From the NCBI GenBank assembly GCA_040954595.2, contig CM082588.2, forward strand, positions 9,408,844 through 9,472,843: DNA of 64,000 bases. Reading direction: 5' to 3'. The translations under genes were made by a program, and so were the position numbers. Shown here in pieces: positions 1 through 64,000 of this stretch (positions are counted from its first letter, which is position 1; the number at the start of each line of letters is the position of its first letter). Source of the stretch: Balanoglossus misakiensis (taxonomy: Eukaryota; Animalia; Hemichordata). The notes under the pieces are model-generated. The model saw only the letters and a program-made list of their open reading frames with translations, did no database searches and was not told the origin of the DNA.

Positions 1-2293
1 GAAACAAACCAGGGTTTAAGTAGCATGTGTACCTGTTTGAGTTTCTTCAGGCAAACATGTGTAGTTAATTGAAGCTTGGTTAAATGTGTGGTGGACTGCT
101 TCTTTGCCCTGCTCCCCGAAGAACCCTAGTCCTCGTTTATACAATCTGACCTTTTCCATTGTGTGGCACTCCAGCATGTGTAATTTGGGAAATACACTTT
201 CATCGGGAAAATGCTTCCGATACAGGCTCATGAACCTTGATGTGGCAGTATCTGAAATAAATTGTATTTGAAAATGTCAATATTTTTTACTTCAAAGTTA
301 TAAATTAGTAATTAAATGTTACAATAGTGATGTGCCATTTTTGATAAGCATTATGTATTTTGCTTCATGGAGCAAAGTATTTTGTATGGCTACATGCATG
401 GTATCTAAAAAGCTGTCATCCTCTTTTTATTACCGTAAGAGCCCCCGTATGGGAAAACACCCCCTTTGTTTTTCAGGCCCATTTGTTGAATTATGAAGTT
501 AGATTCTGTATAACGCACCCCCCCCCCCTCCCTCGGCCGAATATCCATTACATTTCTTAGAAATTTAATAAAGTCTTGTTTAAACTGTGTATGCAAAATT
601 TGTGGTGTATGCTTTATAAGATAATAAACAGTAACTCTTTCGAATATGTGCTGGCCATGAAAAGGGGCTTTTGGTTTGTGGAGTATGATGAACTGCGTAA
701 TTTACGTCATCGTAATTGTGAAGGTCGATCGATGACTCTGGAGAATTTGTTTCATTCTCTCCACTTTCTCAGCTTTCACCATAAAGCCGATGTTACAGAG
801 CTGTAGCACTCAATACCTAAGGGAATGATACGATGCCGGTTGCTTTGGCTTTAGATAGTACGTGCGCTTTGTTGCAACATCGGCATCCATATTGACAGAT
901 ATGAGTTTAGCGATGTCACGCCATAAACTTGCTACTTTCTTTTCATTGTATATCTTCCTTGTTCCCTATCTTCCCTGTGAGTGTGATTGTCTGTGTCTAC
1001 TGTGTGTGTATGAAAGACCTACCTAAGTGTTCCATATCTGCTCTGTGTACGTTGGTTTGTGCTTGTCTGACTTATTCCCTGCCTGCTGTGTGTATATGTG
1101 TGCAAGTGGAAGAGGTGGTGGGGGTGGGGGTACCTGCATGCATGCTGTACTTACCCAATTCTTCAATTTCAATATTCTCAATTTCCTGCGGAGGGAATAT
1201 TTGTTGTGGCAGTTTGCAAATTCAGTGAACAGTGGTTGATGATTGAGAACAATTTCCCGGGCTTTTGGAAGCAACTCTGGGCATACCTGCTCTGTCACAT
1301 TTACCCCACTGTTGCACAGTAGATTCACATTTTGTGGCTGAAAAATAGGCAGTCCTATCATTAATCTTTTCATTCTCAGGGCAAGTTTTTTTCACTATGA
1401 ATTAAGTCTGTATTTCAAGACTGTAAATGATATACTTAACATTTATACTTAAAATAAAATCAAATGGATGTTATAAATGTTCTGTTAAATTATATTTGAT
1501 TAATGTATTTATTAATCAACGTTTGGTTACTCACCAACCTGAAAAATATTGTTCAACGTCCAACCTAAAAATAAAAAAACTAACAGAAAAATGAAAAATA
1601 AAGATAAAATGTCCACAGGAACTTTGCTATGTATCAACTTTCAGTACAGTTTATTGTCTCTCTCTTTAATGTGGAAAATGTCGATCATTCAGTGTTATTG
1701 CTGACCAAAGAGTTCTAGTCAAGACCTGAATAAATTTTCAAAAATAAATATGATAACAATCTTTTGTCAACAATAACATTGCTTGTATTGCCTATATTGA
1801 CCCTGGTGACAACCTGAATACTTGGCTTATCAACATGTTGTAGGGAGCATAACAAGAAACTGTAGATAAAAACACACAGAACACAGATACTGCAAATCTT
1901 ATCAAAAGTTACGGCTACTGTGACATTCCAATAATTTTTTTTAAATGAAATTATTCTCTGAAAGTACAGTGTTACAGTGTGTGGTCTGTTACAGCAAAGC
2001 AACTTACAGAAAACACAAATATGGCAAACAAACTTCAACAACTTCATGCATGTCAATTAAGTAACCATTATTATTACACAGACCTTGCAGCAGCGGTTTA
2101 CATGATTGCCTATGAATGATTGAATATTGTATGCTTGCAAATAGACATTACTTGCCTCTATGCGAGTATTCAGCTTGATGGGGAAGCTTTGACTGCAACT
2201 AAACAATTTCTGCAGCCTAAAAGTTAAACACACCCAATGATTACATCCAAATAAAAAATTAATCTTGTTATCCCTGAAAAAAGACACTTCACA

Positions 2294-4040
2294 TTTTTAG
2301 GTCCCATTGGTATAGGCCTATATACCATGGGACCTTATGGGATGGGTTGCGTCTGTATGGATGTATGTATGGATGTATGTATGTCTGTATGTCCGTCCAC
2401 ATCAAAAACTTGAAAACCGCTGCGCGTATCACCTTGATATTTGGTGTGCAGATGCAGGCTGGGCTGTAGATGGGAGTTTGTCCAAACGAAGTTGCCAGGC
2501 CCAAAAATATGCAAATTAGCCAGTAAAATGTGAAATTTATCAAAACTCTGAAAGTCAACAACTACTGGTCAGATTGCTTTGAAAATTGGTATGCATGTAC
2601 CTTATGTCAACCTCACATCGACCTGTAAGTGTTAAGTTAATATCATGGATGTTTTATTTTTTATGAATTTTTTAGTCTTTTTATTAAATTTATACCTTTA
2701 CTTATACCTCTATGGTTAAGCTATGTCCACGTCTTATTGTGGAATTCTGGTCTGTGCAATAGTCCTGTACAGTGACTGTCTATTGGTCAGTGAGCACAAT
2801 GGGGCCAAAATAAAAGGCAAATTTTTGGGCTCACTTGTAACACCTGCTTAACACATTAATTATGTGCATACCTAATTCCGGGCTAACTAATAGGGCTAGA
2901 GGTTTCGTTCTTGTGGGACATGGACCAGTATAGGGTCAAAATTTCTTGCCCAAATTTTGGGTGACCTCAGGTGACCTTTGACCTACTTTCCTATATCTCG
3001 GCATCCAGAGCAGGTACAGACTTGGCGTTTGGAGGGTTGGGACTAAAATTGAAAAGCCAAAATATGGGTCACCTGTGACACCTGCATATCTCATTAATTA
3101 TGTGCATACCTAATTACAGGCTAACCAATAGGGCTATAGGTTTGGTTTTTGTTGAGCATGGACCAGTATAGGGTCAAAATTTCTTACCCAAATTTTGCAT
3201 GACCTCAGGTGACCTTTGACCTACTTTTCCATATCTTGGCATCCAGAGCAGGTACAGACTTGGCGTTTGGAGGGTTGGGACTAAAATTGAAAAGCCAAAA
3301 TTGGGGGTCACCTGTGACACCTGCATATCTCATTAATTATGTGCATACCTAATTCCAGGCTAACCAATAAGGCTATAGGTTTGCTTTTTGTTGAACATGG
3401 ACCAGTATAGGGTCAAAATTTCTTGCCCAAATTTTGCATGACCTCAGGTGACCTTTGACCTACTTTACCATATCTTGGCATCCAGAGCAGGTACAGACTT
3501 GGCGTTTGGAGGGTTGGCACTAAAATTGAAAAGCCAAAATTGGGGGTCACCTGTGACACCTGCATATCTCATTAATTATGTGCATACCTAATTCCAGACT
3601 TACCAATAAGGCTATAGGTTTGGTTTTTATTGAACATGGACCAGTATAAGGTCAAAATTTCTTGCCCAAATTTTGCATTACATCAGGTGACCTTTGACCT
3701 ACTTTATCATATCTTGGCATCCAGAGCAGGTACAGACTTCGCGTTTGGAGGGTTGGGACTAAAATTGAAAAGCCAAAATTGGGGGTCACCTGTGACACCT
3801 GCATATCTCATTAATTATGTGCATACCTAATTCCAGGCTAACCAATAGGGCTATAGGTTTTGTTTTTGTTGAACATGGACCAGTATAGGGTCAAAATTTC
3901 TTGCCCAAATTTTGCATGACCTCAGGTGACCTTTGACCTACTTTTCCATATCTTGGCATCCAGAGTAGATATGCTTATTGCTATGTTGCTATGAGCTATG
4001 TCCTCAAATGGGACCACAGTGTCCTTGACGCTATTTTTTT
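2294..4040 (+). mobile_element. Non-autonomous Helentron-associated element (HINE/DINE-1/Pearl-like) with central tandem repeats
   Basis: In order: 5' T-run; subTIR AGGTCCCAT (2299-2307) with its inverted copy ATGGGACCT (2327-2335); GTAT/GTCY microsatellite (~2351-2398); central 239-bp array; 3' subTIR ATGGGACC (4008-4015); small hairpin AGTGTC-ctt-GACGCT (4018-4032); T-run (4034-4040). Confidence 0.8.
2805..3965 (+). repeat. Tandem array of ~239-bp units, ~4.8 copies, inside the HINE
   Basis: GGTCACCTGTGACACC recurs at 3067, 3306, 3545 and 3784; a more diverged first unit starts near 2805-2830. Confidence 0.95.
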
Positions 4041-5269
4041 ATAAACCAGCTAGTAAATATGATAATGCATTCACCTTTTGTCTACAATATCAGAAAGTTT
4101 CACGTTCCATTCATTGTACTTGTCCAAGTGTTGGAAGCCAGTTCTCATCATCAATATCATTATCACCAGCATCAGTGAAAGCAGCTTAAATATGAGATGT
4201 GAGTAAATCATACTCAACATTTATTTCATTAATCTCTGAATTGAGGTGAGATATCTTGGTAATAAGACTGACATATTCATCAAAGTGGGCAAGTTTCATC
4301 ACTGGCTCATCTATTTCCTCTCCCTCCACTAAACGAAGATTTCGACATCAGGTAGGTGACAAGAATTCTGAGGAGTCGAAAGAGCCTCTGAAATACACCC
4401 AGGGAGATGTGCAAAACAGGAATCGAAACCTATGAGAGAAATTAAGCATAACACATTAATTATGACTTCTTGTTTTTATCTGAAATGAAGATAGAGAAAA
4501 ATGAAATTGATACATCTATGAAGAACATACCCTACACAGGAGAACCATCACACCTCTGTAACATTCACATATATGGTACACAGTTGTACACAGGCCTGTA
4601 ACAGCTCTGTGGAATAACAGATCCTGTACTGGGTTGTGATAGCTAATGCTGTCATATAGGTGTGATTCTCAGGTATTTGACAGCCATGTGCAAATGCCTG
4701 TTACACGGCTGTGAATATTGGGATGTAACAGGGATTTAATTTACACCTCAATGCCAGTATCTCACATATCAATCTATGTTACACTGTTTTATTCTACAAC
4801 CCAGTACCAACCCAATACACAACACTGTACCAGCCCTGTAATAAAAAAGTCATGTTACACCTCAACACACATCACTGTGATAGCCCAGGGTTAGTGGCCC
4901 TCAATACCTGCATATGTTCACAGGGATCAGTCTTTGAGACCCCCCCCCCCCCAGTGCAGTAAACTTGTGCAATGGTAGGCCCTCTATTGACTGCACTTTT
5001 CCCAGACGTGTGATCGACGCTACAACAATTGCAATTTTCGCCTTGGCTGCTGTAAGCTCAGTTGTAAGTTCTTCGAGCCTTTTTGCAAGAGTGTCATTAT
5101 GCAGTTGTAATGGTTTGATGTCAGCGGAATTATCGGACTGTGCCAGTGGGAAGAAATAGTCATGATCACAAGCCACTACGTTTGCTGCGATCAGGGAGTG
5201 GGTCAACATCATAAAATAAGAAAAGTGAAGACGCGGTGACTGCTTTACCAAGCTCAGCACATAATGACT

Positions 5270-6657
5270 TCACATTCTCTTCATCTTGCTGTTGGTGTGA
5301 TGGAGCTCTTGGGTCATACAGGTTTGTTGAAGCTTTCTTTGCAATATCTTGTCCATACTGGTACTTACGGATGTTGAGTTAATGGACGGGTGCACTGGTT
5401 GTTTGTATTGTCTTGGTTTTTTCCATCTGCATAGAATACTTGTACAAGAAACTGGCTCTTCATTTTCATGCAGTCCTTTTCGGCAGAAGTCTTCAAGAGC
5501 AAACAGAAGAGCTGCTACATGGTTACATCTGCCATGACCATTTATTCCTTTACTGTAAATGAAAATGCAACACAATTTAAAGGGACTTTGTTTACATCCA
5601 ATATATATCCCCCCCCCAAAAAAAAAACAACAACAACACACACACAACAAAATCAAGCGAATATTATGATGTAGCACTGAGTACAAACTTTATAGAAGTG
5701 GGGCATGGCAGAGGTACTGTTTTCGTGACTGACTTTCAGAGCAATTTTTAAAGAATCTATTGACGTGCCTTTGTTTACTAGTAGTTCACTGGTGGTTACA
5801 TGTACATCCATAGAGTGCCGGCCACGCCCCCTCCCCCCACCTATGGCTTCCACAACTCACTGCACGTATATTTTGATACACCCGGCAAATAAAGCTATAT
5901 CATCACCAACCTCTTCGGTTTTCAGAAGTATTGAACAATACATGCAATAGATTCACGTTTCGAAACGGTATTTAGCCAGCTAGTCAAGTGTTTGTCGCCG
6001 CATATTAAACGCGGAAGTAAAACAGGTTGTTTGTGAACACTAACCCAGCCGGACATTCACACGCAGCTTGTTTCACATTCCCGTTCAGCGCGATCGTGAC
6101 AACCGTTCTGTACACCCTTTTCTTCATACTCGCTTTTACTTTTGCTCGAACAATGGTTGACATTTTTCCTCGGAGGACCTCAATCTTAGAGACGTGACCT
6201 TCTGCAAAAAACTTGAACGCCTTCATCTGTTTGTACCCAACGTTCTGCATATAGCTCGGAGAATATTTTGCTGACACGTCGACCAGATACTGATACAGCT
6301 GGACAAACGTAAACACTGGCACCCGTCGGAGATCGGTTGTCCACACATTCTGTCCACCAACCGTTGAAGAAAGCAGGCCATCCACGGACCACGCACGTTC
6401 ATTTTCGTCATGATGTCTTACATCTGATGAGCAAGACGGGCCTGCGTCAGTCGTCGAACTCCCGCCGGTACTACAAGCGGTGCCACTGCCAACCGATGGA
6501 TTTTCGCACAAAACCGCAAGAATCCGCGCTATTAGATCACTTTTCTTGCCACCGGTCTTCAATCCTCTTAATTTCAATATTTCTTTGAGTTGTTTCACAG
6601 TTTTTTTTGTAGGTCGTCGATCTTCGCCTGGCTCGGTGTAGTGCCAGTCGCATCCAT
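5270..6657 (-). pseudogene. SAP + SWIM zinc-finger protein, 5' part of an ISL2EU/Kolobok-type accessory (usually YqaJ-nuclease) gene
   Basis: SAP motif VKQLKEILKLRGLKTGGKKSDLIARI. The SWIM motif is rebuilt by an in-phase GT-AG splice (6045 to 5552): CECPAG|KGINGHGRCNHVAALL, followed by SCTS..C.W..P. The ATG at 6657 is out of frame by one base in the A-run (6601-6608). A further frameshift lies near 5390. No YqaJ domain is visible. Confidence 0.75.
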
Positions 6658-7631
6658 TGTTCGCGATGTCAACAAACTACAGACGTGACGTTTCTACCCT
6701 GCCGCTTTTCTAGGTCAAACTAGTGATTTGCATATATTTACGCATGCGCATAAAAATCTCCCGAGGAATGCGCAAAAGGAGTATTGTGGCATTGATCATG
6801 AGCTTACCTGTCGGTGAAGGACAGAGGTGTTATACTACCAACAGCATTGCTGATATCATTCCCAGTTGTGAGCTGATTGAATTTTGTAAGTAAATGTCTT
6901 GGTTCATCCAGTGAAGTTGTTAATAACACAGCACCCAACTGATGTCCACTCAAGATGTGATAGTGGGAATCAAAGAGAATCAACTGAAAAAAAAGACATG
7001 ATAGTTCATCTAACTTTGCGTGTACTTTAATACAAGTATATTTTCATGGTTATATTTTATTATTTAAAGTTAGTGAATCAAGTGCCATGGTGCCCAAAAC
7101 TCAAGTAGGATAGCAGTATTATAATTATGTTATTATTTGACTTAATGAAATGCAAAAAATACACAGCAACTGTTTTGTGATAATCATTACCTTGTTTTGG
7201 TGCCTGTAGAAAACCACACTCTGTCCTCGTGAAATGTTTATTGCAGTGTAAATGGATTCTCGTGAGAACTGTTGTTGTAACTGATATACAAGACTTTCTG
7301 TTGTGTCACTGAAATTGTTGTAAACAGGACCTATCTCTTGATTGTATTGTGTAGGAAACCTGCAATGTGCAACTGCCTCTTCAACAGTCAAATTAAGTGA
7401 CGGGGGAGAGACATGTTGTTCGATATATCTGGAAGTGAAAGAAAAATAATTGGGTAAGTACTGAATAATAATGTTCCAACTATGAGTAAAGATCCGCCAT
7501 ACATGTAACTTTGACCTCTGTAGAAACATTTTACTGACACATTTTTTAAAAATTTGGCTGGACGATGACTTTACATATACATATACATTGTTTTTACATT
7601 ATTCATGATTGATAAAGTATCATACACAGGC

Positions 7632-9914
7632 TTACCTGTCATGGCTTTCATTTCCTGACTTGAGACCTAAATACAGTAATGAACTAACTGCATGGGCTAG
7701 AGATGTGTGTGTGTTTACCTGGGATGGAATATGATCCAGGACTGCTCTATTCAAATGGAACAGTCTAGCTATATACAAAGCGATTATGGTACATGCATTG
7801 CTGCTGCCCTGTCTTACACCGGCCTGACTGAAACTGGGTGGAAATACCCAATATAAACAGTTGTGATATGACTGTGTTTGAGGCATGGATAGACGCATTG
7901 TAAATGATCTACTGGATGAGGATGTAGTGTTGTTTTGTGACTGGTGCTGTGTCTGGCTTTGTCTTTGTATTGGAGGTTGTTCTCGGTGTGGCTGGTGTTC
8001 TTGGTGTCTACTAGTAATAGTATTGTCTGATGAGTTCTCACTGGTTTGTGCATGTAATAGCAAAGGACATGTTATGACTTTGTTTGTTGTCTTGGTGTGA
8101 CCATACTGTTTACAATGTGAACACCGTCTTCTACTAGCTGCAAATGGTTGAGAAGATGGTTGTGTATTGGTACACGTCTGTCTGTCTGGTTGATGGTGTG
8201 GTCTTTGAATGTGTATATTTTGAAGTTTTGTGGAGAGGTCAATGCCAAACTGGGGTGAACTGTAGTATTGCCTATCTCTTTGTGTGATGACAGGTGTAAC
8301 ATTACAAGTGGATGTTTCTTCATCTGTGCGCTGTTGTTGTGTTTGCTGTTGTTCATTTGAAACTGTAGGTGATGATTGTGTGGGCTGAAGGAGAGAGTCA
8401 TTGAGGGATTTGACTAGTTTCTGTGCCTGATCCTGAATAAGAGGTGTGCATATTGGACAGCTTGAGTCAGTTTCAAGATGTGAGGAATGTATAAGATGAC
8501 GGCATGGTAGGTGAAGGAGATCTGTAGTGTCATCATGTGGGTTGGAACAACCAGGATGGTCACATAATTTGTGAGGTGCAGGATCATGTGCTACTACATA
8601 TGAAAGTGGCATTTGCTTGGGTTGAATCTGTGTGTGTAAGGTCTTAAGGTGGTTAGTTGGAGGGCCATGTGGCAAACCATCACTATCTGTATCCTGTGTT
8701 TTCTTGGACTTTCCAATATTGGCTGCTATATCTGTAAACAAGGTGGTCATAGCTTCTGCTGCCTTCCCTGCCAAGACAGAGTAATCCCTTTTGCTGATCC
8801 CTCTCTGGCCTGGTGGTATGAACGCGCTGGTTAGCTGTTGTTGGCAACTGTTGCAGCTGAGAGACCGGGCTGTTTTCTGGATGTCAGAAGCTGATATGTT
8901 GGTTCGTTGTGTGTGTCTTCTGAGCTGTGCATGAAACAACTCAACAAGAGCTTCAGTGAAAGCAGTGAGATATGAAGAATAGTGTGATGTTAAAGATGTG
9001 AAAGATAGAGCGTGAAATTCTGAATCACTCAAGTATGACAGACATGCCCTGTCGTAATGATGTCGTCCCCACTGGATGAAGAAGATGCTGATTCTCTTCA
9101 TGAGTTGTTGATACAACTTGTAGTTGCCAGATCGAAAGACAGCAGCATACAAGAGGAGACAAGCTGGTAGAATGTCTTCCAGGGCATGGATGACAAAGTC
9201 AACCTCTGGATCCTTGCAGTGGTGGAAGGTTTGAAGTACCTGCTCACGGACCAATCTCCAGCCAAGGTAAAATGTACACAGCACCAGTTTTGTCTGCCAT
9301 GGTCTTGGTTTCAAGGGAAGGTCTCTCTGGAACACTGCCTTGTACAATGGAGCATAGATTGCCCAACACATCATCACATGGTCTTCATCAATGTTGAGGT
9401 TGACATGTAGTAGTCCCTGTCTTGGAATAATATTTATATTAATCTTACCCTGTGCTTGTAATTTCTTGCTGAAAAACCACCCTGGCCAATCTGCTATCAT
9501 CACCACGGCATACTTTGCAGAGTATAATCTGAAAGCAGGAATTTTGTCTAAGATGTGTTGATAACATGTTTGGTAATTCTCAAGACAGTGGAGAGGCATT
9601 TCAAGGAGATCAACAAGATGTGAGTGTTTGAGTGAGTGCATCATCCTGAATTGATATTCTTTGTATAACTTGAAATGCTCCAACATTTCATCAAATTTGT
9701 CTGGTGTGATGTTTGTGTAGTCTGTTGGTAATGAATCCATGATAGTTTGTGTTTGGCTCATGGTCTCTTGTATTGTGTGTGTTATTATGTCTGGATCTAC
9801 ACCACCAATGACACCATTAACTACATTGTGCATTGTTTCATTTATTGGTATGGCAGGGCAACCTGGAATAGATATTAATATTGTAGCAAAGTGAAGAGCA
9901 GAAGATGTTTTCAT
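7632..9914 (-). CDS. Main open exon (760 aa) of the above transposase-like gene
   Basis: Uninterrupted ORF with IADWPG, GLLHVNLN, HHYDRACL and EALVELFH motifs. It also has a RING-like CDHPGC..LPCRHLIH..CPIC, a CSHCKQYGH..CP knuckle and a GSSNACTIIA nucleophile-like motif. It ends at a GTAAG donor (7635). Confidence 0.8.
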   Translation of the reverse strand: MKTSSALHFATILISIPGCPAIPINETMHNVVNGVIGGVDPDIITHTIQETMSQTQTIMDSLPTDYTNITPDKFDEMLEHFKLYKEYQFRMMHSLKHSHLVDLLEMPLHCLENYQTCYQHILDKIPAFRLYSAKYAVVMIADWPGWFFSKKLQAQGKININIIPRQGLLHVNLNIDEDHVMMCWAIYAPLYKAVFQRDLPLKPRPWQTKLVLCTFYLGWRLVREQVLQTFHHCKDPEVDFVIHALEDILPACLLLYAAVFRSGNYKLYQQLMKRISIFFIQWGRHHYDRACLSYLSDSEFHALSFTSLTSHYSSYLTAFTEALVELFHAQLRRHTQRTNISASDIQKTARSLSCNSCQQQLTSAFIPPGQRGISKRDYSVLAGKAAEAMTTLFTDIAANIGKSKKTQDTDSDGLPHGPPTNHLKTLHTQIQPKQMPLSYVVAHDPAPHKLCDHPGCSNPHDDTTDLLHLPCRHLIHSSHLETDSSCPICTPLIQDQAQKLVKSLNDSLLQPTQSSPTVSNEQQQTQQQRTDEETSTCNVTPVITQRDRQYYSSPQFGIDLSTKLQNIHIQRPHHQPDRQTCTNTQPSSQPFAASRRRCSHCKQYGHTKTTNKVITCPLLLHAQTSENSSDNTITSRHQEHQPHREQPPIQRQSQTQHQSQNNTTSSSSRSFTMRLSMPQTQSYHNCLYWVFPPSFSQAGVRQGSSNACTIIALYIARLFHLNRAVLDHIPSQVNTHTSLAHAVSSLLYLGLKSGNESHDR

Positions 9915-9964
9915 GTCTGTGGGTCGTTTGTGTAATTGTATGTGATGATAATCATCTATGTTAA

Positions 9965-10138
9965 AGGTATACGGTCACCTATACAAATTTAGCGACAGTT
10001 ACCATGGTAAATCGAGATCTAACCAATCACAGATTTTCAGTGGGTGGCACACGCGAAAATAAAGCGTTCTTTAGAACACTCAAATACGCCATTTCAACTA
10101 TATATGGCGATATGTAAATTGGAGGTGACCGTATACCT
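9965..10138. mobile_element. 174-bp Kolobok-type MITE
   Basis: Perfect 16-bp TIRs AGGTATACGGTCACCT (9965-9980 / 10123-10138) flanked by TTAA (9961-9964, 10139-10142). RR..YY termini with a TTAA TSD are typical of Kolobok. Excision restores the host reading frame ITL-NIDDYH. Confidence 0.9.
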
Positions 10139-11905
10139 TTAAGGGTGATCAACAGTTTCTTCTGTGAGGGAGAAAAAAGATAAAATGTATAATTATTAAG
10201 TGGATTTAGAACTTCCAGAAGATGTACATGTATATGTACACACAACACAAACATGATGTAATACTGATCACTGACATTTCCACTTTCAAGCAGAATACCA
10301 ATTTTAGATGATGGTTATGTAAAGAAATCAATTTGTATAACTAATTTGCTAAGAAAATAGATTTTATTCAAACAAAATTTCTACTTACATTGTATGCATC
10401 TAACACACACCTATTTGTTGTTTCACAGTTTCGGGTGGCAAGATGTCCCTCAAAGCGCTTTATTGTGTTTTGGCTAGTAGAATACCCCATCACACGGCCC
10501 AGTACCAACCCTTCCCAAGAGAGTCCATGTTGACGAAGAAACATGCCACAGTCCTTTTCCAGTGTGGAACACTTTTGTGATCTGTCTCAAGACATTTTGC
10601 ATGATTGGTTAATGTGTACTCCCCACAGCAGTTTTATATAAAACTGAAATAATAACTGAAAATCTTTGTAACATACATATTTAATCTGTCTGAACATGAC
10701 AAATGGACCATAGAAATTACCTGAAGTATGAGAGAATGTGTAGTAGCGCAACAGTTCTTTTTCTTTGCAGATGATATCTCTCTGTTGACAGCCTATTGTC
10801 TCTTCTGCAGATTCAATTGAAGATGGCCTGATATAATCCTGGACTGTGTTCGTTGCAAAATGTCTCCATGGACTCACTGCTATACAATCTTTTGTGGGGA
10901 TTTGTCTCATAATATTTTAAGAGGGCTTGTTGAAACGACTGTACAGATTCCGCAAAGTTAAAACCTACCAAGCAAACATATTAAAGGGTGAAGACAAGTT
11001 TTCAAAATACCAAATATCTAGCTCTTGACATTGTTATTATTTTTTCACATGATTGATTCTTTGTATGGTTCTGGTTAACATCAAACAGTTCAACTCATAC
11101 CCTGTGTGTAGGGATAATGCAAAAATACTTTTATGTGTTTATTTCTGGTACTGACCATAATTATGTATTCAAAGTATTTCTGGTGACTTTAATAAAAATT
11201 GATGATATTGGTCTGGTAACCAAAACATGTGTGGTTAACCTAGTTGAATAAAAACGGCTATTTACCTTCTGACAACTTTTTGATGTCTCCCATTATTTTG
11301 TCCCATATGTCCCCCTTTACATGGAAATGGCCATCAGAAAACTGGATGACCCCATATAGTGTTTGCATAAATGTATCTTCAGTAACCTGCTGAAAAATAT
11401 TTAATAAAATATACTGAAAAAACCTGAACATGGACATAATATGAATAATTTAATGACATGTACTCTCTTGTGATGTAATATGAATGATTGCATTCTTTTA
11501 TCAATGGTCAAAGTTATTAACCATGTGATACTTACATTACAGTTGGTCTCATGCTCGTCACAGGTCGAGTCAGGCAAAGAGTGGTGGAATGGAACTGGAG
11601 CTCCTCCCTTTTTGTGCAAATGAAAATGAAAAGTTATTCTAGATTTCTAGTAACCATGATTTTGTATTGCTGGCCAGTATTCATTCATTTGCCAGTTAAA
11701 TTTTCATATTTTGAACAGATAAAATTAAAAATCGTACTACCTTTGTGTTACGTGATTTAGATTTTGAGCAAACTCTAATCACATGATATATAATGGTGAT
11801 TTTTTTCTCATTGATGTTGAATTTTATCAGAAAAGTCACATACAAGATTCCCTCACCTGATGTTCAACTCTTTGCAAACAAGTATGGCAGATCATGCTTC
11901 CTACA

Positions 11906-13355
11906 TGTAAGGAACATATGTTTAGCGCCACCACAGGCAGCACAGGAGCCAGCCCTGATGTTCTTTTGTTACTGTGGGTCAGAGATCAGAGGTGAGAGAC
12001 ACTCCAGGAAGGCGGGTTAGATGTGCACAGTGTAACTGCTCTGAGGAATCAAGACATCCAGTCTCCAATCCCGAGTAATCCTGTCTAAATTGGTGCCTGT
12101 TACGAAGCTGGTGACGTAAAGTTACTTGTGGTTATGTCTCAAGTGAAACGGATGCTGTTTTGGCGACGTTTGTGCCTGTTCGACTCTCTGTAGCAACCTG
12201 TTGGTGACCTAACCTGAGAGAGGTTCCGAGAAGTCAAGACATCCAGTTTTCAATCCAAGCAATCCTACCCGAACTGGTAAATATACGTTAACCCGATGAC
12301 CTGAAGTACTTTATAGTGATGTCTCAACTTGAATGAGTGCCATTTTGGTGTAATTTTGGTTGAAGTGAACTCTCCAAAATAACTTGTTGATTTTGGTGTA
12401 TTGTGTACGTGTCTATGCCGTCCTGTGTGTTCAACGACTGTTTCCATGATTTGTGGATGTTGCTGCAGCCAACTTGAGTTTACTGTTTTGTGTTGTATCC
12501 TGTTATCATGAACGCTATCCTGTTATCGTGAACGCTATCCTGTTGTTTCCGGTTCCACTGATACTTTGTGATATTTCCTAGCCAACTATTTTGTTTGTAC
12601 TTTTGAAGATACCGACGCGGAACATGTGCTTTATGCAAATTAGCAGTTGCTTGATATCTCCGTACTGTGTATTTACGTAGTTAGACTTTCATCGATCGCC
12701 AGTTTGCAAGTCCCATTTTGGTATTCTACGTTCTACGATTACTACAGTCAGCTGATTTGTACAGATGTGGATGTCCATGCTGATTTGCTGTCGGTGATTG
12801 CCATCTGCGAAGCGAAGCCCTAGAACTGTAGTTACCCCGGCTACCGCGTTGTATCCTCTGAAGTCAATTAGGTGTATTTATTGTGAACTATAAATTTATT
12901 GATCACGAACTGATGATTTAAACTTGGTGATTACATAAAACAATACTGTAGTTGTTACTTTACCATATATATTTAGTATTATTTATTTAATTATTATCAT
13001 CTAGTATTATTTATTCTATATTTTTCTTTATTTACTTTGGTCGATTCAGTTATCATATCGATCAAACTTTATATCAAAGACATCACAACATTGTATATTT
13101 ATATAGCAATTTTGCTGAACCAGTCAGAGTATTCAGTGTATATGAACCTGTATATTGTATCTCTTTTTGTATGTAATAATTATTCTGATTATCATTGCAT
13201 CATATTACTGGCTACCGAGTGTTACTTTGTTGATCAGACAACACCTACGCGAGCAAAATCCCCTACGACCATGCACTAGTCATTTATTATGCAGCCCTAT
13301 TCTAAATATTAATTATGATTATCCTGGTGGCTTATTTGGCTTCATATGGCTTACA
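11906..13355 (+). repeat. 5' LTR (1450 bp)
   Basis: TG..CA ends with a 6-bp terminal inverted repeat. No difference from 19754-21203 was seen by eye, and the paired ORF translations are identical. Internal 20-bp tandem TATCCTGTTATCRTGAACGC at ~12496-12544. Confidence 0.97.
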
Positions 13356-13360
13356 TAATT

Positions 13361-13378
13361 TGGCGCCCAACGTGGGGC
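13361..13378 (+). promoter_or_regulatory. Primer-binding site complementary to tRNA-Lys(CUU) (Lys1,2)
   Basis: TGGCGCCCAACGTGGGGC, 5 bp after the 5' LTR; this is the canonical 18-nt Lys1,2 PBS. Confidence 0.95.
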
Positions 13379-13566
13379 TGTGTTGTTGTTTATGCTATGA
13401 TATTTAGTTATTTACTCTTTGAGAGAAAGTGATCTTTGAATTTGTAAATCATTTTTTTTACATTTTCCGTGATTGTACTATTGTAATTTCATTTGACTAA
13501 GACATTTGACTAGTGTGGTCAGGGATCCCACTGCATTGTTATTTTTTTTGCATTTATCACGGTGTT

Positions 13567-13590
13567 TTCACTTACAAACATCTTGTTGTT

Positions 13591-13622
<32 letters not shown>

Positions 13623-13675
13623 TAGTGAAGTTCACTTACAAACATCTTGTTGTTTGTTTAGAAAAAAAAAATAGT

Positions 13676-13706
<31 letters not shown>

Positions 13707-13766
13707 TAGTGAAGTTCACTTACAAACATCTTGTTGTTTGTTTAGAAAAAAAAAATAGTGAAGTTC
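13567..13766 (+). repeat. Duplicated poly(A)-containing blocks in the Gypsy 5' leader
   Basis: TTCACTTACAAACATCTTGTTGTTT occurs three times (~13567, 13631, 13714), separated by A-runs ending in TAGTGA. Confidence 0.85.
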
Positions 13767-13901
13767 ATGCATTTCTTTTATCAAGTTTTCTTACGTTAAC
13801 GTGTACTGCTGCCTGTGGTGGCGTACTATAGTTTTGATTTGCTCACTCCAGTACAAACAAATTTGCATTTACTGTACTTGTATTTTTGTTGTATTGCAAT
13901 C

Positions 13902-16900
13902 ATGGCTACGGGTGGAGTTGATGATGAAGCTCAATGCTCAGTACTTGTTGATGATATTCCATTTGAATGTAGTAGACAAGAGATTGAAGAGCACATGAGT
14001 TCTGTTGGTGAAATTTACAGAGTTGTATTACCTTTTGATACTGTTACACAACAAAACATGGGTTATGGTTTATTTTTGTACGAAAATGAAATGGTAGCTC
14101 GTGAAGCTATGACTTCTTTAAACCGATCACAGTTAAGATCTTCATATATTACTGTTGCTCATGTACCATCTTTTATGAGAAAACAATTGAGACAACGAGA
14201 TGATGATGTTACTCCCACAACAACTTATGACCAGTCCACTGCACAACCAGACCGTCCACCACAGGGAAGACCATCTGCAGAACAGTCTACTACTAGTGTT
14301 CAGAATACAGTAACCAGGCCTTCAAGTGCAGTACAGCCTCAGATGACAGTACCTGCTACGTTATTTCAGCCACCCCGAATTTCTACATTTTCTGGGAATA
14401 CAAGCGGTAAAGCCGATGTTAGCTTCGAGTCCTGGAAGTATGAGGTGGAATGCTTGGTTGGAACTCACAGTACTGACATATTGTTGCCTGCAGTCAAGAA
14501 ATCCTTGAGAGGTCAGCCTGGAGAGATTGTCATGCGAATGGGACCTACTGTTTCTATAGATGCTATATTTGACAAATTAGAAGGGATCTATGGTATTGTG
14601 GAGAGTGGAGCTACATTGTTACAACAGGTCTACAATAGTGTCCAGAAAGAAGGTGAATCTGTTGCAGACTTTGGTTGCCGTCTCGAATTAGCTATACACA
14701 AGGCCAGAGAGCGTGGAGGAATAACTTCAGCAGCAGTGGATGAAACTCTACGAACTGTGTTTTGGCGAGGGCTAAGGGATGAACGAATCAAGAATGTCGC
14801 AAGGCACGAGTACAAGAACTGTCAAACTTTTGATAAACTACTACAGGTTGTCAGACTGGCAGAGGAAGAAGTACGAGAGTCTTGCAGTGAAGGTAGTACC
14901 AAGCTCGTCACCACTACAGCAAAGTACCCCAAGACCAGTAAATCCCAACAGTCGGTGGCATCTAGCAAAGACATTCCTGACCCAGCTGCAGAGATCACAA
15001 CGCTACGCAATACTGTGGAAAGCTTGACAGCAAGATTGGCTAAACTGGAACAGAGAGACATTTCAATAGACAGAGGCAGAGGTAGACCACGTGAACGAAA
15101 ACCTGCTAGAAGCCGAGGAAACTGTTTCAACTGTGGTGAAGGAGGACATTATGCGAGGAATTGCCCAAAACGGAAGATGGATGGAAGACCAACCAAACAT
15201 CCCACAAGTCAGCCTACAGTGCTCAATTGGTCTCAAAACCCAGAGAACATATTGTTGGCAAGTACTAATGTCATGAACCGGATTGTTGGTGAAGCAAATG
15301 AGGAAACTGCTTTTGTTAACGGCGTGCCCTGCAAAAGTCTCATCGACACTGGTTCTCAGGTAACAACAATCAGCGAGTCATTCTACAACCAGCACCTGTC
15401 CGACCAACCCATTCAGCCTTTGACCGACTTTCTGTCCATTGAAGGTGCCGGAGGCCAGAATGTACCATTCTTGGGATACGTAGAACTACAAATCACTTTC
15501 CCACTAGAATCTTTTGGGTGTGAAGATGCCTTTGATGTATTGACATTGATAGTTCCAGACAATAAGTACAATAGTCGAGTGCCTCTTACAGTTGGTACCA
15601 ACCTGATGAGTGAATGTCGACAATACTGCAGAGAGATGCGTGGTTCAAAGTTTATGAGACACACTGCGATGACATCTACCTGGAAAGCTGCATACAGTCG
15701 TCTGAACGCCAGAGACCGCTTCAGTGGATTGAATGGCAAGCTTGGTACAGTGAGGGCTAGTTTGAAACAACCAGTCAAGATATTAGCTGGTGAGACTACT
15801 GTGCTAGAAGGTACAGCTAAAGCTGGTCCCAAAGGCGATGAGTATGTTGTCGTTGTTGAGCCAGTTGATGGTACAGGACTATCTGGACATCTGATGATCA
15901 GCCCAGTTGCAGTTACGATGAGATGTGTTGGAAGGAATAGCCGTATTCCGGTTCAAGTCCATAATATCTCTGCAAAACCACTTACAGTGAGACCAGGGGA
16001 CATACTTGGTGAAGTCTATGCAGTAACATGGGCGGGACAACCTTCCAGCTATGAAGCATTGTGTAATCGACAATCGGTTAGTGGTCCTGTTGACATTGGT
16101 ACCAGAGGTCCAAAACAACCAAACCTGGAATTCAATTTAGAGAAGTCTCCATTGACCAGATCACAGAAAAGACAGGGATTAGACCTACTCCATAGGATGT
16201 CACCAGTCTTTGCCAAAGATGAAAATGATCTGGGATACACCACAGCTATAGAGCACAAAATACCTCTCACTGATGACAAACCCTTCCGACAACCATATCG
16301 CAGAATTCCACCATCCCAATATGATGAATTGAAAAAACTTCTGCAAAGTATGCTTGACAGTAACGTTATTCGAGACTCCCATAGTCCTTATGCATCACCT
16401 ATTGTTCTTGTTACCAAGAAGGATGGTTCGACGAGACTATGCATTGACTATCGTAAGCTGAATGCAAAAACTGTCCGTGACTCTTATGCACTACCTCGGA
16501 TAGAGGAATCTCTAGATGCACTGAGTGGTTCGCATTGGTTTACATCAATAGACCTCAAATCAGGATACTGGCAGATTGGCGTTGCTGAGGATGACAAGCC
16601 AAAGACAGCCTTTGTGACACCCCTGGGTTTTTACGAAGCAAACCGAATGCCGTTTGGACTGATGAACGCCCCAAGTACGTTTCAACGACTCATGGAGAAA
16701 TGTTTGGGTGACTACAACTTCAAACAATGTCTTGTTTACTTGGATGATATCATCGTATTTTCTGCTACATTCGAAGAACATCTTCGTAGACTAGAAGCAG
16801 TATTTAATCGCCTGATGTCATATGGACTGAAGGTAAAGCTGTCGAAGTGCCAGTTCTTTCAAAAGGAAGTGAAGTATCTTGGACATATCGTTTCAGCAGA

Positions 16901-19652
16901 AGGTGTGCAAACTGATCCTGAAAAAGTGTCAGCACTGAAGACTTGGCCAGTTCCACAAAATGCAAAGGAGGTGAAATCATTTGTTGGTTTTGCTGGTTAC
17001 TTTAGACGTTTTGTGCCAGGATTTTCCAAGATTTGCAAGCCACTTCATGAACTGATGGGAGGAAAGCCAACAAGAAAGAAGAAAGGACAGAAGAAAAATG
17101 AGCAAAGTCACAAGTCAGCTGATCCAGTATTCAAGTGGACTCCTGATTGTCAAACAGCGTTTGAGACCGTGATAGAGAAACTCACGTCATCACCTACACT
17201 TGGTTTTGCCAACTACAACTATCCTTTCGAACTGCATACTGATGCAAGTCATGTAGGACTGGGAGCCGCACTTTACCAGGAGCAAGAAGGAAGAAAGCGA
17301 GTTATAGCCTATGCAAGTAGAAGCCTCTCTAAAAGTGAGAAACACTACCCTGCACATAAACTAGAGTTCTTGGCTCTTCATTGGGCAGTAACAAAGAAGT
17401 TCCACGACTATTTGTATGGCAACAGATTCAAAGTAGTCACAGACAACAATCCGCTCACCTATGTCACTACAAGTGCCAAATTGGATGCCACGGGCCACAG
17501 ATGGTTAGCAGCCTTGTCCACATACAATTTTACCTTGGAGTATCGTCCCGGCCGTAGGAATGGAGATGCCGATGGCTTATCTCGCCGACCTCACAAACAT
17601 GATCTGTTGGAACAATCAAGTACACAAGAGCCAACAGTAGTAGTTTCTGAAAATGGAGTCAGAGCTGTCTGCCATTATCATGTGGACTGCCTCAACCATG
17701 ACCAGCATATGGATGCTGCGTACTCTGTAGTAGAAGCTGTGTGTGCATGTCCAGATGGAGTACCTGATGCGTTGGATACCCCGATACCATGGCCTGGTAC
17801 TGAATCATTGCCTTGCATTACTATGGACCAGTGGAATCGCCTTCAGCAGCAAGATGATGTAATAAGCCGTGTTTGTAAATATAAACAGAGGGAGAGATAT
17901 CCAAGTTCCGAAGAATGGAAAAAGGAATCCACAGAAGCACAATTACTTCTGAAGGAATGGAATCGTCTCTGTATTCGGAATGGCGTATTGCATCGCTGTC
18001 GCAAGACTGCTGAGGGTCTGACTGTGTACCAGTTGATTTTGCCCAAGGTCTACAGAGATGACGCTATGAGTGGTGTTCATGACCAAGTTGGCCATCTAGG
18101 AAAAGAACGTACATTGGATCTTTTGAGAGCCCGCTTCTATTGGCCCAAAATGTCTCAGGATGTAGATGCCAAGATTAACAGTTGCAAACAGTGTATACTA
18201 CGCAAAGCAACAGGAAGACTAGAGACTGCTCCATTGGTAAATGTACGTACATCGCAGCCCATGGAACTCGTCTGTATGGACTTTTTGACATTGGAGGAAT
18301 CAAAAGGAGGGATTGCGAATATTCTCATGATTACAGATCACTTCACGCGCTATGCTGTGGCAGTACCGACCAGGAACCAAACTGCGAAAACTACTGCTAA
18401 AGTGTTGTTTGACCACTTTCTTGTACACTATGGATTTCCCTCAAGATTGCATTCTGATAGAGGCCGTAATTTTGAATCCGGAGTGATCCAGGAGTTGTGC
18501 AGGATAACAGACATCAATAAATCCAGAACGACACCGTACCACCCGCAAGGGAACGGACAAGTGGAACGGTTCAACCGAACACTACTGAATATGCTTGGTA
18601 CATTGAGTGATGAGAAGAAACAAGATTGGAAATCATACGTTGCTCCTTTGGTACATGCGTACAATTGTACCAAGAGTGATGTCACTGGATATTCGCCGTA
18701 TTTCTTGATGTTTGGCAGACATCCACGATTGCCTGTTGATGTATGTATGGGTATAGCGCCAGAAGATGACAAAATAGTGAGTCACCACGAGTATGCTGAA
18801 TCCCTGAGAAGTCGACTTCAGTATGTGTATGAACTTGCATCGAAACAAGCTGAGAAAGCCGCTACCAGCAACAAGAATCGATACGACAGGAAAACACGTG
18901 AGGCTACACTCAGACCAGGTGACCGTGTTCTGGTGAGGAATGTACGAATTAGGGGAAAGCACAAATTGGCAAACCTCTGGGAAGAACAGCCATATAGAGT
19001 TGTAAAGCAACTTGACCCAAAACTCCCAGTCTACGTAGTCCGTCCAGAGAACCGTAGAGGATGTGAACGTACCTTACATCGTAACTTACTGCTACCATGT
19101 TCTGCATTGCCATGGCCTGGAACCTCCCAGCATGACAAAGGACAGTCATTATGTAGAAGAAAACAACATAGAGAAGTAAAACCACAGACGAAATATGGTG
19201 ATGAATCTACAGGATCATCATCAGAGGAAGAGGAAGATATGGTTGTTATTCCAGCTATCTTACCTGACAGTGAGTCTGGTGCAACTGTGGAAGCAGATAA
19301 TGAGCAGGATGACTTTACCCAATCTACTGATGAGCCTGTGACAAATGAGATGTCTGATGACAGAGTCCAGTGTGAGGACCAGGAGGATACTCCTATTGCA
19401 GTTGACGGTGTTAGATCCAGTGATGGCCATCACGATGAGGACGAGCACAATGAACCAACACTAGAGGATGAACCAGCACTTCGTAGGTCATCTAGAGTAC
19501 GGAAACCCCCTGATCGTCTAACTTACTCACAAGTCAGTGTGAAACCTGATTGGGCTGTTAGAGCTGAATTCCTTGCAGCTATGAAGACTCAGTTTACTGA
19601 TGAATCTAGTAATATTTGTAACGCAATTATTAATATCGTATCTCGAGTTTAA
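13902..19652 (+). CDS. Single-frame Gag-Pol polyprotein (~1916 aa): RRM, PNMA-like capsid, CCHC, aspartic protease, RT, RNase H, integrase
   Basis: First ATG at 13902 (ATCATGG). Motifs: RRM (VLVDDI / MGYGLFLY); capsid FSG..SFESW; CFNCGEGGHYARNC; LIDTGSQ; YLDDII; LHTDAS; H..GHLG..CKQC; integrase D-D-E (MDF, SDRG, VERFN); GPY/F region; acidic tail with RRSSRVRKPPDR. Confidence 0.97.
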   Translation: MATGGVDDEAQCSVLVDDIPFECSRQEIEEHMSSVGEIYRVVLPFDTVTQQNMGYGLFLYENEMVAREAMTSLNRSQLRSSYITVAHVPSFMRKQLRQRDDDVTPTTTYDQSTAQPDRPPQGRPSAEQSTTSVQNTVTRPSSAVQPQMTVPATLFQPPRISTFSGNTSGKADVSFESWKYEVECLVGTHSTDILLPAVKKSLRGQPGEIVMRMGPTVSIDAIFDKLEGIYGIVESGATLLQQVYNSVQKEGESVADFGCRLELAIHKARERGGITSAAVDETLRTVFWRGLRDERIKNVARHEYKNCQTFDKLLQVVRLAEEEVRESCSEGSTKLVTTTAKYPKTSKSQQSVASSKDIPDPAAEITTLRNTVESLTARLAKLEQRDISIDRGRGRPRERKPARSRGNCFNCGEGGHYARNCPKRKMDGRPTKHPTSQPTVLNWSQNPENILLASTNVMNRIVGEANEETAFVNGVPCKSLIDTGSQVTTISESFYNQHLSDQPIQPLTDFLSIEGAGGQNVPFLGYVELQITFPLESFGCEDAFDVLTLIVPDNKYNSRVPLTVGTNLMSECRQYCREMRGSKFMRHTAMTSTWKAAYSRLNARDRFSGLNGKLGTVRASLKQPVKILAGETTVLEGTAKAGPKGDEYVVVVEPVDGTGLSGHLMISPVAVTMRCVGRNSRIPVQVHNISAKPLTVRPGDILGEVYAVTWAGQPSSYEALCNRQSVSGPVDIGTRGPKQPNLEFNLEKSPLTRSQKRQGLDLLHRMSPVFAKDENDLGYTTAIEHKIPLTDDKPFRQPYRRIPPSQYDELKKLLQSMLDSNVIRDSHSPYASPIVLVTKKDGSTRLCIDYRKLNAKTVRDSYALPRIEESLDALSGSHWFTSIDLKSGYWQIGVAEDDKPKTAFVTPLGFYEANRMPFGLMNAPSTFQRLMEKCLGDYNFKQCLVYLDDIIVFSATFEEHLRRLEAVFNRLMSYGLKVKLSKCQFFQKEVKYLGHIVSAEGVQTDPEKVSALKTWPVPQNAKEVKSFVGFAGYFRRFVPGFSKICKPLHELMGGKPTRKKKGQKKNEQSHKSADPVFKWTPDCQTAFETVIEKLTSSPTLGFANYNYPFELHTDASHVGLGAALYQEQEGRKRVIAYASRSLSKSEKHYPAHKLEFLALHWAVTKKFHDYLYGNRFKVVTDNNPLTYVTTSAKLDATGHRWLAALSTYNFTLEYRPGRRNGDADGLSRRPHKHDLLEQSSTQEPTVVVSENGVRAVCHYHVDCLNHDQHMDAAYSVVEAVCACPDGVPDALDTPIPWPGTESLPCITMDQWNRLQQQDDVISRVCKYKQRERYPSSEEWKKESTEAQLLLKEWNRLCIRNGVLHRCRKTAEGLTVYQLILPKVYRDDAMSGVHDQVGHLGKERTLDLLRARFYWPKMSQDVDAKINSCKQCILRKATGRLETAPLVNVRTSQPMELVCMDFLTLEESKGGIANILMITDHFTRYAVAVPTRNQTAKTTAKVLFDHFLVHYGFPSRLHSDRGRNFESGVIQELCRITDINKSRTTPYHPQGNGQVERFNRTLLNMLGTLSDEKKQDWKSYVAPLVHAYNCTKSDVTGYSPYFLMFGRHPRLPVDVCMGIAPEDDKIVSHHEYAESLRSRLQYVYELASKQAEKAATSNKNRYDRKTREATLRPGDRVLVRNVRIRGKHKLANLWEEQPYRVVKQLDPKLPVYVVRPENRRGCERTLHRNLLLPCSALPWPGTSQHDKGQSLCRRKQHREVKPQTKYGDESTGSSSEEEEDMVVIPAILPDSESGATVEADNEQDDFTQSTDEPVTNEMSDDRVQCEDQEDTPIAVDGVRSSDGHHDEDEHNEPTLEDEPALRRSSRVRKPPDRLTYSQVSVKPDWAVRAEFLAAMKTQFTDESSNICNAIINIVSRV

Positions 19653-19744
19653 TCAATATGAGATCTGTACGACTGTAACAACATGCCAGAGCAATTTTTT
19701 TTTCATTAATAGTTTGTCCATGACGGGTCGTCATTCTATAAACC

Positions 19745-19753
19745 AGGGGAGAG
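19745..19753 (+). promoter_or_regulatory. Polypurine tract
   Basis: AGGGGAGAG immediately before the 3' LTR. Confidence 0.85.
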
Positions 19754-21203
19754 TGTAAGGAACATATGTTTAGCGCCACCACAGGCAGCACAGGAGCCAG
19801 CCCTGATGTTCTTTTGTTACTGTGGGTCAGAGATCAGAGGTGAGAGACACTCCAGGAAGGCGGGTTAGATGTGCACAGTGTAACTGCTCTGAGGAATCAA
19901 GACATCCAGTCTCCAATCCCGAGTAATCCTGTCTAAATTGGTGCCTGTTACGAAGCTGGTGACGTAAAGTTACTTGTGGTTATGTCTCAAGTGAAACGGA
20001 TGCTGTTTTGGCGACGTTTGTGCCTGTTCGACTCTCTGTAGCAACCTGTTGGTGACCTAACCTGAGAGAGGTTCCGAGAAGTCAAGACATCCAGTTTTCA
20101 ATCCAAGCAATCCTACCCGAACTGGTAAATATACGTTAACCCGATGACCTGAAGTACTTTATAGTGATGTCTCAACTTGAATGAGTGCCATTTTGGTGTA
20201 ATTTTGGTTGAAGTGAACTCTCCAAAATAACTTGTTGATTTTGGTGTATTGTGTACGTGTCTATGCCGTCCTGTGTGTTCAACGACTGTTTCCATGATTT
20301 GTGGATGTTGCTGCAGCCAACTTGAGTTTACTGTTTTGTGTTGTATCCTGTTATCATGAACGCTATCCTGTTATCGTGAACGCTATCCTGTTGTTTCCGG
20401 TTCCACTGATACTTTGTGATATTTCCTAGCCAACTATTTTGTTTGTACTTTTGAAGATACCGACGCGGAACATGTGCTTTATGCAAATTAGCAGTTGCTT
20501 GATATCTCCGTACTGTGTATTTACGTAGTTAGACTTTCATCGATCGCCAGTTTGCAAGTCCCATTTTGGTATTCTACGTTCTACGATTACTACAGTCAGC
20601 TGATTTGTACAGATGTGGATGTCCATGCTGATTTGCTGTCGGTGATTGCCATCTGCGAAGCGAAGCCCTAGAACTGTAGTTACCCCGGCTACCGCGTTGT
20701 ATCCTCTGAAGTCAATTAGGTGTATTTATTGTGAACTATAAATTTATTGATCACGAACTGATGATTTAAACTTGGTGATTACATAAAACAATACTGTAGT
20801 TGTTACTTTACCATATATATTTAGTATTATTTATTTAATTATTATCATCTAGTATTATTTATTCTATATTTTTCTTTATTTACTTTGGTCGATTCAGTTA
20901 TCATATCGATCAAACTTTATATCAAAGACATCACAACATTGTATATTTATATAGCAATTTTGCTGAACCAGTCAGAGTATTCAGTGTATATGAACCTGTA
21001 TATTGTATCTCTTTTTGTATGTAATAATTATTCTGATTATCATTGCATCATATTACTGGCTACCGAGTGTTACTTTGTTGATCAGACAACACCTACGCGA
21101 GCAAAATCCCCTACGACCATGCACTAGTCATTTATTATGCAGCCCTATTCTAAATATTAATTATGATTATCCTGGTGGCTTATTTGGCTTCATATGGCTT
21201 ACA
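19754..21203 (+). repeat. 3' LTR (1450 bp)
   Basis: Direct copy of 11906-13355, followed by the TACA TSD. Confidence 0.97.
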
Positions 21204-21517
21204 TACAGTATTCAGACCTTTCTGCCGTAATTCAACCAAAACCTGCATTGGGCATGATCTTAATGACCTCGAATGACCAGTTGTTGTCGGATATATGCAG
21301 GTCTTGATTCGGCGGCTCTTATCGTAATGAAGTCTGCATAAAAATTCCCCCTCCCCCACTGCAGCAAACAATGCATGTCTACCATAGACTCGACGGCGCT
21401 CACCACTACATAAATCTTGGTATTGAGACCGTGTACGTGGTGACAAAGCGCATATCATCGCCATCGTCAGGTTTGGCGTAGTACTGACTGGCTTACTTAT
21501 GAGTGAATGATTTCAAA

Positions 21518-21736
21518 TTTCAAATTTCCAACTTATAGCAATCATGTTGCTAAGGACGCCATCATGGTTAGTTCAAAATTCGCGCCACGCTGTTGTTATG
21601 TTAATTACATCTGTAAACGTGTTAATTTCGCATTTCAAATTTCCAACTTATAGCAATCATGTTGCTAAGGACGCCGTCATGGTTAGTTCAAAATTCGCGC
21701 CCCGCTATTGTTATGTTAATTACATCAGTAAACGTG
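21518..21736 (+). repeat. ~115-bp tandem duplication upstream of the Academ-like gene
   Basis: TTTCAAATTTCCAACTTATAGCAATCATGTTGCTAAGGACGCC.. at ~21518 and ~21633, with few mismatches. Confidence 0.9.
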
Positions 21737-22805
21737 CGAATTTCGCGGCAAGACTGACTTCCGCATCAAAACACGCTCAAAATCATTCTAGTTCTACGTC
21801 CACGGTGTTACAGAAACAACATTTTTTTGTTATTTTGTATAGCTGTGTAGTAATTTAATATTATTAATAGCATTATCTGCTAATTTCACGTTCAGGTGGT
21901 TGCATCATCGGGGACGATGGCCTTGTGCAGTGTCTTGAATCTCGTCTGTACTAATAACCATGCCAAACTTTCGCTAAAGAAGGCATGACCAACTTCGGAA
22001 GCTTGGAAACATACTCGGGCAAGCGAAGTTTTTTCCGGGCAAAAGTATGGCTTTGAGTCAATTACTAAGCTTCAATTTGGAAAAGTTTTAGAACCAGCAA
22101 CTTTAATTTGAAACCAGCAACTCCATAAAACTGGGGATACATCACTGAAAAAATGAAGGCTCCAAAACGGAGGGGCAAATGTGCGTGATTTATTCCTTGC
22201 AGAAAATGACTCAAAATAAACTATAAAATGCATTTACAATGTTGTTGTTCGTGTACATTAATCCCTGTGTAGTTTTTACTTCGGAAAGATCGACGGTTGA
22301 GTAACCCAAGCACCTCCATTTTTGTTGATGCGCGCAGGAATCAAAGTCTCGACCACCCCCCAGTGATAATCAACGAACAATTGTCAAAGAATGCGCACAA
22401 CTATGCGCAATGCATTTGTACAGCGTCGAGACGTGTGATCATGTGCGAATCGACACGCTGGAGCAGAATTTGAAAGTGCGCCACCAACCATGATTTTTAA
22501 ATTTGTCAACAATGTATACCGGAACCCATTAGGTTTTCGGAAGTTAGCCAAATGCAAATAAAACGAGATTGCTGATTGGCTTAAATAAGCCACAGTTAGA
22601 CCCTTGAGATGCAGCTATATTCGTGGGGGAAAACTGTTTCGGGTGATTCCACAACGTTTGAGGTGAGCTCTTGCTGACAAATCTCACTAACTGTCACCAT
22701 CTCGATCACATGATAGCCAAGGATCTACATTTTACCTGTGAAGCAGCAAATTGGGGCGAAATTTTTTAATTTAAAAAGTAGAAAAGTTAGCTCTTGTGGT
22801 GACAA

Positions 22806-23467
22806 TTGATATATGTGTACACATTCAAAGTTGCTATTTCACAGAATTTCATATTGATTGAATGTTTTGATCCATTGAAGGGTAGTGAGAATCATCAGTT
22901 TAAAGTGCAAACATTGCACTTCAAAGCATGCAGCCTTTCCTGTAAAATCAATGTAACACAAGATGAGTTGGACAAACTCGAAATTCATTGTACAAAGTAT
23001 TTTAATGCCTGTGCTCTATTCCTTGGTCGTGTTACTCCAACTACATGGATTATTGGTTTTGTTGTTCCCCTACATGCTAGTGAAGTGTATAGTGGATTTG
23101 GTTTTGGTCTTGGAATTAATTCCATACAAGGCCGTGAGGCAAAGCATGAGCGTTTGAAACTTTATAGCGTAACAACCAGTCCAAAAAAAAATAAATGGAT
23201 GCAAATTTTAAGGCATAAATATGTGACTCTTATCTGGCTGCAACTTCTTAGTCCTGCTTCAGATAAATATAAACCCTCGAAACCTTAAATATAAACCAAA
23301 ACATGTCATTTATGAGGATCCGGAATATTGCCAATGCGCTAATAAGAAAAATTGTGATCTTGATATGTGTATCATATGTGCACATCCCATAAGAAAAGGT
23401 ATAAAGGATAGTGTTTCCTCTCACAAAATCAATGATGAATTAAAAGGGCATTGTCAACTGACATAAT
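22806..23467 (+). pseudogene. C-terminal fragment of a RAG1/Transib-related transposase-like protein
   Basis: ..TPTTWIIGFVVPLH..GFGLGINSIQGREAKH..W.QILRH, where the E is positioned like the third catalytic residue. After a stop at 23286, a Cys cluster CQC..CIIC follows. Confidence 0.55.
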
Positions 23468-25262
23468 GTTGTCATTTGATTATTTTTTTCACAAAACCAA
23501 ATTTGAAAAATATGTACATGTCTGAAAAATTCCAACAGAATTTATTAACAATGTTCAATTGACTAGAAAGTTTAAAATATACAAATGTACTGTAAGTGCA
23601 CAAGTTCTATATTATACAATAAAATAAAAACACATTCCGAACGGAATTCCTTTTAAATTTTAGAAATTTTTCATCAGATATAAGTGTAACTATTTATTGG
23701 ACATGTTTTTATCATTGTTTGCTTTTTAAGGTCATTCGCATCCCCCCAAAAGCCACTTTAGGCTTCATGTTCAGTAAAAAATTCAGCTGAATTTTTTGAC
23801 GAACAAAGTCTTTCAGTAAAAAGTTCAGCTGATTTTTCCAAAAGTACTAAATCTTCAGCTGGTTTTTTAGTGAAATTGGCTGAAAGATCAGCAAAAATTT
23901 CCAGACATCTTAATTTTCAGCTGATTTTTCCCCTTCATCTCTGATATAATCTGATGATTTTTATCAACAGAAAATCAGAAATTTCATTTGAATTTTATCA
24001 TAAATCAACTTGAGCAGCCCATTTGGTGTGATGTCTTCTGAAATTGATTTCTAATGGTCTTGTATGTTGCACAGTATCCAGGTTCACTGCATTATAATAT
24101 TAAGTAATTTATTGGTCATAAAAATGATATTTGATCATGGTGTTTCATAGTGTGCAATAAATGTCATGGAAGAGTTGGAAGACACAGAAATCACTGCCAA
24201 AGTATATTTTCAGCCTAGGACTTTAATACATTGTGAATCCAAGTTCACAACAGACTTCTTGGCACAGCTAGCATCTTGGGTTTATTGAAAATTTTTACCA
24301 GTCTTCATAAAAATTTACAATCTTGTTGATAAGGTATTACAAAAATCACATGCTTGCCGCCTGTTTAGATGCTATCTGCACAGGTCTGCTGTCAGATGTC
24401 TAATGGAACAAGCGCAGGCCTGCGAAATGCTTATTATAATAAGCTTTGTGTGTAATGGTTTCCTGTGAAATAGGGTATGTTATCAGTTTCTAATGAGATA
24501 TTAAGCATCTGTTAGGTTTCTTTTCCCGCTAATGAATATTCATGTAACTATTTGAACTTTTGCTCCATGACCTGGTGCTGTTGGACAATGTATACTTTGT
24601 GCTCAACTTGGAATGAGGGCAATTTGTAGCGTTGGAATACATAGGAATACAGTGGATGTGCACCAAGTGTACTTTGCAAGGTTGCTCTGTATAAACCATA
24701 CGGTTCAGCTGAATAGCTATCAACATTATTGGCATGTGACAACACAGAACTTGTAAAAGGGATAACAAAACCCTAATGAAATAAGACGACCAGACCGTAT
24801 ATTGTGTTTATGTTAAATGTTTATTAAAACTCCAACTCCAGTTGCCGAAGAAAATTTTTAAATTTCTCTTAACAGTGATCAAACATATTCAGTAAGGTAA
24901 AGACAAAAAGTGTAATGCAACAAGATGGTAAAAATCCAAATTTCACCAAGGAACCTGCATACCAATTTAAAAGATATTGGACAAGCGGTTTCAAAGAAAA
25001 TTATTTTTGACCAAAACAACAAATATTGGACTGGCAGTTTCAGAGATCTTGAGTTCATATGATAGACCCCCCCCCCCCCGATTTTACCAGCCCACCCTGA
25101 TAACACTCATGCTTCCTTAACCCATGTATTTTTTCCTATAAGTCATACCCATTCTTTTAGCGTCCCCCAAGCATTGCTCATCTAAAGCAAATGTGTTAAT
25201 TTTCTTGTTGAGTAACCATGATTTAGCAAATTACAATTTTTTCTTCTACCATTTGCTTGTCA

Positions 25263-25560
25263 TTTTTAGGTCCCATTTGTATAGGTATATATACCATGGG
25301 ACCTTATGGGATGGGTTGCGTCTGTATGGATGGATGTATGTCTGTATTTCCGTCCACTTCAAAAACTTGAAAACCACTGCGCGTATCACCTCAATATTTG
25401 GTGTGTAGGTGCAGGCAGGGCTGTAGATGGGAGTTTGTTCAAACGAAGTTGCCAGGCCCAAAAATATGCAAATTAGCTGGAAAATGTGAATTTGGGCAAA
25501 ACTCAGTAACTAAAGAACTACTGGTCAGATTGCTTTGCTAAGTGGTGTGTATTTACTTTA
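25263..25560 (+). mobile_element. Truncated second copy (5' part) of the HINE at 2294
   Basis: TTTTTAGGTCCCAT..ATGGGACC, the microsatellite and ~250 bp are highly similar to 2294-2590. No array or 3' end is present. Confidence 0.88.
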
Positions 25561-26519
25561 TTGAGTTGTTTTAATTAGGCAGGAACTCCCCTCTGTGATT
25601 CATATAAACACAGCAAATTCCTGAATGATTACATAACTGGCTAAGTTTTAAAGAGGCCAGCTGTTCTATTTAGTGTATGTACAGTACATATGCCATTGGC
25701 AGCTTATGGGTCAGTCAGTGTTTGCCCATTGATCTCTCGCTGTGTGTGTAAGCTCAACACTTTTCCCACACACAGATCTTCATATATAGTGACTATCCAG
25801 TCACCAGCTGTTACAACCTCATCAGACATCACTGCTTTCATCTAGAATAGAACAAGATTAAATTAAGAAAAAAATGTTGAATAATAGAATTATACAGCCA
25901 AAGATTAGCAGAATGATAAAATAAAAGGCTTAACATTGTTACACGTAACTCTTGCCACACCACCGTCAGGAAATCGTCTCTCTAGTGTGTTTGGCCCCAA
26001 CCGCTGGAACAGGGCCTTCACTTGCTGATCACTGGAAGATGTCATGACCCTTCGCCTAATTCAGATGATGTTGTCCGTCCAGCCCCCACGGTCTTCCTCA
26101 CACCAGCCCTTGATGATGGTACACACTTCTGCTGGGACATTGAGGTGGCTATGTCCAGTCCATGGATTCACAGTTGTCGGTGGTCTTCGCAGGCATCTGA
26201 GGATGAGCCTGTTGATGTTGTTCAGGACCTGCACTGCGATGGGGCTGGTGTAGGCGATGTTAATATATGGCCTGGTGGTCTGATGAGTCGTCTGCTGCTG
26301 CTGGACCATGCCAGGTAGTAGGGACGTCAGCTGGCTGGCTATTCTCATATAAGGTTCTCGGGGGTTGGTGACAGAACTCTGTCATGCAGTCTCGCTGATT
26401 GTTGAAGGACTTCATAAAAGTACTGCTCCTCACTTACAGTGCAGGCTGGCAGTCGAATAACGAGGGCAATATTATCGCAAGCAGTATCGGTCGAACACGC
26501 TGCAGAATTCGCGATCGCT

Positions 26520-27375
26520 GTCACTATGAACAACTTCTGAATGACATCTGAGGAAATGGAGGCCCATGCCCGGCTAACCCAGTTCACGACATCCTGCCTC
26601 AATGGCTGCTTCAGGTTGCCAGATGCAGTTTGACGCTCTCCCTGCATGTACTGGACCCACCCTCTACGAATAGCATCTTTGAACGGCTTCTTCACCGACA
26701 CATGCAGGGGCTGGACGAACGATGTACAGCCAGCAGGTACAAAGACACTATCCGTATCGACATTGTCCACCGAGTTGCAGCCGTCATATGTTGGCGAGCT
26801 CTGTCGAGAACTAGGAGTCACCTGACATCAACGTTGGGACCCCACACGTTGGTGTACCAAAATACCATTTTCTCCGACGTCATCCAACCCTTCTGAGTGG
26901 CAGTAATACGCACGTTGTCTGGAACGTGAAGCTGCTGCAAAACCCTGGGCCCCAGTCGTCCACCTCGCTCCCTATAAAGAAAAGAAAAAAAAGATTTATT
27001 GATTACAAGTGTATCATTCGAATGGTATACTTTTATAACATGGGCGGTCATCAGACTGATAATGAACAGCTGGATTAAGAAAACTTACTTGAAAATTATG
27101 TACGCAGGGTCTTTGTGTCCACTCGCTCTGCAGGACAAGGTTGCGGTAAAACCATGTTTCTTGCCACAAGTATTGAAATTCGGACAGACTTTTCGCCTCT
27201 GACGTTGTTGGTTGATGACAGGGGGTTGTCAAACCTGACCATGGTCTCGTCCATGTTTCCAATGTTGTACATGGTGTAGTCGTTGACTTCACGTAGATAT
27301 CGAACACTGTGCCTAAAATGCTGTGATCTGCTCTCTGAAATCTTCGGTGGTTTTCTGCGAGTCGCTCGTACCTAC
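26520..27375 (-). pseudogene. pogo/Tigger-type (DDE_1) transposase relic with intron
   Basis: Motifs IGNMDETMVRFD, KGWM, LLVLD, VPAGCTSFVQPLHVSVKKPFK and WVSRAW. In-phase GT-AG intron 27088-26972. Stops and frameshifts are present, and the third catalytic D is replaced by H. Confidence 0.88.
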
Positions 27376-28034
27376 AATTTAAAGAGAAAAAAGAGCAAGT
27401 ATGAAAAAATGTTATGTGTTGGTTTATATAAATAAAATAAACTGCATTTTTGTTAAATGGTCACGATTGGTTTTAATACTTTTACACATTACTTTTACAC
27501 ATTTTTACATGGCCGATCCTGTTGAATTTATTGGGCATTTATGTATTTATGTGCATTACAATATGACTATTGTTCTTCTGTATTGGAGGGTTGAAATTCA
27601 GATAGAAGTCCAAAACTGTGTTGAAAAGTGTGATTTAATGAACATGATTTAATTTATGACGTGACGGTAACTCACAAACACTTATTTTTATGATAATTTT
27701 ATTACATCACTATACACAAAATGATCACACCCATTACATATCCGAGTAAATGAAAATAACGCAGACGTCTGCAAGTACTAAACCTCAATATCACTATCCC
27801 TGTTAGATTACCTGGTAATGTAATCTTTAATAAAATGAAATAAATCCTGGTGAATATTCACAGATTTATGTCTTTTTTGTATGTTTCATGAATGAAACAC
27901 ACTAATGTGAAAGAGGTGTTGTGTGGAGATGTGGGAATACTCACATTCCAGTATGTAGAATTGTTATTAAAGTAAAAAATACAAGGCAATGAAAATGCCT
28001 GAAGTGATACACAGTATAAACAGTGTTGGTACAC

Positions 28035-28208
28035 ATGTGTGGCCAATATGAGTTTACAAGGACTGTCTACATCCCATTAACGCACGTGTCAAAAGTGGCC
28101 AATAGGAGTGTACAATGACTGTCTACATCCCTTTAACGCACGTGTGAAAAGTGGCCAATAGGAGTGTACAATGACTGTCTACATCCCTGTAACGCATTTG
28201 TGAAAAGT
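28035..28208 (+). repeat. 56-bp minisatellite, 3 copies
   Basis: GTGGCCAATA at 28039, 28095 and 28151. Confidence 0.9.
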
Positions 28209-29581
28209 AATGTCACATGACTGTGTACCAATACAACTCTGTGCTAGGACTTTTATCAGAACTACTGGGCCATGACTGTAAAAAGAAACTATAGTACAGG
28301 GATGTAATTTGAAGTCCAGTCACAGCACTGTTTCCCACATGACTGTAAATAAACTGAGCTGTTACATGGTCGTGTACTAAATTTATGTAGATTGACTGTG
28401 CAAAAATCTATGCTGTTACATGGTTGTAAATGACATGGCTGCCACAGGGCTGTACTCCTCTACACTGTACAATGTAAATATTGTGGTGATTGTGTCTGCT
28501 TGACTATAAGCTTACCTCATTAACTTCAATGTCACTTGAAAACCCCCAGCAAAGTACACTCCAAAACGCTTAAATGATGTTTCACACAAAGTGAAATCAA
28601 CACTTCAAAGTACCCACCACTGAATTTCACGACTTTTGCACCATAACTTGAGAACCTGCTGCCTTTCTCATTGGGCCAGGCCACACGCATTCTTCGTGTT
28701 TTCAACACGGTCACTCCACACAAGCATGAGTTACGGGGTCGATTACGTCGATTTTGACGACTGTCATGTCGATAGAAAAACGATTTTGGAAGAAGAGGAA
28801 GATGTATCAGCATGTACAACTACAACTTCTGTTGTAGTTGTCTGATGTCCACAGTGCAGTAAGCAATACAAAAGTGCGAGTAGTTTTAGAGGCGATATGA
28901 AGAACGTCCAAGAGATGTCCAGTGTCAAAAGTAACTTTAAATTTCGTCATATCAAATTATTGAGGATTGAAAACGAAAATAACTGAAAGCTCTTTTTTAT
29001 GTTACATTTTACTTTTACTGCTTGAAAATAAGTACCCCACAAGCTAGCGATCACTCAACGACCGATTACGTATGAGTGTTCGTAGTTTGCCTTTGTACAT
29101 GCTGGTGTTCGGCATTGGAGTCGGGGTTCTGTTGTGCTTATAAGTACACTTTACAGCCACGTTCACTTCTACAGTTGCCATGTTACAACCTAGACCAGAA
29201 ACGCGGCGACCAGGAGCTGCTTTGTGCACCTGATCTTTTTCCTGTCCATTGGGTGTAAAATACGAACACATTGTGTACTTCTTGTTGATGCATGATGATT
29301 TCCCTTTTCTTTCCGTTTTTAACTTGTGAAGTAGTTCACAGTATTTGTTGAATGACATAAACTTTACTTTATAATGCAGCAGTCACATGTGTTGCCAGAC
29401 TGTCTTCATTCTTTAACTATTTTAAATGGCAACACTACTATCACTAACAAACTAATAAAACAGACACAAGTGTTGGGGGTAAAGGTCAACTATTTTTAAT
29501 TTCTCATGTTGACCGGCTAAATAGCCTGAAAAACCGCCAAAACAATACCCCCAACACAGGCAGTGCGTGCTAGCGCCCTTA

Positions 29582-30200
29582 CTAATCTGATAAGGCTAAC
29601 GCCAGGGATTTGGCGACTCTACATTTGGTTTCCGAGGAAATGACAGTATAGCGTTCGAAGGCATTTGAGCTCCAGTCGCCTTGTAATTTGATGAGAAGAG
29701 GGGGAATACCCAAGTTCACTTCAAATGTTGCCCCTCCCCTGCGAAATGAATGACTCGAATACAGGGATGGTTTGTAGCCACAATTGCTCAGGACTAGTCT
29801 GAGTGTTTTTGTAAACTTTGAATGAGTGAGAACCTGAGGGCAGGATGTGGGTGCATTGGCTGATGGTCGATATGAAAATAAATGGGTATGAGGTTCCTCT
29901 GATGGGGAGAAATGAAGCATCTGGTGGAAAGCTGCCACCGGACATAGGCAGGAGTTGGCAATTTGTTGAAGGGGCAACTCTAGTACTCGTTGGCCATACT
30001 GGATAGTTTTTGTGTGGCGGACCGTAATGGTAGCCAGACCGTTGTGAACGGACACATCATCTCTGCGCAAGTACTTACTGGAATTTGGCAGTGTTTGTCT
30101 TTTAACAACAATGTGGACTTTCTGGCGAAGGTGAAAAATGCGAAAAGGCAAGCGCACCAAAATGTGGCATTGAAGGGGATTGACAGATCCAGGTGTGAGT
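29582..30200 (-). pseudogene. Tyrosine recombinase catalytic domain (N-terminal domain deleted, one frameshift)
   Basis: AFFTFARKS (R), HTKT (K), LCPV, SHSFRRGGAT (HxxR) and GDWSSNAFERY (W, Y). Confidence 0.92.
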
Positions 30201-30209
30201 GAATGTGAG

Positions 30210-31780
30210 TAAGAAGCATCCGTCATATGGTGATACCAATCTCTTAGCGGGTGTAGCTGGTGATTGGCGAGAAGGTTCACTGCTGTGAAGTAGTGTTTGG
30301 CAGAGTGTAAACACGATAAGGAGTCTGCGCTGTTGTCCTTGGTGCTCACGTATCGGGCTGTGATGTGGAAATTAAATAGTGCCGACAGCCAGAACAACTC
30401 GCGAAGCCATTCCATAGCCGCTTTGTTGCGGGATGTACCAGAGTTAATGGCGTACATGGTTGTAGTATTGTCTGTATATACCACTATGTGGCGTTTGTCC
30501 CAGAAACAACACCATCGCCTTCATGCAATCAGGACTGTATACAGTTCCTGTAAGTTGATGTGCATGTCTGCCAAGATAGGGTGGTCGGCCGACCACTGTG
30601 TATAAAACCAGTCATTCGCGAAAAACCCGCTATTGCGCATGCATCAGTGGTGAAAACCTGTTGGGGCAACGGAGTCTCCTCTATGAAGAAAGCCGTACCA
30701 TTGAAAACTTTGCTCAGATTTGTCCACCATTCGATGTCCGCTCTCGCGTGCCTGTTAAGGCGTATGTGATGAGACTGCTGTGAAACTGAGTTTGACAAGT
30801 CAATAAGACGTCTCAAAAATGTGCGTCCGCCTCGAATAACCCGTGCTGCCCAGTTGAGTTTGCCAAGTAGTTGTTGGAGTTCGCGTTTGGTTGTTCGCCG
30901 CTTAGGAAGCCAGTGTTGCAAAAGGTCGCTCAAGTCCTGTAATTTGCCCTTATCGAGGGAAAGCGTCCGTGTGCGTGCATTTATCTCTATGCCAAGAAAT
31001 GTCAGCTGCTGTGTTGGGTTTACCACTTTGTCCCAGTTTATTGTGAAGCCAAGGTTCTGTAAAAGTTGTAATAAAGCCAGAAATGCTTGCTCGCAAGCAA
31101 ATTTGGAGTCCGCTATAATCAGAAAATCATCAAGATAAACAATTACCGCCTGGTACCTTTTTCTGCATATCATTCTGGTGACGCTTTGCGTTATGCGGGT
31201 GAAAATTTCTGGGCTTTTGGCTGCCCCGAATGGTAGCCTGGTGTCCACCATATAAGTAGAGGTATTCTGTCCTGAAAATTTGTAGGGGAGACCTGTAGCT
31301 CGCTGCGAGTCCGTGCTTATAGGGACCGAACGGTACGCTGACTTCAAGTCCACTTTCGCAAGATATGAACCAACTTTGCACAGTTGCACCGCGTGATCTA
31401 TAGTTTCATATTTGAAAGTTGAAGTAGAAGCGTACGCGTTGACACCGCCTCCTACTGGGCGGCTGCAGTCGTGTATGAGTCTGACTTTGTCAGAGTTTTT
31501 CTTGGGGATGGCACCTAAACTGCTAATTATTTGAGGCTTCTCCGCTGTGACACGGTAATTACCCACATCAACCTCATGGATAATTTGTTCCTCGACTGCC
31601 TTGCGATTAGCAGGGTCAGAGCATGACGCATAGTTTTTTCTGTCCACGTTTTGAAGGGGGTACCAGGGGTAATGATATCAAAACCAAATTTTAAACCGTT
31701 GAGTATGAAATCACGATCCATGTCATTTTCCAGTTCATCATTCCACGTTGCCAGGTGATCAGTAAGAGGGCTAGCAACCT
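30210..31780 (-). pseudogene. RT-RNase H of the YR retroelement (frameshifted)
   Basis: VRLIHDCS, KVDLKSAYR, RLPFG, VYLDDFL and FTTDAC, continuing in another frame as VYTDN..SALFNFHITARYVSTKDNSADSLS. Frameshifts near 31645 and 30620. Confidence 0.9.
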
Positions 31781-31784
31781 TATC

Positions 31785-32774
31785 CTAGGCATGATTGTTC
31801 GAAGTTAGCGATTTGTGGCGGTGTTGTGGGTGATCTTTGTGGCACCCGTCCTCGATGCATATGTGCGCAAAACGAGAGTAGGTGCGGTTGCAGCCCGGTG
31901 GGTTTTGGAAATCGAAGCAAATTTCCTTGCCTTTCGAATCATAACTGCGACCTTTGGAGTTGCCTGTGGTATTTTTCCCTTTTCGCTGAGGCGCGACTTG
32001 CCGCTTATCAAGATGATACAGTGACAGGTGAAGGTCTACGGCTCCCCACGCGAGCGAATCGGCAGCCTGCTTTTTCCTGCACTCGTGATCGCAAGTCAGG
32101 ACCGATGGGATTGTGAATGATTGAGCGTAGTCACCAATATTAATTGTATGATCGAGATATGCCAATGTCTCTTCCGTGGACATACCGCGGGCGATCAGTG
32201 CCTTTAAAATGCGGGCATTGGCTGATATCCACTGTGGCAGTGAAACTTGGTCCGGTCGCGGTCGTTGTTTTGCTGTTCGCATAACTAATTTTGTGTCTCT
32301 GTCGGCCGCCAGTTCAGTTTCGTCTGGTTGATCGAACGAACCCTTTTTCGTGGTGACATAGTCCGGAATTAGTAGGGGTTTTCGCTCACCTTTCCCGGGG
32401 GTTGGCTTTGTGTTTGTGGCCTGTGGTTGGTCGGACAGGACGTTTTTGAGGGCATCGTTGCCTAGGGCTTCGAGGAGCTCATTCAGTGCCTTGTTTTTTG
32501 CCAAGTCTTGTGTGGTTACCTCTTTGGTGGCCTCGCCGGCGAGCTTCGGCGTGTCCACGGGCTTGGATTCCGCTTTTTGAGAGCATAGTTTGTTTCGCAA
32601 CTGGCGAAGCAGTCCGCGTTGACCGATGTGTAGCGCTAGGTCGACAATGTCTTGGTCGCTGAGGCACTTCAGTACTTCGGAGGATGTGACCTGGGAGGTG
32701 GTTAGTGAGCTGATAGTGTCTTTTGAAAGACCCGCCGCTTCACACCATTCAACAAAGCTGTAATCTTCTGACAT
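31785..32774 (-). CDS. Gag-like ORF1 of the YR retroelement (329 aa)
   Basis: SAM-like N-terminus (FVEWCEAAGLS..IGQRGLLRQL) and a C-terminal Cys/His finger (ICFDFQ..GC..HIC..C...H). Lies directly upstream of the RT. Confidence 0.8.
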   Translation of the reverse strand: MSEDYSFVEWCEAAGLSKDTISSLTTSQVTSSEVLKCLSDQDIVDLALHIGQRGLLRQLRNKLCSQKAESKPVDTPKLAGEATKEVTTQDLAKNKALNELLEALGNDALKNVLSDQPQATNTKPTPGKGERKPLLIPDYVTTKKGSFDQPDETELAADRDTKLVMRTAKQRPRPDQVSLPQWISANARILKALIARGMSTEETLAYLDHTINIGDYAQSFTIPSVLTCDHECRKKQAADSLAWGAVDLHLSLYHLDKRQVAPQRKGKNTTGNSKGRSYDSKGKEICFDFQNPPGCNRTYSRFAHICIEDGCHKDHPQHRHKSLTSNNHA

Positions 32775-33445
32775 TGTAACTGGTGACTATTGGGAGTATG
32801 TCCGGGAAAGACCGAAATTAAAGCAGTTTCGGCGAGCGACATACAAAATGTCCGCTGTCCGTCTGGGCAAAAAAACCACGAGGTAGCCTCGTCCCAGGAC
32901 CAGCTCCATTTAAACTCCAATAAAACAAGTGTTATTGTACACGTTAATTTCATTTTTCAGTGTCTCAACACAAATGCATAATAGAGGGCCACCTGCCTGA
33001 CCAATTACCAAAAGGTAAGAAAATAAAATTTACATTGGATGCCTCAAACTTCATATTAGTTAACCTACCTTCTTGGAAGAGAGTAAAATTCTCTCTAGAA
33101 AAAGCCATAGACTGTGAAATGTATTTTTCTTTTGTTAAGCATTAGTGCAGAGTTCAGAACAAGTTTCTGAGATGTGTGTCTAAGACAGTTCACTGTTAGT
33201 TTGCATCCAATTTAATTTGCTGGTCCCCATTTGTTAGAATTATGGAATCTACAACACTGTTTACATTTTTTCAGGAAATCCCAATGTCTGTTTACCAGAT
33301 CAAGAAGAGGGAACCAATTCCAGGAGGAAAAGACAAGCAGGTATGATTTAATTTTTATTTACAAATTTTTATTGCAGTTTGTACCCTACTACAACTGGGC
33401 TGAACATCTCCTGTCAAATTCAGTTTTAAGTCAGGTAGAAGAAGT

Positions 33446-34473
33446 ATGCCATTGCTTGATTGTTTTTGTTTTTTTAAATTACTATTTTTGTCTAGGTTGG
33501 TTTTTGTCGAGTTAATTGTGAAGACATGTGAAACCATTGCCAGTGATGAAAACTTGGCATTTGATGGCAGTTTTGGAACCAGCATCTCTGATTTGGGGAA
33601 GTGTCTGGCCGTTGAAATGCAATCAGGCAAAATGGAAAACCAAACCATGGTCTTGTTGCAGGAGAAATTGTGGGAAACTCTGTCAGCCGGCGAACAAATG
33701 GCACTGTACTCCAGTCAGTCAGAGGAAATGTGGCACACCTTTTTTAACATGTGGGTTGATAATAGAATTACACAGAAGCTGATAACCAGCTTTGATAGTG
33801 CTCTTCCTAGTTCTTACAAATATAATGAAAGAAACTTGTTCCAATTCACTCGAATGTTCTCATTTAAGTTAGGGTGCTTAGCTCGAATTCACTGCACAAA
33901 GGTTAAGGAGACTCGCACAACAACAGTTCTCCCTATGACCAGTGAAGAAGAGCAGGCACTACTAAACTTTTGTGGCTATGTTCCATACAAATTGAGAAAA
34001 CGGCTACAAAAGAAGGATGGTAGTTTTTATATTCTATTTTAGATGACATGAAGGAAGGTACAGAAGTTAATGGTGACATGTCACAAACCAAGGGATGGTT
34101 AAATTCCCAGGACAGGGGGGGGGGGGGGGCTCTTTCGAGTGACAGACATAGCTTTTCATTTTTTATGGAGATCGAATTGGTGTGTAAGCAACATCTCAAT
34201 GTTGTAAACACATCAAATGTATCAAAAAGCCAGAGTATCAATTAGCCAATAATTGATGAGATTCTGGCTAGTCAGAAGATCAATTCACTTTGGTGCAGTG
34301 TAGCCCGAAGTTGTGAAAGTGAAAAGGTGTCCTCCTCACTCATGGCCATGATTGTAAATTTGTATGTTCAAGTGCGTTGCTTCTCTTTCAGCAGAAGCCT
34401 TGTTGAAATGTTAAAAACTAAAGCAAACATACATGTAAGGGGGTCGAAGGGTTTGAGGAAATCTTTGCAATAG
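33446..34473 (+). pseudogene. Protein resembling the C-terminal region of P-element/THAP9-type transposases
   Basis: EEQAL..FCGYV..KL, W...QDRGG, F..IE, IVNLYVQVR.F and KGLRKSL across a frameshift (~34040) and a stop (34243). Confidence 0.6.
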
Positions 34474-34762
34474 GTGATCAAACAGTTAAGAACTAGCAAA
34501 GATTTACAAGGTCTGATAGCCAGCTAGAGATGTCATTTACCTTATTTTGAATTTTGTGTGATAATTAACTCATTCTGTTTCATTTATTATTTATACTATT
34601 CTGATTATTCCACTATTTGAAGTTACTGTATATATTAATTTTTTATCAATTTAGAATTGTTATTTTTGTGGTTTTAATATTTTTTATTGTTTTAATATCT
34701 TATAAATTTTCATTTGGCAATAAATTACATGCAACTGTAAAAACGTATGTCTGTTTCAATTG

Positions 34763-34784
34763 CATACATACATACATACATACA

Positions 34785-34816
<32 letters not shown>

Positions 34817-35041
34817 CATACGAAGTATGTGGTTCGACTGGTCCGATACAAAGTGGTCAATACAAAAGTAGAGCGGAGTATAAAGAAGGGTAGTAGGAGA
34901 AACGACTGGCGGTAAAATTTCTACAACGCTGTTTCGTGAGTCACTAGACTCACTCATCAGGAGACTAAACTACCCTTCTTTATACATACATACATACATA
35001 CATACATACATACATACATACATACATACATACATACATAC
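34763..35041 (+). repeat. (TACA)n microsatellite split by a ~160-bp insert
   Basis: Tracts at ~34763-34821 and ~34983-35041. Confidence 0.95.
34916..34966 (-). ncRNA. Minimal type I hammerhead ribozyme (Penelope-like element type)
   Basis: The minus strand reads AGUCUC-CUGAUGA-GUGAGUC-uagu-GACUCAC-GAAA-CAGcgUUG-UA-GAAAUU. It has an intact core, a perfect 7-bp stem II, a very short stem III, a GUA cleavage triplet (cut 3' of 34922) and a stem I with one mismatch. Confidence 0.8.
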
Positions 35042-35628
35042 ACAGCTAAAAGTCCACAGCCATGTAACATAATAGACATGAAACAGTCATGCCACATCAA
35101 TGTTTCATGTCTGTTTTGACATGTGTGTTTCACTTATGTTGCAACTCTGTTGTTGCAATGTACCATGCTAGGAACACTGCTGTATCAGGAATGTTCCATG
35201 TATGCCTTGACAGTCATGTTACAGCGCTGCTAGTACAGTGCTGTAACATGACTCGCCCAGCAGTACTGTTACAGCGCTTTTTGAAAACAACTGTGTTGTT
35301 TGTTCAAAATAAAGCTCTTACTATTACACTACTGTAATACCCCAGTCTTTTTTAATAAGTTTGATACAACTTTGATATGCAATTTTTTTTCCGAATGTCT
35401 GTTGTCATGTGTCTGTCAGTGAGAAATGATGGTAATTGAATTTTATAATTCATTTTGTGAGTGCACAGTTATCACATTTATAGCACTAAAGGTAAAATTA
35501 CTTTTAATCATTTATTAATACATGTATCAAGAAAAAAATAATACAGATCAAATATTAAATAATGGCAAGACCTTTATGAAACAACAATATAAAGAAACAA
35601 ACAACAATTACAAGCACACAAAATTAAT

Positions 35629-38142
35629 TTATATTTGTTCTAAATCATCGTAAAACTCCTCATCCTCAGCCATTACTTCATCTATCTGCAGCTTCTTGCC
35701 GATGTTGTTGTACCAATTATGGTACGTGGTCCAGAAGCCGCTTCTGTCTGGCGCCTGAGGCTCGATAATATTTTCTCTATAAAAAAGGGAAGAAAAAAAC
35801 ACCTCAGAAACACTTGTGAGTCCAGTATAATTGTCATAGCTCAGTCTGTGAAATAATGATGTCACTTTCATGGCCCCATACGTGTGACCTTGTATTGTCA
35901 AAATGCAACATTTTAGGACAAGAAACATGCAAAAGTTGCTTGAAAAATATGCCGGTAGTTGCTTTTGAAATTTATTGACCACAGAAAATAAGCAATTTGG
36001 TAGAAGCAATCACAAAACGAGGTGAGTATATAACCAAAAAATGCTATTATTTAACCTGATAGAACTTGTATTATCCAGAATGGTACCCTTGTTAATTGCT
36101 ATTTATAACCTCTAATTGTTTTGATAGAATGTGTACTATCAATATCATCAAAATCCTATTACAGTATTTGCATGTTTGTCTGTGTAAATGAGTGTGTGCC
36201 AGTCCTAATGATCAGAGACTGCTTTTGGATACATGGTAAACTTTAGTAAAAAAACTTACCGTAATCGGGCCTTCGGTTCATAATTATTTTTTCCTGGTTG
36301 AACAGAAGGCTCAATTACGGTACTAATTGCTTACAAGTATTTATCAAAACATTTCAAATACATGTACTTACAACCAGCGCCAGACAATACAAAATCTTCG
36401 GCGACACATTGACCATTTTTGGTCTGCAGATTGTCTCTGCCAGAGTCAGGGTGTCCATACCGGCGTACTGCCTTTTCTCTTCTTCATGTGAGATGATCTG
36501 ATAAAATTAGAAGTTAAAACAGTATGTACTATAATTATGTAAACCTTTGAAAACCATTACTCTGAAAAGCACACAATTCAATTCAATGTCTTATTTTGAC
36601 AATGATGAGAGCAGTTTAGATTTGGTGCAATTATATTTGACATATTGGATAACATGCAGCATGGTACATATGTGGGTGAGCAATGTATACTGTTAAACAT
36701 GCATTTACTTAGTTAGAGTGCAATGTGTGTGTGTGTGTGTGTCTGATTTTTTACCTTTCGCACTTCCTCCTGTTTCCACTCACTAATCTTTCTTTGGCAA
36801 AATGTCATCATTTTCCTGACTGCATTTGCCTTATACTCGGGAAATTCTTCTTTGATATAGTCCTATCAATAGAAATTGTTTCTTTAATTATGGTGAGTTA
36901 AATCATGATACACAGTTTAGGAACCTGACCATCAGGTCATGCTTACAAGGTTTGGAATCATCACAAATTTAGATGTAGGTATTTTCATTCTACATGCAGG
37001 TGAACTTAAGTACAGTACTCACATAAATGTCCTGTCCTGGTATTTCCCTTGTTGGTGCGATCAAATATAGCTTTGCTGTCCCTTCTATGAGGGTGTTCTT
37101 TACATACAAAAGTGAATACATAAAAAAAAAATATTTAATATTATTGCTGCCATTTTTTGTTGTTGTGGAACAGTCTGAATACTGTACATACTAACACAAT
37201 ATAGAATATCATTTGTTTTTCCATTTGAATAAAAAGTCACAAATCACAGTTTGGAATAACTGCTCAATAATGTTTTACTTGGTGACCAAAAAAGAGACAC
37301 ATTATGAAAAAAAATAGCTTTTTTTTAAACTACTCAGTATACTTTGATTGTGTTCTTTTGATATTTTAAAATAAATTATATTCCAAACAAACTTGGATTA
37401 CGGTACTTACATATTCATAGGAGCCTTTCCTGACTTCAAATTGCTGGGCTTGTACTTTTGTTGATTTGAAAAGGATTGATTTGATTTTTTGTTGGTCTTC
37501 TGCCAATCTGTCAATTTTAGAATTTAGTTGCTGCACAACATCATAGTTGTTGCGCAGAAGGCTGGTGCTACTGCCAGATGTGTTGTTGCTGTTGTTGTTG
37601 TTGTTATTGGTGGTGGTGGGGGCACTTGTTCTGTTCTTGGACTTGAAACCATTATTTTTGTCGTGTTTTCGTGTTCCGTTGGTTTGGCATTGTGTTCCCC
37701 GATCTGTGTATTAATAATAAGTGAAATTATTAAGGTGAAGTGTGTTCCAACAATAGTTATTGAAACACGGCGAATGCGTAAATAGCTCTGTAAACATTCT
37801 CGATGTGGGGATTCCCCGTCAGCAAACAGATAGAAGTGTATTCAGATATTTTTATTCATATGCAAAATCACAAACAATGGGAATGGGCGGAGTATTTGTA
37901 ACAGGGAATTCCTGTTCAAAATCAAAACATCGGCCAGAGCATGCAGTGTCGTGGCAATGATACATGAAATGTTCAGCTATTAGTATTACATAATAATGCT
38001 CACTTTCTTCGCGCTGACGATCCGTCAATTTGCCTTTTTTCTTCTGCATCTCCGCACCATAGCTGTCGCTAAACTCAAGCGGAGGACGTTTTCTGGATTG
38101 ACTGATGTGGCTGCTGCAGCTACTGAAGACTGGCGATGCCAT
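35629..38142 (-). pseudogene. Multi-exon gene of unknown function, first exon disrupted
   Basis: Three consecutive open phase-0 GT-AG exons (37097-37023, 36862-36755, 36497-36372) and a terminal exon ~35777-35629. Exon 1 (38142-37411) has stops. The upstream region is CpG-rich. Confidence 0.6.
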
Positions 38143-39215
38143 CGCAAACTTCGTAGTTGATAAGTATAGTACGGGTGCGTCGCTTCGCTATAGCCTACGT
38201 GTACTGTACGACACCCGGGCCCACTGCACCGCGCTTCGCCGTATCGCACCGGTTCCCTCCGGTTAATCCGGTCTCATGAATTATTTTATCCGCCGTAGAA
38301 TAGTTTCCGCTTGTTCTTTGTGCATGCGCCAAAATCGAACGTAAAAATTCTACGCGGTACTACGTAGAATTTCGTCCGCTGTAGAATAGTTTCCGCTTGT
38401 GTTCTATGCGCACGCGTCGATTCATAAACAATGCTCTGCACGCGTACACGCAGTGGTACAATGTAGAATTTTTACAATCTCTCTCTCATACACAACATCG
38501 CGACATGCTATCTCTAGACCCTGCGTAGACCTACGAGGTTCTTTATATCGGATTATGAAAGTGGTCATTATATTGGGTACGACCATAAGAAAACCCCTGG
38601 AGGACGTTATCACTGTAGCAATGTAAAACTATGCCCCCTTTATCAGCTTTATTGTTTATTTCTTCCTCTTTGTCTTCTTCAAGAAAATTCGCGGATGATT
38701 TAATGATTGTTGTTGATGTTTATTTATTTTATGCATTAACCAATATTTGTATTTTGTGAACACTGTTGAGTTTTTACTGGGGGGTTTTCAGTCTAATAGT
38801 AGGGTTCCCAGTGGGTTTGTAAAATTGCATCATTTACCAAAACTGCAAAGAGGAGATGAAAATTCATTCACCACATAACATTAAAAGCACTGGTAAATGT
38901 CAAATTTGAGGCTCCACTAGTCTGAATGAGCAAGCAAAATATGGTGCCAAGTGTGTGCCTTTCTGACACAAAATCAAGATGGACGTCTTTTGTTATACAA
39001 ATGAGGTCATGACCTCATGAATAGCACTGATAGGACTACACATGAATATTAAATATACAATGGATAATTAGAGCTCTGAAAGGAATTTCACACTTGTAAA
39101 TAAAGGCAGATTATTCAAATTTTACAGTTCACATGTTCATCAGCTGTAATGGGCTAAACGTGAAAGTAACTGTCACTCACTTAAATTGTTAAATGATTGC
39201 TGAGTCTATACTTAC

Positions 39216-42200
39216 TCAGACAATTATTTCGAGATCCCCAGCCCTGTAGTCATCCATCAACTTGTATGTGTACACTATTGCTGACCCATCACTCGCCCGG
39301 TCCTCATCATATGTAATGTTAAACCAGCAGGGATAACCTGGAACCTGAAGGAAAATGATACATCATGAGTGTCCTGCCAAGCACTGGCGTCTGTATTCAG
39401 AACATTTACATGATGGCTGCTATGAAATAATGTGGACACTTTATCACTTTATGTGCTAAAATGAAGAAGAGTGTTAGTCACTTAAGTATAGATCACACTG
39501 AAGACATTATTTGCTGAAATAAAGAAACAAGTTAATAAGTCAATTACAAGTTAAACTAAATACATTATTTCCTGAAAGAAAATAGTCAGTTACAGATAAT
39601 TACAATTTACTGAAAAAAAACACAGTGTGCTGTGTTAGCAACCAGTGCTTACAATTCCAAACTTTTGCTGTGCACTTCATTTTGACTTTTTAAAACGTGC
39701 TGTGCAAAAGTATGTGTTTTACCTGTGATATAACATTGCCCATATACCAGGTTAAATCTCCTACATCATCTTTGAATTGGTGCTTGACTCTTTTGCCTAC
39801 AAGCATAGCATCAGATGTAGGTTGGGAAGTAGGCATTTGAAGTGAGTCTTTTATTAACTCCTTCAAATTAGCTGCAAGTTCTTGGATACTTAGGTCACGA
39901 CGCTTGTTTTCAACAACTTCACTGAAGTTGAAGATTCTGGTATTTGCATGTCTTTGCCGCAGAAGATTTTTTCTGAAACGTAGCTGCGCCTTTTGCTTGG
40001 ATACCTGTGTCTGGCAGTGATGTCAGGTACCCATCAACCTGTTCAACAGACTGCCATAATCCATAATGTACTATGTCATGCGACTGCTGTTCTAAGACGC
40101 TCAGCTGGTGCTGTTCGGATTGTCTCCCTACAATGGAACTTCTTGCGTTCCTTGCTGGCTTGTCTTGTAGCTGCTGCCACCAGCTTCGACTTCTCTTCAT
40201 CATTTTCGGCTTCTAACCAAAACTTGGTTTTGTTCATAGTGAACATAATGTAGGCCTCAGAGGCTAGAGTGGAGATATTGGGTTTGACAGTCAGGAGGTG
40301 ATCTTAATATGCAAACATGCGTTCGGGTTGTTTGTTGTGTTGCGCTACGCTCTTGGTGGATGTTGTCATAGCAGGTGTGACATTAACATATTATCCTGCA
40401 GGAAGAAAATCCCTAAAGTGGCGCTGTATCAGTTCAACTAACGCAGGCAAAACAATGCCTAAGATGACCATAGTGTGGTCATCATGTGGTGATGGCTTCA
40501 GTAGTGTGTCTAATATAACGTCATGATTGACGGCAACTGTATCATACATGATACACTTTCCCTGAATGAAATCATCCAGATTTGAAGCTGCTTGTTGTAG
40601 GTAAACGTGGAGTCTGGTGTAGTATGTGTGGACTTCTGTAATGGCTATGTCTGCATCTTCGATTACTTTCCATAGGGGGGTTGTCACATATTTCGAAATA
40701 AGACCCAGGGCCTTACAACCACCTACAAAAAAAGGATTTTGTAGGTCATTCTGCACAGCTGCAAGCAGTCGATTGCCTTCGGTACCATACTTCTGCAAGA
40801 ACTGTACCATGTGCTGATAAAGAAAAAATACATTGCCTCCATTGCTGAACAAAATGTTAAAACGATTTCCACGGTATGGGGAGAGTGGTACAGATTGAAG
40901 ATTATGAGCTCTCAGGAAATCATGGACAAATGTCTTGAAATTGCCATGGCAACCACTTTTGCAATCACCACGTCTGGCAAACGCTTTACAGGCCGTTCGA
41001 ACCAGTCTCAGAGTGCCTGGTTCATTGGAGCGATTGGTGTCCCTGTCTTGCCCTGGTACACTACCTTCGAAGTGGCCCTTTTCAGCTTCAAGAACAGCTT
41101 TCTGTGTGACGTCTGCCATGTGCACGAGTGTATGCAAACCACAAAAGAAATGATTTATCTTGTCTACAGCAGACTTGGACTCAGGATCCAACAAGTCATA
41201 ATTTGGGATGATATCCGGCAACACAGACAAACGGTACTCCTCCAACAGACTGTTGAACTTGACCTCTGTTGCTGCCCTGTCACTCATTGTGTTTTTAATA
41301 TTACCCAAAATTTTCTTGGATACGGCGTTGTCAGTTTCACCAGCTACCTCATCTACATCTTCCAGGATATCCTTAAAGACATCTAGAGTATGTTGTGCAG
41401 ATTTGGTGGCTAGATCCCTCAACCCAAGGACTCTATATGTTCGGTCGTTCAGTCTTGCAGAATAGGCGCCATACTGTTGACTGAATTTTGATGCTTCGTC
41501 AGTATGCAGCGTTGTATTGGCTTCGCAACTTACCTCATCGGATATTTGTTGGCGGACAATAACACTTCTCTCAATGTTCCAGTTGTCAACAGTGGATGGA
41601 GAGGGTAGCCTGTTAGCCTCTTTCCCAGCCAACTTCAAACAGGCTTCTATGACTGGGCCTGTGTGAGTGGAGCCAACGTGATGCGAAAGTAGAGTGTACA
41701 CACAAATATGCACTTCTGGTAGGAATCGTCGTTGTTCTTCATCATACAGTTTCACAGTTGCATTTGCATCAGCCCGAAGCAAGTTTATTTCAGAATGCAG
41801 CTGGTGTACATCATTACTCAGGGCATCTATCTTTGATTGCATCCTTGTAACGGTATTTTCTGATGGAGCACTTTGGCAAACACTTTCTCCTTCCAAACGT
41901 GCACATTTTTTTCTGCCAATATTCTTCACGCATAGCTGTCCTTTTCAATTCTTTTCCCTTCTTTATAACCTTCTTGTGAAGGTCCATTCCTTTTTGGCAT
42001 ATGTCTCCCATATCTTGATTTAGTTTTTCTATTTCCAAGGAGAGTTCTTGGCACGTTTGATTTAGTTTCCAATTTTCGGTGCCCAGCGAGCTGGCAACAC
42101 TGGCATATGTTTCTCTTGCAAGCTTTGGATTGTCTGTGGTTGTAAATGGGGTAGTGGCTTCCTTTTTGGATTGTTGGTTCGGTGATTTCTTTGGAAAGGC

Positions 42201-42476
42201 AAACCTCTCCTGCAAAAATAACTGCATTTCAGTTGCACCTTTTGGCCTTCCTTTGCTCTTACTTAATTTCCGATATTTGTCCATTAACCGAGAGACTGCC
42301 TTGGTGTATGAATCCACACTGTCAGATAAGGTGTTATGGTTAGTTTCACACTCACTACAATGACACATGAAGCTGAGACTTTCACCGTGCAACCACCTTG
42401 CTGTAGATAACACACCATGATCTTTTACTTTGTCTACAATCAGTCGATTTGAAGGTGCATTGCATAGACTTACCAT
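39216..42476 (-). pseudogene. hAT-like DDE transposase with C-terminal Spindlin (Spin/Ssty)-like Tudor domain
   Basis: TLHTDE (D1), TMSDRAA (D2), FFCGLH (CxxH), GNRFN and HNKQPERMFA (E). The spliced C-terminus reads MLVGKRVKHQF..TWYMGNVISQ|VPGYPCWFNITYDED..VYTYKLMDDYRAGDLEIIV* (intron 39722-39345). Frameshift near 41920, stops at 40391 and ~40305. Confidence 0.8.
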
Positions 42477-42811
42477 GTTAATGGCTGGTAAGTAGCAGCA
42501 ACTACGAGACAGTAAAGAAAAAACAACACAAATTTGAACTGTAAGGTTTTACTGTACCTCTTACATCACACTTCAACACGCACACAGCAAACATCTTATC
42601 CCTTTTACCACATTTTTGGTAAATGTTAATGCCACACCTTTTTACGTATAAATAGTGGTGAAAGGGTTAAGTAGACTTATGCATAGCAATTTTGTCACAC
42701 ACATCAAAGTGACTGTAAAGAAGTATTATTTATTGTACTTACAGTGTGGAATGTTTACATTGTGCTTATCACTACTAATAATTAGTAGGAAATTAATAAT
42801 GATCTGAGTCT

Positions 42812-45800
42812 GTGTTCAGTCTATGTTGCAGCTGTGGAAGAGTTTCCCCCTGCCTGTAGAATTTATTCCCTTCGTGTTCAGTCTTTTTTGTAGCTGTGGA
42901 AAAGTTTCCCCACTGCCTGTAGAATTTATTCCCTTCGTGTTCAGTCTTTTTTGCAGCTGTGGAAAAGTTTCCCCCTGCCTGTAGAATTTATTCCCTTCGT
43001 GTTCAGTCTTTTTTGCAGCTGTGGAAAAGTTTCCCCCTGCCTGTAGAATTTATTCCCTTCGTGTTCAGTCTTTTTTGCAGCTGTGGAAAACTTTCCCCCT
43101 GCCTGTAGAATTTATTCCCTTCGTGTTCAGTCTTTTTTGCAGCTGTGGAAAAGTTTCCCCCTGCCTGTAGAATTTATTCCCTTCGTGTTCAGTCTTTTTT
43201 GTAGCTGTGGAAAAGTTTCCCCCCTGCCTGTAGAATTTATTCCGTTCGTGTTCAGTCTTTTTTGCAGCTGTGGAAAAGTTTCCTCCCTGCCTGTAGAATT
43301 TATTCCCTTCGTGTTTAGTCTTTTTTGCAGCTGTGGAAAAGTTTCCCCCTGTCTGTACCCTTTGTGTTCAGTCTTTTTTGTAGCTGTGGAAAAGTTTCCC
43401 CCCTGCCTGTAGCATTTATTCCCTTCGTGTTCAGTCTTTTTTGTAGCTGTGGAAAAGTTTCCCCCCTGCCTGTAGAATTTATTCCCTTCGTGTTCAGTCT
43501 TTTTTGTAGCTGTGGAAAAGTTTTCCCCCTGCCTGTAGAATTTATTCCCTTCGTGTTCAGTCTTTTTTGTAGCTGTGGAAAAGTTTCCCCCCTGCCTGTA
43601 GCATTTATTCCCTTCGTGTTCAGTCTTTTTTGTAGCTGTGGAAAAGTTTCCCCCCTGCCTGTAGAATTTATTCCCTTCGTGTTCAGTCTTTTTTGTAGCT
43701 GTGGAAAAGTTTTCCCCCTGCCTGTAGAATTTATTCCCTTCGTGTTCAGTCTTTTTTGTAGCTGTGGAAAAGTTTCCCCCTGCCTGTACCCTTCGTGTTC
43801 AGTCTTTTTTGTAGCTGTGGAAAAGTTTCCCCCTGTCTGAACCCTTCGTGTTCAGTCTTTTTTGTAGCTGTGGAAAAGTTTCCCCCTGTCTGAACCCTTC
43901 GTGTTCAGTCTTTTTTGTAGCTGTGGAAAAGTTTCCCCCTGTCTGAACCCTTCGTGTTCAGTCTTTTTTGTAGCTGTGGAAAAGTTTCCCCCTGTCTGTA
44001 CCCTTCGTGTTCAGTCTTTTTTGTAGCTGTGGAAAAGTTTCCCCCTGTCTGAACCCTTCGTGTTCAGTCTTTTTTGTAGCTGTGGAAAAGTTTCCCCCCT
44101 GCCTGTAGAATTTATTCCCTTCGTGTTCAGTCTTTTTTGTAGCTGTGGAAAAGTTTTCCCCCTGCCTGTAGAATTTATTCCCTTCGTGTTCAGTCTTTTT
44201 TGTAGCTGTGGAAAAGTTTCCCCCTGCCTGTACCCTTTGTGTTCAGTCTTTTTTGTAGCTGTGGAAAAGTTTCCCCCTGCCTGTACCCTTCGTGTTCAGT
44301 CTTTTTTGTAGCTGTGGAAAAGTTTCCCCCTGTCTGAACCCTTCGTGTTCAGTCTTTTTTGTAGCTGTGGAAAAGTTTCCCCCTGTCTGAACCCTTCGTG
44401 TTCAGTCTTTTTTGTAGCTGTGGAAAAGTTTCCCCCTGTCTGTACCCTTCGTGTTCAGTCTTTTTTGTAGCTGTGGAAAAGTTTCCCCCTGTCTGAACCC
44501 TTCGTGTTCAGTCTTTTTTGTAGCTGTGGAAAAGTTTCCCCCCTGCCTGTAGAATTTATTCCCTTCGTGTTCAGTCTTTTTTGTAGCTGTGGAAAAGTTT
44601 TCCCCCTGCCTGTAGAATTTATTCCCTTCGTGTTCAGTCTTTTTTGTAGCTGTGGAAAAGTTTCCCCCTGTCTGAACCCTTCATGTTCAGTCTTTTTTGT
44701 AGCTGTGGAAAAGTTTCCCCCTGCCTGTACCCTTCGTGTTCAGTCTTTTTTGTAGCTGTGGAAAAGTTTCCCCCTGTCTGAACCCTTCGTGTTCAGTCTT
44801 TTTTGTAGCTGTGGAAAAGTTTCCCCCTGTCTGAACCCTTCGTGTTCAGTCTTTTTTGTAGCTGTGGAAAAGTTTCCCCCTGTCTGAACCCTTCGTGTTC
44901 AGTCTTTTTTGTAGCTGTGGAAAAGTTTTCCCCCTGCCTGTAGAATTTATTCCCTTCGTGTTCAGTCTTTTTTGTAGCTGTGGAAAAGTTCCCCCCTGCC
45001 TGTACCCTTCGTGTTCAGTCTTTTTGTAGCTGTGGAAAAGTTTCCCCCTGTCTGTACCCTTCGTGTTCAGTCTTTTTTGTAGCTGTGGAAAAGTTTCCCC
45101 CTGTCTGAACCCTTCGTGTTCAGTCTTTTTTGTAGCTGTGGAAAAGTTTCCCCCTGTCTGAACCCTTCGTGTTCAGTCTTTTTTGTAGCTGTGGAAAAGT
45201 TTCCCCCTGTCTGAACCCTTCGTGTTCAGTCTTTTTTGTAGCTGTGGAAAAGTTTCCCCCTGTCTGAACCCTTCGTGTTCAGTCTTTTTTGTAGCTGTGG
45301 AAAAGTTTCCCCCTGTCTGAACCCTTCGTGTTCAGTCTTTTTTGTAGCTGTGGAAAAGTTTCCCCCTGTCTGTACCCTTCGTGTTCAGTCTTTTTTGTAG
45401 CTGTGGAAAAGTTTCCCCCTGCCTGTACCCTTCGTGATCAGTCTTTTTTGTAGCTGTGGAAAAGTTTCCCCCTGTCTGAACCCTTCGTGTTCAGTCTTTT
45501 TTGTAGCTGTGGAAAAGTTTCCCCCTGTCTGTACCCTTTGTGTTCAGTCTTTTTTGTAGCTGTGGAAAAGTTTCCCCCTGTCTGAACCCTTCGTGTTCAG
45601 TCTTTTTTGTAGCTGTGGAAAAGTTTCCCCCTGTCTGAACCCTTCGTGTTCAGTCTTTTTTGTAGCTGTGGAAAAGTTTCCCCCTGTCTGAACCCTTCGT
45701 GTTCAGTCTTTTTTGTAGCTGTGGAAAAGTTTCCCCCTGTCTGTACCCTTCGTGTTCAGTCTTTTTTGTAGCTGTGGAAAAGTTTCCCCCTGTCTGTACC

Positions 45801-48800
45801 CTTTGTGTTCAGTCTTTTTTGTAGCTGTGGAAAAGTTTCCCCCTGTCTGTACCCTTTGTGTTCAGTCTTTTTTGTAGCTGTGGAAAAGTTTCCCCCTGTC
45901 TGAACCCTTCGTGTTCAGTCTTTTTTGTAGCTGTGGAAAAGTTTCCCCCTGTCTGAACCCTTCGTGTTCAGTCTTTTTTGTAGCTGTGGAAAAGTTTCCC
46001 CCCTGCCTGTAGAATTTATTCCCTTCGTGTTCAGTCTTTTTTGTAGCTGTGGAAACGTTTCCCCCTGTCTGAACCCTTCGTGTTCAGTCTTTTTTGTAGC
46101 TGTGGAAAAGTTTCCCCCTGTCTGAACCCTTCGTGTTCAGTCTTTTTTGTAGCTGTGGAAAAGTTTCCCCCTGTCTGAACCCTTCGTGTTCAGTCTTTTT
46201 TGTAGCTGTGGAAAAGTTTCCCCCTGTCTGAACCCTTCGTGTTCAGTCTTTTTTGTAGCTGTGGAAAAGTTTCCCCCTGTCTGAACCCTTCGTGTTCAGT
46301 CTTTTTTGTAGCTGTGGAAACGTTTCCCCCTGTCTGAACCCTTCGTGTTCAGTCTTTTTTGTAGCTGTGGAAAAGTTTCCCCCTGTCTGAACCCTTCGTG
46401 TTCAGTCTTTTTTGTAGCTGTGGAAAAGTTTCCCCCTGTCTGAACCCTTCGTGTTCAGTCTTTTTTGTAGCTGTGGAAACGTTTCCCCCTGTCTGAACCC
46501 TTCGTGTTCAGTCTTTTTTGTAGCTGTGGAAACGTTTCCCCCTGTCTGAACCCTTCGTGTTCAGTCTTTTTTGTAGCTGTGGAAAAGTTTCCCCCTGTCT
46601 GAACCCTTCGTGTTCAGTCTTTTTTGTAGCTGTGGAAACGTTTCCCCCTGTCTGAACCCTTCGTGTTCAGTCTTTTTTGTAGCTGTGGAAAAGTTTCCCC
46701 CTGTCTGAACCCTTCGTGTTCAGTCTTTTTTGTAGCTGTGGAAAAGTTTCCCCCTGTCTGAACCCTTCGTGTTCAGTCTTTTTTGTAGCTGTGGAAAAGT
46801 TTCCCCCTGTCTGTACCCTTTGTGTTCAGTCTTTTTTGTAGCTGTGGAAAAGTTTCCCCCTGTCTGAACCCTTCGTGTTCAGTCTTTTTTGTAGCTGTGG
46901 AAAAGTTTCCCCCTGTCTGAACCCTTCGTGTTCAGTCTTTTTTGTAGCTGTGGAAAAGTTTCCCCCTGTCTGAACCCTTCGTGTTCAGTCTTTTTTGTAG
47001 CTGTGGAAACGTTTCCCCCTGTCTGAACCCTTCGTGTTCAGTCTTTTTTGTAGCTGTGGAAAAGTTTCCCCCTGTCTGAACCCTTCGTGTTCAGTCTTTT
47101 TTGTAGCTGTGGAAAAGTTTCCCCCTGTCTGAACCCTTCGTGTTCAGTCTTTTTTGTAGCTGTGGAAAAGTTTCCCCCTGTCTGAACCCTTCGTGTTCAG
47201 TCTTTTTTGTAGCTGTGGAAAAGTTTCCCCCTGTCTGAACCCTTCGTGTTCAGTCTTTTTTGTAGCTGTGGAAAAGTTTCCCCCTGTCTGTACCCTTCGT
47301 GTTCAGTCTTTTTTGTAGCTGTGGAAAAGTTTCCCCCTGTCTGAACCCTTCGTGTTCAGTCTTTTTTGTAGCTGTGGAAAAGTTTCCCCCTGTCTGAACC
47401 CTTCGTGTTCAGTCTTTTTTGTAGCTGTGGAAACGGTTCCCCCTGTCTGAACCCTTCGTGTTCAGTCTTTTTTGTAGCTGTGGAAAAGTTTCCCCCTGTC
47501 TGAACCCTTCGTGTTCAGTCTTTTTTGTAGCTGTGGAAAAGTTTCCCCCTGTCTGAACCCTTCGTGTTCAGTCTTTTTTGTAGCTGTGGAAACGTTTCCC
47601 CCTGTCTGAACCCTTCGTGTTCAGTCTTTTTTGTAGCTGTGGAAACGTTTCCCCCTGTCTGAACCCTTCGTGTTCAGTCTTTTTTGTAGCTGTGGAAAAG
47701 TTTCCCCCTGTCTGTACCCTTCGTGTTCAGTCTTTTTTGTAGCTGTGGAAAAGTTTCCCCCTGTCTGAACCCTTCGTGTTCAGTCTTTTTTGTAGCTGTG
47801 GAAAAGTTTTACCCTGTCTGAACCCTTCGTGTTCAGTCTTTTTTGTAGCTGTGGAAAAGTTTCCCCCTGTCTGAACCCTTCGTGTTCAGTCTTTTTTGTA
47901 GCTGTGGAAACGTTTCCCCCTGTCTGAACCCTTCGTGTTCAGTCTTTTTTGTAGCTGTGGAAACGTTTCCCCCTGTCTGAACCCTTCGTGTTCAGTCTTT
48001 TTTGTAGCTGTGGAAAAGTTTCCCCCTGTCTGAACCCTTCGTGTTCAGTCTTTTTTGTAGCTGTGGAAAAGTTTCCCCCTGTCTGAACCCTTCGTGTTCA
48101 GTCTTTTTTGTAGCTGTGGAAAAGTTTCCCCCTGTCTGAACCCTTCGTGTTCAGTCTTTTTTGTAGCTGTGGAAAAGTTTCCCCCCTGCCTGTAGAATTT
48201 ATTCCCTTCGTGTTCAGTCTTTTTTGTAGCTGTGGAAAAGTTTCCCCCTGTCTGAACCCTTCGTGTTCAGTCTTTTTTGTAGCTGTGGAAAAGTTTCCCC
48301 CTGTCTGAACCCTTCGTGTTCAGTCTTTTTTGTAGCTGTGGAAAAGTTTCCCCCTGTCTGAACCCTTCGTGTTCAGTCTTTTTTGTAGCTGTGGAAAAGT
48401 TTCCCCCTGTCTGAACCCTTCGTGTTCAGTCTTTTTTGTAGCTGTGGAAAAGTTTCCCCCTGTCTGAACCCTTCGTGTTCAGTCTTTTTTGTAGCTGAGG
48501 AAAAGTTTCCCCCTGTCTGTACCCTTCGTGTTCAGTCTTTTTTGTAGCTGTGGAAAAGTTTCCCCCTGTCTGTACCCTTTGTGTTCAGTCTTTTTTGTAG
48601 CTGTGGAAAAGTTTCCCCCTGTCTGTACCCTTTGTGTTCAGTCTTTATTGTAGCTGTGGAAAAGTTTCCCCCTGTCTGAACCCTTCGTGTTCAGTCTTTT
48701 TTGTAGCTGTGGAAAAGTTTCCCCCTGTCTGAACCCTTCGTGTTCAGTCTTTTTTGTAGCTGTGGAAAAGTTTCCCCCCTGCCTGTAGAATTTATTCCCT

Positions 48801-51800
48801 TCGTGTTCAGTCTTTTTTGTAGCTGTGGAAAAGTTTCCCCCTGTCTGAACCCTTCGTGTTCAGTCTTTTTTGTAGCTGTGGAAAAGTTTCCCCCTGTCTG
48901 AACCCTTCGTGTTCAGTCTTTTTTGTAGCTGTGGAAAAGTTTCCCCCTGTCTGAACCCTTCGTGTTCAGTCTTTTTTGTAGCTGTGGAAACGTTTCCCCC
49001 TGTCTGAACCCTTCGTGTTCAGTCTTTTTTGTAGCTGTGGAAACGTTTCCCCCTGTCTGAACCCTTCGTGTTCAGTCTTTTTTGTAGCTGTGGAAAAGTT
49101 TCCCCCTGTCTGAACCCTTCGTGTTCAGTCTTTTTTGTAGCTGTGGAAACGTTTCCCCCTGTCTGAACCCTTCGTGTTCAGTCTTTTTTGTAGCTGTGGA
49201 AAAGTTTCCCCCTGTCTGAACCCTTCGTGTTCAGTCTTTTTTGTAGCTGTGGAAACGTTTCCCCCTGTCTGAACCCTTCGTGTTCAGTCTTTTTTGTAGC
49301 TGTGGAAAAGTTTCCCCCTGTCTGAACCCTTCGTGTTCAGTCTTTTTTGTAGCTGTGGAAAAGTTTCCCCCTGTCTGAACCCTTCGTGTTCAGTCTTTTT
49401 TGTAGCTGTGGAAACGTTTCCCCCTGTCTGAACCCTTCGTGTTCAGTCTTTTTTGTAGCTGTGGAAACGTTTCCCCCTGTCTGAACCCTTCGTGTTCAGT
49501 CTTTTTTGTAGCTGTGGAAAAGTTTCCCCCTGTCTGAACCCTTCGTGTTCAGTCTTTTTTGTAGCTGTGGAAACGTTTCCCCCTGTCTGAACCCTTCGTG
49601 TTCAGTCTTTTTTGTAGCTGTGGAAACGTTTCCCCCTGTCTGAACCCTTCGTGTTCAGTCTTTTTTGTAGCTGTGGAAACGTTTCCCCCTGTCTGAACCC
49701 TTCGTGTTCAGTCTTTTTTGTAGCTGTGGAAAAGTTTCCCCCTGTCTGAACCCTTCGTGTTCAGTCTTTTTTGTAGCTGTGGAAACGTTTCCCCCTGTCT
49801 GAACCCTTCGTGTTCAGTCTTTTTTGTAGCTGTGGAAACGTTTCCCCCTGTCTGAACCCTTCGTGTTCAGTCTTTTTTGTAGCTGTGGAAACGTTTCCCC
49901 CTGTCTGAACCCTTCGTGTTCAGTCTTTTTTGTAGCTGTGGAAAAGTTTCCCCCTGTCTGAACCCTTCGTGTTCAGTCTTTTTTGTAGCTGTGGAAAAGT
50001 TTCCCCCTGTCTGAACCCTTCGTGTTCAGTCTTTTTTGTAGCTGTGGAAAAGTTTCCCCCTGTCTGAACCCTTCGTGTTCAGTCTTTTTTGTAGCTGTGG
50101 AAAAGTTTCCCCCCTGCCTGTAGAATTTATTCCCTTCGTGTTCAGTCTTTTTTGTAGCTGTGGAAAAGTTTCCCTCTGTCTGTACCCTTTGTGTTCAGTC
50201 TTTTTTGTAGCTGTGGAAACGTTTCCCCCTGTCTGAACCCTTCGTGTTCAGTCTTTTTTGTAGCTGTGGAAACGTTTCCCCCTGTCTGAACCCTTCGTGT
50301 TCAGTCTTTTTTGTAGCTGTGGAAAAGTTTCCCCCTGTCTGAACCCTTCGTGTTCAGTCTTTTTTGTAGCTGTGGAAACGTTTCCCCCTGTCTGAACCCT
50401 TCGTGTTCAGTCTTTTTTGTAGCTGTGGAAAAGTTTCCCCCTGTCTGAACCCTTCGTGTTCAGTCTTTTTTGTAGCGGTGGAAACGTTTCCCCCTGTCTG
50501 AACCCTTCGTGTTCAGTCTTTTTTGTAGCTGTGGAAACGTTTCCCCCTGTCTGAACCCTTCGTGTTCAGTCTTTTTTGTAGCTGTGGAAAAGTTTCCCCC
50601 TGTCTGAACCCTTCGTGTTCAGTCTTTTTTGTAGCTGTGGAAAAGTTTCCCCCTGTCTGAACCCTTCGTGTTCAGTCTTTTTTGTAGCTGTGGAAAAGTT
50701 TCCCCCTGTCTGAACCCTTCGTGTTCAGTCTTTTTTGTAGCTGTGGAAAAGTTTCCCCCTGTCTGAACCCTTCGTGTTCAGTCTTTTTTGTAGCTGTGGA
50801 AACGTTTCCCCCTGTCTGAACCCTTCGTGTTCAGTCTTTTTTGTAGCTGTGGAAAAGTTTCCCCCTGTCTGAACCCTTCGTGTTCAGTCTTTTTTGTAGC
50901 TGTGGAAAAGTTTCCCCCTGTCTGAACCCTTCGTGTTCAGTCTTTTTTGTAGCTGTGGAAAAGTTTCCCCCTGTCTGAACCCTTCGTGTTCAGTCTTTTT
51001 TGTAGCTGTGGAAAAGTTTCCCCCTGTCTGAACCCTTCGTGTTCAGTCTTTTTTGTAGCTGTGGAAAAGTTTCCCCCTGTCTGAACCCTTCGTGTTCAGT
51101 CTTTTTTGTAGCTGTGGAAAAGTTTCCCCCTGTCTGAACCCTTCGTGTTCAGTCTTTTTTGTAGCGGTGGAAACGTTTCCCCCTGTCTGAACCCTTCGTG
51201 TTCAGTCTTTTTTGTAGCTGTGGAAAAGTTTCCCCCTGTCTGAACCCTTCGTGTTCAGTCTTTTTTGTAGCTGTGGAAAAGTTTCCCCCTGTCTGAACCC
51301 TTCGTGTTCAGTCTTTTTTGTAGCTGTGGAAAAGTTTCCCCCTGTCTGAACCCTTCGTGTTCAGTCTTTTTTGTAGCTGTGGAAAAGTTTCCCCCTGTCT
51401 GAACCCTTCGTGTTCAGTCTTTTTTGTAGCTGTGGAAAAGTTTCCCCCTGTCTGTACCCTTTGTGTTCAGTCTTTTTTGTAGCTGTGGAAAAGTTTCCCC
51501 CTGTCTGAACCCTTCGTGTTCAGTCTTTTTTGTAGCTGTGGAAAAGTTTCCCCCTGTCTGAACCCTTCGTGTTCAGTCTTTTTTGTAGCTGTGGAAAAGT
51601 TTCCCCCTGTCTGAACCCTTCGTGTTCAGTCTTTTTTGTAGCTGTGGAAAAGTTTCCCCCTGTCTGAACCCTTCGTGTTCAGTCTTTTTTGTAGCTGTGG
51701 AAAAGTTTCCCCCTGTCTGAACCCTTCGTGTTCAGTCTTTTTTGTAGCTGTGGAAAAGTTTCCCCCTGTCTGAACCCTTCGTGTTCAGTCTTTTTTGTAG

Positions 51801-54727
51801 CTGTGGAAAAGTTTCCCCCTGTCTGAACCCTTCGTGTTCAGTCTTTTTTGTAGCTGTGGAAAAGTTTCCCCCTGTCTGAACCCTTCGTGTTCAGTCTTTT
51901 TTGTAGCTGTGGAAAAGTTTCCCCCTGTCTGAACCCTTCGTGTTCAGTCTTTTTTGTAGCTGTGGAAAAGTTTCCCCCTGTCTGAACCCTTCGTGTTCAG
52001 TCTTTTTTGTAGCTGTGGAAAAGTTTCCCCCTGTCTGAACCCTTCGTGTTCAGTCTTTTTTGTAGCTGTGGAAAAGTTTCCCCCTGTCTGTACCCTTCGT
52101 GTTCAGTCTTTTTTGTAGCTGTGGAAAAGTTTCCCCCTGTCTGAACCCTTCGTGTTCAGTCTTTTTTGTAGCTGTGGAAAAGTTTCCCCCTGTCTGAACC
52201 CTTCGTGTTCAGTCTTTTTTGTAGCTGTGGAAAAGTTTCCCCCCTGCCTGTAGAATTTATTCCCTTCGTGTTCAGTCTTTTTTGTAGCTGTGGAAAAGTT
52301 TCCCCCTGTCTGTACCCTTTGTGTTCAGTCTTTTTTGTAGCTGTGGAAAAGTTTCCCCCTGTCTGAACCCTTCGTGTTCAGTCTTTTTTGTAGCTGTGGA
52401 AAAGTTTTCCCCCTGCCTGTAGAATTTATTCCCTTCGTGTTCAGTCTTTTTTGCAGCTGTGGAAAAGTTTCCCCCCTGCCTGTAGAATTTATTCCCTTCG
52501 TGTTCAGTCTTTTTTGTAGCTGTGGAAAAGTTTCCCCCTGTCTGAACCCTTCGTGTTCAGTCTTTTTTGTAGCTGTGGAAAAGTTTCCCCCTGTCTGTAC
52601 CCTTTGTGTTCAGTCTTTTTTGTAGCTGTGGAAAAGTTTCCCCCTGTCTGAACCCTTCGTGTTCAGTCTTTTTTGTAGCTGTGGAAAAGTTTCCCCCCTG
52701 CCTGTAGAATTTATTCCCTTCGTGTTCAGTCTTTTTTGTAGCTGTGGAAAAGTTTCCCCCTGTCTGTACCCTTTGTGTTCAGTCTTTTTTGTAGCTGTGG
52801 AAAAGTTTCCCCCTGTCTGTACCCTTTGTGTTCAGTCTTTTTTGTAGCTGTGGAAAAGTTTCCCCCTGTCTGAACCCTTCGTGTTCAGTCTTTTTTGTAG
52901 CTGTGGAAAAGTTTTCCCCCTGCCTGTAGAATTTATTCCCTTCGTGTTCAGTCTTTTTTGTAGCTGTGGAAAAGTTTCCCCCTGTCTGAACCCTTCGTGT
53001 TCAGTCTTTTTTGTAGCTGTGGAAAAGTTTCCCCCTGTCTGTACCCTTTGTGTTCAGTCTTTTTTGTAGCTGTGGAAAAGTTTCCCCCTGTCTGAACCCT
53101 TCGTGTTCAGTCTTTTTTGTAGCTGTGGAAAAGTTTTCCCCCTGCCTGTAGAATTTATTCCCTTCGTGTTCAGTCTTTTTTGCAGCTGTGGAAAAGTTTC
53201 CCCCCTGCCTGTAGAATTTATTCCCTTCGTGTTCAGTCTTTTTTGTAGCTGTGGAAAAGTTTCCCCCTGTCTGTACCCTTTGTGTTCAGTCTTTTTTGTA
53301 GCTGTGGGAAAGTTTCCCCCTGTCTGAACCCTTTGTGTTCAGTCTTTTTTGTAGCTGTGGAAAAGTTTCCCCCTGTCTGAACCCTTCGTGTTCAGTCTTT
53401 TTTGTAGCTGTGGGAAAGTTTCCCCCTGTCTGAACCCTTTGTGTTCAGTCTTTTTTGTAGCTGTGGAAAAGTTTCCCCCCTGCCTGTACCCTTCGTGTTC
53501 AGTCTTTTTTGTAGCTGTGGAAAAGTTTCCCCCCTGCCTGTACCCTTCGTGTTCAGTCTTTTTTGTAGCTGTGGAAAAGTTTCCCCCTGTCTGTACCCTT
53601 TGTGTTCAGTCTTTTTTGTAGCTGTGGAAAAGTTTCCCCCCTGCCTGTACCCTTCGTGTTCAGTCTTTTTTGTAGCTGTGGGAAAGTTTCCCCCTGTCTG
53701 AACCCTTTGTGTTCAGTCTTTTTTGTAGCTGTGGAAAAGTTTCCCCCTGTCTGAACCCTTCGTGTTCAGTCTTTTTTGTAGCTGTGGAAAAGTTTCCCCC
53801 TGTCTGAACCCTTCGTGTTCAGTCTTTTTTGTAGCTGTGGAAAAGTTTCCCCCTGTCTGTACCGTTCGTGTTCAGTCTTTTTTGTAGCTGTGGAAAAGTT
53901 TCCCCCCTGCCTGTACCCTTCGTGTTCAGTCTTTTTTGTAGCTGTGGGAAAGTTTCCCCCTGTCTGAACCCTTTGTGTTCAGTCTTTTTTGTAGCTGTGG
54001 AAAAGTTTCCCCCTGTCTGAACCCTTCGTGTTCAGTCTTTTTTGTAGCTGTGGAAAAGTTTTCCCCTGTCTGAACCCTTCGTGTTCAGTCTTTTTTGTAG
54101 CTGTGGAAAAGTTTCCCCCCTGCCTGTACCCTTCGTGTTCAGTCTTTTTTGTAGCTGTGGAACAGTTTCCCCCTGTCTGTACCCTTCGTGTTCAGTCTTT
54201 TTTGTAGCTGTGGAAAAGTTTCCCCCTGTCTGTACCCTTCGTGTTCAGTCTTTTTTGTAGCTGTGGAAAAGTTTCCCCCTGTCTGAACCCTTTGTGTTCA
54301 GTCTTTTTTGTAGCTGTGGAAAAGTTTCCCCCTGTCTGAACCCTTCGTGTTCAGTCTTTTTTGTAGCTGTGGAAAAGTTTCCCCCCTGCCTGTAGAATTT
54401 ATTCCCTTCGTGTTCAGTCTTTTTTGTAGCTGTGGAAAAGTTTCCCCCTGTCTGAACCCTTCGTGTTCAGTCTTTTTTGTAGCTGTGGAAAAGTTTCCCC
54501 CTGTCTGAACCCTTCGTGTTCAGTCTTTTTTGTAGCTGTGGAAAAGTTTCCCCCTGTCTGTACCCTTCGTGTTCAGTCTTTTTTGTAGCTGTGGAAAAGT
54601 TTCCCCCTGTCTGAACCCTTCGTGTTCAGTCTTTTTTGTAGCTGTGGAAAAGTTTCCCCCTGTCTGTACCCTTTGTGTTCAGTCTTTTTTGTAGCTGTGG
54701 AAAAGTTTCCCCCTGCCTGTAGAATTT
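42812..54727 (+). repeat. ~11.9-kb satellite array of 53-bp and 62/63-bp monomers (~220 units estimated from length)
   Basis: Short unit GTGTTCAGTCTTTTTTGTAGCTGTGGAAAAGTTTCCCCCTGTCTGAACCCTTC. The long unit ends ..CCTGCCTGTAGAATTTATTCCCTTC. Confidence 0.99.
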
Positions 54728-55507
54728 TCACCACTTCACTGCCTATTGAAAAAAATCCCGACCCCAAGTTCACCCGATGTGCAGTCCGTCTTCCGCATAA
54801 AAAAGTCTTTCTGTCAAATTATTAAGTATTCCAACTATTGAAGCATCATATAAATGGTGCAATGGAAACTATAGTAGTATAAATTACCAGATTTGACATT
54901 AAACTCACCTTTAAGTTGACGCCGTTTATCCAATTATCCGATCGTAGTATGTCACCCATATCGGCGCAGTTATTTATAATTGATTGAATCAGTCATTTAC
55001 ACCTTGCCTGTCAGCTATACACCGAGTTCCACGTAACAGTCGAGTGTAGATCAGCAAAAAGCTGTCGGAAAACTGTCCCGAAAACGACAACGGTGCACGC
55101 AAAATCCGCGATCGATCGAGCAGACAAGCGAAACAAACACGTGTTATTGTGAATGTTTACACTGTCTTTAGTTCAGGCGAGGTCAAGTCATCTGAGGACG
55201 TCAACACAGCATCGAGAAAAGTGAAAAAATTTACCGATAACGCCTTCTAAAGAACCCTCTTTGTACAATTTCGTTTAGATGAGAAGTCCTTTTGTATAAA
55301 ATAAGTGATATTTTATAAAAAATAGTCACGATATCATGGTATTTTCGGCGATTTATGCCTACCCGGAATAAATTCTACAGCTAATTGACCGCTGACGAGC
55401 AGGGACGACTGCGCATGCAAAAGGGGCGTGTTCTGCGCAGGTGGATACTATTCCACAGGCAGAATAAAATGTGACACCGGCGGTAGGAATACTTTTTTTG
55501 GATTTTA

Positions 55508-56310
55508 TTGTGTGGTGTCAGCGCTAACACTTTAGGTTACGCTGACGACATGACTCTACTCAGTCCAAGTGTTAAGGGTCTACGCCGTCTTCTTAGAATT
55601 TGTGAAATTTATGGCAAGGATTATGATATCATTTATAATTCTAGTAAAACTGTGTGCATGCTTTTTAATGGGAAGAATATGAGAGTTCAAAGAATTCCTT
55701 CGGTTAAACTTAATGACATCACTTTGAAGTTTGTACCTGTACACACCTATTTGGGCCATGTAATATCTTGTGATGGTTGTGATAATGAAGATATTGAACG
55801 ACAAAGAGCATTTTGCGTTAGAGCAAACATGCTATTGAGACATTTTCAACATTGTAGTCAAGATGTAAAGAAAGTTTTATTTTTGGCATATTGTAGTAAT
55901 ATTTACTGTTGCAGTTTGTGGACATCCTTTAAAGTTAAACCGATGAAAAAATTTAAAACTATGTACAATATTGTTTGGAGAAGACTTCTCGGTTGTCCGC
56001 CATTTTGCAGTGCATCGGGTATGTTTGCTACAAACCATGTATTGTCACTTGGTGAAGTTTTTAGACGCAATATGTACAGTTTTAAGCGTAGACTCGAAAA
56101 TTCTTCTAATGTTTTACTTGATGCGATCTGTTCATCAGATAGAGCGACTGACAGCATATTTTTCAAACATTGGCGAAAGCAATTGTATATCATGTAATTT
56201 TGCAGACTTTTTTTTGTGCATGTGTGTGTCTCTTTTTTTTCTCTCTTTTGGGTATATGGACTTTTTTTTTTAAAGTCTGAAATAAAGTATTATTATTATT
56301 ATTATTATTA
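55508..56310 (+). mobile_element. 5'-truncated non-LTR retrotransposon (RT C-terminus, possibly RTE-X-like)
   Basis: GYADDMTLL, KTVCM, TYLGH and a C-terminal ..AYCSNIYCCSLW.. ORF ending at 56197. Then a short 3' UTR, AATAAA (~56281) and a (TAT)n tail. Confidence 0.88.
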
Positions 56311-57675
56311 TACCATTACCCGTAATTTTTCTGTCTAATTATGTGTAACTATTACTATTATTTTTATAAAGCAAACTGATGTTTCTTTATTCCAATGAAA
56401 TTATGAAAAAATTTAGGTGATTTTTATTTTATTGTCGAGCCAGCAAAACTATATCAGTGTAGGACAAAATCTTTGTTTACATAGAACTCCGAAAGCGATT
56501 ATACGGATTGGGGTCTCCCATTCGCCGATCAGGTAGTTTGGGGGCGTACTAAACTTTTTCCAGCCAATGGCGTAGGGGAACACTGACAGATGCTTTGGGC
56601 CCTAACAGGAAAGGTGTTGGTATGGTAACCGCAGTGTAGCTCAGTATTTTCCGTGACACAGTGCGCTCGCCACGGACCTGAAGCCACCAGTTTTCGATTG
56701 ACCAGGCAATTTTTTCCTAGTTGAGTTGTGAAGCAGGGATTTCAACATCGTCGAAGGGTAAGTTTTCAAATATAAGTGGTTGTAATATTGTAATTTCGTA
56801 TGAGTTTCATAAATTCTCCATCGAAAATATTGTGAGTGGCCAGAATCAGAAATACACTAACACAGGGAATTTTCGCTGGAGTTTTTTTTTGCGATATCAA
56901 CAGAGGTAACTACTTTCGCGAATTTCGAGAGAGCCAGAAAAACACGATAATAAATAGTCGCAAACATTTTCAAGAAAAATAAGCGTTCGCGGTGTAGAAA
57001 TTTTGACAAGGATGCGTTTCACGTATTAAAGCAAAGGCTAAGACATATATGCGTACATGGTGGTGGAGGTCGTGTAGTCATGGAACACGGCGGACCTGTA
57101 CGCGCGCAGGGCTAATTTGGAACTTAGGTACTGCTAGCTCTATGCTGTAACTATTGACTCCTGAACAGTTGTAAAACTTTTCAGCCATCACAATTTGCAA
57201 CCACCCAATCGAAAACGTCGCGCTGTGCATGAAAGTGTTAGAGTCCGAGGGGGTTGTTATGTTTGACGCCCACCTCAATAAGGAAGTTTTAGTGGTGTCC
57301 CCTCTTTTCTTAGTAAAAGCAGACAATGTTAGGCAGTCGGAGATTGTTAATCACACCGGTGCTGCATCAGCGAAATACTGTCAATGCTGTAATGTAAGTA
57401 AATAGTGTTATTCTAGCAGTGGTACAATGTGACATGCCAATACCCACAACACATAAAATCACTCTTTGGGTATTAAAGTCAAGGTTTATTGCCGTCTTGA
57501 ATCTCATAGCCACATTTATGGTTTGATAATTTGTAAGCAAAAGTGGCGGGCCTTTACACCAAAGCCAGTCCAGTCGACTTTTTCGTCTTTCCGAGGTTTA
57601 TCCTGCAAGTACTGTTATATGCTGGTGTAACAATTTCCTATGGATTAATTGGGAAATCATCATTATTATTTACAG

Positions 57676-59496
57676 GTCTCCAGAAATGAGCCATTTATGA
57701 AATATTTACCTTAATAATTGTGGTCTTTGGTTATTTTGGGTTCCATTTGCTCCACTGTCTGACTAGTTTCATAATGAATTAGTTGTGAGATACCCATCAG
57801 ATGCTTCATGTATCAATTGACAAGTTGATGAAAGGTAAACAATACAAAACTAATAAAGGAAGATTTTTTTAAATTTTCCCCTTCTCAGATGTGAATCGTT
57901 AATGGGCTTGGTCAGGGTCAGGTATTTATTTACCAATCACCACAATCCATCTAGAGATCTGGCCATAAGTTTTGGTAGACTTCCACAGATTCGTCACATA
58001 CTTCAAGGTGGATTTTGGAAGACTGATGGAGATTACAGGTAAGGACTTACCTATTTACAGTAATTAAAAGTAAGCATGGCAATTAGTCACAAAGATTTAT
58101 TGATGGGAAGACTGTGTTTGGCAAACTGGCTGACTAATCTATTTATTGCAAGGAATGGTCAGTATGTACAGCAAAATGCATTTTATATCATTTTGATATC
58201 AAAAGTACACTAGTCAAAAATGTTAGATGTACAGTGATAAGTTTGTTTAACAAAATTATTACTGTACACCATGAAGTATGCCTGTAAACATTAATACTGC
58301 AGTGACTTATGCATGCTTCTCACTATTTTGGTATTGGCCCAGTATTCTTAAAAAATCACCAGGAATGATGTTTTGAACATTTTTTTTAATAGTATGATAG
58401 TAAAGTTTTTTGTTATCATTTTAAATTCTATTCTCAGATCCTGTGGAAACTCAGTAAAAAAATGAATAGGCGACCAGAACTCCAGAAGTTTCTATATGGT
58501 AATAACAAAAGTAGAAGCTATGTGAAAGGTGACTTGAGAAAGGTAAGTTTGCAGCTACAATTTCCACTTATAAACAATGACCATGGGGAAATGTACCATA
58601 CTAAAATAGCAGAATCTGTGGACTTTTGCATGCATCCTGTGCCGTATACCGGTACAGACGGTATTTTCATGAGTGATGCAGTGTATACTGTGCCAGTCAT
58701 GATTTCACTTGTTCATTAGTGAAAATAACTTCAGTACAGCACATATCACAGTTCCCTCAGATTTCACAAAAATTAATGTGCATGAATCTATCATATACAC
58801 TCTATTCAATGAATAAATCTGTGAGTGTGTTGATAATTTTCACACAGCATTTGAGTGTTTTAAAGAATAATAGACAGAGGTGCTTTTCTGAGCTATACAA
58901 CGTCTTCCAGAGAGGTAATGCAATTGCATTAACAATTAATGGAAAAGGATATGGGTGCACTATATGTTCTGACATTTCTATTTCATCAATATTATGGTCA
59001 GAGATCAACATCCCTCATGCAGGCTAAATATGATAATATAAGGTTATTCACTAAATAATCTTATATTTTAAGTAATAAGACTAAATTTTTTTTTCTCTCT
59101 CTCTCCATTTCTCTCCTCTCTCTCACTCTCTCCCTTTTTTCCCTCTCTTTCTGCAACTCCCTCTCATTCGTTCCCCCATCTCTCTCTCTCTCATATTCTC
59201 ACTCACAGTCATATGGGAAACTTGTAAAATGTATCAAAACACCCACAAAGGATATCTGCGTTGTGCAGCAATTAAGGCAATGTCAGCCACGGAGATTTGA
59301 TAAGTTTAATTGTGAGGTCTTCAGACTAACTGAAGACACTGAATCATTCGAATCATGTCATATAATCAGTTTAATGTGTTTTATTCATTGTTGCGATTAT
59401 ACTACCTGCAGAGTGAAGAGGATCAATGGGCAGCACAAGTACACGCATGAAGATATTTATACATTCTATCGTCTGAATAAATTTTGCATCAAATGA
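57676..59496 (+). pseudogene. 3' exons of a CMC/EnSpm-like transposase-related gene
   Basis: GT-AG exons give ..DER|CESLMGLVR..TNHHNPSRDLAISF..RHILQGG (57889-58038), then 58438-58542 (frameshift). The last exon 59209-59496 has FIHCC..C..H..YRLN. Confidence 0.6.
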
Positions 59497-59991
59497 AAAA
59501 TACCCTACACACATGCAAGTACATCTAACTGTCTGTCTGACAACTTTTTCTGGTTATTTTTGGTATAAATAAAAAGATTTTAAATGGCAATGATGAGTAC
59601 ATGAGTTTAATGTTAGTCTTTGTGTTCGTAATCAACATTTGACATGCTAAGGATGAACATAATCAATGTTATTATACATCTGGCACTGAGAACAATAGAA
59701 TTTAGCGTGCAATAAAAAGCCGTACGGAACGGTACATATGGAACGCGTGTTAAATAAGTCTTGAGTTTCAAGGCGCCCCAACTCACCGTGTACAGGTATG
59801 CGTTGTTATGCGGACGGTTTCAAGACACCCCCACTCCAACGCACGTGCGCACACGTAAACAAAAAACAAAGATGGCTGCTCACTGAGTCAACTGAGCGGT
59901 TTTCAATCGATTGTATCGGCATTTTGGGCGTTTTGAAAGCCAAGTAACATGCAAAACAAGAACTAATGGAGATGTAAGATGTATAATAATA

Positions 59992-60120
59992 AGGTTATTA
60001 CGAAAATACCGCCAAGTATGCACTCGGACATTAGCGCAGCGCATCGCCCTCTGCTACACGTCGGGCGATACTCGGCGCTAATGTCCTCGTGCATACTTTG
60101 CGGTATTTTTGTAATAACCT
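59992..60120. mobile_element. Palindromic (foldback) MITE-like element, possibly Crypton-associated
   Basis: 58-bp imperfect inverted arms AGGTTATTAC..ATCGCCC / GGGCGAT..GTAATAACCT around a 13-bp spacer. Confidence 0.7.
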
Positions 60121-60507
60121 CATAATATTGAAATGAGAGGCATGTTATTGTACAATGAAAACAAATCAAGTATCACAGTACCCTGTGACATGCCTACTAA
60201 TACAGCGGTGCACTACCAATGCTACATTATCAAAACAGGTATGTAACACCCCTGTCATGTAACATGGCTGTTTCAACAGCGCTGTAACAGTGCTGTTGGA
60301 ACATGGGTGCTACAGTCCTGTTCCAACAGTGCTGTTACAGCAATGTTGGAACTGCCATGTTACACCCCTGTCTTGACAGTGGTGTTGCATGTCTGAACCA
60401 ACATGAATGTTACATAGATGCGTCTACTTCGCTGCTACATTACTGTCCACTGTTACTGTTACAGCAGTGATACAGTAATGCTGCATGCCTGTCACACTTT
60501 AGTGGTG

Positions 60508-60553
60508 TACATACATACATACATACATACATACATACATACATACATACATA
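60508..60553 (+). repeat. (TACA)n microsatellite
   Basis: About 11 TACA units followed by (AG)n. Confidence 0.95.
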
Positions 60554-60879
60554 CAGAGAGAGAGGGGGGAAGGACGAAATAATCTGTAGAACCACAGGTT
60601 GGTTCGGTTCCAAGACGTTTATACCTTACTTCCAATCCCATAATCCCATAATCATCAGTTGCCAAAATACAGTTAATAAAAGTGGGAAAAAAACTTCAAA
60701 TAACACCTGCGCATATTCAAGCAGATAATTGCGATTAGAGGTCAATTTATAGGTCAAATACCCAGTTTATACATGGCAAAGGGGAGTCCATTTCCATGTC
60801 CAAAATCTATGCACCCCCTCCCCGAGAAAGTATTTTCTTAATACCCCCTCATCCTGAGTTCGACTGTCCCATTTCTGTA

Positions 60880-61177
60880 TTATGAATCTGTTTGTTTCCT
60901 TTTTGGTAGTGGTGTATTGTCAATGACCTCATCCACAGTTCTTTTGTATCGGCTTGTGTTCCCTGTTACCGAATGTAGATGGTGGGACTTCTGGAGCCTT
61001 ATTGCATTTTCCTGATATCCAATGGCCCATACTGTTGGATCATTGTTCCCACCACTCCTGTGGCGATGTTTACTGAAGTGCGACTCCAGTGGGTCTTGAC
61101 ATAATTTTTTCACTGAGGAAGTACTCAACGCCATTCTGCAGCAGATATTTCGTTAATTAATTCAACGAAGGAGTTGA
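60880..61177 (-). pseudogene. Terminal exon of a P-element/THAP9-type transposase
   Basis: AG acceptor at 61178, then VNSFVEL..YFLSEKLCQDPLESHFSKHR..GGNNDPT..TPLPKRK, which is the QDxLE catalytic-E motif. One frameshift. Confidence 0.85.
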
Positions 61178-61185
61178 CTGCAAAA

Positions 61186-61298
61186 GAAAACAGGAATAAA
61201 CAGACACATTTTAGTATCACAGAATAATTCTGTGATACATTTTTAGTATCACAGAATAATTCTGTGATACTAAAATGTGTCTGTTTATTCCTGTTTTC
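61186..61298. repeat. Perfect 40-bp inverted repeat with a duplicated palindromic centre
   Basis: 61186-61225 is the exact reverse complement of 61259-61298. GTATCACAGAAT-A-ATTCTGTGATAC occurs twice. Confidence 0.95.
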
Positions 61299-64000
61299 CA
61301 AAAATGAGTATATTTCATGGTTACTCAAATCCTACTTCAATATTTTTCTTTCATAAATATTGTCAGTCGATCCTAACTCACGTTCGATCACTGTTATAGC
61401 TCTGAGCTCTATTTCCGGTTATGACACGAAATAGCGTTGTGCGCATACACCCGCCATATTTTAATGGTTTTCTTGTTGTAAACACATCTAAGGAACTATG
61501 TCGCGGTCCCAGTGTTCGTCAGACATGTTTATCATCCACATCCATTCGGAAAGGGCGATTTTATACCATCAGCGATTATGCCGTTTTGATGAATTGATCG
61601 TTAAAAGATAGGTAAATCTTTTAGCTAGACATTGCTGCATGTTATCAGTCGCGTCCCACCATGGTCAATGTTGCTGTAATGGGCGCCGGTCGACTATGTT
61701 AAGAGTCAGTTCAGTTCCGTTCATGACCATCTCGCATTTAGTTTTAGACACCAGGCAAATTTACTGTTACTTGTTGTCTGTACTGTTGGATATTGCAACG
61801 AAATGAACTATGTTTGCATTCTTAACCGGGATTGATTAAACGTCTCCTGACATTATTACAAGGATATCGCTATGTGTCTAAGCATCCATTTCTTGTGTTT
61901 AAATCATGAGTGAACGTGTTTAAATATAGAAGCTGATCGTCTTTGTATGTGCATTTAAAGGCCAATGATAATTTATTTGCCAGTTGTTTTTCGTAGAGGT
62001 ACGATATTTCATGGTAAAAACTGCAATTTCTCAATCGTGCTACATCTGGAATGTACACTGAGTCTGAAGCAAAGGCTTTGTCATTGCAAAATCAACATTA
62101 TTTGGAAATTCTTAAAGCAATTGAATACAAAATAACTAACTTAAATCATGAGCACCACCTCTGTAAATAGTGTAGGTGGGAAGTTTTTTAAGATGTAAAA
62201 ATAATCTTTTATCTAATATTGCTTCATTTATTTTCAAGCAGAGAAAAAGTGTGTTTGTGTGTGGGGGGGGGGGAGCAAGAACTGTTAATTAATATTTAAT
62301 CCATCCATCCTTGTGGCAAGCTTGGTACATACAGAGAACTGTAAGGTAATATTTTAATCATCCACCCTTGTCACAAGCTTGCTGCATCTTTGGTTCTTTA
62401 ATCGATCCAACCTTCATACAAGTATGTTACCGTTTCACTTCCAACCTTGTCTAAAAAGTATGTAGCCAAGGGTACAGCAAGTGTGGAATTTTATCGCTCT
62501 ACATGCTTGGTGCAAGCATGGAAATAGACCATGTGTCAAGGTTGTGACATCTTGGTGACTTTCGTAAGGGATTATCGTCAATGAATCTGGATAGCGGCGT
62601 GCCATATTATACACTGGTGGTGCCAACATAACAAAAATTGAAATGTTTACTAGAGTGGAAGATGTTTACTACTTCGTGGAAAATACAAAGTCAGGTGAGT
62701 GTGTCTCAATTACACACCAAATCTGAGAAGTTTGAGCTTGCTTTGTTAATTCTGAGGACTAAATAATGAGGGGTGTCCCTTTTGCAGCATATGTTTTTAA
62801 AAGTAATATGTTGAATACGTCATGCATATTTATAAAATACACAACACAAAATACTTTTTGCTACATTAGCCATTTGATTTATAATGAGAACTGAATTGCA
62901 GTGCACTTTAACTGATTGTAACTACTGACTTCACATATGGTTTTAGAATATCTCTATAAAATAATTTTATATTTTTGTTACGTTTATCTAGTGATCATGA
63001 TTCATTCTTATTTCTGTACATACAAAGTAATTTTGTGTAATGGATATTGACATCTTTACTAGCTATTTTTCTCTTTTTTATTAATTTCAATTGCAGTTTT
63101 CAAAAGGGAAACTAGTTGTAACTTGTAGCTGTTTTTAGTTATTTCAGATGAATCTTGTTCTACTTACAAAGGCATGCTCTTAGTCTGCTACATGTATGTT
63201 GGGCAAATTTGTGTCGATGTAGGTGATGACAACTTTTATTGCCACCGCAAATTCTGTCAAGTCATCATAACTCCATGCCTGTAATACGTACAAATAAAAA
63301 TATGTATAAATTAATAAGCACACGAGGGTACTATATTCCTTTTTGTAAATAATACACAATTTTTCATGGTTGCAAGATAGACAACACAAGGTCACGTGGC
63401 ATCAGAAAATATTGAATAACATTTTTTAAACTATGCCATGATGTCATCACATCTGGTCAGATTTGACTCTATCCACAGATACATGAAGGGAAATTTCTAT
63501 GTGAAGTTTATTCCATTGGCTGCATTCTTATGTTTAGTAAACTTGACATTGCTCAGGCAACTGCTTTCACAAATGAGTCAATCTTAACACAAACAATTAA
63601 AATAGATATAACACAACTCATCGCTAGGTAACTCAGAACAACAAGCCTGGTCGACAAAAATCTACAGGATATTTAACTACATGTAGTAACTTTATGGAGG
63701 GAAAAAGAAACTTGCACAAATTGTGTGGACACTGGAAATGCACAGATAATTTACTGTGTATTCCTAACTATATTCCCACACATTATACTTAAACTTACAT
63801 TTTCTGCCACTGATAATAAACAACTACCTACTTCTGGCATGTTCAAGACACACAGTGCAGCACCTGAGAAATCTACTGTTTCTCTCCTGATTTCCGACAT
63901 ACTAACTTCCTTTGGCACCAACAGCACAGCATAGCTTTTCGTATAATGCAGGCCAATGAAACTTTCCTGTATTGGTGCATGGCTGTCATCTACTGTTTTT

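Follow-up and report, generated by a model that had tools for sequence, protein, structure and literature searches.

The window, a stretch of 64,000 nucleotides from the hemichordate Balanoglossus misakiensis (contig CM082588.2), contains a decayed, no longer functional hAT-like cut-and-paste transposon, in which the transposase gene runs into a Spindlin-type Tudor domain. The features of this locus, in positions counted from the first letter of the window, are as follows.

39723..42476, minus strand: long transposase exon, broken in this copy; covered in order by tblastn of relatives, with a candidate ATG at 42476-42474.
40133..41770, minus strand: transposase core, AlphaFold model with a pLDDT of 96.7 (both stops read as X).
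41500-41498, 41281-41279 and 40324-40322, minus strand: putative catalytic D, D and E, by alignment.
41143-41132, 40864-40862 and 40672-40670, minus strand: other core residues, CxxH, R and W, by alignment.
40391-40393 and 40304-40306, minus strand: in-frame TAA stops, from the open frames and tblastn.
39723..39806, minus strand: opening half of the Spin/Ssty repeat, closing the long exon in its reading frame; F at SPIN1 F141 and Y at the W151 position.
39345..39722, minus strand: intron within the Tudor domain, between SQ and V; 378 nt, phase 0, GT-AG.
39216..39344, minus strand: last exon, with the second Tudor half and the stop; Y at Y170, Y at Y177, D at D184 and D at D189.
38800..38814, no strand assigned (TAGGG on the plus strand): probable right end, TAGGG, 416 nt beyond the stop codon.
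42812..54727, no strand assigned: 53/62-bp tandem array, abutting the gene on its 5' side, in the place expected for the left end.

The long exon encodes, in order, an N-terminal region with a coiled coil, a helical domain, an RNase H-like DDE core with a helical insertion, a helical tail and the first half of the Tudor domain. The closest relatives matched it in tblastn with 44-47% identity over about 610 amino acids, and the alignments of relatives run colinearly from about 42460 to 39720 and resume at 39344-39219. The initial annotation had called the transposase hAT-like, and both structure comparisons bore this out with Hermes as the best match: the modeled window core aligned with Hermes at a Z score of 16.2 (rmsd 3.7 over 345 residues), the next structures being ISCth4 (Z 10.0) and the P element (Z 8.8), and the top ten Foldseek matches were all Hermes (E 5.2e-07). 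The P, Mutator/IS256 and Transib/RAG superfamilies were dropped as candidates because they rank far below Hermes in the structure searches. The catalytic D, D and E, together with CxxH, R and W, are each conserved in 107 or all 108 of the aligned sequences, and the DDE residues are intact in the window copy. A Pfam scan of the window ORFs and 39 relatives gave no transposase family and no Dimer_Tnp_hAT, BED finger or ZBED1-type RNase H, suggesting that the transposase belongs to a divergent branch. Among protein language-model look-alikes, hAT clusters scored just 0.76-0.77, which serves as a lead only. The cluster nearest to residues 230-760 of the relative P0123 was an 808-amino-acid family, mostly of Basidiomycota (score 0.88, likewise a lead only), and from this lead the transposase branch may reach fungi.

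The window copy carries two in-frame TAA stops and three frameshifts (near 41910, near 40117 and at 40015-39992), in agreement with its earlier description as a pseudogene. In contigs from one public DNA sample (two runs), the letters at the first stop and around the 41906 frameshift are not those of the window, so that less decayed copies or alleles may exist. Contigs covered the gene at about threefold the depth of a nearby piece, a ratio that does not stand for copy number here.

The tail of the gene lies in two pieces. On the minus strand, 39806-39723 translates as MLVGKRVKHQF...TWYMGNVISQ and 39344-39216 as VPGYPCWFNITYDED...VYTYKLMDDYRAGDLEIIV followed by the stop codon, and the splice donor (CAG/gtaaaa) and acceptor (ttccttcag/GTT) bound a GT-AG intron of 378 nt in phase 0. 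The initial annotation had presented the two pieces as additional exons. Both peptides and the clean phase-0 junction stood, but 39806-39723 does not form an exon of its own. It closes the open frame 39690-40022, a continuation of the transposase exon, to which relatives align as the transposase tail. In a Pfam scan, Spin-Ssty was the sole family matched by each piece. The first piece aligned to positions 1-26 of the profile (E 0.00056; 20.1 bits), the second to positions 27-50 (E 0.11; 12.7 bits), each alone below the 25-bit cut-off; the proposed splice therefore leaves neither overlap nor gap. When spliced, the window domain scored 94.3 bits on a family HMM, compared with at most 9.8 bits for 500 shuffles. 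This HMM was built from the tails of 26 flagged relatives, with the window sequence left out. The open frame 39690-40022 alone, searched against the PDB, had 18 matches, of which the top 17 were Spindlin chains, weakly (best E 0.0017). The last exon holds an insertion of about six residues ahead of the last cage strand.

A search with the core recovered 141 relatives of similar length, at least 12 of them with PF02513 on record among the matches listed (120 of the 141), and 87 longer relatives, 18 with PF02513 on record. Named relatives come from bivalves, gastropods, sea urchins, a sea star, a sponge and a catfish; viral contigs gave no relative. The family HMM found the whole domain in 49 of the 87 long relatives, the first half in 27, a partial domain in one and none in ten, and 25 of the 27 first-half-only proteins end at HMM positions 29-30, which is the intron site. 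The 25-bit Pfam cut-off was passed by 14 of 29 scanned relatives, and annotated joined forms pass it, P0161 for example with 44.6 bits. At the DNA level, 30 of 80 metagenome loci had a Tudor match, 16 in one piece, six in two pieces and the rest partial. The two-piece loci (L002, L007, L008, L046, L069 and L070, of which L002 and L069 are close kin) have a GT-AG intron of 102-533 nt between SQ and V. Thus the fusion proposed from the window copy occurs in relatives with long open frames, including the locus L026, where one frame holds the core and the repeats. Automatic annotation labels two of the fusion proteins SPIN3-like. Taken together, these results demonstrate that the transposase-Spin/Ssty fusion is real.

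In a FastTree phylogeny of 88 cores, 29 intron-type sequences, including the window, and three Tudor-less ones formed a single clade (support 0.91); the tree was midpoint-rooted, and the intron-type labels rest on HMM matches and not on the DNA of each gene. A separate clade (support 0.997) held five two-repeat proteins. Two tandem Tudor-like repeats were seen in L026 (6141-6563), in P0204-P0208 and in P0106, and the named members are echinoderms. The two-repeat clade is a possible step towards the three-repeat layout of Spindlin. The simplest reading of the midpoint-rooted tree would be that the fusion is ancestral, with a single intron gain, a single duplication and two or more losses. Among the Tudor-less proteins is P0128, of 881 amino acids, whose coding DNA (L011) reaches a stop ahead of the domain, and P0127 and P0129 share this end point. 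At 2770-3130 of L011, after the P0128 stop, the letters resemble an eroded first half (KHHMDGIWTGRIS), with a potential splice acceptor. This segment gave no match to the family HMM, and may be the relic of a lost domain.

Core and Tudor distances correlate across the family (rho 0.40, 50 sequences, 0 of 999 permutations, relatedness uncorrected). Mean identity in 63 sequences was 0.39 for the Tudor domain, 0.43 for the RNase H part, 0.38 for the insertion and 0.18 for the coiled coil; by this measure of sequence identity the Tudor domain matches the catalytic core in conservation.

We also examined the ends of the elements. In L026, a single frame of 1190 codons with the core and two Tudor-like repeats lies between inverted ends of 15-16 bp, with a perfect TAGGGCAGTCACCCC at both, flanked by a 7-bp target duplication (CTGAAGG). 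None of 200 shuffles of the L026 flanks produced inverted ends accompanied by a 7-bp duplication. L026 was the only one of 26 loci scanned with flanks that had convincing ends, most others being too short or decayed. The family is a transposon. In the window, the five terminal letters of the right-end candidate are identical to those of L026. Contigs of both sequencing runs start at 38799, and one flank-spanning contig diverges within the preceding few bases. TAGGG by itself is a weak motif, since it occurs 21 times on the plus strand of the window. Inverted-repeat scans of the window gave no convincing pair of ends, nor a left end that matched and had a target duplication. A TAGGG at 56604 was rejected as the other end; it matches the right end over five letters only and has no duplication. 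On the 5' side, the tandem array has 211 copies of period 53 at 43305-54719 (95% match), with related units from 42812. A contig of run X2 follows the gene as far as 42813, beyond which it has 868 other letters. The 53/62-bp array is probably not part of the transposon. The array motif ATTCTAC recurs in inverted orientation at 38283-38470 and around 55372-55480; the satellite and the transposon may therefore both lie within an outer element.

The window holds several other repeats. At 11906-21203 there is an apparently intact Gypsy-type LTR retrotransposon with identical LTRs of about 1450 bp and a 4-bp duplication (TACA), whose one 1950-amino-acid frame has an RRM (RRM_1, E 4.9e-09) before a PNMA/Gag part. 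A SAP-domain frame (6005-6676, E 7e-10) lies beside a 780-amino-acid frame without a clear Pfam family (7632-9974), and the region 6005-9974 may be another transposon. Three consecutive frames on the minus strand at 29582-32786, one with a reverse transcriptase match (E 6.2e-20), are a decayed retroelement, and a reverse transcriptase fragment at 55487-56197 lies inside a repeat of very high depth. A tandem array of period 239 (4.8 copies) occupies 2800-3971.

The kinship to Spindlin that had been read from the window translation is supported by the Pfam matches of both halves, by the family profile on SPIN3 and by the predicted fold. On repeats 2, 1 and 3 of SPIN3 the family profile scored 52.7, 31.9 and 16.7 bits, respectively, and four single-domain queries all favoured SPIN repeat 2, one of them barely (22.7 versus 20.7). 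A model of the relative P0161 (residues 802-871) matched Spindlin-4 with a Z score of 10.0 (rmsd 2.8 over 67 residues) and the plant RDM15 Tudor domain with a Z score of 7.9; in Foldseek it superposed on Spindlin1 with an rmsd of about 1-3 Å. These comparisons of sequence place the domain closest to repeat 2 of SPIN1, the H3K4me3 reader.

According to the SPIN1 study (PMC3967050), F141, W151, Y170 and Y177 of repeat 2 hold K4me3, D184 contacts H3R2, E142 and D189 contact the H3 N-terminus, and the three repeats form one integrated globule. We numbered the SPIN1 positions along the full-length chain 7e9m. The initial annotation had suggested looking for an aromatic cage, and the alignment puts aromatic residues at all four of these positions in the window copy (F, Y, Y and Y); at E142, D189 and D184 it has K, D and D. 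Across 71 family domains, the Y170 position is Y in all 71, the W151 position is aromatic in 67 (W in only one), the F141 position is aromatic in 58, and the Y177 position is aromatic in 45 and non-aromatic in 26. All four cage positions are aromatic in 30 domains and three in 39. There are also cage sub-groups, W/Y/Y/L in 12 of the 71 (including a named sponge protein) and F/Y/Y/C or F/F/Y/C in seven. The D184 position is D in 65 domains and the D189 position in 48, the E142 position is not conserved, and the D173 position is E in 43 and D in 24. The most conserved positions of the domain are H139, G153 and Y170, and the net charge is negative in 65 of the 71, with a median of -5. Because the 71 domains were picked by the HMM built on tails of 26 relatives, these conservation counts lean high.

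We then considered what the tail might do. The reading that we favour, at somewhat better than even confidence, is that the tail binds a methylated histone lysine and thereby tethers the transposase to marked chromatin. The domain would sit at the tip of a long helix with its acidic face towards the basic tail of histone H3, and the F/Y/Y/Y cage would take the methyl-lysine, for which H3K4me3 is the first guess by analogy with SPIN1 repeat 2. A transposase multimer would carry several Tudor domains and so could gain avidity. The tether is probably an accessory, since some lineages have lost the domain, and it would raise or bias insertion while staying outside the chemistry. A reader role throughout the family is opposed by the non-aromatic fourth cage position in 26 of 71 domains and by some long ORFs that end before the domain. 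Moreover, the SPIN1 repeats form an integrated unit, so a lone repeat may bind weakly.

Four other explanations were weighed against this tether. The tail could be a docking module for a non-histone partner such as a methylated host factor, a chromatin remodeller or a silencing factor, which we regard as unlikely while giving it some weight. Precedents exist, in that SPINDOC binds SPIN1 repeat 3 (bioRxiv 10.1101/2021.03.07.432812) and a Spindlin1-HBx complex is in the PDB, and the variation of the cage among the sub-groups is in keeping with this reading; however, the family is nearest repeat 2 and not repeat 3, and it retains D184 and D189, both of which grip H3 N-terminal residues in SPIN1. 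Methylated-histone reading might instead serve defence or regulation, either holding the transposase on its own active copies or competing with silencing readers. SPIN1 is described as silencing young transposons that bear H3K4me3 and H3K9me3 (bioRxiv 10.64898/2026.08.20.746118), which lends this idea some appeal, but a domain fused to the enzyme would be more simply explained by tethering during the jump, and we consider the defensive or regulatory role rather improbable.

Less probable again is that the tail is a structural or DNA-binding SH3-like barrel whose aromatic residues only form its core. Retroviral integrases have a C-terminal domain with an SH3-like barrel, the Tudor fold is common to many non-reader domains (matches with Z 5.5-6.5 to the P0161 model), and the most conserved positions, H139, G153 and Y170, could be structural. 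Nonetheless, the sequence similarity is specific to Spindlin, and the acidity of 65 of 71 domains argues against DNA binding. The last explanation, that the Spin-like exons do not belong to the transposase and lie beside it by chance or as a captured piece of a host gene, might be suggested by the broken state of the window copy and by a splice predicted from DNA. It is contradicted by the first half lying in the transposase frame, by the 16 one-piece loci and the six with the same intron among the 80, and by the correlation of core and Tudor distances; intronless single-frame fusions such as L026 already refute it, and we give this explanation almost no weight.

Comparison with known systems places the reader tether in context. 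The hAT signature consists of D, D, E, CxxH and an R/W region with the typical motif RWN, whereas the motif in the window family is RFN. Like the Hermes transposase of the hAT superfamily (PDB 8edg, 4d1q, 6dwz and 2bw3), the family has a predicted RNase H-like core fold with a helical insertion, D, D and E with CxxH, an ER-F motif at the last E, and short inverted ends; unlike them, it shares only 11-15% sequence identity, and it has a long N-terminal coiled coil and a C-terminal Tudor domain. The duplication at L026, from one element, is 7 bp, as opposed to the usual 8 bp of hAT elements. A 7-bp target duplication is characteristic of hATw elements, and hATw is a candidate group that the L026 duplication and the aquatic-invertebrate range would fit. 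The hATw class (DNA/hAT-hATw in Repbase and RepeatMasker) was named for an amphioxus element, according to PMC12905397. PMC12730594 reports hAT groups with 5-, 6- and 7-bp duplications, exceptions that take in the 7 bp of L026, among them the fungal hAT7 group, which has 7-bp duplications and sits among Ac/Tam3-like hATs; its supplement does not list hATw.

Repeat 2 of Spindlin-1 to -4 (PF02513; PDB 7e9m, 4mzg, 4uy4 and 5a1h) resembles the tail in profile and predicted fold, and in the four aromatic cage positions, D184 and D189 of the window copy, and differs in that the family has Y for W151 and no E142. Spindlin proteins (SPIN1-4 and SSTY) consist of three tandem repeats with no other folded domain, whereas the transposon family has one or two repeats fused to a transposase. 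The chromodomains of chromoviruses and the Tudor domain of the Ectocarpus element Gypsy-10_Ec32 are alike in being histone-reader-type domains C-terminal on a DDE enzyme. Chromoviruses and Gypsy-10_Ec32 are LTR retrotransposons, whereas the window family is a cut-and-paste DNA transposon with a Spindlin-type domain. In a 2025 report (PMC12477816), the brown-algal Gypsy element (Gypsy-10_Ec32) is called the first reported transposable element with a Tudor domain.

We finally asked where Spindlin itself may have come from. The initial annotation had raised the possibility that such transposons were a source or a recipient of the module. Scores of single transposon domains bear on this. SPIN repeat 2 scored about 38 bits with P0355 (38 of 71 transposon domains reach 38), 39.3 bits with P0308 (42 of 71 at 38 or more) and, as an engineered Spindlin1 chain, 32.1 bits with P0342 (23 of 71 at 30 or more); with P0236 it scored 22.7 bits, below at least 55 of the 71. 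For three of the four domains, then, SPIN repeat 2 outscores a large share of fellow transposon domains, and the four sets of scores suggest that it lies within the family's own range of similarity. The scores are no tree and fit either direction, and a slowly evolving SPIN would produce a like pattern. Spindlin is best known from vertebrates. A narrow word search among short proteins with the Tudor region gave 10 matches for 14 candidates, none of them a named host Spindlin. As a tentative proposal, which we hold to be possible but doubtful, an ancient animal transposon targets or holds chromatin through a Spindlin-type reader, and vertebrate Spindlin would have arisen by capture and triplication of its tail. 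The capture reading fits the presence of the domain on transposons from sponges to fish and the two tandem repeats of one clade.

Reader domains on the integrases of LTR retrotransposons were already known; in the present family a Spindlin-type Tudor tail is joined to a transposase of a divergent hAT-like branch. The literature searched, which excluded Repbase Reports and most subscription papers, described no Spindlin-type domain on a transposase. The window copy is dead, and the value of the finding lies in the family. Reader-guided insertion is known for LTR retrotransposons and, if the tether is true, a Spindlin-type pocket would extend it to DNA transposons. The family provides natural variants on one tree, some with the cage complete, some with it altered, some with two repeats and some with no repeat, which allow a direct test. 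It also offers a testable origin for Spindlin, which bioRxiv 10.64898/2026.08.20.746118 describes as itself a repressor of young transposons.
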